NCBI RefSeq assembly: GCF_000017845.1 | Contig: NC_010546.1 | Span: 4,350,001-4,382,000 of the forward strand | DNA length: 32,000 nt | Source of the DNA: Crocosphaera subtropica ATCC 51142 | GTDB lineage: Bacteria > Cyanobacteriota > Cyanobacteriia > Cyanobacteriales > Microcystaceae | Direction: 5' to 3' | Part shown: in pieces, positions 1 to 32,000 of the stretch | How positions within the stretch are numbered: position 1 is the first letter of the stretch | Layout: the number at the start of each line of letters is the position of its first letter | Made by a program: the position numbers and the translations under genes | The notes under the pieces: generated by a model | What the model was told of the DNA's origin: nothing | What the model saw: only the letters and a program-made list of their open reading frames with translations | Database searches by the model: none

Positions 1-787
1 CTATTAATACTTGCTTAAAATCCAAAAACAAAAAAGGAGAAGCAATAAATACAGCCCCTGTACAAGTCAAAACACTACTAACGGGTTTTAAATAACCTTT
101 AACATTCCATCCTTTGGTTAAGATATAGGCTAAAATAATGGTGAATACAAAAATAATAGCCGGGTATTTAGTCGCTATAGCTAAACCAAGAAAGAAACTA
201 GCGTGAATATAGTTTGATAACTTATCTTCTTCAAGAATTTTTAAACAATAGTAAAAAGAGATAAGTAATAAAAAAGGCATTAAAGTATCCATGCGAGCTA
301 ATTTTGATAGTTCCACATGGAGGGGAATGATGGCCACTAAAAAAGCGGAGATCAACCCTACCGTCTTATTAAACAGTTTACTCCCAATGAGATAAACAAC
401 CCAAATAGTTGCAACCCCAAAAAATGTACTCCATAAGCGACCTGTTAGATAAAAAATGCTTGGATCTTGACGATACAATTCTAAAAAATCTTCAGAACTA
501 TTACAAATACCCAAAAAGCGACTTCCAACAAACATCAAGCCATAGGATAACAGTAAAAGATAAATAACAGTTGATGCTGGATGGCCAAACCAATGAGGAT
601 TTACATCTTGAGTTGATAACATACGAAAAACCCGTCTTACCCTATTAGGTTCATCGGGATTATATAAATAGGGTAAACCAAAATTGATGCCATAAAGACG
701 CAACAGTAAACCCATCAATAGAATTCCTATTAAAATAGGTTGGTGGTGTCGATCTATAATTCGGTCAAAATCTTTTAAAGATTTCAT
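1..787 (-). CDS. Membrane glycosyltransferase, GT39 / ArnT-PMT-like (N-terminal 262 codons; C-terminus lies beyond window start)
   Basis: Absent from the ORF track because there is no stop in the window. Frame checked by hand: ATG at 787-785 and no stop codon down to position 2. Translation MKSLKDFDRIIDRHHQPILIGILLMGLLLRLYGINFGLPYLYNPDEPNRV... is followed by many hydrophobic helices, typical of GT-C fold lipid-linked-sugar transferases. It starts 10 nt after the stop of the upstream yvcK-like gene. Confidence 0.6.
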   Translation of the reverse strand, partial: MKSLKDFDRIIDRHHQPILIGILLMGLLLRLYGINFGLPYLYNPDEPNRVRRVFRMLSTQDVNPHWFGHPASTVIYLLLLSYGLMFVGSRFLGICNSSEDFLELYRQDPSIFYLTGRLWSTFFGVATIWVVYLIGSKLFNKTVGLISAFLVAIIPLHVELSKLARMDTLMPFLLLISFYYCLKILEEDKLSNYIHASFFLGLAIATKYPAIIFVFTIILAYILTKGWNVKGYLKPVSSVLTCTGAVFIASPFLFLDFKQVLI

Positions 788-797
788 TTTCAGTGAC

Positions 798-2174
798 TTA
801 ATTCTTGCTGTACCAACGTAACAAGACTCTCGCTAACCGTTGGGGATGGTGAGTCACTTTCGCCGTCATGGGATCTTCATCCATAATATTCGCTAAAACA
901 ATACGACATCCCAAGGTGGTGACATCTTCTCGGTCTAAAAATACCGGATGAGATTGTTCTTTAGCATAATGTTTTAATGCAGTGGTAGAAGGAGAAATCC
1001 TCTGTACTAAAACAGCATCAAAGATGCGTTGATCGCAAACACGATCAATGGCTTTAATATGATCAGCAACGGTATAACCGTCTGTTTCCCCTGGTTGGGT
1101 CATAATATTGCAAACATAAATACGAGGAACTTTTACCTTAGCTAAAGCTTCCCTAATTTCTGGAACAAGAAGGTTAGGGATAACGCTGGTGTAAAGACTG
1201 CCTGGACCCATAATAATGTAGTCAGCTTCGCCAATTGCTTGCAACGCTGCGGGTAAAGCGGGGGGACTTTCAGGAAAACAGCCAATTTCAGCAATTTTTC
1301 CCCCGGCTTCGGTAATATGGGATTCCCCTTCTACAAAGCGACCATCATCCAATCTAGCCCATAAACGCACATCACTGACTGTTGCTGGTAAAACTTTACC
1401 TCGAATGGCTAATACTTTAGAACTAGCTGCGATCGCCTTTTCAAAATCCCGTCCGGTAATGGCTGTCATGGCCGTTAAAAATAAGTTACCAAAACTATGG
1501 CCGTTTAAACCTTCTCCTGCTTGAAAGCGATATTGAAATAACTCCGTTAATAACTTTTCTTCATCCGCTAAAGCGGCCATACAGTTACGAATATCCCCAG
1601 GAGGTAAAACACCGATTTCTTCTCTGAGTCGTCCTGAAGATCCCCCATCATCAGCGACGGTAACAATGGCGGTTATATTGGCACTATACTGTTTTAATCC
1701 TCGTAATAGGGTCGATAGTCCCGTTCCTCCCCCAATAGCCACAATTTTTGGACCTCGATGTAAGCGACGATGGGTTAGGAGGCGATCAACCAATTCTTGA
1801 TCGCTATCGGGAAAGGCATCGGTAATTGAACCGACGGTTCGGCTTTGTCCCCATAATAATAAAAAGAGTCCCAATAATAAGGCGATAGGACCAGAAATAT
1901 AGCTAGGGACGTAGTTAGTAATGGTTTCAAGGAGTTGAGTGACTAACTCCAACAGACGATCCACTGGGGTAAGTTTCACCCAAATAGCTAAACCTAAGAC
2001 TGATAACAATAAACCAGTGGCACTAATGAGTAACCAACGTTTAACAAATAATCCAGGGGATAGCCATTTAAACCAACGATTAACTCGTTTCGGAGTTCGC
2101 TGGCCTACCATTGACCACCTTCGTTTTTTGGGGGAAAGTTTGCGTATTGCTTTTTGTAAAGGACTGATGGGCAT
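798..2174 (-). CDS. YvcK/CofD-like protein (UPF0052, gluconeogenesis-factor family) with N-terminal membrane extension
   Basis: 458 aa ORF. Motifs [39 protein letters not shown] and [18 protein letters not shown] are characteristic of the family. Two hydrophobic segments lie in the first ~110 aa. The exact start is uncertain. Confidence 0.85.
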
Positions 2175-2281
2175 AAGTCATGATCACCAGATGATTATTA
2201 TAGATGAAGTTTAATATAAGGGTTTATCGAAACATTAACACAAAAGTTGACTTTTATGCCTAAAAAACCTAACTGATCTGA

Positions 2282-2320
2282 GTTCGGGGTTAAGAGTTCA
2301 GGGTTCGGGGTTGGGTGTTC
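2282..2320. repeat. Degenerate heptamer tandem repeat (STRR-like): GTTCGGG GTTAAGA GTTCAGG GTTCGGG GTTGGGT GTTC
   Basis: Read directly from the sequence. About 5.5 head-to-tail 7-mers in an intergenic region. Confidence 0.7.
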
Positions 2321-2556
2321 ATCATTTGTCCATACTCCCTACATTCACGCAACCTTTGACTCAAACCACTCTAAAAAAAGAGTGAGTCTTGATATCAATA
2401 AGGATAGATGAACTAGCCAACAGTCTACCAAAGGAGGATTTTACAGAAGTTGACTTAATTTTAGACAAGCAAAAAAAAGTTTGGGTAAAAACATGAGAAA
2501 TAAAAATATCACAGCTAGAAGGAATAAGATAGTAGAAGTATTGATCTTTGAATACC

Positions 2557-2772
2557 ATGAATCCAGTTATAATTAATCAAAAGACAACCATAAAAGAACA
2601 AAAATTAATCTTACCTGGTTGGTATGATTGGCAACAGTTTATAGGAGTAACTTAGTTAATGAATTCTATAACCATTGATAAAGTTTCAATGACTTTATAT
2701 AATACTGATCAATTAACCAGTTCTCTATTACCTGATTTTAGTTGTAATATTAAAGAAATTTTTGAAAATTAA
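2557..2772 (+). pseudogene. Internally deleted Uma2-family (DUF820) endonuclease remnant with in-frame TAG
   Basis: A single frame reads MNPVIINQKTTIKEQKLILPGWYDWQQFIGVT-TAG(2653-2655)-LMNSITIDKVSMTLYNTDQLTSSLLPDFSCNIKEIFEN-stop. The N-terminal block resembles the ILxGVSWExYE start of Uma2 proteins. The end resembles the LLPGFxLxLxEIF terminus. The catalytic core is missing. A full-length paralog lies at 17101-17745. Confidence 0.5.
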
Positions 2773-2794
2773 TACAGATAGAGAGGTTAAGTAA

Positions 2795-3934
2795 ATGATA
2801 CGAAATTTAAGCATTAAAAATTATCGTTGTTTTGAAGATTTTTATGTTGATAGTTTAGCACAAGTTAATTTAATTGTTGGTGATAATAATAGTGGTAAAA
2901 CTAGTTTATTAGAAGCTATTTATCTTTTATTGGACAAATCCTATTATTACAAATTTCATAATAAAACAACTACTTTAATTAATCTATTAAAATTAAGAAA
3001 AGAATTTTTATCTTTAATATTAGAAGATGAAAAAAAATCAAACATTATTAAAGTATATCTTATTCCACATCTTTTTTATCAATATAAAATAAATAAGACC
3101 ATAGAGATTTTCTGTGATAATGATTTTTTCAGCAAAGTTGAAATAACAAATCTTAAACCAGAAAAATCAAAGTTTAAAAATACTCATTTATTAATAACAG
3201 ACGATGAATGCTTTAAAGTCAATTATGAATTTAGAAAATCAAACACCGAAAATAAAAATATTCGCGGACAAGCATTTTATGAAATTAATCAACAAGGAAC
3301 TTACATACAAGAAACTCCTGAAAATGCAAATCAGACTCGTTTAAATGGGATTGAAAGACTTATTATGTATACTCCTGATAGTATTTTTATGCCATTAAAT
3401 TATGATTATCTTGATGATGTCGAAAAAAACTGGGACTTAATTCAACTAACTCCAAAAGAAGATAAAGTGATAGAAGCTTTACAAATTATTAACCCTGATA
3501 TTGAAAGAATTGGCTTTACAGTTAGTCAATATACTAAACAGATAAGACTGAAAATAAGAGGGGAAGATCAACCCATTCCTTTAAGTAGTATGGGACAAGG
3601 AATGAATAGAATTTTAGGACTAATCACAACAGCAGTTATTCTTGAAAATGGAGTATTATTAATCGATGAAATAGAAACAGGATTACACTACGAATCACAA
3701 ACAGATATGTGGCGTTTACTCATAAAAACAGCACAAGAATTAAACGTACAAATCTTTGCAACTACCCATAGTTGGGACTGTATTTGTGCGCTTCAAGAAG
3801 CATTAGAAGACGTAGAAGATAACTCAGTTGGTAAATTATTTAGACTAGATAATAAATACGGGAAACTTAGGGCAGTAGAATATAAAGGGGATGAGATTTC
3901 TATTGCTGTTAATCAAGGAATTGAGGTACGTTAA
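2795..3934 (+). CDS. ABC-type / AAA_15-AAA_21-like ATPase (OLD, AbiLi/RloA, AriA, PtuA-like)
   Basis: 379 aa. Walker A GDNNSGKTS is at residues ~29-37, a signature-like LSSMGQGMNR follows, then Walker B VLLIDEIETGLH and H-loop-like ATTHS. A long K/N-rich insertion separates the two ATPase lobes. An RBS-like GAGAGG lies upstream. The gene is very AT-rich. Confidence 0.8.
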   Translation: MIRNLSIKNYRCFEDFYVDSLAQVNLIVGDNNSGKTSLLEAIYLLLDKSYYYKFHNKTTTLINLLKLRKEFLSLILEDEKKSNIIKVYLIPHLFYQYKINKTIEIFCDNDFFSKVEITNLKPEKSKFKNTHLLITDDECFKVNYEFRKSNTENKNIRGQAFYEINQQGTYIQETPENANQTRLNGIERLIMYTPDSIFMPLNYDYLDDVEKNWDLIQLTPKEDKVIEALQIINPDIERIGFTVSQYTKQIRLKIRGEDQPIPLSSMGQGMNRILGLITTAVILENGVLLIDEIETGLHYESQTDMWRLLIKTAQELNVQIFATTHSWDCICALQEALEDVEDNSVGKLFRLDNKYGKLRAVEYKGDEISIAVNQGIEVR

Positions 3935-4591
3935 ATGGCAAAAAGAAAAACATCACGTCAACCTCACCCACAGCAACTTTTAGTAGAAGGAATGAATGAT
4001 CTTCATGTTATTAGTGCGTTATGTCATAAATACCAAGTTCCCCAAACATTTTCGATAGAATTACCTAACGAAAACAAAACGCAAGGAGTAGAAGCATTAT
4101 TATTAGGTTTACCTATTAGATTAAAAGAACCTTATTTAAAAACATTAGGAATAGTGGTGGATGCGGATCAAGATTTACAAGCAAGATGGCAAGCTATTAG
4201 TAATAAATTAAAGTCAATTGGTTATGATAATATTCCTAAAAATCTTTGTTCTGAAGGTTGGATTTATGAACAAACAGAATTACCTAAAATTGGCGTTTGG
4301 ATTATGCCAAATAATCAATTAACTGGAAAATTAGAAGACTTTGTATCTTATTTAATTCCTGATGATGATCAATTACAATTAAAAGCCAACGAAATTTTAA
4401 ATGATCTTGAAACATTGAAAATTAATGGTTATAATAAAAAAGATAAAATAAAAGCTTTTATTCATACGTGGTTAGCTTGGCAGAAAAAACCAGGAATACA
4501 AATGGGACAGGCAATAACAGCGAATATATTAAAAAATAATCCATTGATCGCAGAAATTTTTATTAATTGGTTAAATCAACTCTATCAATAA
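3935..4591 (+). CDS. Small Toprim-like protein (DUF3226/DUF4435/RloB-type), partner of the upstream ATPase
   Basis: 218 aa. The ATG directly abuts the TAA of the ATPase gene (3932-3934 / 3935-3937). LLVEGMNDLHVISAL supplies a Toprim-type Glu and GIVVDADQD a DxD motif about 60 aa downstream. The family call is from motif recognition only. Confidence 0.6.
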   Translation: MAKRKTSRQPHPQQLLVEGMNDLHVISALCHKYQVPQTFSIELPNENKTQGVEALLLGLPIRLKEPYLKTLGIVVDADQDLQARWQAISNKLKSIGYDNIPKNLCSEGWIYEQTELPKIGVWIMPNNQLTGKLEDFVSYLIPDDDQLQLKANEILNDLETLKINGYNKKDKIKAFIHTWLAWQKKPGIQMGQAITANILKNNPLIAEIFINWLNQLYQ

Positions 4592-4722
4592 TAAATGATA
4601 ATTTTCAAAAACAATTCAATAAAATCTTAGCAAGCTTTATCTATCAATACTATGAATTCATTTCAAGAAAATGACCAACAATAATAAGTTGATTTGATAA
4701 TAGTTTAAACCATTAATAATTA

Positions 4723-4741
4723 GGTGGGCATTGTACCCACC
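4723..4741. repeat. GGTGGGCA-loop-CCCACC hairpin, copy 1 (14 nt past the pgk stop)
   Basis: The sequence ggtgggcattgtacccacc forms a 6 bp GC stem. Near-identical hairpins occur at 10921-10941 and 20815-20833, each just 3' of a minus-strand gene. Confidence 0.6.
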
Positions 4742-4755
4742 CAAGAATCATAAAA

Positions 4756-5985
4756 TTATGCTTCGTCTAAAGCAGCAATACCAGGCAAAGTCTTACCTTC
4801 TAACAGTTCTAAACTAGCACCACCACCGGTAGAAATGTGGCTCATTTTATCAGCAACCCCTACCTTTTCAACCGCAGCAACAGAGTCACCACCGCCGATA
4901 ATAGTTGTGGTTCCGGTACCGGTTAATTCTGCTAACGTATTAGCGATCGCTTCAGTTCCTTTGGCGAATTTTTCAAATTCAAATACCCCCATAGGACCAT
5001 TCCAAATCACTGCTTTACAGTCAGCTAAAGCCTTCTTAAACACTTCAACAGAGTCAGGACCAATATCTAACCCCATCCAACCGTCTTCGATGCTTTCAAC
5101 GCTACTAATTTTCGAGTTAGCATCCTTAGCAAAGTTATCCGCTAGAACTACATCAGTAGGTAGTAATAATTCTACGCCTTTTTCTTTAGCTTTTGCTTCT
5201 AAGGATTTCGCTAATTCTAACTTATCTTCTTCAACTAAAGACTTACCCACATTGAGTCCACGGGCTTTATAAAAGGTGAAAATCATGCCCCCACCGATGA
5301 GCAATTTATCACATTTATCTAATAAAGTTTCGATAACACCAATTTTACTAGACACCTTAGAACCGCCAATGATAGCAGCTAAAGGACGTTGGGGATTTTC
5401 AATAGCAGCTTGTAGATATTGAAGTTCTTTTTCAATTAAATAACCAGCAACACTCGGACTTAAATGATGGGTAACACCTTCAGTAGAAGCATGGGCGCGG
5501 TGGGCAGTTCCAAAGGCATCATTAACGTATAAGTCTGCGTTGGCTGCCAACTGCTTAGCAAACTCAGGATCATTAGCTTCTTCTTCTGCATGGAAACGAA
5601 GATTTTCCAATAAAGCAACCTGACCATTCTCTAGGTTAGCGATGGCTGCGGTTACAGAGTCACCCACACAGTCATCACACATAATGACATCTTGTCCTAA
5701 TAACTCCGATAAACGGGTCGCTACAGGGCTTAAACTCATACTTTCGACAACTTGTCCCTTGGGACGACCCATGTGGCTACAGAGGATAACTTTTGCCCCG
5801 TTGGTGATTAATTCTTTGATGGTAGGGAGGGCTGCCCGAATACGAGTATCGTCGGTGATGGTTCCATTGTCCAAAGGAACGTTAAAATCAACCCGTACTA
5901 ATACGCGCTTTCCTGCGAGATCCCCTTCTGATAAATTAGCAACAGTTTTCTTAGACACAGTCAATATCCTCCAATGATGGCTCAA
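4756..5985 (-). CDS. pgk: Phosphoglycerate kinase
   Basis: Full-length match to the PGK pattern ([32 protein letters not shown]). The true start is probably GTG at 5958, giving MSKKTVANL and preceded by GGAGGA. The ORF-track ATG at 5985 adds 9 atypical residues. Confidence 0.95.
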
Positions 5986-6126
5986 TGATGCTTAAAAAAA
6001 GATTAAATCAGCTTGTGCTTAAATACAACCACCCCCAACCCCAAAAGACAATAAAATAGAGATGGGGGCAAGCGATCGCATTGTTGCTGATTGTACCTGA
6101 ATCGGTATCCAGGAGAGAGATAAGTT

Positions 6127-6540
6127 ATGTTTAAAACAATTTTGTTCCCAGTGGATCAGAGTCGAGAAACCCGTGAAGCGGCCGAAACGGTGATTAATTT
6201 AGTTAAGACCTATGATAGTCGTCTTATCTTGTTATCGGTGGTGGAAAAAACCCCCGATGGCCAAGGGATTTCCCAAGGGGGAATCATGACTTCTACTGAA
6301 GCCGTCGCCCAATTATTACAAGGGGCCCAAGCTTTGTTTGCTGATCAAGGGATTGAAGCCGAAATTATTGAAAAGGAAGGAAAACCCCCGTTTATTATTT
6401 GCGATGTGGCTGATGAGAAGAATGCCGATTTAATTATCATGGGATCACGGGGACTCGGGTTAACCTCTGAGGGGGCTTCAGAAAGTGTTACCCATTTAGT
6501 TATTAATCTTGCCCCTTGTCCTATTTTGATTATTCCTTAA
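6127..6540 (+). CDS. Universal stress protein (UspA family)
   Basis: 137 aa. MFKTILFPVDQS at the N-terminus and ADLIIMGSRGLGLTSEGASESVTHLVINLAPCPILII at the C-terminus form the typical Usp ATP-binding motif. Confidence 0.85.
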   Translation: MFKTILFPVDQSRETREAAETVINLVKTYDSRLILLSVVEKTPDGQGISQGGIMTSTEAVAQLLQGAQALFADQGIEAEIIEKEGKPPFIICDVADEKNADLIIMGSRGLGLTSEGASESVTHLVINLAPCPILIIP

Positions 6541-6564
6541 ATTAGCTACCTTCCCTTTTGCTTT

Positions 6565-6595
6565 TCCCCTGTTGATGATACGGGGGATTTTTATT
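6565..6595 (+). terminator. Intrinsic terminator after usp
   Basis: A 7 bp stem (6565-6571 tcccctg with 6581-6587 cggggga, one G-U pair), a 9 nt loop, then TTTTTATT. Confidence 0.55.
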
Positions 6596-6689
6596 CTAAA
6601 AATGTAAGTTACTTAATAGAAACTAAGAAAAAAATGAGACAATTTCGCCCCTGGCTTACTCATTCTCTTCCTAATTATAAATCAACTAA

Positions 6690-6719
6690 TTGACAAAATT
6701 ATTATAAATTATGTATAGT
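6690..6719 (+). promoter_or_regulatory. Candidate sigma70-type promoter for purA
   Basis: TTGACA (6690-6695), an 18 nt spacer, then TATAGT (6714-6719), about 37 nt upstream of the purA TTG start. Confidence 0.3.
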
Positions 6720-6740
6720 GATAGATTGTGTGAACTATAG

Positions 6741-8096
<1,356 letters not shown>

Positions 8097-8125
8097 CTTA
8101 ATTAACTAAAGCGTGAGTCATTCCT

Positions 8126-8428
8126 ATGTCTTTATCCATTGAATGTAAAAAACGTCCCGAAAATGTTAAAGGTAATGCTTTACGTCGTGAAGGCTTAATT
8201 CCTGCTACCTTATACGGCCATAATGGCACAGAATCGATGCAATTAATGGTGGATCAAAAAGAAACTGCCTTAATGCTTAGGGAGGTAACGGTTGATGAAA
8301 CGGTAATCGATGTTAATATTCCGGATTTATCTTGGAATGGTAAAGCGGTTGTCAAGGAAATACAGGCACATCCTTGGAAACGCAACCTTATTCATCTTAG
8401 CTTCTGTTACGTTAAACCTGAAGCTTAA
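8126..8428 (+). CDS. rplY: 50S ribosomal protein bL25 (short form)
   Basis: 100 aa. KGNALRREGLIPATLYG and KEIQAHPWKRNLIHLSF match the L25 / 5S rRNA-binding domain. Confidence 0.85.
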   Translation: MSLSIECKKRPENVKGNALRREGLIPATLYGHNGTESMQLMVDQKETALMLREVTVDETVIDVNIPDLSWNGKAVVKEIQAHPWKRNLIHLSFCYVKPEA

Positions 8429-8447
8429 AAATTAACGGTTTAAAAAA

Positions 8448-8475
8448 GAGGTTAACAACCGTTAATCTCTTTTTT
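8448..8475. terminator. Bidirectional intrinsic terminator between convergent rplY and the pLGIC gene
   Basis: A 9 bp stem (8448-8456 gaggttaac with 8461-8469 gttaatctc, one G-U pair), loop aacc, a T6 run at 8470-8475 and an A6 run at 8442-8447 on the other side. Confidence 0.6.
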
Positions 8476-9490
8476 AAACCCAAAACGCAACAGCAGCTAA
8501 ACCCATAAATAAAACAGGGACAAACCATTTTAAAACATCGTCTAAATATAAGGCTAAATCACGATAACCCCCAGCTACTAAATTAATACTCGTAACCGAT
8601 TCGACTAAAGCCAAAAAGACTAATAACATCGACCCCACAATGACTTTATCTTCTGCGGTTAAATAGTTCATTTTAGGGAGTTCTTGCCGTAAAATAAACT
8701 GATAAGTAATTAAACTCACCATCGTTGCAGTGGCTAAGGTAATTTGGGGAATAATTTGTGTGGGTTCTAACCAAAATACTAAATCGGACATTAACACAAT
8801 TAAAGCGACGGGAAAAAGAACGCGCCAAGCATAAAAATGAGAATGTCTTTGAACTTTAATTTGATAGTCAAATCTAGCATATTCTTGTTGTTCGGGTTGT
8901 AAATAATGACCATGACTATAGGTAGTAATTTCTTTAATTGACCAGTTAATCAAGGAAATTTCATTACTAATTCCATTCAGTTCGTCTGCTTCTATGAAAT
9001 GAATTTCTTCAGGAGAATAACTAAAAGATATGAGTTCAACTTTGATAGTTTGTTCATCAAAAGGAAATCGTTTTAAATCAAGACTGGTGGATAATTGTCC
9101 ATAAAATCGCTGTCGATAAGTAACAATTCCTTGGGGATTAATATGTACAATTTCATCTAATTCTTTATCTAAATGACGTTGATTAATAATATGTAGATTT
9201 GGATGCCAAACTTGGTCAATTTTACATTGATAAGGGGAAGCATTAGGATTAGACAAAGAAACATCTAAACGGGAATCATACCATTGTAATCCTAAATAAA
9301 AATCAATATATACGGTTTGGTCTATCTCATTAATTTTGACCAAATCTAACGTATAAATCCCTACTAATATTTGAGTTATATCTGACTCATTACCAGGTCT
9401 GGGAATGGCTTGGTCATGGGGAATATACCAATGTTTTTGACTATTCTGGGTAACAGCTATTTGTATATTTGGGGGCGGTTTAATTGTCAT
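8474..9490 (-). CDS. Prokaryotic pentameric ligand-gated ion channel (Cys-loop receptor superfamily, GLIC/ELIC-like)
   Basis: 338 aa. The N-terminal beta-rich domain has YIDFYLGLQWYDSRL, WHPNLHIIN and FPFDEQTIKVELISF. Four hydrophobic helices follow (M1-M4) with a short M3-M4 loop. Confidence 0.8.
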   Translation of the reverse strand: MTIKPPPNIQIAVTQNSQKHWYIPHDQAIPRPGNESDITQILVGIYTLDLVKINEIDQTVYIDFYLGLQWYDSRLDVSLSNPNASPYQCKIDQVWHPNLHIINQRHLDKELDEIVHINPQGIVTYRQRFYGQLSTSLDLKRFPFDEQTIKVELISFSYSPEEIHFIEADELNGISNEISLINWSIKEITTYSHGHYLQPEQQEYARFDYQIKVQRHSHFYAWRVLFPVALIVLMSDLVFWLEPTQIIPQITLATATMVSLITYQFILRQELPKMNYLTAEDKVIVGSMLLVFLALVESVTSINLVAGGYRDLALYLDDVLKWFVPVLFMGLAAVAFWV

Positions 9491-9683
9491 GAATTTTTGA
9501 TATAGTTAACAACTCATTGTCAAAAGTTGTTACTAAATATTCTAACTTCTAGCCGATATTATAAAGCCGAACCTTAATGAAAGCTAAAAATTTTAGATTA
9601 CTTTTTGACCTGGACTGTATTTAATATTAAGAACTGTCTTTAGGCGTTGATCCTGATAGATTATAAATGAGTCTTAATATTGC

Positions 9684-9753
9684 GTAGGGTGGGTTAGGTG
9701 CAAAGTTAATTTTGATAAGAAACTAAGGGTTTTTATCTGCACCGTAACCCACC
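9684..9753. repeat. GTAGGG-prefixed long hairpin (REP-like)
   Basis: GTAGGGTGGGTTAGGTGCA (9684-9702) pairs with TGCACCGTAACCCACC (9738-9753) across a 35 nt loop. Confidence 0.55.
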
Positions 9754-9798
9754 AAGTTAATGCTATTTTCATCAACTCAGACGACAGATATCAACTGT

Positions 9799-9826
9799 GT
9801 AGGGGTCAGGGTCCCTTGACCCCTAC
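9799..9826. repeat. GTAGGG-prefixed palindrome (REP-like)
   Basis: GTAGGGGTCA gggtccct TGACCCCTAC, with perfect 10 bp arms. Confidence 0.6.
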
Positions 9827-9987
9827 TTTCGTGAAAACAAGAATATTTTGCTTTTTATAGATTGTATTCCACAATAAATGGTTATTTAAGGGATTAAAAT
9901 ATTAATATTATTTAAAATACTTGACTTTCCCCCCCTATGCTATTTTGCTATCATATCCTATCAAAATTTTCCCATTGAGGAGTGAAA

Positions 9988-10122
9988 ATGACCTTAAAGT
10001 ATAGTCTCGCTGTTGTTACCGCAGTTAGCTTAACTTCCTTGACAGTCCCTGCTCAAGCTGCCTTAGTTAATATTCCTTATTGCGTTAATTGTTTATCGAT
10101 CGCCTGTCAATGGATTGTATGA
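9988..10122 (+). CDS. Candidate 44-aa secreted Cys-containing peptide precursor
   Basis: Below the ORF-track size cut-off. GAGGAG lies 8 nt upstream of the ATG. The product MTLKYSLAVVTAVSLTSLTVPAQA/ALVNIPYCVNCLSIACQWIV has a Sec-type signal with an AQA-A site and a 20-aa mature part with 3 Cys. Confidence 0.35.
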   Translation: MTLKYSLAVVTAVSLTSLTVPAQAALVNIPYCVNCLSIACQWIV

Positions 10123-10297
10123 AAATAAGACAATATTATCTTTAGATAATCAAGTATCACCTATAGCTTTTACTGATAAAAACATCACAGTTAATGATAT
10201 TTTTAACTGTTAAAAAGCAGAAAAAAATCTTAATTGAAAAAATCACCTAAATTTTGTAGAATTGGTGAATATTTAAGAGGCGGATAAAGGAGAAAAT

Positions 10298-10516
10298 ATG
10301 AATACTCACAAAATAGAAACCACTCTCACAGAAAATGGAAAATTATTGATTGATAATATTCCTTTTAAAAAAGGGGAATCTGTAGAAGTGATTATTATTA
10401 AACAGTCTGCAAAATCTTGTGATTTTAACCAATATCCCTTAGCAGGAAAGGTCATAAAATATGACAAGCCGTTAGAACCTGCGACTAATATTGAAGATTG
10501 GGAAAGTTTAAAATGA
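10298..10516 (+). CDS. Type II antitoxin (VapB-like)
   Basis: 72 aa. Its stop overlaps the ATG of the downstream PIN gene (ATGA at 10513-10516). The C-terminal EDWESL tail is common in cyanobacterial antitoxins. Confidence 0.6.
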   Translation: MNTHKIETTLTENGKLLIDNIPFKKGESVEVIIIKQSAKSCDFNQYPLAGKVIKYDKPLEPATNIEDWESLK

Positions 10517-10902
10517 TTATTTTAGATACCCATATCTGGATTTGGTGGGTTGATAATAATTCAAGGTTAACTCAGAGACAACGAAAATTAATTAATACTT
10601 ATCAGTCTGATAGATTAGGTATTAGTATTATTTCTTGTTGGGAAGTCGCTAAATTAGTAGAAAATAATAGGCTTGTTCTATCTTGTTCTGTGGATGAATG
10701 GTTAAATGGAGCGATCGCTTATCCGGGTGTTCAATTGCTCAATTTAAGTGACCCCATTATTGTAGCATCAACTCAACTAATCAATTTTCATCGAGATCCA
10801 GCCGATCAATTAATTGTTGCTACATCTCAAGTTTATAACTGTCCTTTACTGACAGCAGATAAGAAAATTTTAGCTTATCCTCATGTTCAAACTTTAATCT
10901 AA
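10513..10902 (+). CDS. vapC: PIN-domain toxin, VapC family
   Basis: MIILDTHIWIWW at the N-terminus carries the first acidic PIN residue. DPADQLIVATS and LLTADKKIL are at the C-terminus. I prefer the ATG at 10513 (4-nt overlap) to the track start at 10498. Confidence 0.85.
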   Translation: MIILDTHIWIWWVDNNSRLTQRQRKLINTYQSDRLGISIISCWEVAKLVENNRLVLSCSVDEWLNGAIAYPGVQLLNLSDPIIVASTQLINFHRDPADQLIVATSQVYNCPLLTADKKILAYPHVQTLI

Positions 10903-10920
10903 TTCCAGCAAAATAAAAAA

Positions 10921-10941
10921 GGTGGGCATTGCCCACCCTAC
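10921..10941. repeat. GGTGGGCA..CCCACC hairpin, copy 2 (GTAGGG-prefixed on the minus strand)
   Basis: The sequence is ggtgggcattgcccaccctac. It lies between the vapC stop and the stop of the convergent TPP enzyme gene. Confidence 0.6.
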
Positions 10942-10951
10942 TGTTAAAATG

Positions 10952-12604
10952 TTACTCCCAAATCTGACAACTTAAATCACCTGCTTTTTGAGAGAAACGG
11001 ATATTTTCTTGATAGTCAACGGGACAATCAATGACCGCCGGAACCCCTTGTTCTAAGGCTGTTTTCAAAGTAGGAACTAAGTCATCAGCTGACTCTACTC
11101 GATACCCTTTTAACCCCATACTTTCAGCAAATTTAACAAAATCGGGATTGGTAAACTTAATGAAAGAAGACTGACCAAATTGATTGATTTGCTTCCATTC
11201 AATTAAGCCATAACCATTATCATTGAAAATCAGGGTAACAAAAGGCGTTCCAGCCCGTAAAGCCGTTTCTAACTCTTGACAGTTCATCATAAAACCGCCG
11301 TCCCCTGTCACTGCAACCACCTTTTTATCCGGTGCCACTAACTTAGCTGCGATCGCCCCAGGAATAGCGATTCCCATCGCTGCAAAACCATTAGAAATGA
11401 GACAGGTATTCGGGGTATCGCAATGATAATGACGGGCCATCCACATTTTATGGGCCCCCACATCAGAGATAACAATATCTTCTGGACCCATCACCTGACG
11501 CAGATCGTAGATAATTTTTTGCGGTTTAACGGGAAACCCCTCATCGTGGGCGTATTTTTCGTATTCCCTAACGAGATCACTGCGTAAACCAGCAGCAACA
11601 GAGGTGGACTTTCCTTGGCGATCAGCCCGTTTTAAAATATCCATCAGAGAATCAGAGATATCCCCCACTACTTCCACTAAAGGAATGTAACTGCTGTCAA
11701 TTTCCGCCGGAGTCATGCCAATATGGATAATGGGGGTGGTTCCTTCCGGATTCCATTTTTTGGGAGAATATTCGATTAAATCATACCCCACGGCAATGAC
11801 GAGATCGCTTTGTTCAAAGGCGCAGGTAATTAAATCCCGTTGTTGCAGTCCCACGGTCCACAAAGACAGAGGATGGGTAAACGGGACGGCCCCTTTGCCC
11901 ATAAAGGTGTTAGCCACTGGAATATTTAGGGTGGTGGCAAACTCTGTTAACGCTTCACTAGCGTGGGCGCGAATGGTGCCATTTCCCACTAAAATTAAGG
12001 GATTTTTCGCCTTAGAAATGGCCATGGCTGCTGCGTTCAAACTTCGATAAGACGCGTAGGTTTTTTCCTGGGAGTCCCTAGTGAGAGGCCAACCCTCAAC
12101 CGGTAGGGCTGCAATATTTTCAGGCAAATCAATATGAACGGCCCCTGGTTTTTCACTTTGTGCCAATTTAAAGGCTTTACGGGTGACTTCTGGGGTAATG
12201 CTGGGGCGTACAATTTGTTTGTTCCATTTGGTTACAGGGGCGAACATAGCCACTAAATCAAGATACTGATGGGATTCGATGTGCATCCGATCAGTTCCCA
12301 CCTGCCCCGTAATCGCCACTAAGGGCGCACCATCTAGGTTAGCATCCGCTACTCCTGTCATCAAATTAGTCGCCCCTGGGCCAAGGGTGGATAGACATAC
12401 TCCTGCTTTACCTGTGAGTCGTCCGTATACGTCCGCCATGAAAGCGGCCCCTTGTTCATGACGAGTGGTGATAAATTGAATGGAAGAGTCTTTGAGGGCC
12501 TCAAGGATATGTAAGTTTTCTTCCCCTGGCAAGCCAAAAATATACTCTACCCCTTCATTTTCGAGGCATTTCACCAATAATTCTGCTGTGTTCATTTCCC
12601 CCAT
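10952..12604 (-). CDS. Thiamine-diphosphate enzyme of the acetolactate-synthase family; probable 2-oxoglutarate decarboxylase
   Basis: 550 aa. MNTAELLVKCLENEGVEYIFGLPGEENL at the N-terminus and the TPP-binding GDGGFMMN...NDNGYG motif. The functional call rests on adjacency to an SSADH gene, as in Synechococcus PCC 7002. Confidence 0.7.
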   Translation of the reverse strand: MGEMNTAELLVKCLENEGVEYIFGLPGEENLHILEALKDSSIQFITTRHEQGAAFMADVYGRLTGKAGVCLSTLGPGATNLMTGVADANLDGAPLVAITGQVGTDRMHIESHQYLDLVAMFAPVTKWNKQIVRPSITPEVTRKAFKLAQSEKPGAVHIDLPENIAALPVEGWPLTRDSQEKTYASYRSLNAAAMAISKAKNPLILVGNGTIRAHASEALTEFATTLNIPVANTFMGKGAVPFTHPLSLWTVGLQQRDLITCAFEQSDLVIAVGYDLIEYSPKKWNPEGTTPIIHIGMTPAEIDSSYIPLVEVVGDISDSLMDILKRADRQGKSTSVAAGLRSDLVREYEKYAHDEGFPVKPQKIIYDLRQVMGPEDIVISDVGAHKMWMARHYHCDTPNTCLISNGFAAMGIAIPGAIAAKLVAPDKKVVAVTGDGGFMMNCQELETALRAGTPFVTLIFNDNGYGLIEWKQINQFGQSSFIKFTNPDFVKFAESMGLKGYRVESADDLVPTLKTALEQGVPAVIDCPVDYQENIRFSQKAGDLSCQIWE

Positions 12605-12638
12605 CTGAGTTTTCCCTTATACTGATTAGTCAATAACG

Positions 12639-12675
12639 ACTCCCGAAATTTTGGTTTTTCAACCTTTTCGGGAGT
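12639..12675 (-). terminator. Stable hairpin between the SSADH and decarboxylase genes (possible attenuator or processing site)
   Basis: ACTCCCGAAA (12639-12648) pairs perfectly with TTTCGGGAGT (12666-12675) across a 17 nt loop. There is no clear U-tract. Confidence 0.3.
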
Positions 12676-12754
12676 TTAGTATGGATTATCAAATTCCTCT
12701 TAGTCTAATCTAACGAAAGATCCTTGACAAAAACCACTGTTTATGAACGATTGA

Positions 12755-14122
12755 TCACTTGATCCATACGGTTTTTACATTAAGAAATTCTTGCATTCCT
12801 TCAATGCTTAATTCCCGTCCGTAACCTGATCGCTTAATGCCCCCAAAAGGTAGGCGGGGGTCAGATTTGACCATCCCATTGATAAAGACACATCCAGCTT
12901 CAATGTCTTCAATTAAGCGATCTTGTTCTGCCGAATCATTCGTCCAAGCACTAGCCCCTAATCCAAAGATGGTATCATTAGCTAATTCAATGGCTTGGTC
13001 GATATCCTTAACACGGAAAAGCAAAGCCACCGGACCAAAGAATTCGTCGTAATAACCAGGTGAATCTACAGGAATATCCGTTAAAATAGTCGGCGGATAA
13101 AAGTAACCAGGGCGATCGCTGATTATGTGACCCCCTAATAATATTGTCCCTCCTTTTGTCACCGTTTCTTGAACTTGTTGATTGAGTTCTAATAACATCG
13201 AGGCATTAGCCAAGGGTCCGATGTCGGTGTCTTCTTCCATAGGGTCCCCTACTTTGAGGGCTTTAAATTTTTCTAAGAGTAATGCTTGAAATTCATCGGC
13301 GATGGACTCAGCTAAAATAAAGCGTTTCGCAGCAATACAAGACTGACCATTGTTCAACATCCTAGCAGTGACGGCAGTGGTGGCGGCTGCTTCAATATCG
13401 GCACTTTCTAAGACAATAAATGGATCGCTACCCCCTAATTCTAAAACGGTTTTCTTAATCTGTTTACCGGCTGCTGAGGCTAAACTAGCCCCTGCGGGTT
13501 CGCTTCCTGTTAAAGTAGCAGCCTTAACTCTGGGATCATTGATGATAGATTCAACTTCTGAAGCCCCAATTAAAAAGGTTTGGAAGCAACCAGCCGGAAA
13601 CCCTGCTTCTGCAAGAATGGCTTCAACGGCTAAGGCGCATTGAGGGACGTTAGAGGCGTGTTTGAGAATACCCACATTACCCGCCATTAATGCAGGGGCA
13701 GCAAAGCGAAACACTTGCCACAGGGGAAAATTCCAGGGCATCACGGCTAAAATGACCCCTAAAGGTTGATAACGGATAAAACTACGACTCGCGTCTGTTT
13801 GGGCTTCAACATCTTTGAGAAACTCAGCAGCATTATCTGCATAATAACGACAAACTAAAGCACATTTTTTGGCTTCTGCGATCGCACCTTTGATGGGTTT
13901 GCCCATTTCTAGGGTCATAATTTCCCCTAGTTTTTGTTGATCTCTTTCTAAAATATCAGCCGCCGCCTTTAACCATTGACTCCGTTGTTCGAGGGAAATT
14001 TTGCGATACTGTCTAAAGGTTGTCTCTGCTAAAGCCAGTTTAACCTCAATCTCGTCTACCGTTATGGGTTCAAAGATTTTGACTGTTTCTCCCGTTGCTG
14101 GGTTAACTGTAGCGATACCCAT
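12755..14122 (-). CDS. gabD: NAD(P)-dependent succinate-semialdehyde dehydrogenase (aldehyde dehydrogenase superfamily)
   Basis: 455 aa. ALDH motifs TLELGGSDP and NNGQSCIAAKRF (catalytic Cys) and PFGGIKRSGYGRE. AGGAGG lies upstream of the ATG. Confidence 0.85.
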   Translation of the reverse strand: MGIATVNPATGETVKIFEPITVDEIEVKLALAETTFRQYRKISLEQRSQWLKAAADILERDQQKLGEIMTLEMGKPIKGAIAEAKKCALVCRYYADNAAEFLKDVEAQTDASRSFIRYQPLGVILAVMPWNFPLWQVFRFAAPALMAGNVGILKHASNVPQCALAVEAILAEAGFPAGCFQTFLIGASEVESIINDPRVKAATLTGSEPAGASLASAAGKQIKKTVLELGGSDPFIVLESADIEAAATTAVTARMLNNGQSCIAAKRFILAESIADEFQALLLEKFKALKVGDPMEEDTDIGPLANASMLLELNQQVQETVTKGGTILLGGHIISDRPGYFYPPTILTDIPVDSPGYYDEFFGPVALLFRVKDIDQAIELANDTIFGLGASAWTNDSAEQDRLIEDIEAGCVFINGMVKSDPRLPFGGIKRSGYGRELSIEGMQEFLNVKTVWIK

Positions 14123-14426
14123 TGTGTCCTCCTAAATTCCCCTAAGTGTGTACAATCATAGTGATCCCTTCTTTAGTGTGCTATTGCAACCCTAAAGTTA
14201 AGGGGATTTTTTGGGAATTTTTAACATCTCTTTCTAGATTGACTCTTTATGAAAAGAATAGACTGAAAAATTAATATTTCTCTACATAAGTTTGCTTGTT
14301 GCAACAAACTATCCTCTTTTGGTAGCGCAATAGTATTTATTATTTAAAATATACTTATCTAGTTTCGATAGATTTGACGACGATGACCAATTTTAATAAC
14401 TAAAATAACTATAGCATTTCCCACAG

Positions 14427-15375
14427 TTATGAAGTACAGTAACAGCAATGAGCAAACCAGTTACGAATATCTTTTTGAGTTACTTGTAACATGGCAAAAG
14501 TAAGAGAATCTATTAAATCTTTATAGTTTCTTGCTTTAATTTTTCTTAAAATAGCTTTGACCTTTGACCAAAAGTTTTCAATGGGAGAAAACTCAGGAGA
14601 ATAAGGGGGTAAATACATTAAACTAGCTCCAGCTTCTTCAATAGCCTCTCTGACTATTTCTCCTAAATGAATTTTAGCATTATCCATAACAACACAAGCA
14701 CCTGTCCATAATTTAGGCACTAATTCTGTAACAATAAAAGCTTCAAAAGTCACTCCATTTACTGAACCATAAATATTAGCAAAAGCTAATATTTTTTCTA
14801 AAAATAATGCTCCTATTATCGAGATATTATGCCCTCGCTTTTGTGGCTTTTCCCCCCTAGCTCTTGTTCCTTTTAATGACCTAGCATATAACCTAAGCAT
14901 TGCTAGATTGACTCCTGATTCGTCTATAAAGACTAAGTTTTCTACTCTTATTCCTCTGATAACTTTCCAATACTCTACTCTTTTCTTTAGCACTTTAACA
15001 TTTTCTTTTTCAGGAGCATATAAGGTTTTTTTTAAGAGAATAATTCAGTTTTTGACTTATTCTCCCTATGGTACTTTTTCCAACTTTTACTCCTGTTGCT
15101 TTTTCAAGCAACTCTGATAATTCTTCAAAAGTGGCATCATTATTCTTTTCCATTAGCTCAATTAAGATTATTAATTGTTCGCTATTTAGTTTACAGGGAG
15201 GTCTTCCTCCTTGGGGTAGAGGTCTAATATCTCCAGTTTCTTTATATTTTTTAATTAATTTTTGAATAAAACTTTTCGATACTCCAAAGTGTTGAGCTAG
15301 TTTTCTTATAGAAATTTTCTCTTTTTTCCAAATTTCTATAATCTTATTTCTTAGGTCTATTGAGTAAGGTCTCAT
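14427..15375 (-). CDS. IS630-family transposase in two frames (HTH part 15010-15375, DDE part 14427-14993)
   Basis: The N-terminal part is MRPYSIDLRNKII..., an HTH. The C-terminal part has VFIDESG...VVMDNAKIH...LPPYSPEFSPIE. The frames are joined by a -1 shift on the run A8 (forward T8 at 15026-15033), which gives ...SLKKKTLYAPEKENVKVLKKR... Confidence 0.8.
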
Positions 15376-15382
15376 TTTTTAA

Positions 15383-15414
15383 GCGATCCCGAAGGGATCT
15401 GCTCCGCAGTGCGC
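15383..15414. other. GC-rich hairpin block H1 inside the IS630 leader
   Basis: gcgatcccgaagggatctgctccgcagtgcgc lies between the transposase ATG (15375) and the IS end. The stem is GCGATCCC/GGGATC(t)GC, with a CTGC/GCAG mini-stem. Flanking DNA is strongly AT-rich. Confidence 0.5.
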
Positions 15415-15462
15415 ATAATATAGTTTCTCCCTTAGTGTACCTCATGGGTATGGGAAATGCTA

Positions 15463-15642
15463 TATGTTCTATTTCATTAATATTTGAAATATGTAATACT
15501 AAACCAAATGAAATAAAATCAGAAGCAGTAAACATAGTTATAATTCCTGGTTTAGTTAACAAAGATACAAGTAATCTTAATAAAATTGGAATCAACCCAA
15601 CAATAACAGTATAAATCAACCATTTTATTTTTTTATTTTCCA
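15463..15642 (-). pseudogene. Middle fragment of a 65-codon two-TM ORF disrupted by both IS elements
   Basis: Deleting IS4 (15643-16968 plus one 9-bp duplication) and IS630 (14412-15462 plus one TA) restores ATG(16978)-MENKKIKWLIYTVIVGLIPILLRLLVSLLTKPGIITMFTASDFISFGLVLHISNINEIEHSYFSY-stop(14393). The track ORF 15344-15667 is a chimera of this ORF with IS sequence. Confidence 0.4.
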
Positions 15643-15663
15643 CTGGAGGGCCTACACAGAAAG

Positions 15664-16858
15664 TCAAAAAGCTGATTGAATAATGGTTGCAGCCCTCAGA
15701 CCTCTCGAATAATAAGCGCGTTTGTTAGGAACAAGACGTATCAATTCCTGAACTTCTTCAGCAAAAAATGATAATGAGTTAAGCCAGGAATAGGCTTTCA
15801 ATCCGATAGAAAAACTACTATTTCTCTTATAACGACGCTTTGATTCAGATGGACGACTAACATAATTAGCGACTCCTTTTCTTAGGATTAGACTTCCTTG
15901 AAAAGTTGCCATTGAATAAGCTAGAGTTCCTAATAAGATTAGAGCGATTAATCTGTCTCCAGTTACTTGAGTTCCTTCTATATTATAACCCCCTAATTTG
16001 AAATCTCTAAACATTTCTTCAATGCCCATTCTATATGAGTAAGCTGCAGTTGCTGCTGATAAACTCTCTAAATTAGTTAAAATATACCAGGGTTCTTTTT
16101 GTGCTTTTTTTCGATAATTTCGTGACCATTTGGTTGCTAAATTTACTCCACTAAATCCTTTAGTCTTGGTGACTTTTACCCCCTGATAATATAGAGAAGA
16201 ACCTGGAGTTAATCCTAAATCTTTTAACTGAAACCAAATCTGCTCTTCTAACTCGACATATTCATGTTTTTTAAGTCGAACAGAGAAGTAGGTTTTCCTT
16301 TCACAAAGCCATCTAGCTAAATCCACATTACAAAATTCACGGACATCTCACGGTGGCGAATTCGATTCGCCACCCGTGTCCTCCTCTATCTCCTAAGACC
16401 ACTAATTTATAATCTTTTAGCAAGGAAATCACAGGCTCTAAGACTTCTTTTTGAGCTATTAAATTACTATTTCCTTTCTTGGGAAGCAACTTGAAATATA
16501 GAGGGATAGCTCTTCTGTGATATACTAAACTCACCATCAAAAGATTAATCTCTCGCCATTGACTTCTATCAATCACTAAAAATAAACATTCTTGGGGTTG
16601 GTATTGATTCTGTATCCATTCTAAAATAATCGGAAACCAGAGTTGTTTAATATTTAACTGTTTCAACGATAAAAATCTTTGTATTTTCTTGATACGACTT
16701 TTTTCTTTTATGGGACTAGGGAATTGAAAAGCAAGGTTTTCTAATCTTATCCATCGATGTTCTTGAATGAGATTAATGAGGATTGAAAGAATTAAAAACT
16801 GCACACAGTTCAACTGTTTTTTGAGATGCTTGCTGTATAATTGGGGCAATTGAATCAT
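15664..16858 (-). pseudogene. IS4-family DDE transposase split by a 46-nt insertion
   Basis: Track ORFs 16337-16858 and 15664-16326 are the two halves. Removing 16339-16384 restores ...YKLVVLGDREFCNVDLARWL... in one frame. Confidence 0.8.
16339..16384. other. GC-rich hairpin micro-insertion H2 (46 nt) in the IS4 transposase gene
   Basis: On the minus strand it reads ggaggaCACGGgTGGCGAATcgaATTCGCCACCGTGagatgtccgt. This is a 13-bp stem with one bulged G and a 3-nt loop, very GC-rich within an AT-rich gene. Confidence 0.75.
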
Positions 16859-17100
16859 TTTTTTTCAATAAATAATACTTATTGAGAACCCTGTCTCATG
16901 TCGGCAGCGTTTTTCCTTCTCAATCCCTGATTATATATGGCTTCTGACTATTAGTGTAGTCCCTCCAGTATTTTCCATTATTCTTTGCTTTATCTTAAAA
17001 ATAATCAGAAATTAGCTAGGCAAAAAATCTAAACTTATCTTAAAATATCATAATAATGAAAATTTTGCGCACCCTACGTAATTAATCGGACAACATATTA

Positions 17101-17745
17101 TTATTTAACAAAAGAAAATAGTTGATCACAATTTAATTGAAGACTAGGAAATAATTTAGACTCAATCATATCTCCTCGACGTAACAAAATTTTTTGATAT
17201 TCATCATTAACTAACTGACAAATTGTTATAGTCGGTTGTTTAGGACTCCCAATATAATATTTTCCTCCAATTCCTAAATAATCAACAATCCAATATTCAG
17301 GAATTTTTAAAGACTCGTAATCTTCATATTTACGCGCATAATCATTTTGCCAGTTATTACTAACAACTTCTACCACTAATTTAATCGTTGTTCCTAAGGT
17401 AATGACAGGTTCACGACTCCAAAGGGGTTCATTTTTTAAAGCATTTTCATCAAGAATAATAACGTCAGGACGAAAAGCACTAATAGAACTTAAGGGTTGA
17501 ATTAAACAACGATGAGGAATAAAATAAGGTAGATTATAACGATCAATTTCAACATTGAACTTTCGACTCAAGAAAGCTGCGACTTGTTCATGGGTTCCGG
17601 TCGGTTCCATATCAACTAATTCCCCATCAATCAGTTCATAACGTTCATTATCTCCATATTGACTAATAAATTCATTAACATTGATTCCAGTAATAGTTGG
17701 CGATCGCATAATTAATTCCATTAATAATAATCTGTTTATATACAA
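17101..17745 (-). CDS. Uma2-family (DUF820) PD-(D/E)xK endonuclease
   Basis: 214 aa. YELIDGELVDMEPTGTHEQV, RPDVIIL, VVEVVSNNW and EYWIVD follow the Uma2 pattern. It contains a HIP1 site (17700-17707). The true start is probably an internal Met. Confidence 0.8.
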   Translation of the reverse strand: MYINRLLLMELIMRSPTITGINVNEFISQYGDNERYELIDGELVDMEPTGTHEQVAAFLSRKFNVEIDRYNLPYFIPHRCLIQPLSSISAFRPDVIILDENALKNEPLWSREPVITLGTTIKLVVEVVSNNWQNDYARKYEDYESLKIPEYWIVDYLGIGGKYYIGSPKQPTITICQLVNDEYQKILLRRGDMIESKLFPSLQLNCDQLFSFVK

Positions 17746-17765
17746 TAGATAAATCTAATTTTAAT

Positions 17766-18449
17766 CTATGAAACCGTCAAAGATTGACCATTATTCTTAG
17801 CCGTTAGGTTTAAGATAAAAGGAGCAGCTTTTTTGCTCCACTCTTTAGGGGATTCAAAACCAGAGGCATTTTCTCCCCAACAAGTTTGTAACATTTCAGT
17901 GTTAATAATGCCTGGATTTAACGCAATAATTCCGATTCCTTTAGGGACTTCTTGAGCTAATCCTTGAGATAACCCTTCGATCGCCCATTTTGAAGTACAG
18001 TAGGGAACCACTTCAGGAGAGGTTGAACGACCCCATCCTGAACTAAAATTAACAATAATGCCTTTCTTTTCTGCCATCATCGCCGGCAAAAATCCCCTAA
18101 TGGTTCTGACCACACCATTAATATTAATATCCGTTAGTTGAATAAAATCTTCTTCACTAATTTCCCATAAGGGTAACGGTTGATTAATAATGGCTGCATT
18201 GTTAATCAAAAAATCAGGACTTCCCCATTGTTCGATCACTCGATTGATCCATATTTGTACTTGTTGGTTATTAGATAAATCAACCACATCAAAATCATGA
18301 TCTGGGTAGAGATGATTGAGTTTTTCTATCTCTTGAACTGAACGACCACAACCGATGATTTTATGGCCTTTTTTAATTAATTCTTCTCCTAATGCTTTTC
18401 CTAATCCTTTGGTGATTCCTGTAATAACAATGGTTAAAGATTCTTTCAT
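17766..18449 (-). CDS. Short-chain dehydrogenase/reductase (SDR)
   Basis: ITGITKGLGKAL (TGxxxGxG) and the YCTSK catalytic YxxxK. I prefer the ATG at 18449 (MKESLTIVITG) to the track start at 18509. Confidence 0.85.
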   Translation of the reverse strand: MKESLTIVITGITKGLGKALGEELIKKGHKIIGCGRSVQEIEKLNHLYPDHDFDVVDLSNNQQVQIWINRVIEQWGSPDFLINNAAIINQPLPLWEISEEDFIQLTDININGVVRTIRGFLPAMMAEKKGIIVNFSSGWGRSTSPEVVPYCTSKWAIEGLSQGLAQEVPKGIGIIALNPGIINTEMLQTCWGENASGFESPKEWSKKAAPFILNLTAKNNGQSLTVS

Positions 18450-18585
18450 TTTAATTGTGAACGCTCTACTAATAACAATTATCTCATATAAACCCAGTAA
18501 CTCTACCATTTGGAAGATGAATCGAGTTATTTTTAGTCGTTAGGGTGATAAATGATAACTAAATTAATTTATCTTATTTCTTATT

Positions 18586-18987
18586 ATGGTACAGACAAAC
18601 AATTCTTCTCAGGATTTATCCTCATCTAATCCCAACGAAATGCCCGATCGCCAAATCACCGAACCCTCTGAACCCAATACTATTCCCCCAGGAGTCAGCG
18701 ACCGCAACACCGGAATGGGCGCAACCCTTGAATCTGATGACTATCGTCTTGCGTCAGGAGAAAACACCACTGCAGGGGATCTCGACGCGATGACAGAACA
18801 AGCTAAAGTAGTCGGAGAAGAAGCGATCGGCGGTGATACTCCCACACCGGATCAAAATAACGTTGATGACATTGGAGACGCTACAGGGGTCGACTTTGCA
18901 CCCTCGGAACCGGTAGAAGTGTTCGAGGAAATGCAACAACGGGATAGCGATCGCTTTGAACTTGATCCCAATTCTAAAGAATCTTAA
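18586..18987 (+). CDS. Conserved acidic hypothetical protein (DUF6335-like)
   Basis: 133 aa, low complexity and D/E-rich. GEEAIGGDTPTPDQNNVDDIGDATG...RDSDRFELDP resembles a family common in cyanobacteria. Recognition is from memory only. Confidence 0.5.
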   Translation: MVQTNNSSQDLSSSNPNEMPDRQITEPSEPNTIPPGVSDRNTGMGATLESDDYRLASGENTTAGDLDAMTEQAKVVGEEAIGGDTPTPDQNNVDDIGDATGVDFAPSEPVEVFEEMQQRDSDRFELDPNSKES

Positions 18988-18990
18988 TCA

Positions 18991-19878
18991 GTGAGTAAAA
19001 ATCTTAACTTATTTAATCAGCAAAAATGGCGTAATTTCTTCTTAGAAACCCTCATTTATTCTAATATTTGGGTGGCTTCTGCCATTGCCTCCCTTTGTTT
19101 TAGTTTTCAATTGTTGATGGAACTACCTTTAGATTGGCGATCGCCTTTATTTTGTTTTTCGGCTGCGTTAATTCCTTATCATTTGGATCGAGTTGTAGAT
19201 GCTTATGTTCAAAAAATTCCTGATGCTAATGTTCAATCTTATTTTCAAAAGCCAGGGTTTTTGGTTTGGTGTTTAATAACTTTAGGATTAACCATTATTT
19301 TTGCCCTATTATGGTTAGCACCTACCTCTGTTCGCTACATTAGTTTGGTAGGTATTTTTCCTGTAATTTATGGCGTTCCTATCTTTCCTGGGTCAAATCA
19401 ATGGTATCGACTTAAGGATATTCCTGGGTCAAAAGCTTGGATTGTTGGTAGTATTATCACTTATGCTGTTGTTAGTTTGCCTTGTGCTTATGCTAACTAT
19501 CAGCCTCAAGGACTTCCTTTTATTTTGACTACCTTATTTTTATTTATTTTTATTGTGACGAATTCCCATAGTTTTGATTTACGAGATATGGACTCAGATC
19601 AAAAAAAAGGAGTGATTACCTTACCTTTGATGCTAGGAATAGATAGGATGAAAATTTTATTATCTATTCTCAATGTATCGGTATTGGCGTTATGGGTTTG
19701 GGCTTGGTCGTCTTTCGTAGTACCATTTAAACCAGAGATAATAGTTTCTATATTAATTACGTTATTCTATCTTTGGATGCTGAAGCCATCAACTTCTCGA
19801 CCTGTTTACTCAATTGTCATTGATGGTTTTTTATTTGTTCCTTTGTTAGTTCATGGGTTTTTGAATTTGATTAAATAA
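18991..19878 (+). CDS. UbiA-superfamily prenyltransferase-like membrane protein
   Basis: 295 aa, with about 8 hydrophobic helices. The Asp-rich block FDLRDMDSDQKKGVITLPLMLG is present. The GTG start lies 3 nt after the stop of the preceding gene. Confidence 0.55.
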   Translation: MSKNLNLFNQQKWRNFFLETLIYSNIWVASAIASLCFSFQLLMELPLDWRSPLFCFSAALIPYHLDRVVDAYVQKIPDANVQSYFQKPGFLVWCLITLGLTIIFALLWLAPTSVRYISLVGIFPVIYGVPIFPGSNQWYRLKDIPGSKAWIVGSIITYAVVSLPCAYANYQPQGLPFILTTLFLFIFIVTNSHSFDLRDMDSDQKKGVITLPLMLGIDRMKILLSILNVSVLALWVWAWSSFVVPFKPEIIVSILITLFYLWMLKPSTSRPVYSIVIDGFLFVPLLVHGFLNLIK

Positions 19879-19882
19879 TTTA

Positions 19883-19910
19883 ATCCCCCATATTTAGGGG
19901 GATATTATTC
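19883..19910 (+). terminator. Stem-loop after the UbiA-like gene
   Basis: ATCCCCC atattta GGGGGAT followed by attattc. The U-tract is weak. Confidence 0.45.
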
Positions 19911-20086
19911 TGTTACAAACAGTCTCTAAGGTTGAAATTTATGAATTATCAATAGATAATAACAGTTCTCAGAAATAGCCAGAGAGATTGCTTCGGGGTA
20001 TTTTCAATAAAAGTCAAAGCTTACTGTTTATATTACCCCTCATAATGACGACTTAAGTCTCCAGTTACTTTTAAGAATTGGTATAA

Positions 20087-20164
20087 TTAACTGATAGAAA
20101 TACTAATAACTGTTGCTACGCCGATAGACCATACAATTAAAGACCAGATCCAGTTGACTATCAT
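20087..20164 (-). CDS. Candidate 25-aa hydrophobic mini-protein
   Basis: GAGGAGG lies 8 nt upstream of the ATG (20164). The product MIVNWIWSLIVWSIGVATVISISIS forms a single TM-length helix. It is below the track cut-off. Confidence 0.3.
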   Translation of the reverse strand: MIVNWIWSLIVWSIGVATVISISIS

Positions 20165-20814
20165 TGAGTTAGCCTCCTCATATTAATTGGTAAGCTTTCG
20201 CTTGATATCATTCATCATTAAAGATGAATTAATTTAGGCAAGATTGAAACAATTTAAACCGTCTATTATTACTTAGTTTAAAGGTGAACTTAGGGTTAAT
20301 GAGTGCTTTAGGTTACTGTTTCTGATATATTCATTGAATCTACCTCCATGACGATCTGTCCTAGCATAAAATAAATAGGGTTTGCATCTTAGACAAGAAA
20401 TTAATTAATTATTGATAATGAACCAAAATGTACGAATAACGACTCATTCCTAAACAAATGATAATTTTAGTCTAAGTTCCCTAAACACTAAGCCAATAAT
20501 AGACATCATTTATTCTCCAATTCAGCCTCATAAAATAAAAAGTATAATGGTCAATGAGACAAGTTTCTGTGATATGGATCAATTGTTCATAGGAAATTTG
20601 TAGGTTACTGGTCAGATACTGAATCTAGCAAGAGTTGACAATTGTAAACCATAATCAGTGAAACTCCTTGACCAACAGAGACTGCTTGAAAAGCTCTATA
20701 CATACTAGACCAAATAATTCAAGGAACTGCAACAAATCTTTACGCAAAAAGGAAGGCATTGGCGATCGCCTTGGAACTTTAGCTTATTGCAAGAATTCCT
20801 GTTTGAGTTTGTAA

Positions 20815-20833
20815 GGTGGGCAAAATACCCACC
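20815..20833. repeat. GGTGGGCA..CCCACC hairpin, copy 3 (8 nt past the leuS stop)
   Basis: The sequence is ggtgggcaaaatacccacc, preceded by gtaa. Confidence 0.6.
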
Positions 20834-20841
20834 CAATGTGG

Positions 20842-23403
20842 TTATTTAGGAACCACAAAGTTAACTAATTTTCCAGGAACAACAATCACCTTTTTAACCT
20901 CTTTTCCGTCTAAGTTACGTTGACCAATATCTGATTCACGGGCTAATTTTTCTAACTCCTCTTTACTGGAATTAGCAGGTACTTGAATCGTTCCCCTTGT
21001 CTTACCCATAATTTGAATCACTAGGGTAATTTCATCTACCACTAAAGCATCGGGATCAACCTGAGGCCAAGTTTCTAAATGGATTGAAGTTTCATGTCCC
21101 AAATTATGCCATAATTCTTCAGCAATATGAGGAGCAAAGGGTGCCAGTAAAATCAATAAAGTTTCAATTCCTTCTTGATAAACCTCAGAATTAATACATT
21201 TAGCATCATTCAACGCATTACTTAACTTCATTAACTCAGAAACTGCCGTATTAAATTGATAGTCCCCTTCTAAGTCTTCGGATATCTCTTTAATAGCAGT
21301 ATGGATGGCACGTCTTAAGTCTTTTTCTTCCTTGCTTAACTCCTTGTTACTAATAACTTCGCCTTGCTTTTTTTCATAGCCATTAACCAAACGCCACACC
21401 CGATTTAAAAAGCGAAATTGTCCTTCTACATCCGCATCATCCCATTCTAAATCTTTCTCAGGAGGTGCTTTAAATAGAATGAACATTCTAGCCGTATCTG
21501 CCCCATATTTTCCTAATACTTTTTGCGGATCAACTCCATTATATTTAGACTTAGACATCTTCTCATAAAACACCTCTAAATCATCTCCTGTATCCGGATC
21601 TTTGGGACTTTCAGGGTTCACTTTATCCACAGGAATATACTTACCGGTTTTGGGGTTTTTATAGGCCATTGCTTGTACCATTCCCTGTGTCAAAAGACGC
21701 TTAAACGGTTCATCCACATTCACTAAACCTCTGTCTCGCAATACTTTAGTAAAAAAGCGAGAATATAAGAGGTGTAAAATCGCGTGTTCAATACCACCAA
21801 CGTATTGATCTACATTCATCCAATCATTGGCTTTTTCTAACTTAAATGCTTCTTGATCATTCATTGCATCCGTGTAACGTAAATAGTACCAAGAAGAGTC
21901 AATAAAAGTGTCCATTGTATCCGTTTCACGCTTTGCTGGTTCCCCACAACTGGGACAAGGAACGTTGATCCAATCTTCCATTTTTGCCAAAGGAGAAGCC
22001 CCACGCCCCGTAAATTCCACATTTTCGGGCAATTTCACAGGTAAATCTGCATCAGGAACCGCCACAGTTCCGCAACTGGGACAATGCACCACTGGAATAG
22101 GACAACCCCAATAACGTTGCCGAGAAATTAACCAATCTCGCAGACGATACTGTATCCTTGCTTTACCGTAACCCTGTTTCTCTGCATAGTTAATAATAGC
22201 CGTTTTGCCTTCAGTGGACTGCATTCCGTTAAATTCACCCGAATTGACCATAATTCCTGGTTCGGTATAGGCTTCTGTTAACGTAGGGTTATTATCCTCG
22301 GAATTTTCAGGAACGATCACCACTTTGATCGGTAACTCTTTCTCCGTTGCAAACTTAAAGTCACGGGTATCATGGGCCGGTACACCCATCACCGCACCGG
22401 TACCATATTCATACAATACATAATCTGCAATCAAAATGGGGATTTCTTCACCATTAAAGGGGTTAACAGCAGTCCCTCCGGTTAATATCCCTCGTTTGGG
22501 TTTATCTTCTGCTGTGCGTTCGATTTCGCTTTCGTTGGAAACCTCTTCAATAAACGCTTCTACGGCTTCTTTTTGCCCCTCTGTAGTCACTTTGGGGGTC
22601 AAAGGGTGTTCAGGGGCCAAAACCACATAAGTCACCCCGTAAACCGTATCCGGACGGGTGGTAAAGACGGCGATTTTTTCCTCACTGCCCTTGACAGGAA
22701 ACTCCAAATATGCACCGACAGACTTACCGATCCAGTTTTCCTGCATTAATTTAACACGGTCGGGCCATCCGGTTAATTTATCCAAGTCCGTTAATAATTG
22801 TTCTGCATAGTCCGTAATTTTAAAGAACCACTGACGCAACAGTTTTCGTTCTACTTTAGCACCCGATCGCCAGGAATACCCCTCGCTGTCCACTTGTTCA
22901 TTGGCCAACACCGTTTGATCGATGGGGTCCCAGTTGACTGCTGCTTCTTTTTGATAAGCTAACCCTGCTTGATAAAATTGCAAGAATAACCATTGCGTCC
23001 ATTTGTAATAGTCTGGGGAACAGGTGGCCACTTCTCGATCCCAGTCGATAGATAGTCCCAAGGTTTGCAGTTGTTGCTTCATTTGGGCAATATTTTTATA
23101 AGTCCAGTCTGCGGGGGGAATATTGCGATCGATGGCTGCATTTTCCGCCGGAAGTCCGAACGCATCCCACCCCATCGGATGTAAAACTCGGTATCCTTGC
23201 AATCGTTTGAGACGGGCGATAACATCTGTAATAACATAGTTGCGAACATGGCCCATGTGTAGGTTTCCAGATGGGTAGGGAAACATGGATAAGGCGTAAA
23301 ATTTGGGTTTATCGCTGTTTTCTGGGGTTTTGTCTAACCCCTGGTTAACCCAGTCTTGTTGCCATTTTTGTTCGATCTCTGCTGCGTTATATTGGGACTC
23401 CAC
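20842..23403 (-). CDS. leuS: Leucyl-tRNA synthetase
   Basis: 853 aa. The HIGH motif [11 protein letters not shown] and the KMSKS motif are present, with full-length class Ia architecture. Confidence 0.97.
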
Positions 23404-23453
23404 GAATATTCTCCACTGCTATTTCCATGATCAATTATCCCTGATCTCATTCA

Positions 23454-23474
23454 GTTATCGGTTATCGGTTATCA
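23454..23474. repeat. Heptamer tandem repeat GTTATCG GTTATCG GTTATCA
   Basis: Read directly, in the leuS upstream region. Confidence 0.7.
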
Positions 23475-23623
23475 GCAAAACCTCGTTGGGAGGCGATCGC
23501 TTAAGTTTAGTCTAATAACAATCTATTTTTAGTGATATCAGTTGACATCTAATGAAATGCAGTGTTATTTTGGATTTGGTTCTGTAGAACCAGTAGTTTA
23601 AGTTCGGTTGAACAAAAAATAAA

Positions 23624-24805
23624 ATGGAAAAATTAAGTTGCTCAATGATAGTAAAATCTGCTTGTCGTGGCTATGTTAACGGTAAAACGCAGATTTGGAA
23701 TTTAACTCTTTCTGTATCAGAACTTCCTAAAGACTTGCCCTACGGACCTAATGCCAGAAATGCAACCTTGGATGCAAAGCCAGCAAAAGCAATGCTGAAA
23801 ACTTTAAAAGAAGAACCAGAGAAGTTTGTTCTTTATAATAGTGGCATCATGCTGATTGCTAACGAAATTACGGCTAAAAGAATTGAGGGAGGAGATTTTC
23901 AGGTTACTTTAGAACTTGAGATCCCAACAGCAGAATATGAAGGAGATTTTTTAGGTCATGGTGTGATTAATGGGGGTCATACTTACAAAGCTATAATGCA
24001 CGCACTATACGGCCAACATAAACCAAGAGAATCCTATCCCAATGTTAATAATGCTCATGTTCAAGTATCAGTAGCAGTGGGTATTAATGAAGAAGAAGTT
24101 TCTCAAATAAGTCGCGCTCGTAACCTCAGTTTATCAGTTCCTGTATATGCTTTAAAAAATTTAGATCATATATGGCAACCCATAGAAAAAGCACTACCTG
24201 AAGAATACCGTCAAAATGTAGTTTTTAAGCCTAATGAGGATGATGAATTAGACGAAAAAGCTGATTATGATGTGACCGATCTTGTTCGTCGGTTAGCACT
24301 CATCAATAACAAACTATTTCCTTTCCGTGATGATAAGCATCCAATCAAAGCATATACTTCAAGAGGAAGTCTTGTCAGTTCTTGGAAACAAGAAGATTAT
24401 CAAGATATAATTCCTCTGCTAAAAGATGTTCTTTGGTTAGAAGAACAAATCATCAAACGACACGAAAATATCAATGGCAAAGGTCAGGGAAAAATTGTCA
24501 TCACCAAGGTTAGTGGTTGTACAAAAAAACCGATGAAATTAATAACAGGTTATACAACAGATAGTTTAACAGTGGGTGATATTTTTTATATGCCAGTTAT
24601 TGCAGCTTTTCGCGTGTTTGTGAAAGACGGTGAATGGCTCGAATCTATTGACAAATTATGGGGTACATGGGGGAATAATTTGGTTGATCGCCTATGGGAA
24701 ACGTACAGAAGTGAAGGGCGTAGTAGTGCATCTGCTTTTGCTCGCTCCAAGTCAACTTGGTCAAGCTTAACCAATATGGTGGCTATGCAGTTTGTTCAAA
24801 TCTAA
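23624..24805 (+). CDS. AIPR-like abortive-infection protein
   Basis: 393 aa. LPYGPNARNATLDAKPAKAMLKTLKEEPEKFVLYNSGIMLIA, GVINGGHTYKAI and VSVAVGINEEEVSQISRARNLSLSV follow the NxR...TL...F..NNGIT / VNGxQT / ..I..ATN.Q pattern of AIPR proteins. This is motif recognition, not a search. Confidence 0.6.
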   Translation: MEKLSCSMIVKSACRGYVNGKTQIWNLTLSVSELPKDLPYGPNARNATLDAKPAKAMLKTLKEEPEKFVLYNSGIMLIANEITAKRIEGGDFQVTLELEIPTAEYEGDFLGHGVINGGHTYKAIMHALYGQHKPRESYPNVNNAHVQVSVAVGINEEEVSQISRARNLSLSVPVYALKNLDHIWQPIEKALPEEYRQNVVFKPNEDDELDEKADYDVTDLVRRLALINNKLFPFRDDKHPIKAYTSRGSLVSSWKQEDYQDIIPLLKDVLWLEEQIIKRHENINGKGQGKIVITKVSGCTKKPMKLITGYTTDSLTVGDIFYMPVIAAFRVFVKDGEWLESIDKLWGTWGNNLVDRLWETYRSEGRSSASAFARSKSTWSSLTNMVAMQFVQI

Positions 24806-24830
24806 AGCAATGTAATTCAGCAAAAGTTGA

Positions 24831-24897
24831 GGGCATAATAATATTATGCCCCTACGATAATTATAATGTTTTGTAGGGGTTTAACACCGTTAAACCC
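24831..24897. repeat. REPIN-like doublet of GTAGGG-prefixed hairpins
   Basis: The minus-strand unit GTAGGGGCATAATATTATTATGCCC (24831-24855) and the plus-strand unit GTAGGGGTTTAACACCGTTAAACCC (24873-24897) face each other across a 17 nt spacer. Confidence 0.6.
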
Positions 24898-24922
24898 GAT
24901 ATATTAAGATCACTCCTTAGTT

Positions 24923-25699
24923 TTATTCCTCTGTATTCAAAGATAAATTAAGTTGCTCAATTTCTTGTAAATTCAATCCCGTTAGTTGAGAAATAACCTC
25001 CAGATTCATGTGATTTCTGAGCATATTTAAAGCAATATTTTTGATTGCTTGTTTTTGTCCTTTAACTTCCCCTTCATGGAAAATTTCTTGATAGATAACT
25101 GACTCTTTCATAATGTCACTCCTAAGAATTCGTTTAATACTGTCTTGATCTAATTTTAACCCAGATAGAATAGCTGTGGATGCACTGATATCACTTTGCC
25201 TTTGTTGATTAGGCATACTATCAATAATAGCAGCAATTTGGGTTAACGTTTCTCTGGGGTTATCGGTACAAGTTAGTACAGCAAAGGGTAATAAACCTGA
25301 GTTATTCAGAAAACTATCCGTGTTTTCTTCCCACAGACGAATAACATTAAATTGATGACGTAAATTAGTTAATTCAAAAGTATTTTGATACACTAATTCT
25401 GAATTACTCGGTTTCAAATAAATCACCACTTGATACATTTCTTTGTTAGGATAGCGACGATAAACCCGTAAACGATAGTCAGTCATCCTAAAAGGTATGT
25501 CTTCATCAGGTGAGGTTTGAAACTCAATATGTAAGACAATATCATCTGATTGCAAAAAGATTAAAGAATCTGCTCTAATAGGATTTAAAGATAGTTCTGT
25601 AGGTTTTAATTCCGTAAGTTCGATGGGTTCATTTAATAACCAGTTAGCAAAGTCACGGCTAAATCTTTCTGCTAGAAACTTACAAACGTTATCATACAT
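24923..25699 (-). CDS. Rpn-family recombination-promoting nuclease / PD-(D/E)xK putative transposase
   Basis: MYDNVCKFLAERFSRDFANWLL..., ADSLIFLQSDDIVLHIEFQTS and YRLRVYRRY are characteristic. The probable start is the ATG at 25699 (the track starts at TTG 25705). Confidence 0.75.
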   Translation of the reverse strand: MYDNVCKFLAERFSRDFANWLLNEPIELTELKPTELSLNPIRADSLIFLQSDDIVLHIEFQTSPDEDIPFRMTDYRLRVYRRYPNKEMYQVVIYLKPSNSELVYQNTFELTNLRHQFNVIRLWEENTDSFLNNSGLLPFAVLTCTDNPRETLTQIAAIIDSMPNQQRQSDISASTAILSGLKLDQDSIKRILRSDIMKESVIYQEIFHEGEVKGQKQAIKNIALNMLRNHMNLEVISQLTGLNLQEIEQLNLSLNTEE

Positions 25700-25748
25700 C
25701 AGCAATAAGAATAAGTTGACAAGATTAGACCATAATATAGCGTTTCTA

Positions 25749-26867
25749 AATGAGTCGTGAATAAAAAAAGCTCTGTTTAGGTAAAATTAAAAGAGTAATT
25801 TCAAAAAGAAACAAACTCATGATAATAGACAATAAGGAGAAAATTGAGCTAATTAAAGAGTTTCTTGAAAATTCATCAAACGGGAGAGAGACTCAAAGAG
25901 CTTTAGCGGTAAAGTTAGTGCTAGAAGGCTATCGTTATGAAAGAGTCTCAGAAATTTTATCTGTGTCACTAGGATTTATTAGTAAATGGGTTAATGCTTT
26001 TAATTTTGGGGGTATAAATGGTTTAAAATAAGGATACAAAGGAAGTAAAAGTTACTTAACAAATCAAGAACGTACCGAGATAATTGAGTGGCTAATTGAA
26101 CAAAAAACCTGGGATATTTCTGAACTAGAAGTTTATCTAATTGAGAAATATGATGTGGTTTATCAATCTCTTCAAAGTTATTATAAGATTTTAAAAGAGG
26201 CGAAAATTTCTTGGCAAAAGGGGCAACAAATTAATCCTAGATATCATGAAGAAGTCACTCAAAAAAAAACCAAGAAATAGCGCAAATTCTGGAAAATAGA
26301 CGAGAGGAAATAGATTCAGGAAAGCTGATAGTGTATATAGTTGATGAATGTCATCTTCACTGGGAGGATATTTGCGGATATCTATGGAACTTAATAAAAG
26401 AACCCTTAAAAATTCCTCTTTTAAATCCTAAAGAAAGACAGACATATTATGGGGCATTAAATTTATTAACTCAAGAATTTATTTTGCTTCCTTATCAAAA
26501 AGGAAATGGAAAAAACACGGTAGATTTTGTCCAACAATTACAGAAAAAAAATCCCGAAGCTAAAACCTTATGGATTTGGGATGGAGCCAGTTATCATAGA
26601 GGAAAAGAAATGCAAAAGTTTTTAGCTAGAGAAAATCAAGATTTGTCACCAGAAGAATGGCGAGTAACCTGTTGTCTTTTTGCTCCTTATTCCCCTCAAG
26701 AAAATCCCGTAGAAGCAATTTGGTTACAACTCAAAACTTTACTGAGAAGATTTTATAGATTTGGGAAAAATTTTAAAATTGTTAAACGTCTTTTTCAACT
26801 TTTTGTTGAGTTGAAACTATTCAATCTTCCTAATTTTAAAAACTACGAGGCTTTTTCACGATTCAGT
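25749..26867 (+). mobile_element. Decayed IS630-family element
   Basis: The inverted repeats are AATGAGTCGTGAA (25749-25761) and TTCACGATTCAGT (26855-26867). TA lies on both sides (25747-48 and 26868-69). Confidence 0.6.
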
Positions 26868-26870
26868 TAG
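25819..26870 (+). pseudogene. IS630-family transposase with an in-frame TAA and a frameshift
   Basis: The HTH part spans 25819-26031. An in-frame TAA lies at 26029-31, and the frame then continues GYKGSKSYLTNQERTEII.... A frame change occurs at the A9 run (26261-26269). The DDE part YIVDECHLHW...APYSPQENPVE spans 26331-26870. Confidence 0.7.
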
Positions 26871-26954
26871 ACTAGCTATACAACCAGGAATACTTGGACA
26901 TTCAACAATCCACATATTATCTTCATCCTGTTCAACAATTACATTAAATTTCAT
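26871..26954 (-). pseudogene. 5' fragment of a HicB-family antitoxin gene
   Basis: MKFNVIVEQDEDNMWIVECPSIPGCIAS matches the HicB N-terminus and is cut by the IS630-like element. No HicB-like continuation appears after conceptual excision. Confidence 0.55.
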
Positions 26955-27005
26955 TTTGTTTAGCTGAATTTTGAAAATTTCTTTTAGTGTAACATAAATT
27001 CTTAA

Positions 27006-27072
27006 GGGCATAATCATATTATGCCCCTACGATAATTATAATGTTTTGTAGGGTTTTAACACTGTTAAACCC
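27006..27072. repeat. REPIN-like doublet, second copy
   Basis: gggcataatcatattatgcccctac ... gtagggttttaacactgttaaaccc. It is collinear with 24831-24897, with a few substitutions. Confidence 0.6.
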
Positions 27073-27097
27073 AGTCTATTAAGATTACTATTCAGTT

Positions 27098-27665
27098 TTA
27101 TTCCTCTGTATTCAAAGATGAATTAAGTTGCTCAATTTCTTGTAAACTTAATCCTATTAATTTAGCAATCTCCTCCATATTCATGTTATTTCTGAGCATA
27201 TTTAAAGCAATATTCCTCGTAGCTTCTTGTTTACCTTTTATCTCTCCTCTTTGTTCTCCTCTTTTTTCGCCTTGAATTTCCCCTTCATGGAAAATTTCTT
27301 GATACATCACTGATTCTTTCATGATATCGCTCCTAAGAATTCGTTTAATACTGTCTTGATCTAATTTTAACCCAGATAAAATGGCTGTGGATGCACTAAT
27401 ATCACTTTGCTGTTGTTTATTGGGCATACTATCAATAATAGCAGCAATTTGGGTTAAGGTTTCTCTAGGGTTATCGGTACGAGTAAGTACAGCAAACGGT
27501 AATAAACCTGAGTTATTCAGAAAACTATCTGTTGTTTGTTCCCAAAGACGAATAACATTAAATTGATGACGTAAATTAGTTAATTCAAAGGTGTTTTGAT
27601 TCACTAACTCTGAATTACTAGGTTTCAAATAAATCACCACTTGATACATTTCCTTATTGGGATGG
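27098..27665 (-). pseudogene. 5'-truncated paralog of the Rpn-family gene
   Basis: It aligns with 24923-25445 at roughly 90 percent identity by eye. It has an extra GEKRGEQRGEIKG repeat and lacks the N-terminal ~75 codons. Homology ends near 27665. Confidence 0.7.
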
Positions 27666-27862
27666 GGAACAACTATATTTGTCTAAAGTGTACTTTAATG
27701 ACTTGCAAATTGCTGTAAATGTTAAATAAAGGCAATTACTGTATCAATATTAAAAGTAGAGATTATGAGTTGAAGTAAGCGGGGGAAGAATAATATTACA
27801 GCAGTTTGCGACTCAGTGTAGTACAATTTTAAATTAGCATAATAATTTTAATAAATCCTTCA

Positions 27863-28540
27863 ATGAAACCTTATTCTATTGATTTACGTCAGAAAATTAT
27901 TGAAGCTTATCAAAACCAAGAAGGTTCACAAAGACAGTTAGCTAAACGCTTTAAAGTTAGTCTTAGCTTCACTCAAAAATTATTGAAGCGATATCGCGAA
28001 ACCAACGAGATAGAACCTCGTAAGAGTGGAAAAGGATTTATTGCCAGACTAGAACAGCATACACAGGTGGTTGAGAAATTAGTTGCTGATAATAATGATA
28101 TCACTTTAGAAGAATTACAAAACTCTCTTGAATTAGAAACAGGGGTCAAACTATCTATTAGTAACATTTGTCGTTTTCTACAAAGAAAAAAACTGACTCG
28201 AAAAAAAGCGAGTCAAGCTGCAACTGAAAGAGTCCAAGGTCTTCGATTTAACTATTGGAAACAAGTCAAAAAAGTTGACATGGAAAATTTAGTATTTATT
28301 GATGAAATGGGAGCCAATCTAGCTTTAGCTCGTAGATATGCTCGTTCTCTTCAAGGGACTCGTGCCTATAGTCAACAGCCTTTTTACCCTGGACAACATT
28401 TAAGTTTAATTGGAGCGATTGCTCTTAAAGGTTTTATAGGAGGAATGACTCTAGAAGGAGGAACAAATGGTATAGCTTTTCAAGTTTTTTTAGATAAAGT
28501 TTTACTACCCCAACTTTGGCCAGGTGCTTGTGTAGTAATG
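27863..28540 (+). pseudogene. IS630-family transposase (second subfamily) interrupted and 3'-truncated
   Basis: MKPYSIDLRQKIIEAY...VFIDEMGANLA...PGACVVM is then broken by the IS982 insertion, exactly at the conserved VVMDN block. Only ~30 nt of possible continuation follow the insertion. Confidence 0.75.
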
Positions 28541-28825
28541 ACCTGAGTTCGATATAAGATAATCGGCTATAATTTAGTCACTGAAAGGATTACAGGCATT
28601 TTCGATTATTTACCAGTTCTCAATTACTGTTGATTAATGATAATGAAATGAATTAGAAACAGAATCAAGGTAAGATATTGATTCTGTGACAGAAACAAGC
28701 CAAGACTTATCCCAAGCCTTCGATTTAGCCAAACAAATTTTAAGACATAAAAAATCAGTCAGAATATCTCTAGCTAAATTTCTTTCTAAATTATATAATC
28801 TTCCTGTAAAACCAGAAGATTTACA

Positions 28826-29788
28826 ATGATAGAAATAGAAACCTTATTTTATCAAATTGATGATTTTTGTCAAGCCTTTTCTCCAATTTTTGAGTCTCAT
28901 CTTCTTCCCCATAAAGTTGTAAAAAGAAAAAGAAAATATAAATTATCTTTAAGTGAAGTAGCTACAATAGTCGTTTATTTCCATTGTTCAGGCTATCGAA
29001 ATTTTAAAGATTACTACGTTAAGTATGTCTTAAAACATTTTCAATTAGAATTTCCAAAATTAGTTAGTTATAATAGATTTGTTGAATTAATTCCATCAGT
29101 TTTAATGCCTCTTATACTGTATCTTAACACAAGAAAAGGAGAAGTAACAGGAATTAGTTTTATTGATTCTACAAGATTACCTATTTGTTCCAATAACCGA
29201 GCCACTCGGAACAAAGTTTTTGAAGGGTTAGCTAACTGGGGAAAAAGCTCAACTGGTTGGTTTTTCGGCTTTAAGTTGCATTTAATTATTAATGATAAAG
29301 CGGATGCGACCCAACCGCCGTTGTACGGCGATTGGAACGCGCACCAAGAAGGCGAACTTTTATCTTTCCAAGTAACTCCAGGTAATGTGGATGATAGAGT
29401 TCCAGTTAAAGATTTAGTTGAGGAACTTTTTGGAAAACTATATGGTGATAAAGGTTACATTTCTTCTCCTTTATTTCAGAAGCTTTTTGAGAAAGGAATC
29501 AAATTTATTACTCCTTTTAGGAAGAAAATGAAAAACCGTTTATTACCCATGATTGATAAAATCATGTTGAGGAAACGTTCTTTAATTGAAACCGTTAATG
29601 ACCAACTTAAAAATATTTCCCAAATTTCTCATTCAAGACATAGAAGTGTTTTGAACTTTATGGTTAATATCATCGCTGGTTTAATTGCTTATACACATCA
29701 AGAGAAAAAGCCATCTCTTAATCTTGATCATGAGGAATATACTTACCTTCCCAGCATGTTAACTCCTTCTGAAAGTCTCTTATTTTGA
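28826..29788 (+). CDS. IS982-family DDE transposase carrying a 17-aa in-frame insertion
   Basis: ETLFYQIDDFCQAF, FIDSTRLPICSN, GKSSTGWFFGFKLHLIIN, PGNVDDR, GDKGYIS, SLIETVNDQLKN and HSRHRS. A 47-codon upstream ORF (GTG 28686) overlaps the ATG by ATGA. Confidence 0.85.
   Translation: MIEIETLFYQIDDFCQAFSPIFESHLLPHKVVKRKRKYKLSLSEVATIVVYFHCSGYRNFKDYYVKYVLKHFQLEFPKLVSYNRFVELIPSVLMPLILYLNTRKGEVTGISFIDSTRLPICSNNRATRNKVFEGLANWGKSSTGWFFGFKLHLIINDKADATQPPLYGDWNAHQEGELLSFQVTPGNVDDRVPVKDLVEELFGKLYGDKGYISSPLFQKLFEKGIKFITPFRKKMKNRLLPMIDKIMLRKRSLIETVNDQLKNISQISHSRHRSVLNFMVNIIAGLIAYTHQEKKPSLNLDHEEYTYLPSMLTPSESLLF
29300..29350. other. GC-rich hairpin micro-insertion H3 (51 nt, in frame) in the IS982 transposase gene
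   Basis: gcggatgcgacCCAACCGCCGTtgtACGGCGATTGGaacgcgcaccaagaa encodes ADATQPPLYGDWNAHQE between IINDK and GELLSF. It is about 60 percent GC by hand count, within a ~30 percent GC gene. Confidence 0.7.
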
Positions 29789-29961
29789 AATAGTCACTTA
29801 ATCAAGTGGATTGATTTTAGCCAGTATTTGAAAATGCTAACTGGCTTGAATTATCGTGTTTATTTTTCTTAAGATGCTATTTCTTTTTTTGGAGATTTGC
29901 GGTTCTTCCTTACATCGAACTCAGGTTAATAATCTCACTTGGAAATACAACCTATGATTTC

Positions 29962-29996
29962 AAAAAAAAAACGGCAGAAGGGCGAAACTTCTACCG
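29962..29996 (-). terminator. Intrinsic terminator of clpC
   Basis: On the minus strand: CGGTAGAAG tttcgcc CTTCTGCCG followed by T10. Confidence 0.8.
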
Positions 29997-30021
29997 TTGC
30001 TTGAGGGTTAAATCTTAATAG

Positions 30022-32000
30022 TTACGAGTCAGTCGCTTTCGCTAAAACGGGTTGGGTATCACCAGAAACCACTTTAACTTTGCCGTCTTCGCCGATATCA
30101 ACGACAGCGACATCGCCTTCGCCAACTCGTCCGGAGAGAATTTCCTCTGCAAGAACATCCTCTAGAAGACGCATAATAGCACGACGTAAGGGTCTTGCAC
30201 CATAAGCAGGGTTATACCCTTCTTCTACCAAGCGTTCCTTGAATTTATCAGTAACTTGCAAGGTAATCTCTTTCTCAGTTAACCGTGCAAATACTTCTTT
30301 GAGGAGAATCTCGGAAATTTGCTTGACCTCTTCCTTATTCAACTGACGGAAGACGATAATTTCATCGAGTCGGTTGAGGAACTCAGGTCGGAAGTATTGC
30401 TTCAATTCTTCATTAACCAGGTTACGAATACGGTTGTACTGTGCCTCATTTTGGTCATCTTCAAACTCAAATCCAAGACCACCGCCACCTTTCTCAATGA
30501 CCTTAGAACCAATGTTAGAGGTCATAATCAATAAGGTATTCTTAAAGTCCACAGTACGCCCTTTAGCGTCCGTTAAACGACCGTCTTCTAAGATTTGCAG
30601 AAGCATATTGAAGACATCAGGGTGTGCTTTTTCAATTTCATCGAATAGCACAACAGTATAGGGACGACGGCGAACCGCCTCGGTCAGTTGTCCTCCTTCG
30701 TTATAGCCCACATATCCTGGAGGAGAACCAATTAACTTAGACACCGTATGGCGTTCCATGTATTCGGACATATCCAGACGAATCATGGCTTCTTCTGACC
30801 CAAAGAAATAGGTCGCCAATGCTTTGGTTAACTCAGTTTTACCAACACCAGTCGGTCCAGAGAAGACGAAACTAGCAATAGGACGGTTGGGGTTCTTTAA
30901 GCCAACCCTTGCCCGACGAATCGCTCTCGAAACCGCTTTAACCGCATCTTCTTGACCGATTAAACGTTGATGTAGGGTGTCTTCCATGTGTAGAAGTTTC
31001 TCGGATTCTGTTTCCGTCAACTTGTTCACAGGAACCCCAGTCCAAGAAGCCACAATGTGGGCGATTTCTTCGGAATCTACAAAAGGCTCGTCATTTTCTC
31101 CTTCTCCTTTTTTAGCAGAGGAAATAGAACGAATTTGCTCCTTAATATCCATTTCTTGATCTCGCAATTCTCCAGCGCGATCAAAGTCTTGGGAGCGAAC
31201 TGCGTCATCTTTTTGCTTCAAGATGGTGCGTAGTTCTTTGTCTAATTCCTTGGCGGCAGGAGGCAGTTGAGAATTGATTAAGCGTACCCGTGATCCTGCT
31301 TCGTCAATAAGATCGATCGCCTTATCAGGGAGATAACGGTCAGAAATGTAACGATCTGACAGTTTGGCCGCTGCTTCTAGAGCCTCATCTAAGATTTTCA
31401 GCTTATGATGCTGCTCGTAGCGTTCTCTGAGTCCGTAGAGAATTTCGATGGTTTCTTCTACAGAAGGTTCACCCACCATCACGGGTTGGAAACGACGTTC
31501 TAAGGCTGCATCCCGTTCGATGTGTTTACGGTATTCATCTAGGGTTGTCGCCCCAATACATTGTAATTCGCCCCGTGCTAAGGCTGGTTTGAGAATATTG
31601 GCAGCGTCGATCGCTCCTTCGGCTGCACCGGCACCGATGAGGGTATGAACTTCGTCAATAACCAGGATGACGTTTCCTGCTTGACGAATTTCGTCCATAA
31701 TCTTCTTGAGTCGTTCTTCAAATTCTCCACGGTACTTGGTTCCTGCCACCAATAGACCGATATCGAGGGTAACGACTCGTTTTTCTTCGAGGATATCAGG
31801 AATATCCTTGTTAGCGATGCGTTGGGCTAACCCTTCTGCGATCGCTGTTTTACCAACACCGGGTTCTCCGATGAGAACGGGGTTGTTTTTGGTACGACGA
31901 CCGAGAATTTGGATCACCCGTTCAATTTCTTTTTGTCGTCCCACAACGGGATCAAGTTGTCCATCTGCGGCCAACTGGGTTAAATTGGAACCGAATTCGT
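30022..32000 (-). CDS. clpC: ATP-dependent Clp protease ATP-binding subunit ClpC (C-terminal ~660 codons; N-terminus beyond window end)
   Basis: The frame stays open to the window edge (..[35 protein letters not shown]). Both AAA+ modules are present (GEPGVGKTA and GPTGVGKTE), as is the UVR-like linker. The track Met at 31974 is an internal TTG/Leu. Confidence 0.95.

Follow-up and report, generated by a model that had tools for sequence, protein, structure and literature searches.

A translationally coupled ABC ATPase and DUF3226 gene pair in Crocosphaera subtropica ATCC 51142, a candidate split OLD-like defence system

The 32,000-nucleotide stretch of the C. subtropica ATCC 51142 genome analysed here (contig NC_010546.1, positions 4,350,001 to 4,382,000; referred to as the window) includes a pair of genes that probably form a split OLD-like ATPase-nuclease system of the PDC-M38 type with an anti-phage role, acting as set out below. 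A probability of about 0.6 is given to this reading. What can be seen of the pair is its domains, the pairing and coupling of the genes, and their conservation, distribution and turnover. An earlier note on this DNA had presented the pair as a candidate defence system, in agreement with the type PDC-M38 listed in PADLOC.

Organisation of the gene cassette

The cassette spans ~1.8 kb and consists of two coupled open reading frames on the plus strand. The features of the region, in window coordinates, are as follows.

2548..2772, plus strand: fused Uma2 (DUF820) stubs, the N-terminus of Uma2-A joined to the C-terminus of Uma2-B
2675..2703, plus strand: promoter-like site TTGATA-17-TATAAT, 92 nt upstream of gene 1 and within the Uma2-B remnant
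2795..3934, plus strand: gene 1, ABC-type ATPase of 379 aa, PDC-M38A, AbiLi-like, AAA_15/AAA_21
2930..3409, plus strand: ATPase insert, residues 46-205 of gene 1, hypervariable and very AT-rich
3923..3937, plus strand: coupling junction with GAGG at 3923-3926, TAA at 3932-3934 and ATG at 3935-3937, read directly from the sequence
3935..4591, plus strand: gene 2, DUF3226 protein of 218 aa, PDC-M38B, cce_4218
4720..4744, minus strand: GC-rich hairpin between the cassette and pgk, from a terminator scan

The translational coupling proposed in the earlier note is borne out, as the TAA of gene 1 directly abuts the ATG of gene 2. The GAGG at the junction is part of the codons for a conserved C-terminal E-V-R segment of gene 1, in which E377, V378 and R379 are invariant among 57 homologues, and GAGGTxCGx precedes the stop codon in most cyanobacterial and Chloroflexota loci. 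The ATPase gene lies directly upstream of the DUF3226 gene in all 79 informative loci, always as a separate open reading frame, and in 77 of them, across many phyla, stop and start are separated by -4 to +4 nt. At one locus (L092) it is the ATPase gene, not the nuclease gene, that is split, which counts against the defence reading but could be an assembly error. The two proteins had been thought unusually small, but members of the family normally measure 340-410 aa and 202-231 aa.

The promoter-like site has 11 of 12 consensus matches; this is a pattern match only, and such sites are not enriched, 9 being found in the region versus 16 expected from shuffles. The hairpin at 4720-4744 resembles an intrinsic terminator of pgk, read on the minus strand, and transcripts of the cassette may end there as well. 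No RNA genes were detected by Rfam and tRNA scans of the whole 32-kb window. At the cassette borders, a repeat search yielded a few short AT-rich matches attributable to chance and neither att-like nor inverted terminal repeats.

The cassette lies in an AT-rich patch, as had been noted, with a GC content of 0.20-0.34 over ~2400-4800 versus 0.41-0.45 in the flanks. The GC3 values of the two genes are 0.156 and 0.161, compared with 0.33-0.40 in cofD, pgk and purA. The patch is also devoid of HIP1 sites (none between 1437 and 4942). However, this absence was rejected as evidence of foreign origin, because a gap of such length is expected with P ~0.2-0.3 when 14 sites are spread over 32 kb.

Gene 1 encodes an ABC-type ATPase with a hypervariable insert

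The assignment of gene 1 to the AAA_15/AAA_21 architecture was confirmed at full length by Pfam (AAA_15 4.4e-54, AAA_21 2.6e-22). Among PADLOC models, gene 1 matches PDC-M38A (PDLC04611, 1.8e-82, residues 1-379 on profile positions 1-383 of 383), AbiLi (PDLC02336, 7.3e-66, residues 1-379 on profile positions 1-340 of 340) and two AriA models (8e-52 and 2.8e-29). The AriA matches are not specific to PARIS, since the PADLOC AriA models lie near generic Pfam domains.

All motifs described for gene 1 are present, namely Walker A GDNNSGKTS at residues 29-37, the signature-like LSSMGQGMNR at 263-272, VLLIDEIETGLH at 287-298 and ATTHS at 322-326. The quoted motifs of both genes correspond to invariant or at least 90% conserved columns in the family alignments. 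The site residues of gene 1 are intact (Walker A K35, signature G267 and G269, Walker B D291-E292, and H-loop H325), and its catalytic motif residues are invariant in the 57 homologues. As judged by these residues, the nucleotide-binding site is catalytically competent. The dN/dS ratio of 0.15-0.22 indicates purifying selection. The AlphaFold2 (AF2) model of gene 1 (pLDDT 78, pTM 0.84) matched PtuA, Rad50 and SMC heads at E ~1e-13 in Foldseek, and AriA was absent from the top 50 matches.

The K/N-rich insertion reported between the motifs was also found, residues 46-205 being 21% K+N compared with 10% in the C-terminal half. The frequency of the commonest residue per column is 0.21-0.41 in the insert and 0.81-0.84 in the core. 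Compared with a congeneric copy (L003), the ATCC 51142 protein is 96% identical in the N-terminus, 24% in the insert and 72% in the C-terminus, and nucleotide similarity between the two disappears between 2953 and 3454. The insert has a GC content of 0.23. In the AF2 monomer it is beta-rich and has no long coiled coil, and two 233-aa paralogues (P0131 and P0129) do not include it at all. Hypervariability of this kind is expected of a sensor, and the insert may be a sensor or specificity region. It has been suggested that specificity is set by inserts (Payne et al., bioRxiv 10.1101/2024.01.29.577857).

Gene 2 encodes a DUF3226 protein with Toprim-like features

The product of gene 2 is 100% identical to cce_4218 and, as proposed, belongs to DUF3226 (Pfam PF11536, E 1.4e-73, profile positions 2-208 of 208), with a score of 247.6 bits against a gathering cut-off of 27. 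It also matches PADLOC PDC-M38B (PDLC04624) at 1.6e-77, with residues 1-217 on profile positions 1-218 of 220. The dN/dS ratio is 0.21, again indicative of purifying selection. Both motifs described for gene 2, LLVEGMNDLHV at 15-25 and GIVVDADQD at 72-80, are present. In the AF2 model (pLDDT 81, pTM 0.78), E18 follows the strand 13-17 and D76-A-D78 closes the strand 70-76, which is the Toprim-type placement of the Glu and DxD motifs.

E18, D76 and D78 are conserved in 82, 83 and 78 of 83 family sequences, respectively, and the full set E18, D22, D76, D78, E134 and K173 in 78-83 of the 83. Relative to E18, the other five residues lie at +4, +58, +60, +116 and +155. In OLD, the equivalents E404, D455, D457, E508 and K562 are at +4, +55, +57, +108 and +162 (PMC6755086), and the one-to-one mapping between the two sets is based on spacing, not on superposition. 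The six residues of gene 2 are thus candidate catalytic residues.

The best PDB match of the gene 2 model in Foldseek was 6nk8_B, the C-terminal Toprim and helical region of Burkholderia OLD (probability 0.99, E 6e-3, TM 0.47/0.49); nothing in the PDB search was at E below 1e-3. AriB ranked third (probability 0.41), and RecR and topoisomerase I were also present among the matches. No significant match was found in a Foldseek comparison of the model with viral structures.

Secondary Pfam matches of the 83 family members fell in four Toprim-type families, OLD-like_TOPRIM (16 members), DUF4435 (5), OLD-like_TOPRIM_1 (3) and RloB (1, at E 0.035). The first two are the commonest secondary matches, the unrelated Lipoprotein_18 (4 of 83) being the third. 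The cross matches that were sampled, Toprim and OLD-like_TOPRIM in L088 and DUF4435 in P0372, run co-linearly from the Glu to the DxD motif. All Toprim-family profile matches of DUF3226 members lie below the curated thresholds.

AriB and DUF3226 match reciprocally on the LLVEG motif. The Glu of this motif is E26 in AriB, and the E26A substitution renders AriB catalytically dead (PMC11464382). An hhalign comparison of the DUF3226 profile with a single AriB-like sequence aligned 35 columns at a probability of 51%. When gene 2 was compared with PDB chains as a single sequence, a consensus or a profile, the only relevant match was AriB at E ~0.6, over motif 1 alone. A viral-contig scan with a Pseudoalteromonas AriB-like protein revealed no relatives.

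The Toprim-like nature of gene 2 is supported by the fold match to OLD, the recurrent co-linear weak matches, the Glu motif shared with AriB and the OLD-like spacing. Gene 2 is predicted to encode a nuclease made up of a Toprim domain and a helical bundle, similar to the catalytic C-terminal part of OLD. In contrast, the suggested kinship with the DUF4435/AriB or RloB/AbiLii partners could not be sustained. At E values up to 1, gene 2 has neither a Pfam match to PF14491 (DUF4435) nor a PADLOC match to AriB, and no match to RloB (PF13707) or AbiLii was found in Pfam or PADLOC.

Genomic location and history of the cassette

The immediate neighbours of the ATCC 51142 copy are housekeeping genes, which counts against a defence role. 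The CofD/YvcK-like gene (798-2174) and pgk (4756-5985) had been described as convergent, but both are on the minus strand and hence are not. The decayed Uma2 gene upstream of the cassette is a real remnant, though of two genes and not of one, as 2548-2655 corresponds to the N-terminus of Uma2-A and 2659-2772 to the C-terminus of Uma2-B. Intact counterparts in the relatives L002 and L001 are 201 aa and 189 aa long and are Uma2 proteins by Pfam (7e-15 and 4e-35, respectively); the stubs themselves are too short to give a Pfam match. Compared with these relatives, the stubs are evidently the leftover of an island that flanks the cassette there.

The cassette, put forward earlier as horizontally acquired, is not a fresh insertion between cofD and pgk. 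In relatives the ancestral order is leuS, cassette, pgk, and from this comparison it is an inversion of ~18 kb that created the present cofD-pgk context. The leuS flank in relatives carries HicAB, Uma2, GmrSD/NsnA-like, type IIG restriction-modification (RM) and PARIS-like genes, and HicAB and PIN toxin-antitoxin genes adjoin the cassette there. In PCC 7424, a genuine PARIS-like pair and a PDC-M38 pair flank leuS, one on each side.

The cassette has been lost repeatedly. The BG0011 locus is a deletion scar and not an empty site, CY0110 has a premature stop, and L084 has an internal deletion with the ATPase intact. The cassette has long resided in a defence hotspot at the leuS flank, and relatives have repeatedly deleted or degraded it. 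The adjacency to leuS was also considered as a hint of a tRNA-Leu-related function. This was rejected as unsupported, because the adjacency occurs in a single group of related cyanobacteria and is explained by inherited synteny at the hotspot.

Distribution of the family

For DUF3226, clustering at 50% identity gave at least 2,224 clusters, and relatives occur in at least 590 species of many phyla. The patchy distribution anticipated for the pair was confirmed by its presence and absence both among relatives and across phyla. The family is also found on small plasmids of 4-14 kb as one of few cargo genes, and on small plasmids of clinically relevant genera including Acinetobacter, Klebsiella and Citrobacter. 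A tblastn search of 50,697 phage records with gene 2 gave no match.

Carriage on such very small plasmids with few other cargo genes would also be expected of a selfish addiction or stabilisation module of the toxin-antitoxin kind, in which the ATPase neutralises a toxic nuclease and there is no meaningful phage defence. The tight translational coupling, the neighbouring HicAB and PIN toxin-antitoxin genes in relatives and the decay of the nuclease first in two lineages point the same way. However, the hypervariable insert and the embedding of homologues in RM, BREX and DISARM loci fit the sensing of invaders better, and the related ATPase and Toprim pairs tested elsewhere (PARIS and AbiL) do defend. 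An addiction module alone is thus considered improbable, and since PARIS is a toxin-antitoxin and a defence system simultaneously, the addiction and defence readings are not exclusive.

A housekeeping or accessory DNA-repair pair similar to RecF-RecR, acting on host DNA lesions and not on invaders, was also considered, as the N-terminus of gene 1 matches RecF and Rad50 models and the weak fold matches to gene 2 include RecR. Every NCBIfam match of gene 1 is, however, far under its cut-off. The patchy distribution with loss and pseudogenisation in close relatives, the foreign composition (GC3 0.16), the plasmid carriage, the hypervariable ATPase insert and the conserved OLD-type two-metal residues of gene 2 make a repair role very improbable. 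We know of no counterpart of those nuclease residues in RecR.

Proposed mechanism

For the anti-phage reading, a complex of the two proteins, a sensing step, a substrate and a protective function may be inferred, largely by analogy with related systems. Coupling would ensure that both proteins are made in a fixed proportion. The nuclease would be bound by the ATPase and held inactive until a phage-derived cue is sensed by the variable insert, and ATP binding or hydrolysis would then license the nuclease. Two-metal cutting of nucleic acid would involve E18, D76 and D78 at metal A and D22 and E134 at metal B, together with K173. Phage replication would thereby be stopped, probably at a cost to host growth.

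As to the substrate, the chances that it is DNA appear about even, this being slightly favoured by the OLD-like active site. tRNA or another RNA, as in PARIS, is possible but would be the less probable target. Sequestration and release of the nuclease as in PARIS may not apply, since the gene 1 model has no AriA-like coiled coil and AriA is not among its top 50 matches.

A more speculative proposal, which is regarded as doubtful, is that the pair represents a minimal and mechanistically distinct 'split OLD' class. It would have a swappable beta-rich receptor insert without a PARIS scaffold, and a Toprim plus helical nuclease of ~200 aa that is switched on directly, either as a holoenzyme or by release of a non-PARIS kind. 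Its target would be neither the tRNA-Lys of PARIS nor bulk DNA, and the insert-less 233-aa paralogues would be regulators or decoys. If true, this would be a new branch of ABC-ATPase immunity, tractable through its small size.

DUF3226 is a large and widespread family, and a text search of the literature found no paper that names DUF3226, PDC-M38 or the locus tags, or that reports a test of the pair. Viewing DUF3226 as a detached OLD-type catalytic module whose gene always accompanies that of an AbiLi-like ATPase provides a hypothesis for a domain without a known function, with six residues named as possible catalytic ones and one insert as a possible sensor. The ~1.8 kb pair may serve as a compact model for the gating of Toprim nucleases by ABC ATPases, and it adds a candidate immunity gene pair to Crocosphaera, a marine nitrogen fixer. 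The leuS flank is further documented as a defence hotspot where genes are rapidly gained, lost and rearranged. The novelty is lowered because PADLOC already lists this type among its bioinformatic candidates, and there is no conceptual surprise, as the logic is familiar from OLD, PARIS, AbiL and HEC-01 as well as from the PADLOC listing.

Comparison with known systems

PDC-M38 is a bioinformatic prediction made by 'guilt by embedding', nominated because its homologues occur inside BREX, DISARM or type I RM loci, and defined in a supplementary cassette table (Payne et al. 2024, bioRxiv 10.1101/2024.01.29.577857). The gene order and strand of the ATCC 51142 cassette are as expected for this type and no structural difference was found, though this copy sits outside RM, BREX and DISARM loci.

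Like the OLD proteins (P2 Old, the class 2 Burkholderia and Xanthomonas OLD, and Gabija GajA), the cassette pairs an ABC ATPase with a nuclease, here a predicted one, of the Toprim kind. The Toprim and helical C-terminal region of BpOLD, of ~205 aa, is about the length of gene 2 and has an equivalent E/D(E)/DxD/E/K set. In OLD, however, both modules are in one polypeptide, whereas in the cassette they are encoded by two genes, and gene 2 has no above-threshold match to Pfam OLD-like_TOPRIM. A UvrD/GajB-type helicase partner, as in Gabija, does not accompany the cassette.

PARIS is also a two-gene operon, in which an AAA_15/21 ABC ATPase is followed by a separate Toprim nuclease. Its documented mechanism raises the alternative of strict PARIS-type abortive infection, in which the ATPase scaffold would sequester the nuclease until a phage anti-restriction protein triggers its ATP-dependent release, and the freed nuclease would dimerise and cleave a specific host tRNA so that translation stops. 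Agreement with this alternative extends from the AriA and AbiLi profile matches of gene 1 and the catalytic Glu motif in LLVEG common to DUF3226 and AriB to the coupled two-gene split, which is like that of ariAB; the genes of the Pseudoalteromonas pair abut too. In addition, the nuclease is degraded and the ATPase intact in two relatives, as expected if the free nuclease is toxic. However, AriB belongs to DUF4435 and is 308 aa long, while gene 2 is a DUF3226 protein without a DUF4435 or AriB match and, at 218 aa, has no room for a domain of the size of AriB DUF4435, a region linked to AriB dimerisation (Burman et al.). AriB is also a poorer fold match to gene 2 than OLD. AriA is ~55 kDa and its coiled-coil insertions form the hexamer that holds AriB, whereas the 379-aa product of gene 1 has a beta-rich insert and is predicted to lack a coiled coil. 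Moreover, the coexistence of PARIS-like and PDC-M38 pairs in PCC 7424 suggests distinct roles. A strict PARIS mechanism is hence considered unlikely.

Gene 1 matches the AbiLi model over its full length, and the AbiLii and RloB partners in AbiL and RloAB are likewise predicted Toprim/OLD-like nucleases, though of families that gene 2 does not match. HEC-01, an Hma-embedded candidate, shows the same split into an ABC ATPase and a separate TOPRIM protein, and the same logic has been proposed for it. It gave no defence in a first test and protection in a later study. Gene 1 matches the HEC-01A HMM at 1.4e-15, but gene 2 has no match to HEC-01B and the two belong to different families. The cassette is best explained as a two-gene 'split OLD' system of the PADLOC candidate type PDC-M38.

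Organisation of the cassette locus

The cassette, from Crocosphaera subtropica (formerly Cyanothece) ATCC 51142, consists of two adjoining ORFs on the plus strand, between cofD and pgk.

Features of the cassette locus (window coordinates)
798-2174, minus strand, CofD/YvcK-like gene (Pfam CofD at 6e-121)
2795-3934, plus strand, gene 1, ORF of 379 aa
3935-4591, plus strand, gene 2, ORF of 218 aa, 100% identical to cce_4218 (4.93-Mb contig)
4756-5985, minus strand, pgk

The TAA stop codon of gene 1 (3932-3934) is followed directly by the ATG of gene 2 at 3935. Every motif quoted in the earlier note is present and falls on an invariant or nearly invariant column of the family alignment. The AT-rich patch was also confirmed, the GC content being 0.20-0.34 over about 2400-4800 and 0.41-0.45 in the flanks. 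GC3 is 0.156 and 0.161 in the cassette genes, and 0.33-0.40 in cofD, pgk and purA. The stretch 1437-4942 is free of HIP1 sites, as had been stated, but this is uninformative because such a gap has a P of about 0.2-0.3 given 14 sites in 32 kb. The flanking genes had been described as convergent; both are on the minus strand and thus do not converge with each other.

A 21-nt G-rich unit in two tandem copies (TAACTGATCTGAGTTCGGGGT / TAAGAGTTCAGGGTTCGGGGT) is located at 2270-2311, in the intergenic region from cofD to the Uma2 stubs. A homologue of prokaryotic pentameric ligand-gated ion channels (8474-9490, minus strand; Neur_chan_LBD 1.7e-22, Neur_chan_memb 8e-9) is conserved in Cyanothece sp. 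BG0011 too.

The ATPase and its insert

Gene 1 encodes a full-length ABC ATPase (Pfam AAA_15, E 4.4e-54; AAA_21, 2.6e-22). In PADLOC it matches PDC-M38A (1.8e-82) and AbiLi (7.3e-66) end to end, and AriA at 8e-52; no NCBIfam model matched it above its cut-off. The AlphaFold2 model (pLDDT 78, pTM 0.84) matches PtuA (Septu, retron I-A) and the heads of Rad50 and SMC proteins, with E values of about 1e-13. Residues G29, K35 and T36 (Walker A), G267 and G269 (signature), D291 and E292 (Walker B) and H325 are invariant in 57 homologues; thus, the ATPase should be active, as judged from its sequence.

Residues 46-205 form a hypervariable insert, with a top-residue frequency of 0.21-0.41 versus 0.81-0.84 in the core. 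Compared with the product of the corresponding gene in a congeneric MAG (locus L003), the N-terminus is 96% identical, the insert 24% and the C-terminus 72%, and nucleotide similarity between the window and L003 is lost over the insert. In the model, the insert is predicted to contain beta strands without a long coiled coil. In the view of Payne et al. 2024 (bioRxiv 10.1101/2024.01.29.577857), inserts in ABC ATPases set trigger specificity, and published PARIS work found the trigger surfaces of AriA to be poorly conserved. By analogy with both, the insert is the leading sensor candidate.

ATPase paralogues of 233 aa in C. subtropica (P0131, 429,701-bp contig) and C. chwakensis (P0129) lack the whole 46-205 insert and retain Walker A, the signature motif, Walker B and the C-terminal EVR.

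Gene 2 and its likely relation to Toprim nucleases

Gene 2 encodes a full-length DUF3226 protein (E 1.4e-73, profile positions 2-208 of 208) that matches PADLOC PDC-M38B at 1.6e-77. The suggestion that it is Toprim-like agrees with its predicted fold, with co-linear family matches and with the spacing of six residues; its assignment to DUF4435/AriB or RloB was not borne out, as gene 2 gave no match to AriB, AbiLii, RloB or DUF4435 at E up to 1.

The AlphaFold2 model of gene 2 (pLDDT 81, pTM 0.78) combines a core of alternating beta and alpha elements with a helical bundle after it. In the PDB it is best matched by 6nk8_B, the catalytic C-terminal region of Burkholderia pseudomallei OLD (BpOLD; probability 0.99, E 6e-3, TM 0.47/0.49). 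AriB ranked third. RecR and topoisomerase I appeared lower in the list.

When 83 diverse family members were scanned against Pfam for secondary families, 16 matched OLD-like_TOPRIM, 5 DUF4435, 4 Lipoprotein_18 (an unrelated family), 3 OLD-like_TOPRIM_1 and 1 RloB; in the sampled cases, the Toprim-type matches were co-linear over the Glu-to-DxD segment. The LLVEG motif of the DUF3226 family profile aligns on residues 23-27 of AriB, the catalytic glutamate of which is E26 (E26A is inactive; PMC11464382). An AriB-like protein in turn matches PDC-M38B (E 6.5e-4) and the DUF3226 Pfam model (E 0.031), both at the LLVEG site, and hhalign of the DUF3226 profile with it gave P 1.6e-4 over 35 columns.

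Residues E18, D22, D76, D78, E134 and K173 of gene 2 are conserved in 78-83 of the 83 sequences, with offsets from E18 of +4, +58, +60, +116 and +155, respectively. The two-metal site of BpOLD comprises E400, E404, D455, D457 and E508, with the catalytic K562 (offsets +4, +55, +57, +108 and +162), E508 lying in helix 1 of the helical domain (PMC6755086). The catalytic region of BpOLD, about 205 residues, is the same size as DUF3226. The spacing and predicted secondary structure suggest that the conserved residues of gene 2 mirror the BpOLD site. Several independent, individually weak lines agree on placing DUF3226 in the Toprim superfamily, which is likely, not proven, because all matches to Toprim-family profiles are below curated thresholds.

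Residues 1-12 of gene 2 (window 3935-3970) form a basic, proline-rich tail before strand 1 (consensus MPKxxKPxKPKPQQ) that is common to cyanobacterial homologues and predicted to be disordered (pLDDT below 50).

Pairing and distribution

The DUF3226 family is large: the search returned 678 clusters at 90% identity and, at 50% identity with E up to 1e-3, 2,224 representatives. Nearly all of these proteins stand alone and are 200-230 aa long. With one genome scanned per species, relatives turned up in at least 590 species, in phyla that include Cyanobacteria, Chloroflexota, Bacteroidota, Planctomycetota, Verrucomicrobiota, Acidobacteriota, Armatimonadota, Pseudomonadota and Campylobacterota.

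A gene 1-type ATPase lies directly upstream of DUF3226 on the same strand in 79/79 informative loci, and in 77 of these the ATPase stop and the DUF3226 start are -4 to +4 nt apart. The ATPases are 340-410 aa and their partners 202-231 aa long; hence the compactness ascribed to the pair is normal for the family. The ATPase C-terminus, E-[V/I]-R, is invariant or nearly so across phyla in the 79 loci. Where both genes are intact, both are under purifying selection (dN/dS 0.15-0.22). Some small plasmids from Acinetobacter, Citrobacter, Klebsiella and Plesiomonas also carry the pair, whereas a search of 50,697 phage records did not find it.

At window positions 3923-3934, the codons GAGGTxCGx for E-V/I-R also provide a Shine-Dalgarno-like GAGG, 8 nt 5' of the DUF3226 start. 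In Acinetobacter cumulans p4_060092 (9.7 kb) and a ColE-type plasmid of Citrobacter freundii (6.4 kb), the pair, with a 4-nt overlap, is among very few cargo genes, and in one case adjoins tet(39).

Genomic history and the leuS flanks

Features around leuS (window coordinates)
20842-23403, minus strand, leuS
23624-24805, plus strand, AIPR-family gene (abortive infection phage resistance; PF10592, E 1.5e-48), adjoining the leuS 5' end
26331-26870, 27863-28546 and 28826-29788, after the AIPR gene, transposase genes of IS630 type (DDE_3, apparently fragmented) and IS4 type (DDE_Tnp_1)

In C. chwakensis CY0110 the gene order is leuS, GIY-YIG, DUF2283, HicBA, Uma2-B, ATPase, DUF3226, Uma2-A, pgk, and the cassette directly follows leuS in L003 and in Gloeothece citriformis PCC 7424. 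Relative to CY0110 and BG0011, leuS is split from the cassette-pgk block in ATCC 51142. As window 2687-8475 is co-linear with CY0110 and 20810-23056 is inverted, an inversion of about 18 kb has brought the cassette alongside cofD. Its breakpoints (2687 and 20810) are within a former toxin-antitoxin/Uma2 island; the cassette was thus not freshly wedged between cofD and pgk. The decayed Uma2 gene noted before it is a Uma2 remnant, though one made of the fused stubs of two Uma2 genes, both intact beside the cassette in relatives.

Of the cassette, BG0011 (pgk 97% identical) retains only the opening ~26 nt of gene 1, fused through a 7-bp overlap to the final ~60 nt of gene 2, with an intact Uma2 gene on either side (around 9883-10068 of its locus). 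Such a deletion scar shows loss of the cassette, not an empty target site. Gene 2 has a premature stop at codon 37 in CY0110 and a deletion of about 390 bp in another MAG (L084), where the ATPase is intact. C. watsonii has no cassette at pgk, and no C. watsonii protein is among the 120 best DUF3226 matches. Turnover among relatives is therefore clear, and the patchy distribution proposed in the earlier note holds. Nuclease-first decay in two lineages is consistent with harm from the nuclease when its partner is missing. In one distant locus (L092) the ATPase is the split gene, possibly through an assembly error.

The leuS flanks look like a hotspot for defence genes and mobile elements in this cyanobacterial group. 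They carry a GmrSD/NsnA-like gene and a Bpu10I-type restriction gene in BG0011, and a type IIG RM enzyme in locus L093. In PCC 7424, a genuine PARIS-like pair (2660-4907 of its locus, minus strand; AriA 7e-26, AriB 9e-6) and a PDC-M38 pair (7940-9657, plus strand) are on opposite sides of leuS. In the window they hold the AIPR-family gene, which had no match in PADLOC, and the IS630 and IS4 transposase genes.

Two window ORFs, 24923-25705 and 27098-27649 (both minus strand; 260 and 183 aa), match one stretch of L003 (about 615-1730). Neither has a Pfam or PADLOC match, and they are probably a duplicated gene in an IS-rich region.

Proposed mechanism and comparison with known systems

The data directly support an intact ABC ATPase and a nuclease module that is OLD-like and has a candidate two-metal site under conservation, as well as obligatory pairing with translational coupling, purifying selection and a defence-like ecology. 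In the proposed mechanism, the ATPase would hold or gate the nuclease and its variable insert would sense a phage cue; ATP-dependent licensing would then allow the nuclease to cut nucleic acid, aborting the infection. A strict PARIS mechanism, with a tRNase as effector, would accord with the AriA and AriB resemblances; the other rival readings are a pure addiction module and, least likely, RecF/RecR-like repair. Because the active site is OLD-like and there is no AriA-type coiled coil, an OLD/Gabija-like holoenzyme, or a release mechanism unlike that of PARIS, acting on DNA is favoured as marginally likelier than a PARIS-like tRNase.

The candidate-defence reading was largely right and agrees with the cassette type, which by sequence is PADLOC PDC-M38 (1.8e-82 and 1.6e-77). 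PDC-M38 is one of 145 bioinformatic candidates, nominated on the grounds that homologues occur inside BREX, DISARM or type I RM loci (Payne et al. 2024, bioRxiv 10.1101/2024.01.29.577857). A literature text search returned no paper mentioning DUF3226, PDC-M38, cce_4217 or cce_4218. The partners named in the PARIS phylogeny paper are TOPRIM-Old, DUF4435, RloB and DUF4276; DUF3226 is not among them. The PARIS authors cite an "unnamed two-gene system in Nostoc", which may be the DUF3226 pair family.

The cassette is thus already catalogued computationally and its logic is familiar; what is added here is a mapping of individual residues onto OLD, figures for the strictness of the coupling, the hypervariable insert and a corrected evolutionary history. 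It belongs to the known class of ABC ATPase and Toprim nuclease systems, together with OLD, Gabija, PARIS, AbiL/RloAB, MADS3-4 and HEC-01.

Follow-up and report, generated by a model that had tools for sequence, protein, structure and literature searches.

Introduction

Genomes harbour several kinds of very small palindromic repeats, and the mobility of the smallest of them (REPs, RPEs, SDRs and mitochondrial GC clusters) is still largely unsolved. REPs and REPINs, which are mobilised by RAYT (TnpA_REP) tyrosine HUH transposases, are short imperfect palindromes that are read as hairpins, make no target duplication and have no coding capacity. The SDRs of heterocystous cyanobacteria (Nostocales), attributed to Elhai et al. 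(2008), are reportedly abundant repeats of 21–27 nt that encode no protein and display compensatory changes and nested insertions, their mobility having reportedly been inferred from filled and empty homologous sites. The RPEs of Rickettsia, an obligate intracellular bacterium, are palindromic selfish DNA of ∼100–150 bp, largely immobile relics inserted in frame in housekeeping genes, which are left open. The GC clusters of yeast mitochondria and the translational-bypass elements derived from them, the byps of Magnusiomyces, are GC-rich palindromes of 30–55 nt that lie in AT-rich DNA, sometimes inside coding sequence, with conserved ends and variable cores. A mechanistic model is provided by the IS200/IS605 elements and PATEs, their miniature derivatives, with recognition of single-stranded hairpins, a sequence-specific target (a constant motif of 4–5 nt on the 5′ side), no duplication and seamless excision. 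Finally, group I and II introns and inteins that home into conserved catalytic-site codons occupy the same position of a conserved motif in diverged homologues, are better conserved than their host genes and are missing from close relatives.

In this study we analysed a window of 32,000 nt of the Crocosphaera subtropica ATCC 51142 genome (NC_010546.1, positions 4,350,001 to 4,382,000; coordinates below are those of the window). An earlier note had drawn attention to a 46-nt hairpin within an IS4-family transposase gene of this window and to two further hairpins in other IS elements, and had proposed either a family of very small structure-defined mobile palindromes or a host process that marks and disables transposase genes. 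Our results favour the first proposal, as three palindrome families, named here F1, F2 and F3, recur across unrelated contexts and genera. The 46 nt probably represent a member of F1, a family of mobile hairpins that are GC-rich, 45 nt long and non-autonomous and that use IS elements as tolerated landing pads and vehicles. The family is apparently undescribed to date: literature searches turned up papers on REPs, HIP1 and RAYTs and no description of F1, F2 or F3, the 2008 work of Elhai et al. lying outside this comparison.

Results

A discrete 46-nt insertion in an IS4 transposase gene

The window copy of F1 is carried by an insertion sequence of 1328 bp, F1 included (15642–16969, minus strand). 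This element belongs to the IS4 family as it combines (i) a transposase that, once restored, matches Pfam DDE_Tnp_1, (ii) the GDREF block, (iii) YSYRMGIEEMFRDFK, (iv) terminal inverted repeats, ACTGGAGGGCCTACAC and GTGTAGTCCCTCCAGT, and (v) a 7-bp target duplication, ATTTTCC, read from the sequence at 15635–15641 and 16970–16976. The filled IS4 is single-copy in the source genome and the F1 insertion is its sole lesion. Across the insert, the minus strand reads ...TTAGGAGATAGAG/GAGGACACGGGTGGCGAATCGAATTCGCCACCGTGAGATGTCCGTG/AATTTTGTAATGTGGAT, the inserted DNA (16339–16384, minus strand) comprising the 45-nt core GAGGACACGGGTGGCGAATCGAATTCGCCACCGTGAGATGTCCGT plus one extra G; its boundary slides by one G (16339–16384 or 16338–16383). 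The insert lies between codons R158 and E159 of the transposase, where it shifts the frame and creates a stop in CCG TGA. Two fragments are consequently read on the minus strand: an N-terminal fragment of 173 aa (16337–16858) ending ...VVLGDRGGHGWRIEFATVRCP at the stop codon, whose final 15 residues, GGHGWRIEFATVRCP, come from F1, and a C-terminal fragment of 220 aa (15664–16326), starting ...DLARWL and devoid of internal stops, which corresponds to the remainder of the DDE domain including the Y-2-R-3-E-6-K signature. The exact protein of the N-terminal fragment was found in other assemblies only at the same locus.

Deletion of the 46 nt (16339–16384) yields a single restored frame, ...VVLGDREFCNVDLARWL, encoding an IS4 transposase of 382 aa. 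At E<1e-20 it has 2078 homologues, which are mostly 382–383 aa long, the best being 92% identical. In DNA alignments, the empty-site copies L023, L024 and L025 show a clean 46-column gap opposite the insert; related empty IS4 copies read GATAGA/GAATTT at the site (the slash marking the insertion point), and the junction expected after precise excision from the window IS4 is GATAGAGAATTTTG. The earlier proposal of a discrete insertion, as opposed to decay, holds, empty sites having been found for all three hairpins of the window. It was also correct that the insert shifts the frame within a conserved block: the G, R, E and F of GDREF are invariant, and 119 of 120 homologues have the D. The conserved acidic residues of the transposase are D97, D157 and E265/266; we take D157 to be the second catalytic Asp from family knowledge of IS4 enzymes, a PDB sequence search for a match anchoring the catalytic Asp on Tn5 having returned none.

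The hairpin was described correctly in the earlier note, with a 13-bp stem and one bulged G; as DNA it folds at −14 kcal/mol (z = −4.4), which none of 200 shuffled sequences equals. It is GC-rich within AT-rich IS DNA, as stated there, with a GC content of 0.62 compared to 0.34 in the flanks, which is the second strongest local GC contrast of the window. No terminator-like call was obtained at the window copy on either strand, and the flanks vary between sites. Neither is there a CRISPR array, F1 being present as one copy in the window and as single or widely spaced copies at all loci.

F1 combines fixed ends with a covarying stem

F1 is a 45-nt element, a length shared exactly by 20 of 21 sequence variants, whose fixed ends (5′ GAGGACACG and 3′ CGYGAGATGTCCGT) enclose a stem of 9–10 bp and a 3-nt loop. 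All 24 variants compared start with GAGGACACG and end with GAGATGTCCGT, although this conservation is partly due to ascertainment as the scans were anchored on the fixed parts of the element. Four unrelated inner stems were found between identical ends. The stem sequence is free yet compensated: double changes affect 8 of 16 pairs, 98.7% of the cells are paired, and the covariation score is 0.269 compared to 0.078 in shuffles (0/500 reach it) and at most 0.10 in slid controls. Five of the six reading frames of F1 are open. G-T wobbles, examined for a strand preference that would distinguish an RNA from a DNA role, gave two events on one strand and three on the other. Rfam 15 returned no match at gathering score for the window and seven loci and nothing at E≤1 across 15350–16450; none of the three hairpins was matched.

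F1 is scattered among cyanobacterial IS elements

Nearly unaltered copies of F1 occur in IS elements, plasmids and spacers of many unicellular cyanobacteria. The census comprises ∼45 copies at ∼21 sites in Crocosphaera, Waterburya, Pleurocapsa, Xenococcus, Stanieria and metagenomes. The whole element, with differing flanks, is present in 11 genomes (Crocosphaera, Waterburya, Pleurocapsa, Xenococcus and Chroococcales), on two finished plasmids and on 26 metagenome contigs, the latter matched by a plain 20-mer pattern (a gapped end-to-end pattern matched nothing); viral contigs contained none. A pattern-limited scan, which is not a full census, gave one exact-core match per genome in the 11 genomes, and two copies were found together only in L011 and on a Stanieria plasmid, 1.7–2.7 kb apart and in direct orientation. 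Most sites lie in IS genes, a share that is inflated by the short and repeat-biased metagenome contigs; F1 is also present in intergenic and plasmid DNA, and both orientations occur. The hosts are DDE_5/IS701, IS1, a resolvase-type (IS607-like) gene, TnpB, IS4 and IS630-type HTH domains, and one site adjoins an ISKra4-like gene.

In-frame copies of 45 nt are found within otherwise intact 436-aa IS701 transposases, and also in MITE-like derivatives of IS701 elements. The IS701 sites follow residues 7, 126 and 285, and each gains exactly 45 nt relative to empty copies. At residue 7, eight copies from Myxosarcina have the empty site CCCGC/AGCCATG; among the 120 best intact homologues, almost every protein begins M(K/R)ETTPAAMPPC. 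The filled IS701 copies are 84% identical to each other and 84% identical to an empty copy, sequence identities that do not decide between a single and a repeated insertion.

No target duplication was detected in four filled/empty comparisons, the IS4 site gaining 46 nt and hence at most a single G. A 1-nt duplication was considered and rejected, as flanking bases match in 7 of 16 cases compared to ∼27% by chance, which is not significant, and as it is contradicted by the three verified 45-nt insertions. Across ∼17–21 independent sites no common target motif was found; the one shared feature, ATAG at −6 to −3 of the IS4 and IS701 residue-7 sites, is too weak to use. F1 is identical at 45 of 45 positions where the IS flanks are 80–86% identical. 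An old orthologous plasmid copy has decayed, and the F1 sequence is therefore not protected after insertion.

Four diverged IS4 copies are filled at the same nucleotide

Four diverged IS4 copies, stemming from different organisms, carry an identical F1 at exactly the same nucleotide, after the conserved Asp, and in the same orientation. All four have the extra G and the CCG-TGA-(A/T/G) junction (strings GATAGAGGAGGACAC and GTCCGTGA[ATG]TT). As this site is occupied in four diverged copies, some form of F1 targeting is real. Repeated filling of one nucleotide would reflect a strong site preference together with recent, independent insertions. However, two features count against independent hits, the shared extra G and the orientation of the loop, which is the same for both copies within each IS4 clade; they hint at common descent or at copying between IS4 copies.

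F1 could accordingly have entered IS4 only once and then spread by homology-dependent copying, either by gene conversion or by a homing-like repair that follows DNA uptake, a scenario that we regard as unlikely. The extra G, present in 4/4 filled IS4 copies when three IS701 sites verified against empty copies gain exactly 45 nt, fits such copying, as do the constant loop orientation and the location in the surroundings of GDREF, the best conserved stretch of the IS. However, the flanks of the two filled clades are only ∼66% identical and the identical run next to the insert does not exceed ∼8 nt, far below the usual need of RecA-type recombination; the four copies come from different organisms, and similarity beside the insert rises no further than it does in empty copies.

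Selection downstream of the insert bears on a further explanation, namely that the F1-bearing allele is an old one that has kept its function, with the 46 nt either tolerated or regulatory. Function could be retained through a +1 ribosomal frameshift at CCG_UGA_A, leading to a 15-aa insert (the F1-derived residues given above, in the peptide ...FATVRCPEFCNVDLAR), or through two separate polypeptides. A stop codon in the A site following the P-site codon is the format of known +1 sites, those of prfB and antizyme. Downstream of F1, dN/dS is 0.096 for the L019–L041 pair (dS 0.73) and 0.175 for the window copy and L009, values that show purifying selection, intact pairs giving 0.10–0.16; no stop codon interrupts the C-terminal half in the window copy, L019 or L041, and the common position, orientation, extra G and junction are also in line with a maintained allele. 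Against this, additional frameshifts are found in L009 and L019, the source genome has the filled IS4 as a single copy, and the copies most closely related to that of the window (92% aa identity) are empty. The insert is located two residues past the invariant catalytic Asp, and re-pairing from CCG to CGU is poor. A functional allele would moreover require all 45 nt, loop included, to have remained frozen over a dS of ∼0.6–0.7, whereas elsewhere F1 decays or swaps its stem. Taken together, these observations make a functional filled allele very unlikely.

Two other palindrome families occupy IS elements of the window

The earlier note had reported two more hairpins, in an IS630 and an IS982 element, which it regarded as not homologous to the first. 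Both proved to be genuine insertions with empty sites, and the three inserts do belong to three separate palindrome families; the coordinates that it gave for the IS630 hairpin, 15383–15414, needed correction. F3 is a 24-nt insertion at 15389–15412 (CCGAAGGGATCTGCTCCGCAGTGC on the plus strand) located in the leader of its host and not in an ORF. It sits centrally in a HIP1 site (GCGATCGC), with the left inverted repeat on one side and the ATG at 15375 on the other. The host is an IS630-family element (14410–15464, minus strand) bounded by inverted repeats at 14410–14442 and 15432–15464, with ORFs at 15010–15375 and 14427–14993. The HIP1 site is intact in five other copies of this IS630, and the filled copy matches empty ones at 100% identity in the flanks of F3, a sign of recent insertion. 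Members of the F3 family are 24–26 nt long.

F2 is a 51-nt insertion (29300–29350, plus strand; GCGGATGCGACCCAACCGCCGTTGTACGGCGATTGGAACGCGCACCAAGAA). The reading frame is kept, and the IS982 transposase, intact in other respects, gains 17 aa (ADATQPPLYGDWNAHQE). The IS982-family host (28541–29926, plus strand; inverted repeats ACCTGAGTTCGAT and ATCGAACTCAGGT) is itself inserted in a second IS630-like copy (ORF 27863–28546). F2 family members measure 48–51 nt, with a constant A-run as 5′ flank at 6/8 sites, and F2 is found twice, in frame, in the 415-aa IS4 protein P0005. BLAST of F2 against plasmids gave no match because the F2 core is variable.

All three GC-rich micro-insertions of the window thus lie in IS DNA, which the earlier note took as a possible sign that the host marks transposase genes. 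The excess is not significant once the target taken to be available is restricted to dispensable DNA. That a defence or silencing process would deliberately mark and disable transposase genes with GC-rich hairpins could further be argued from the predominance of IS genes among known F1 sites and from two sites located right after a catalytic Asp, IS4 GDR/EF and, if the reading of L047 holds, WFLD/E, presumably the IS630 first-Asp motif. However, two of the three insertions in the window break no ORF, and many copies are harmless, with F1 in the intact 436-aa IS701 transposase, F2 in the 415-aa IS4 protein and F3 in a leader; F1 is also intergenic and plasmid-borne, both orientations occur, IS enrichment is expected from tolerance and hitch-hiking, and we know of no gene associated with such marking. 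Host marking is therefore highly improbable. Finally, an artefact of assembly or of cloning (a linker or adaptor), suggested by the central GAATTC, by the resemblance of GAATTCGCCACC (an EcoRI site plus a Kozak-like string) to common primer tails and by a literature string search in which the F1 core retrieved only EcoRI-Kozak cloning primers, is refuted by the recurrence of the filled locus in three independent read-set assemblies (Logan SRR26036484, SRR26036486 and SRR26036488), by the whole element in the 11 unrelated genome assemblies, 26 metagenome contigs and two finished plasmids, and by loop variants without GAATTC and compensated stems in some copies.

Discussion

The reading that we prefer for the 46 nt, a mobile hairpin of the F1 family, invites comparison with the systems presented above. 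F1 resembles the SDRs as a cyanobacterial hairpin with covariation and empty sites; in contrast to them, F1 and F2 are 45–51 nt long, GC-rich, low-copy, found in Chroococcales and Pleurocapsales, and built of fixed ends and a swappable stem. F3 (24–26 nt) alone falls within the SDR size range, the comparison with SDR1–8 being one of size and structure. With the REPs and REPINs, F1 shares the imperfect palindrome, the lack of target duplication and the lack of coding capacity. However, neither GTAG nor CGTC is present at either end in the 24 variants, and, as far as pattern-limited scans go, F1 is low-copy, not mainly extragenic and free of doublets and clusters; we know of no RAYT gene flanked by F1. 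The low apparent copy number, unlike that of REPs, counts against the mobile-hairpin reading, as does the lack of a common target motif at the ∼17–21 independent sites. Genuine GTAG-tagged REPs, unlike F1, are present elsewhere in the window, at 9799–9826, 24829–24856 and 27004–27031. F1 is not a MITE either, as it makes no target-site duplication and its 45 nt are below the MITE size range.

As an analogy, the earlier comparison to Rickettsia RPEs and to mitochondrial GC clusters is a good one. F1 (45 nt) and F2 (48 or 51 nt) have lengths that are multiples of three and, like RPEs, are found in frame in genes left open, namely F1 in the 436-aa IS701 transposase and F2 in IS982 and P0005, the 46-nt window insert being the exception. 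F1 and F2 are, however, three times smaller than RPEs and lie mainly in IS genes instead of housekeeping genes. GC clusters and byps differ in being organellar; GC clusters make short target duplications and byps are skipped by ribosomes, for which there is no evidence in the case of F1. IS200/IS605 elements and PATEs need a pair of distinct subterminal hairpins and measure 100 nt or more, whereas F1 is a single hairpin; no tetranucleotide comparable to the PATE target is shared by ∼17 5′ flanks of F1, F2 having its A-run at 6/8 sites and F3 its HIP1 site. As for homing introns and inteins, the shared features are the same position of a conserved motif in diverged homologues, the invader better conserved than its host and the empty close relatives; F1 differs as it is non-coding, too small to splice, kills its host gene and occupies many unrelated sites.

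F1 inserts precisely, in either orientation and without target-site duplication. The window copy landed two codons past the invariant Asp of the GDREF block, and the extra G together with F1 causes the frameshift and the CCG TGA stop, inactivating a single-copy IS4. F1 accumulates in IS elements, where insertions survive because these elements are dispensable, and IS elements carry F1 between genomes because they are multicopy and horizontally mobile. Mobilisation would occur in trans, most plausibly on single-stranded DNA, by an enzyme recognising the folded hairpin foot and resembling IS200/IS605 TnpA or the REP-associated tyrosine transposases, whose insertions are likewise duplication-free and whose excision is seamless. 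Cyanobacteria, Cyanothece 51142 among them, possess HUH/RAYT enzymes as well as REPs (PMC6006769; PMC3733652). F2, at A-runs, and F3, at HIP1, are sister families of like behaviour.

A bolder version, which we consider rather unlikely, is that F1, and by analogy F2 and F3, are hyperparasites of IS elements with site-specific, seamless homing into a few conserved transposase positions, foremost IS4 GDREF. F1 would then ride active ISs and plasmids between genera and, through precise excision, its occupancy would act as a reversible off/on switch of IS activity; filled IS4 copies would diverge like functional genes because of this reversibility. As a variant, the filled IS4 allele may be kept alive by +1 frameshifting at CCG_UGA_A.

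F1 provides, together with F2 and F3, unusually clean material for the study of the smallest palindromes: their length is fixed, filled/empty pairs are many, and invariant ends with a freely covarying stem allow recognition by sequence to be told from recognition by shape. The identical copies found across genera imply recent activity, and landing sites recur, namely the GDREF codons of IS4, A-runs and the HIP1 octamer. For HIP1, a motif of debated function, being an insertion target is a concrete property. Where a cyanobacterial transposase ORF is split or lengthened, the cause may be a micro-insertion and not decay, which matters for IS annotation and also bears on estimates of IS activity. 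An IS element can in turn host parasites smaller than itself, which inactivate it or do no more than decorate it.

The IS4 insertion in the window

The host IS4 element lies on the minus strand at 15642-16969 and is bounded by terminal inverted repeats and a 7-bp duplication, ATTTTCC. Its transposase is encoded in two minus-strand ORFs: the upstream one (16337-16858) ends ...VVLGDRGGHGWRIEFATVRCP* and the downstream one (15664-16326) encodes the remainder of the enzyme. Across the 46 nt at 16339-16384, the minus strand reads ...GGAGATAGAG|GAGGACACGGGTGGCGAATCGAATTCGCCACCGTGAGATGTCCGTG|AATTTTGTAATGTGGAT. The earlier note had interpreted these 46 nt as a discrete insertion, and two lines of evidence agree: (i) their deletion in silico yields a 382-aa protein with a DDE_Tnp_1 domain and 2078 homologues (E<1e-20), mostly of 382-383 aa, the best being 92% identical; and (ii) three related IS4 copies, from an ENA metagenome, a Logan assembly and C. 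chwakensis CCY0110, are empty (GGAGATAGA|GAATTTTGT) and leave a clean 46-column gap when aligned with the window. With these empty copies the window IS4 shares 88%, 88% and 84% identity; with two other filled copies, i.e., copies bearing the insertion (cyanobacterium SU3 and CCY0110), the values drop to 75% and 59%. The insert is the only lesion of the element and inactivates it by a frameshift and a stop. Among 120 homologues, the G, R, E and F of the GDREF block are invariant and the D is present in 119; the conserved acidic residues are D97, D157 and E265/266. The proposed 13-bp stem with one bulged G was also recovered (-14 kcal/mol as DNA, z = -4.4), with a GC content of 62% vs 34% around it. 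An assembly or cloning artefact was rejected, as the filled locus recurs in three independent read-set assemblies. LeuRS and the succinate-semialdehyde dehydrogenase encoded in the window match those of C. subtropica (Cyanothece) ATCC 51142 exactly.

F1, a family of hairpin elements

The suspected family of mobile, structure-defined palindromes was found. A scan for the inner palindrome, with one genome per species and C. subtropica ATCC 51142 itself outside the collection, gave 15 loci, 11 of which contain the whole element, hereafter F1; ten of these 11 belong to named cyanobacteria (three Waterburya, Pleurocapsa, Xenococcus, Xenococcaceae, Chroococcales, two Crocosphaera and SU3). The F1 3' half identified 26 further contigs in metagenomes, where the sampled contigs are short and repeat-enriched, and BLAST located F1 on plasmids of Stanieria PCC 7437 and Chondrocystis NIES-4102. 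Because every collection scan used fixed strings as anchors, these counts are minimum values, and part of the conservation seen in the anchored parts reflects ascertainment. F1 is exactly 45 nt long in 20 of 21 sequence variants, and no Rfam family matched it.

More F1 copies are in-frame 15-aa insertions in intact IS701 transposases. In these the ends are unchanged, whereas the inner stems are wholly different yet self-complementary (GGTGGCGAAT / ATTCGCCAC, TCATTTGAGG / CCTCAAATG, CATTCTGAGG / CCTCAGAAT and CGGGGCGAGG / CCTCGCCCC). The check for a shared structure, performed on 24 distinct sequences, was positive: 98.7% of cells were paired vs 89.1% in shuffles, 8 of 16 pairs were changed on both sides (3.0 in shuffles), and the covariation score was 0.269, compared to 0.078 in shuffles (0/500 reaching the observed value) and at most 0.10 in slid controls. 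Fixed ends and covarying stems indicate that recognition depends on sequence at the ends and on shape in the stem.

Repeated occupation of the IS4 catalytic-motif site

The four filled IS4 copies form two clades, window + SU3 and CCY0110 + a metagenome contig, with F1 at the same nucleotide position, in the same orientation and with the same extra G. Within each clade the flanks are 80-86% identical and F1 is identical at 45/45 positions; between clades the values are ~66% and 42/45, a flipped loop being the sole difference. The sequence that follows F1 in the filled copies diverged under purifying selection, with dN/dS values of 0.096 for CCY0110 vs metagenome (dS 0.73) and 0.175 for window vs SU3 (dS 0.59), compared to 0.10-0.16 for intact pairs. 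As the C-terminal halves are also stop-free, most of this divergence arose while the gene encoded a working protein. We weighed two readings. The preferred one is that each copy would have been invaded by F1 separately and recently, at exactly the same site: it fits the additional frameshifts present in two filled copies, the single-copy state of the filled IS4 in the C. subtropica ATCC 51142 genome and the closer relatives being empty. In the other, less favoured, reading the filled allele would still be functional or would be spreading by copying between IS4 copies; the extra G common to all four copies and the loop orientation common within each clade argue for it. Speculatively, a +1 shift at the CCG TGA A junction would bring translation back into frame.

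Landing sites and carriage of F1

About 21 independent F1 sites are known. Pfam and NCBIfam identified the hosts as IS4 (two kinds), IS701/DDE_5 (several sites), IS1, an IS630-type element, a resolvase-type (IS607-like) gene adjoining tnpB, and TnpB itself; one site adjoins an ISKra4-like gene. The remaining sites are in plasmid DNA or between genes: after a 5S rRNA gene, and between zupT and a TPR gene. F1 can run either with the host ORF or against it. At three IS701 sites, filled copies exceed empty ones by exactly 45 nt, without duplication; the 46-nt gain is confined to the IS4 site. Five of the six F1 reading frames are open. The persistence of in-frame copies in otherwise intact proteins, and the presence of F1 in MITE-like IS701 derivatives with internal deletions, show that IS elements act as vehicles of F1. 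Two such derivatives (L020 and L042) consist of the left end, F1, ~70 nt and the right inverted repeat TTTAAGTCCCGTTA. At another locus (L010) a rearrangement breakpoint lies within F1 (GGACAC|GGG), a possible sign of a recombinogenic hairpin.

Plasmid pSTA7437.03 of Stanieria PCC 7437 and plasmid 3 of Chondrocystis NIES-4102 share a near-identical zupT-TPR segment, which indicates plasmid-borne exchange between genera. The orthologous F1 copy in this segment (L026 1257-1299; L027 4001-4046) has a degraded 3' arm, and inserted copies are thus unprotected from decay. In Stanieria a second, intact F1 lies 2.7 kb off, the two copies flanking a thermonuclease gene and a tyrosine recombinase gene.

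The excess of F1 in IS DNA needs no general targeting, because ISs are dispensable and multiply. All three micro-insertions of the window fall in IS DNA, which makes up roughly 25% of it; with essential genes excluded as targets this is unremarkable, the IS4 site being the exception.

The F2 and F3 families

One of the two other hairpins of the earlier note, at 29300-29350 in IS982, is a real insertion of 51 nt, in frame (17 aa) and missing from a Nostoc IS982. Its family, F2, has the form GCGG(T/A)GCGACCC - variable hairpin - AACGCGCACCAAGA and was seen at nine further places; an A-run forms the 5' flank in six of eight sites. Two in-frame F2-type insertions (1516-1563 and ~2379-2429) account for 16 and 17 aa of P0005, an intact and annotated IS4 transposase of 415 aa in C. 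chwakensis CCY0110 (AAXW01000061, L025); the first has F2 ends and a fully compensated lower stem, GGTTTGC/GCAAACC. The window IS982 (28541-29926) is nested in a second IS630-like element (27863-~30000), within an IS graveyard adjoining clpC (24.9-30 kb) that also holds Rpn-like paralogues and an IS630-like pair (25819-26870).

The IS630 hairpin is likewise real, although its extent, noted as 15383-15414, is revised to 24 nt at ~15389-15412. It splits a HIP1 octamer (GCGATCGC) at its centre; five other copies of this IS630, with 100% identical flanks, read ...ATGCGATCGCTT without the insert, and deleting the insert from a related metagenome copy (L053, ~490-535) restores HIP1. It represents a third family, F3. 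F3 inserts occupy the exact centre of HIP1, and the octamer is regained once they are taken out; a class of 24-26-nt hairpins may therefore use HIP1 as its insertion target. The same left-end HIP1 site of two IS701 copies (L040 and L042) holds larger GC-rich insertions. Degenerate metagenome IS701 copies (L030, L038, L040, L042 and L046) each bear as many as three or four distinct GC-rich palindromic micro-insertions, with ends such as GTGCGGAA...TTCCGCAC, GTCAACG...CGTTGAC and GATGCAG...CTGCATC; near codon 21, two different families are no more than ~10 nt apart. One insertion is apparently nested. There are probably at least three or four more families.

Discussion

F1 inserts precisely and without duplication, has a fixed 45-nt length, conserved ends and a covarying stem, has spread recently across genera and is carried by ISs and plasmids. 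We infer that it is mobilised in trans by a putative enzyme reading the folded foot of the hairpin, probably on single-stranded DNA; IS200/IS605 TnpA and RAYT, enzymes common in cyanobacteria (PMC6006769; PMC3733652), would be models.

In their manner of working, F1-F3 resemble REPs, Rickettsia RPEs, cyanobacterial SDRs and mitochondrial GC clusters. They differ from REPs in having no GTAG or CGTC tag, a low copy number and mostly intragenic positions, and from MITEs in being too short and without duplication. They are also clearly distinct from the GTAG-tagged REP-like palindromes of the window, at 9799-9826 (GTAGGGGTCAAGGGACCCTGACCCCTAC) and at 24829-24856 and 27004-27031 (GTAGGGGCATAAT...ATTATGCCC), which are probably members of the GTAG-15/16 families described in Cyanothece 51142 (PMC3733652); the latter two follow paralogous YhgA/Rpn-like genes (24923-25705; 27098-27649).

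No description of F1-F3 was found in the searchable literature, and we rate them as a variation on an already known kind of small palindromic element. What is surprising is that HIP1 may serve as an insertion target, and that the catalytic-motif codons of IS4 are repeatedly occupied by F1.

Follow-up and report, generated by a model that had tools for sequence, protein, structure and literature searches.

A 51-nt hairpin in an IS982 transposase gene of Crocosphaera subtropica belongs to a family of small mobile DNA elements in cyanobacteria

The IS982 locus and its hairpin block

The window analysed here, a 32-kb stretch of the Crocosphaera subtropica ATCC 51142 genome (contig NC_010546.1), encodes an IS982-family DDE transposase on the plus strand (28826..29788). 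The protein comprises 320 amino acids including an insert and is otherwise intact, as a preliminary description of this DNA had proposed, with a continuous open reading frame and a hit to the Pfam domain DDE_Tnp_1_3 at 6.8e-69. The insertion sequence is bounded by the inverted-repeat pair I1 (23 nt, 87% complementary), with the left repeat at 28536..28558 and its right partner at 29909..29931, both given on the plus strand. Directly upstream lies an IS630-family transposase gene (27863..28546, plus strand; Pfam DDE_3 and HTH_Tnp_IS630) that is truncated by the IS982 element, its ORF stopping at the IS982 left repeat. The locus therefore represents a three-deep nesting, namely a hairpin within IS982 within IS630. 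A search of plasmids for close copies of this IS982 element found none.

The hairpin insertion element occupies 29300..29350 on the plus strand and reads GCGGATGCGACCCAACCGCCGTTGTACGGCGATTGGAACGCGCACCAAGAA. It is composed of GCGGATGCGACC, a 25-nt variable core, ACGCGCACC and AAGAA, and in the host frame it encodes the 17 residues ADATQPPLYGDWNAHQE between INDK and GELLSF. The block had been estimated by hand at about 60% GC in a gene of about 30% GC, and the measured value is 63-64% (0.64 in the 50-nt interval at 29300) against approximately 30% for the IS982 gene, 0.18-0.44 elsewhere within that gene and 0.37 over the full window. A covariance model of the family (R1) matched the block at 29300..29350 with 67 bits (E = 6.6e-23), which was the sole match in the 32-kb window. 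Rfam 15 yielded only sub-threshold matches on the window region, none reaching its gathering score, and zero matches on ten element-carrying loci. No published paper with the sequence of the element was found.

The computed folds returned the same structure that had been described from the letters alone. An inner hairpin (29311..29335) consists of an 11-bp stem, in which CCAACCGCCGT (29311-29321) pairs with ACGGCGATTGG (29325-29335), and a TGT loop (29322-24). The lone mismatch of this stem is C.A on the plus strand and becomes G.U on the minus strand. An outer stem, seen by folding and by family comparison, joins the 5′ arm GGaTGCG (29302..29308) to the 3′ arm CGCACC (29340..29345). The plus strand of the block folds at -23.8 kcal/mol (z = -2.4; 3 of 200 shuffles equal it) and the minus strand at -30.8 kcal/mol (z = -4.9; 0 of 200).

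An AlphaFold2 model of the host transposase, built on an alignment of 113 sequences, reached a mean pLDDT of 79; a model from a shallow alignment (mean pLDDT 42) was discarded. By structure comparison the modelled fold resembles DDE transposases and integrases. Residues 159-173 have a pLDDT below 50 and lie between strands 145-156 and 178-185. In this prediction the 17 residues make up a flexible loop where a beta-hairpin of the RNase-H-like core turns, directly ahead of the second catalytic aspartate. The catalytic core keeps a confident fold in the model, and the insert leaves the overall predicted fold undisturbed. The preliminary description had suggested that the insert may modulate or inactivate transposition.

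Evidence for a precise insertion

The block had been proposed to be an in-frame insertion, and comparison with relatives bears this out. In an alignment with 112 IS982 relatives, the 17 columns are empty in every relative. The closest insert-free relatives are 303 amino acids long; P0122 differs from the host transposase by three residues, and P0002-P0004 are 92-93% identical to it outside the insert. At the nucleotide level, a near-identical empty copy (L004, 99%) differs from the window copy over 1184 nt by 11 mismatches and one gap of 51 nt. The empty site in L004 and in a second copy, L005, reads GATAAAGGCGAAC, with the junction GATAAA|GGCGAAC, and the target ATAAA that adjoins the insert on its 5′ side (29295..29299, plus strand) is already present in these empty copies. 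The block was inserted precisely and immediately behind a short A-run, on its 3′ side, and the target was neither duplicated nor deleted. The IS982 homologue of Crocosphaera chwakensis is likewise empty at this site and carries two other copies of the element elsewhere in the gene, so that this type of gene has been hit repeatedly and independently.

The identical 51-mer occurs in a TnpB ORF on another Crocosphaera contig (L127), where it follows GGCAAAAA and is read in a different frame, giving the peptide RMRPNRRCTAIGTRTKK. This points to recent mobility of this exact variant, and the insertion into the IS982 transposase gene of C. subtropica is recent. A covariance match was also seen at the 3′ end of a tnpB gene in L127, with a similar motif upstream, which suggested an apparent link to the ends of an IS605 element. 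Comparison with P0124 and P0135 showed instead that this 3′ hairpin is a further insertion, in which a related element adds 18 residues.

The block is the single copy in the 32-kb window, which might be taken to indicate a one-off event such as break-repair filler, an assembly artefact or an ancestral segment lost in relatives. This explanation is refuted by more than 100 family members elsewhere, the identical 51-mer at an unrelated site and the lack of the segment in all 112 relatives. In addition, three independent Logan assemblies (SRR26036487-89) each contain the filled allele at this locus.

The element family

The non-autonomous mobile DNA element of which the block is one copy measures about 51 nt and is essentially one compound GC-rich hairpin. 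Its family is large and apparently new to description, and its copies abound in marine cyanobacteria within genes for transposases and TnpB. A scan of a genome collection by flank pattern returned at least 120 matches, and about 100 among the matches listed were cyanobacterial. These have their flanks in common; an A-run precedes them and AAG(C/A)A follows. Among the matches listed, the element itself had only cyanobacteria as hosts, from the Chroococcales, Pleurocapsales and Oscillatoriales. Two matches on viral contigs, which could have indicated carriage by phages, were judged to be chance hits, as they lie in DNA of 55% GC and have no A-run or AAG flanks and no evident hairpin. Within 684 kb of loci the covariance model found 112 matches, including a 50-nt subfamily that begins with GCGGTGCGACC.

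More than 100 cyanobacterial copies have the flanks GCGGATGCGACC ... ACGCGCACCAAGCA around an 11-bp stem; as the search pattern itself required these flanks, their invariance is in part circular. The same applies to the outer stem, which is invariant in the pattern-selected set. In the diverged copies L037 and L046/L106, both arms of the outer stem are altered and the stem is kept, as judged by pairing by hand. In the inner stem, 10 of 11 pairs show changes on both sides in the family alignment, and doubly changed cells numbered 149 versus 62.5 +/- 5.7 in shuffled alignments, none of 500 shuffles reaching 149. The sequence of the apical stem is hence free provided that pairing holds, and the structure is under selection. 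Mismatches in the inner stem comprise 8 G.T and 3 A.C, counts too small to tell which strand folds, and inner hairpins occur in both orientations.

Copies of 51 nt occupy 47 of 55 distinct contexts, with variants of 50, 52 and 53 nt; shortening at the 3′ end is rare and was seen only in L123, which is without the last 5 nt. Numerous family members are intragenic and in frame, with open frames in all three sense phases, and other copies are intergenic or contain internal stops. The transposase ORF of the window had been said to stay open because the length of the block is a multiple of three and because it has no stop. This is correct for the window copy, which adds 17 residues to an open frame. 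As a general statement it mainly reflects the modal length of the family, as the 50-, 52- and 53-nt variants break frames.

The element might also be a selected functional module, either a hairpin after an A-run that promotes -1 frameshifting or transcriptional slippage, or an antisense terminator that tunes the genes of mobile elements. Many copies indeed follow A_AAA_AAG-like heptamers, the 53-nt variant of Okeania puts the downstream TnpB in the -1 frame, and Rfam gave a weak likeness to a Neisseria frameshift element that is not significant (15 bits versus a gathering score of 50, E = 1.2). However, the window copy is preceded by GATAAA, lacks a slippery heptamer and does not depend on a frameshift, and many of the 53-nt hosts have further stops and other insertions and therefore look like pseudogenes. 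A programmed -1 frameshift cassette was rejected for these two reasons. Considering also the intergenic copies and those with internal stops, a functional module appears quite improbable.

Target site and host genes

The consensus target of the family is AAAAA followed by a purine. Among the 55 distinct contexts, A was found at positions -5 to -1 in 43-52 and a purine at +1 in 53. Filled and empty sites could be paired in five cases (L018/L050, L009/L042, L050/L103, L105/window and window/L004). Every pair lacks a target-site duplication, and the A-run pre-exists in the empty sites; in L050/L103 the insertion took place within a longer A-run.

The lack of a duplication bears on the possibility that the element is a classical MITE, whose short terminal inverted repeats (the outer stem) would be recognised by a DDE transposase. 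The ends GG(A)TGCG and CGCACC do form an inverted repeat, and DDE transposases are plentiful among the hosts. Nevertheless, the 5 nt that follow CACC never copy the upstream AAAAA; they read AAGCA in 35 of 55 distinct contexts. A longer parent element with the same termini was not found in the loci, and 51 nt is far under the usual sizes of MITEs. We consider this origin quite improbable as well.

The copies reside overwhelmingly in the genes of mobile elements encoding TnpB, DDE transposases and IscB-like proteins. The host ORF belongs to OrfB_IS605/TnpB in 33 of 55 contexts, and the other Pfam-matched host ORFs are mostly DDE transposases or an IscB-like protein with RRXRR and HNH domains. 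Approximately three quarters of the cyanobacterial copies lie within ORFs of at least 100 amino acids, and the copies occur as single units. Target density was rejected as the source of this preference, being only 1.5-fold higher in mobile-element genes. A-runs do account for orientation. The sense strand carries the element in 51 of 56 copies, in line with the prediction from coding strands being much richer in A-runs than in T-runs (613 A5 versus 103 T5 runs; binomial p = 0.34). Selection at the RNA level was therefore dismissed as the cause of the bias, which also removes an argument for the functional module.

Possible modes of mobilization

The explanation that best covers these observations, and that we hold to be very probable as a whole, is a mobile hairpin of about 51 nt that inserts precisely at A-runs and is moved in trans. 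Since the element encodes nothing, it must be mobilised in trans.

As to the mechanism, we tentatively prefer a trans-acting enzyme that would recognise the folded hairpin together with its conserved base and would attach it to single-stranded DNA on the 3′ side of an A-run. Joining could follow the model of HUH/Y1 transposases acting on the ends of IS200/IS605 elements, and a similar proposal exists for REPs. Copies that land in insertion-sequence genes could then hitch-hike as their host elements multiply and cross genomes. We infer that such hitch-hiking, together with survivorship, is the reason why most surviving copies are found in TnpB and transposase genes.

Some observations count against a route of this HUH type. 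The element has one hairpin rather than separate left-end and right-end hairpins, and it is without a T-run that could pair with the A5 target as an IS608-type guide. In a phmmer search, the RayT protein of E. coli had no match among all ORFs of at least 70 amino acids in loci L001-L126 and the window. The five IS200-type TnpA genes that were encountered are parts of host IS605 elements. A derivation of the element from IS200/IS605 end hairpins was rejected, because 12 complete tnpB loci are without end hairpins of this kind; the end hairpins of these 12 elements gave no covariance-model matches.

The element might instead spread through an RNA template. Here the U-tract of a short RNA would anneal to an A-run at a nick, and a reverse transcriptase would copy the hairpin 3′ of the A-run, leaving no duplication. 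The opposite strand of every copy has the form of an intrinsic terminator, with a GC hairpin followed by a U-run, and in 52 of 55 contexts the element has its boundary at the foot of the hairpin, beside the A/T-run. One intergenic copy lies 130 nt downstream of a photosystem gene and is oriented as hairpin plus TATTTGTTTTT. The pre-existing A-runs, the possible insertion inside a longer one and the absence of target duplication would fit as well. On the other hand, the 3′-shortened copies that would be the analogue of LINE 5′ truncation are confined to L123, and the AAGCA at the far end is a sharp boundary, whereas transcripts would start from various promoters. Moreover, no reverse transcriptase was linked to the element, and the T-tail of the window copy is weak and was not flagged by a terminator scan. 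We regard RNA-templated spread as unlikely.

A broader proposal, which we put forward as doubtful, is that these copies represent single-hairpin elements of very small size (about 51 nt) that form a class so far unrecognised. They would insert at A-runs without duplication by a route undescribed in bacteria, be it target-primed reverse transcription of a terminator-shaped RNA or a hairpin-specific recombinase. They would live as hyperparasites of other mobile elements, in marine cyanobacterial genes for TnpB, IscB-like proteins and transposases, and may dampen or adjust the activity of these genes.

If the family is what it appears to be, its members are among the smallest mobile DNA elements known. 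That they are found almost solely in genes for TnpB, IscB-like proteins and transposases amounts to mobile elements parasitising mobile elements. The clean anatomy (invariant base, free paired apex, A-run target, no duplication) should make the mobiliser findable by co-occurrence and should also allow oligonucleotide tests of it. For the mining of TnpB and IscB nucleases from cyanobacteria it is relevant that many such genes contain hairpin-encoded loops of 16-18 residues or frame breaks. In annotation, the 17-residue loop should be treated as foreign and not as a lineage-specific feature of the protein.

Comparison with known systems

The preliminary description had likened the block to Rickettsia palindromic elements (RPEs), small GC-biased palindromic mobile repeats that often lie in frame in genes, adding a peptide loop while the ORF is kept (PMC10969869, PMC3733652). 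The likeness in behaviour stands, since the window copy is an in-frame palindromic block in an open ORF; membership does not, as the element is 51 nt long, comes from another phylum and is unrelated in sequence. RPE-1 is about 100-150 bp long and RPE-4 and RPE-6 are CGTC-tagged REPs, whereas the element has no CGTC tag at its ends. RPEs are found in housekeeping genes of Rickettsia, in contrast to a cyanobacterial element with a fixed A-run target that occurs almost only in mobile-element genes.

With the REP/REPIN-RAYT systems the element shares short, GC-rich, imperfect palindromes in many dispersed non-coding copies, and the mobility of REPs is attributed to an HUH/Y1 enzyme that recognises hairpins and acts in trans. 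Intragenic REPs are known; cyanobacterial REPs of subclass 2.4 sit even within tnpA-REP genes (PMC6006769), and GTAG-15/16 REPs are present in Cyanothece 51142 (PMC3733652). However, the REP tags GTAG (GT[AG]G) and CGTC are absent from the foot of the hairpin on both strands of the consensus GCGGATGCGACC ... ACGCGCACCAAGCA. REPs are mostly extragenic and often form inverted pairs, whereas the element is mostly intragenic and occurs as single units, strictly 3′ of A-runs. In L001-L126 and the window no RAYT gene was found beside any copy.

The ends of IS200/IS605 elements and PATEs resemble the element in being hairpin-based and strand-specific and in inserting without duplication on the 3′ side of a fixed target of 4-5 nt, and the family co-resides with many IS200/IS605 elements. 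The latter have distinct left and right ends and a guide, in contrast to one compound hairpin without target-complementary guide. MITEs mobilised by DDE transposases share short inverted ends and differ by the target-site duplication that is absent from the filled and empty pairs of the element. SPRITE of Streptococcus pneumoniae is much longer than 51 nt and intergenic. Terminator-like repeats of this type are likewise dispersed, with a hairpin and U-run on one strand, but the T-run next to the element belongs to its target, and most copies of the element are intragenic and antisense to the terminator orientation.

Very small mobile repeats, some with predicted hairpins, have reportedly been described from Nostocaceae as the small dispersed repeats SDR1-8 (SDRs), of 21-27 nt (Elhai et al. 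2008). One of them, SDR5, may insert at HIP1 (PMC5861425). Judged by their descriptions only, SDRs are set apart by length and host range (PMC5861425), the element measuring 50-53 nt and occurring in Chroococcales, Pleurocapsales and Oscillatoriales. The element behaves like RPEs and intragenic REPs and is a member of neither.

A recent hairpin insertion in an IS982 transposase gene

The IS982-type DDE transposase gene at 28826-29788 on the plus strand (320 aa; Pfam DDE_Tnp_1_3, E = 6.8e-69) contains a 51-nt element at 29300-29350 (+) with the sequence GCGGATGCGACCCAACCGCCGTTGTACGGCGATTGGAACGCGCACCAAGAA, which encodes ADATQPPLYGDWNAHQE in the frame of the transposase. The preliminary description had seen here an in-frame insertion of 17 aa and a GC-rich hairpin in an AT-rich gene, and our analysis agrees on each count. 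The block is in frame within an open ORF, and its GC content, put at about 60% by hand, is 64% over the 50-nt window at 29300, compared with 18-44% in the remainder of the gene and 37% in the whole window. Folding recovered the inner stem of 11 bp (29311-29321 with 29325-29335, +; loop TGT), whose single mismatch, C.A on the plus strand, becomes G.U on the minus strand, and the outer pairs as a stem of 29302-29308 with 29340-29345 (+). Each strand folds more stably than its dinucleotide shuffles (z = -2.4 for plus and z = -4.9 for minus).

Sequence comparisons show a recent insertion. Residues in the 17 insert columns are missing from all 16 aligned relatives and from all 112 in a later, larger alignment of IS982-family transposases, which establishes the proposed extra segment as an insertion. 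Protein P0122 (303 aa), encoded at locus L004 from another sample, lacks the block and differs from the window protein at three residues; aligned as DNA over 1184 nt, the two IS copies show 11 mismatches and a single gap, which is exactly 51 nt long. The sequence is GATAAAGGCGAAC at the empty site and GATAAA[GCGG...CCAAGAA]GGCGAAC at the filled one, where the insertion boundary is ambiguous in that it slides by three bases (AAG). The filled allele with identical neighbours was found in three separate Logan assemblies, and the block is therefore not an assembly artefact; the preliminary description had named absence from independent reads as grounds for refutation.

An AlphaFold2 model based on a 113-sequence alignment (mean pLDDT 79, pTM 0.81) matches DDE transposases and retroviral integrases in its fold. 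The insert (residues 159-173, pLDDT < 50) lies between confident strands (145-156 and 178-185), at the turn of a beta-hairpin. This beta-hairpin runs on into the conserved NVDDR block, presumably the site of the second catalytic aspartate. The 17 residues are thus predicted to form a surface loop with the core intact.

The IS982 copy spans 28536-29931, with inverted repeats at 28536-28558 and 29909-29931, and lies in an IS630-family transposase gene (27863-28546) whose ORF ends at the left end of IS982, so that mobile elements are nested three deep. A 47-aa ORF at 28686-28829 has a 4-nt overlap (ATGA) with the start codon of the transposase and is kept upstream of related IS982 copies at L004 and L105, with a longer form of 137 aa in L005; the IS982 leader has about 270 extra nt in L005 and L105. 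At 29970-29998 (minus strand), just downstream of a ClpC-like gene (30022-31974, -), a strong hairpin followed by T8 looks like an ordinary gene terminator. The HIP1 octamer GCGATCGC occurs 14 times in the 32-kb window at 37% GC, which fits cyanobacterial DNA.

A dispersed family of palindromic elements

When plasmids were searched by blastn with the 51-mer, Stanieria cyanosphaera pSTA7437.02 provided the one suggestive match, which lies in another transposase gene (DDE_Tnp_4). The left flank of 12 nt, the right flank, the 51-nt length and the reading frame (ADATDMSFHGISHAHQA) are those of the window copy, while the central 24 nt are wholly unlike but still form an 11-bp hairpin. A pattern scan with GCGGATGCGACC-N(20-28)-ACGCGCACC over one genome per prokaryotic species yielded at least 120 matches, of which about 100 among those listed are cyanobacterial, including ones from Okeania, Dapis, Crocosphaera, Cyanothece BG0011, Xenococcus, Waterburya, Pleurocapsa, Hyella, Hydrococcus, Prochloraceae, Halomicronema and Phormidesmis. 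Every cyanobacterial match listed is flanked by an A-run 5′ and by AAG(C/A)A 3′. These flanks are absent from the listed matches in GC-rich non-cyanobacteria, which look like chance hits.

A set of 61 distinct 51-nt sequences was obtained, 52 of which were aligned. Both sides had changed in 10 of the 11 inner-helix pairs, and compensatory cells numbered 149 compared with 62.5 +/- 5.7 in shuffles (0/500 as high). The search pattern itself accounts in part for the invariance of the outer stem; diverged copies found with a covariance model (L037, L046/L106) have changes in both outer arms with pairing kept, as judged by hand pairing. A second subfamily of 50 nt begins with GCGGTGCGACC. In three pairs of loci (L036/L066, L023/L120, L063/L088) the inner hairpins are exact reverse complements within identical flanks, which we read as probable loop flipping, a DNA-level inversion of the apical palindrome. 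No matching Rfam family was found. The window block is one member of a widespread and apparently undescribed family of small palindromic mobile repeats. The original observation and its interpretation hold overall, with the block as one copy of a dispersed family.

Insertion sites, reading frame and host genes

Five filled/empty pairs (L018/L050, L009/L042, L050/L103, L105/window, window/L004) show precise insertion of GCGG...CACCAAGNN directly 3′ of an A-run that is already there in the empty site. No target duplication or deletion was found in these five pairs, and a DDE-type MITE is unlikely because such duplication is missing. Across 55 distinct contexts, A occupies positions -5 to -1 in 43-52 and a purine position +1 in 53; the element measures 51 nt in 47 and 50, 52 or 53 nt in the remainder. 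The open frame in the window thus follows from the modal length of the family and is not a rule. A 52-nt copy in C. chwakensis breaks the host frame, and so does a 53-nt Okeania variant (L018, L024, L027, L037, L038, L056, L060, L061, L064, L073, L081, L090, L097, L100), with inner part CCGCGACGACGWCAGCTCGCTTGCGG, which follows CACAAAAAA in many TnpB genes. This variant shifts the downstream frame to -1 and is preceded by an A_AAA_AAG-like heptamer, so that frameshifting or slippage is conceivable; many of its copies carry further stops. A stop in a given frame occurs in 11-21% of elements and in 22-26% of shuffles. A function of the family as a frameshift or regulatory module is not needed, and it would leave the window copy unexplained.

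Among 55 distinct host ORFs (at least 150 aa), 33 matched OrfB_IS605/TnpB in Pfam, and most of the other matched ORFs encode either DDE transposases from various families or a protein of the RRXRR+HNH (IscB-like) type. A single TnpB gene frequently has two or three hairpin insertions, at separate positions. In 51 of 56 host ORFs the element has the sense orientation, a ratio predicted by the excess of A5 over T5 runs on the coding strands (613 vs 103; p = 0.34). Target density (15.8 vs 10.7 runs per kb) differs too little to cause the preference for mobile-element genes. We infer that insertions into essential genes would be lost, while insertion sequences would tolerate the element, copy it on transposing and spread it between genomes; such hitch-hiking would also explain the identical flanks across cyanobacterial orders. 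In four Okeania TnpB loci (L028, L029, L100, L115) the frame after ...SGMLKN is replaced by a recurring NPPL*LPSREG... at the GMLKN/HKLAS junction, which may be another small insertion.

Related inserts in Crocosphaera, evidence of mobility and a proposed mechanism

In a metagenome scan with the inner hairpin of the window copy, one further site came up, on contig JAAUYD010276339.1 (L127, 36% GC). There the identical 51-mer follows GGCAAAAA within a TnpB ORF and is read in a different frame (GKK[RMRPNRRCTAIGTRTKK]LNKW), evidence that this particular variant is mobile. The adjoining TnpB, P0123, is on a 76-kb contig of MAG GCA_029979785.1, where its neighbouring ORFs are those of L127. In Crocosphaera chwakensis CCY0110, the IS982 homologue (L105) lacks the element at the window site and has two other copies, one 25 nt upstream of the equivalent site in sense orientation and one near the N-terminus in antisense. 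The TnpB protein P0128 of Crocosphaera subtropica has a 17-residue insert, RVRNLPSHGKCKTHSRQ, between KSKK and GIWYV that close relatives lack; it is probably a diverged element, situated in the genome from which the window comes. A related hairpin at L127 10527-10580, cCGACC-CTCTCGGATTT-AAA-ATCCGAGAG-GAAAGCG..., interrupts a Crocosphaera TnpB between CPLD and LQKTV, close to the C-terminus; P0135 gains 18 residues from it, and in L127 it causes a premature stop. This suggests a broader superfamily of hairpin inserts of the CGACC type. An intergenic 50-nt copy occurs at L127 8370-8419 (- strand), some 130 nt downstream from the gene for a photosystem reaction centre (Photo_RC); the transcript of this gene would read the hairpin and then UAUUUGUUUUU, a terminator-like arrangement.

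Since it encodes nothing, the element must be moved in trans. Our tentative preference is for an enzyme that would recognise the hairpin in its folded form, together with the conserved base, and join it to single-stranded DNA 3′ of an A-run, as HUH/Y1 transposases act on IS200/IS605 ends and as proposed for REPs (PMC6006769, PMC3733652). This is favoured by the fixed 5′ target without duplication, and by an apex selected for structure over sequence on a base conserved in sequence. Against it stand the single hairpin and the lack of a guide complementary to A5; no RAYT was found among ORFs of at least 70 aa in loci L001-L126 and the window, and a tested link to IS605 ends failed, both of which also count against it. 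RNA templating, in which an RNA ending in a U-tract could prime on the A-run, is a serious rival of rather low probability: the opposite strand of every copy resembles an intrinsic terminator, but the distal boundary is sharp and shortened copies are rare.

Comparison with known repeats

The flank sequences of the element were not found in the literature searched by full text, and the reviews consulted contain no description of such an element. The very small Nostocaceae repeats of an older study are reportedly 21-27 nt long. According to PMC5861425, that study concerns Nostocaceae repeats only. In behaviour the element resembles Rickettsia palindromic elements, as first suggested, and intragenic REPs; membership does not follow, since it differs from the defining features of these groups in size, tag, host and extragenic habit. 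With IS200/IS605 derivatives the element has its insertion signature in common, whereas the architecture of the ends differs.
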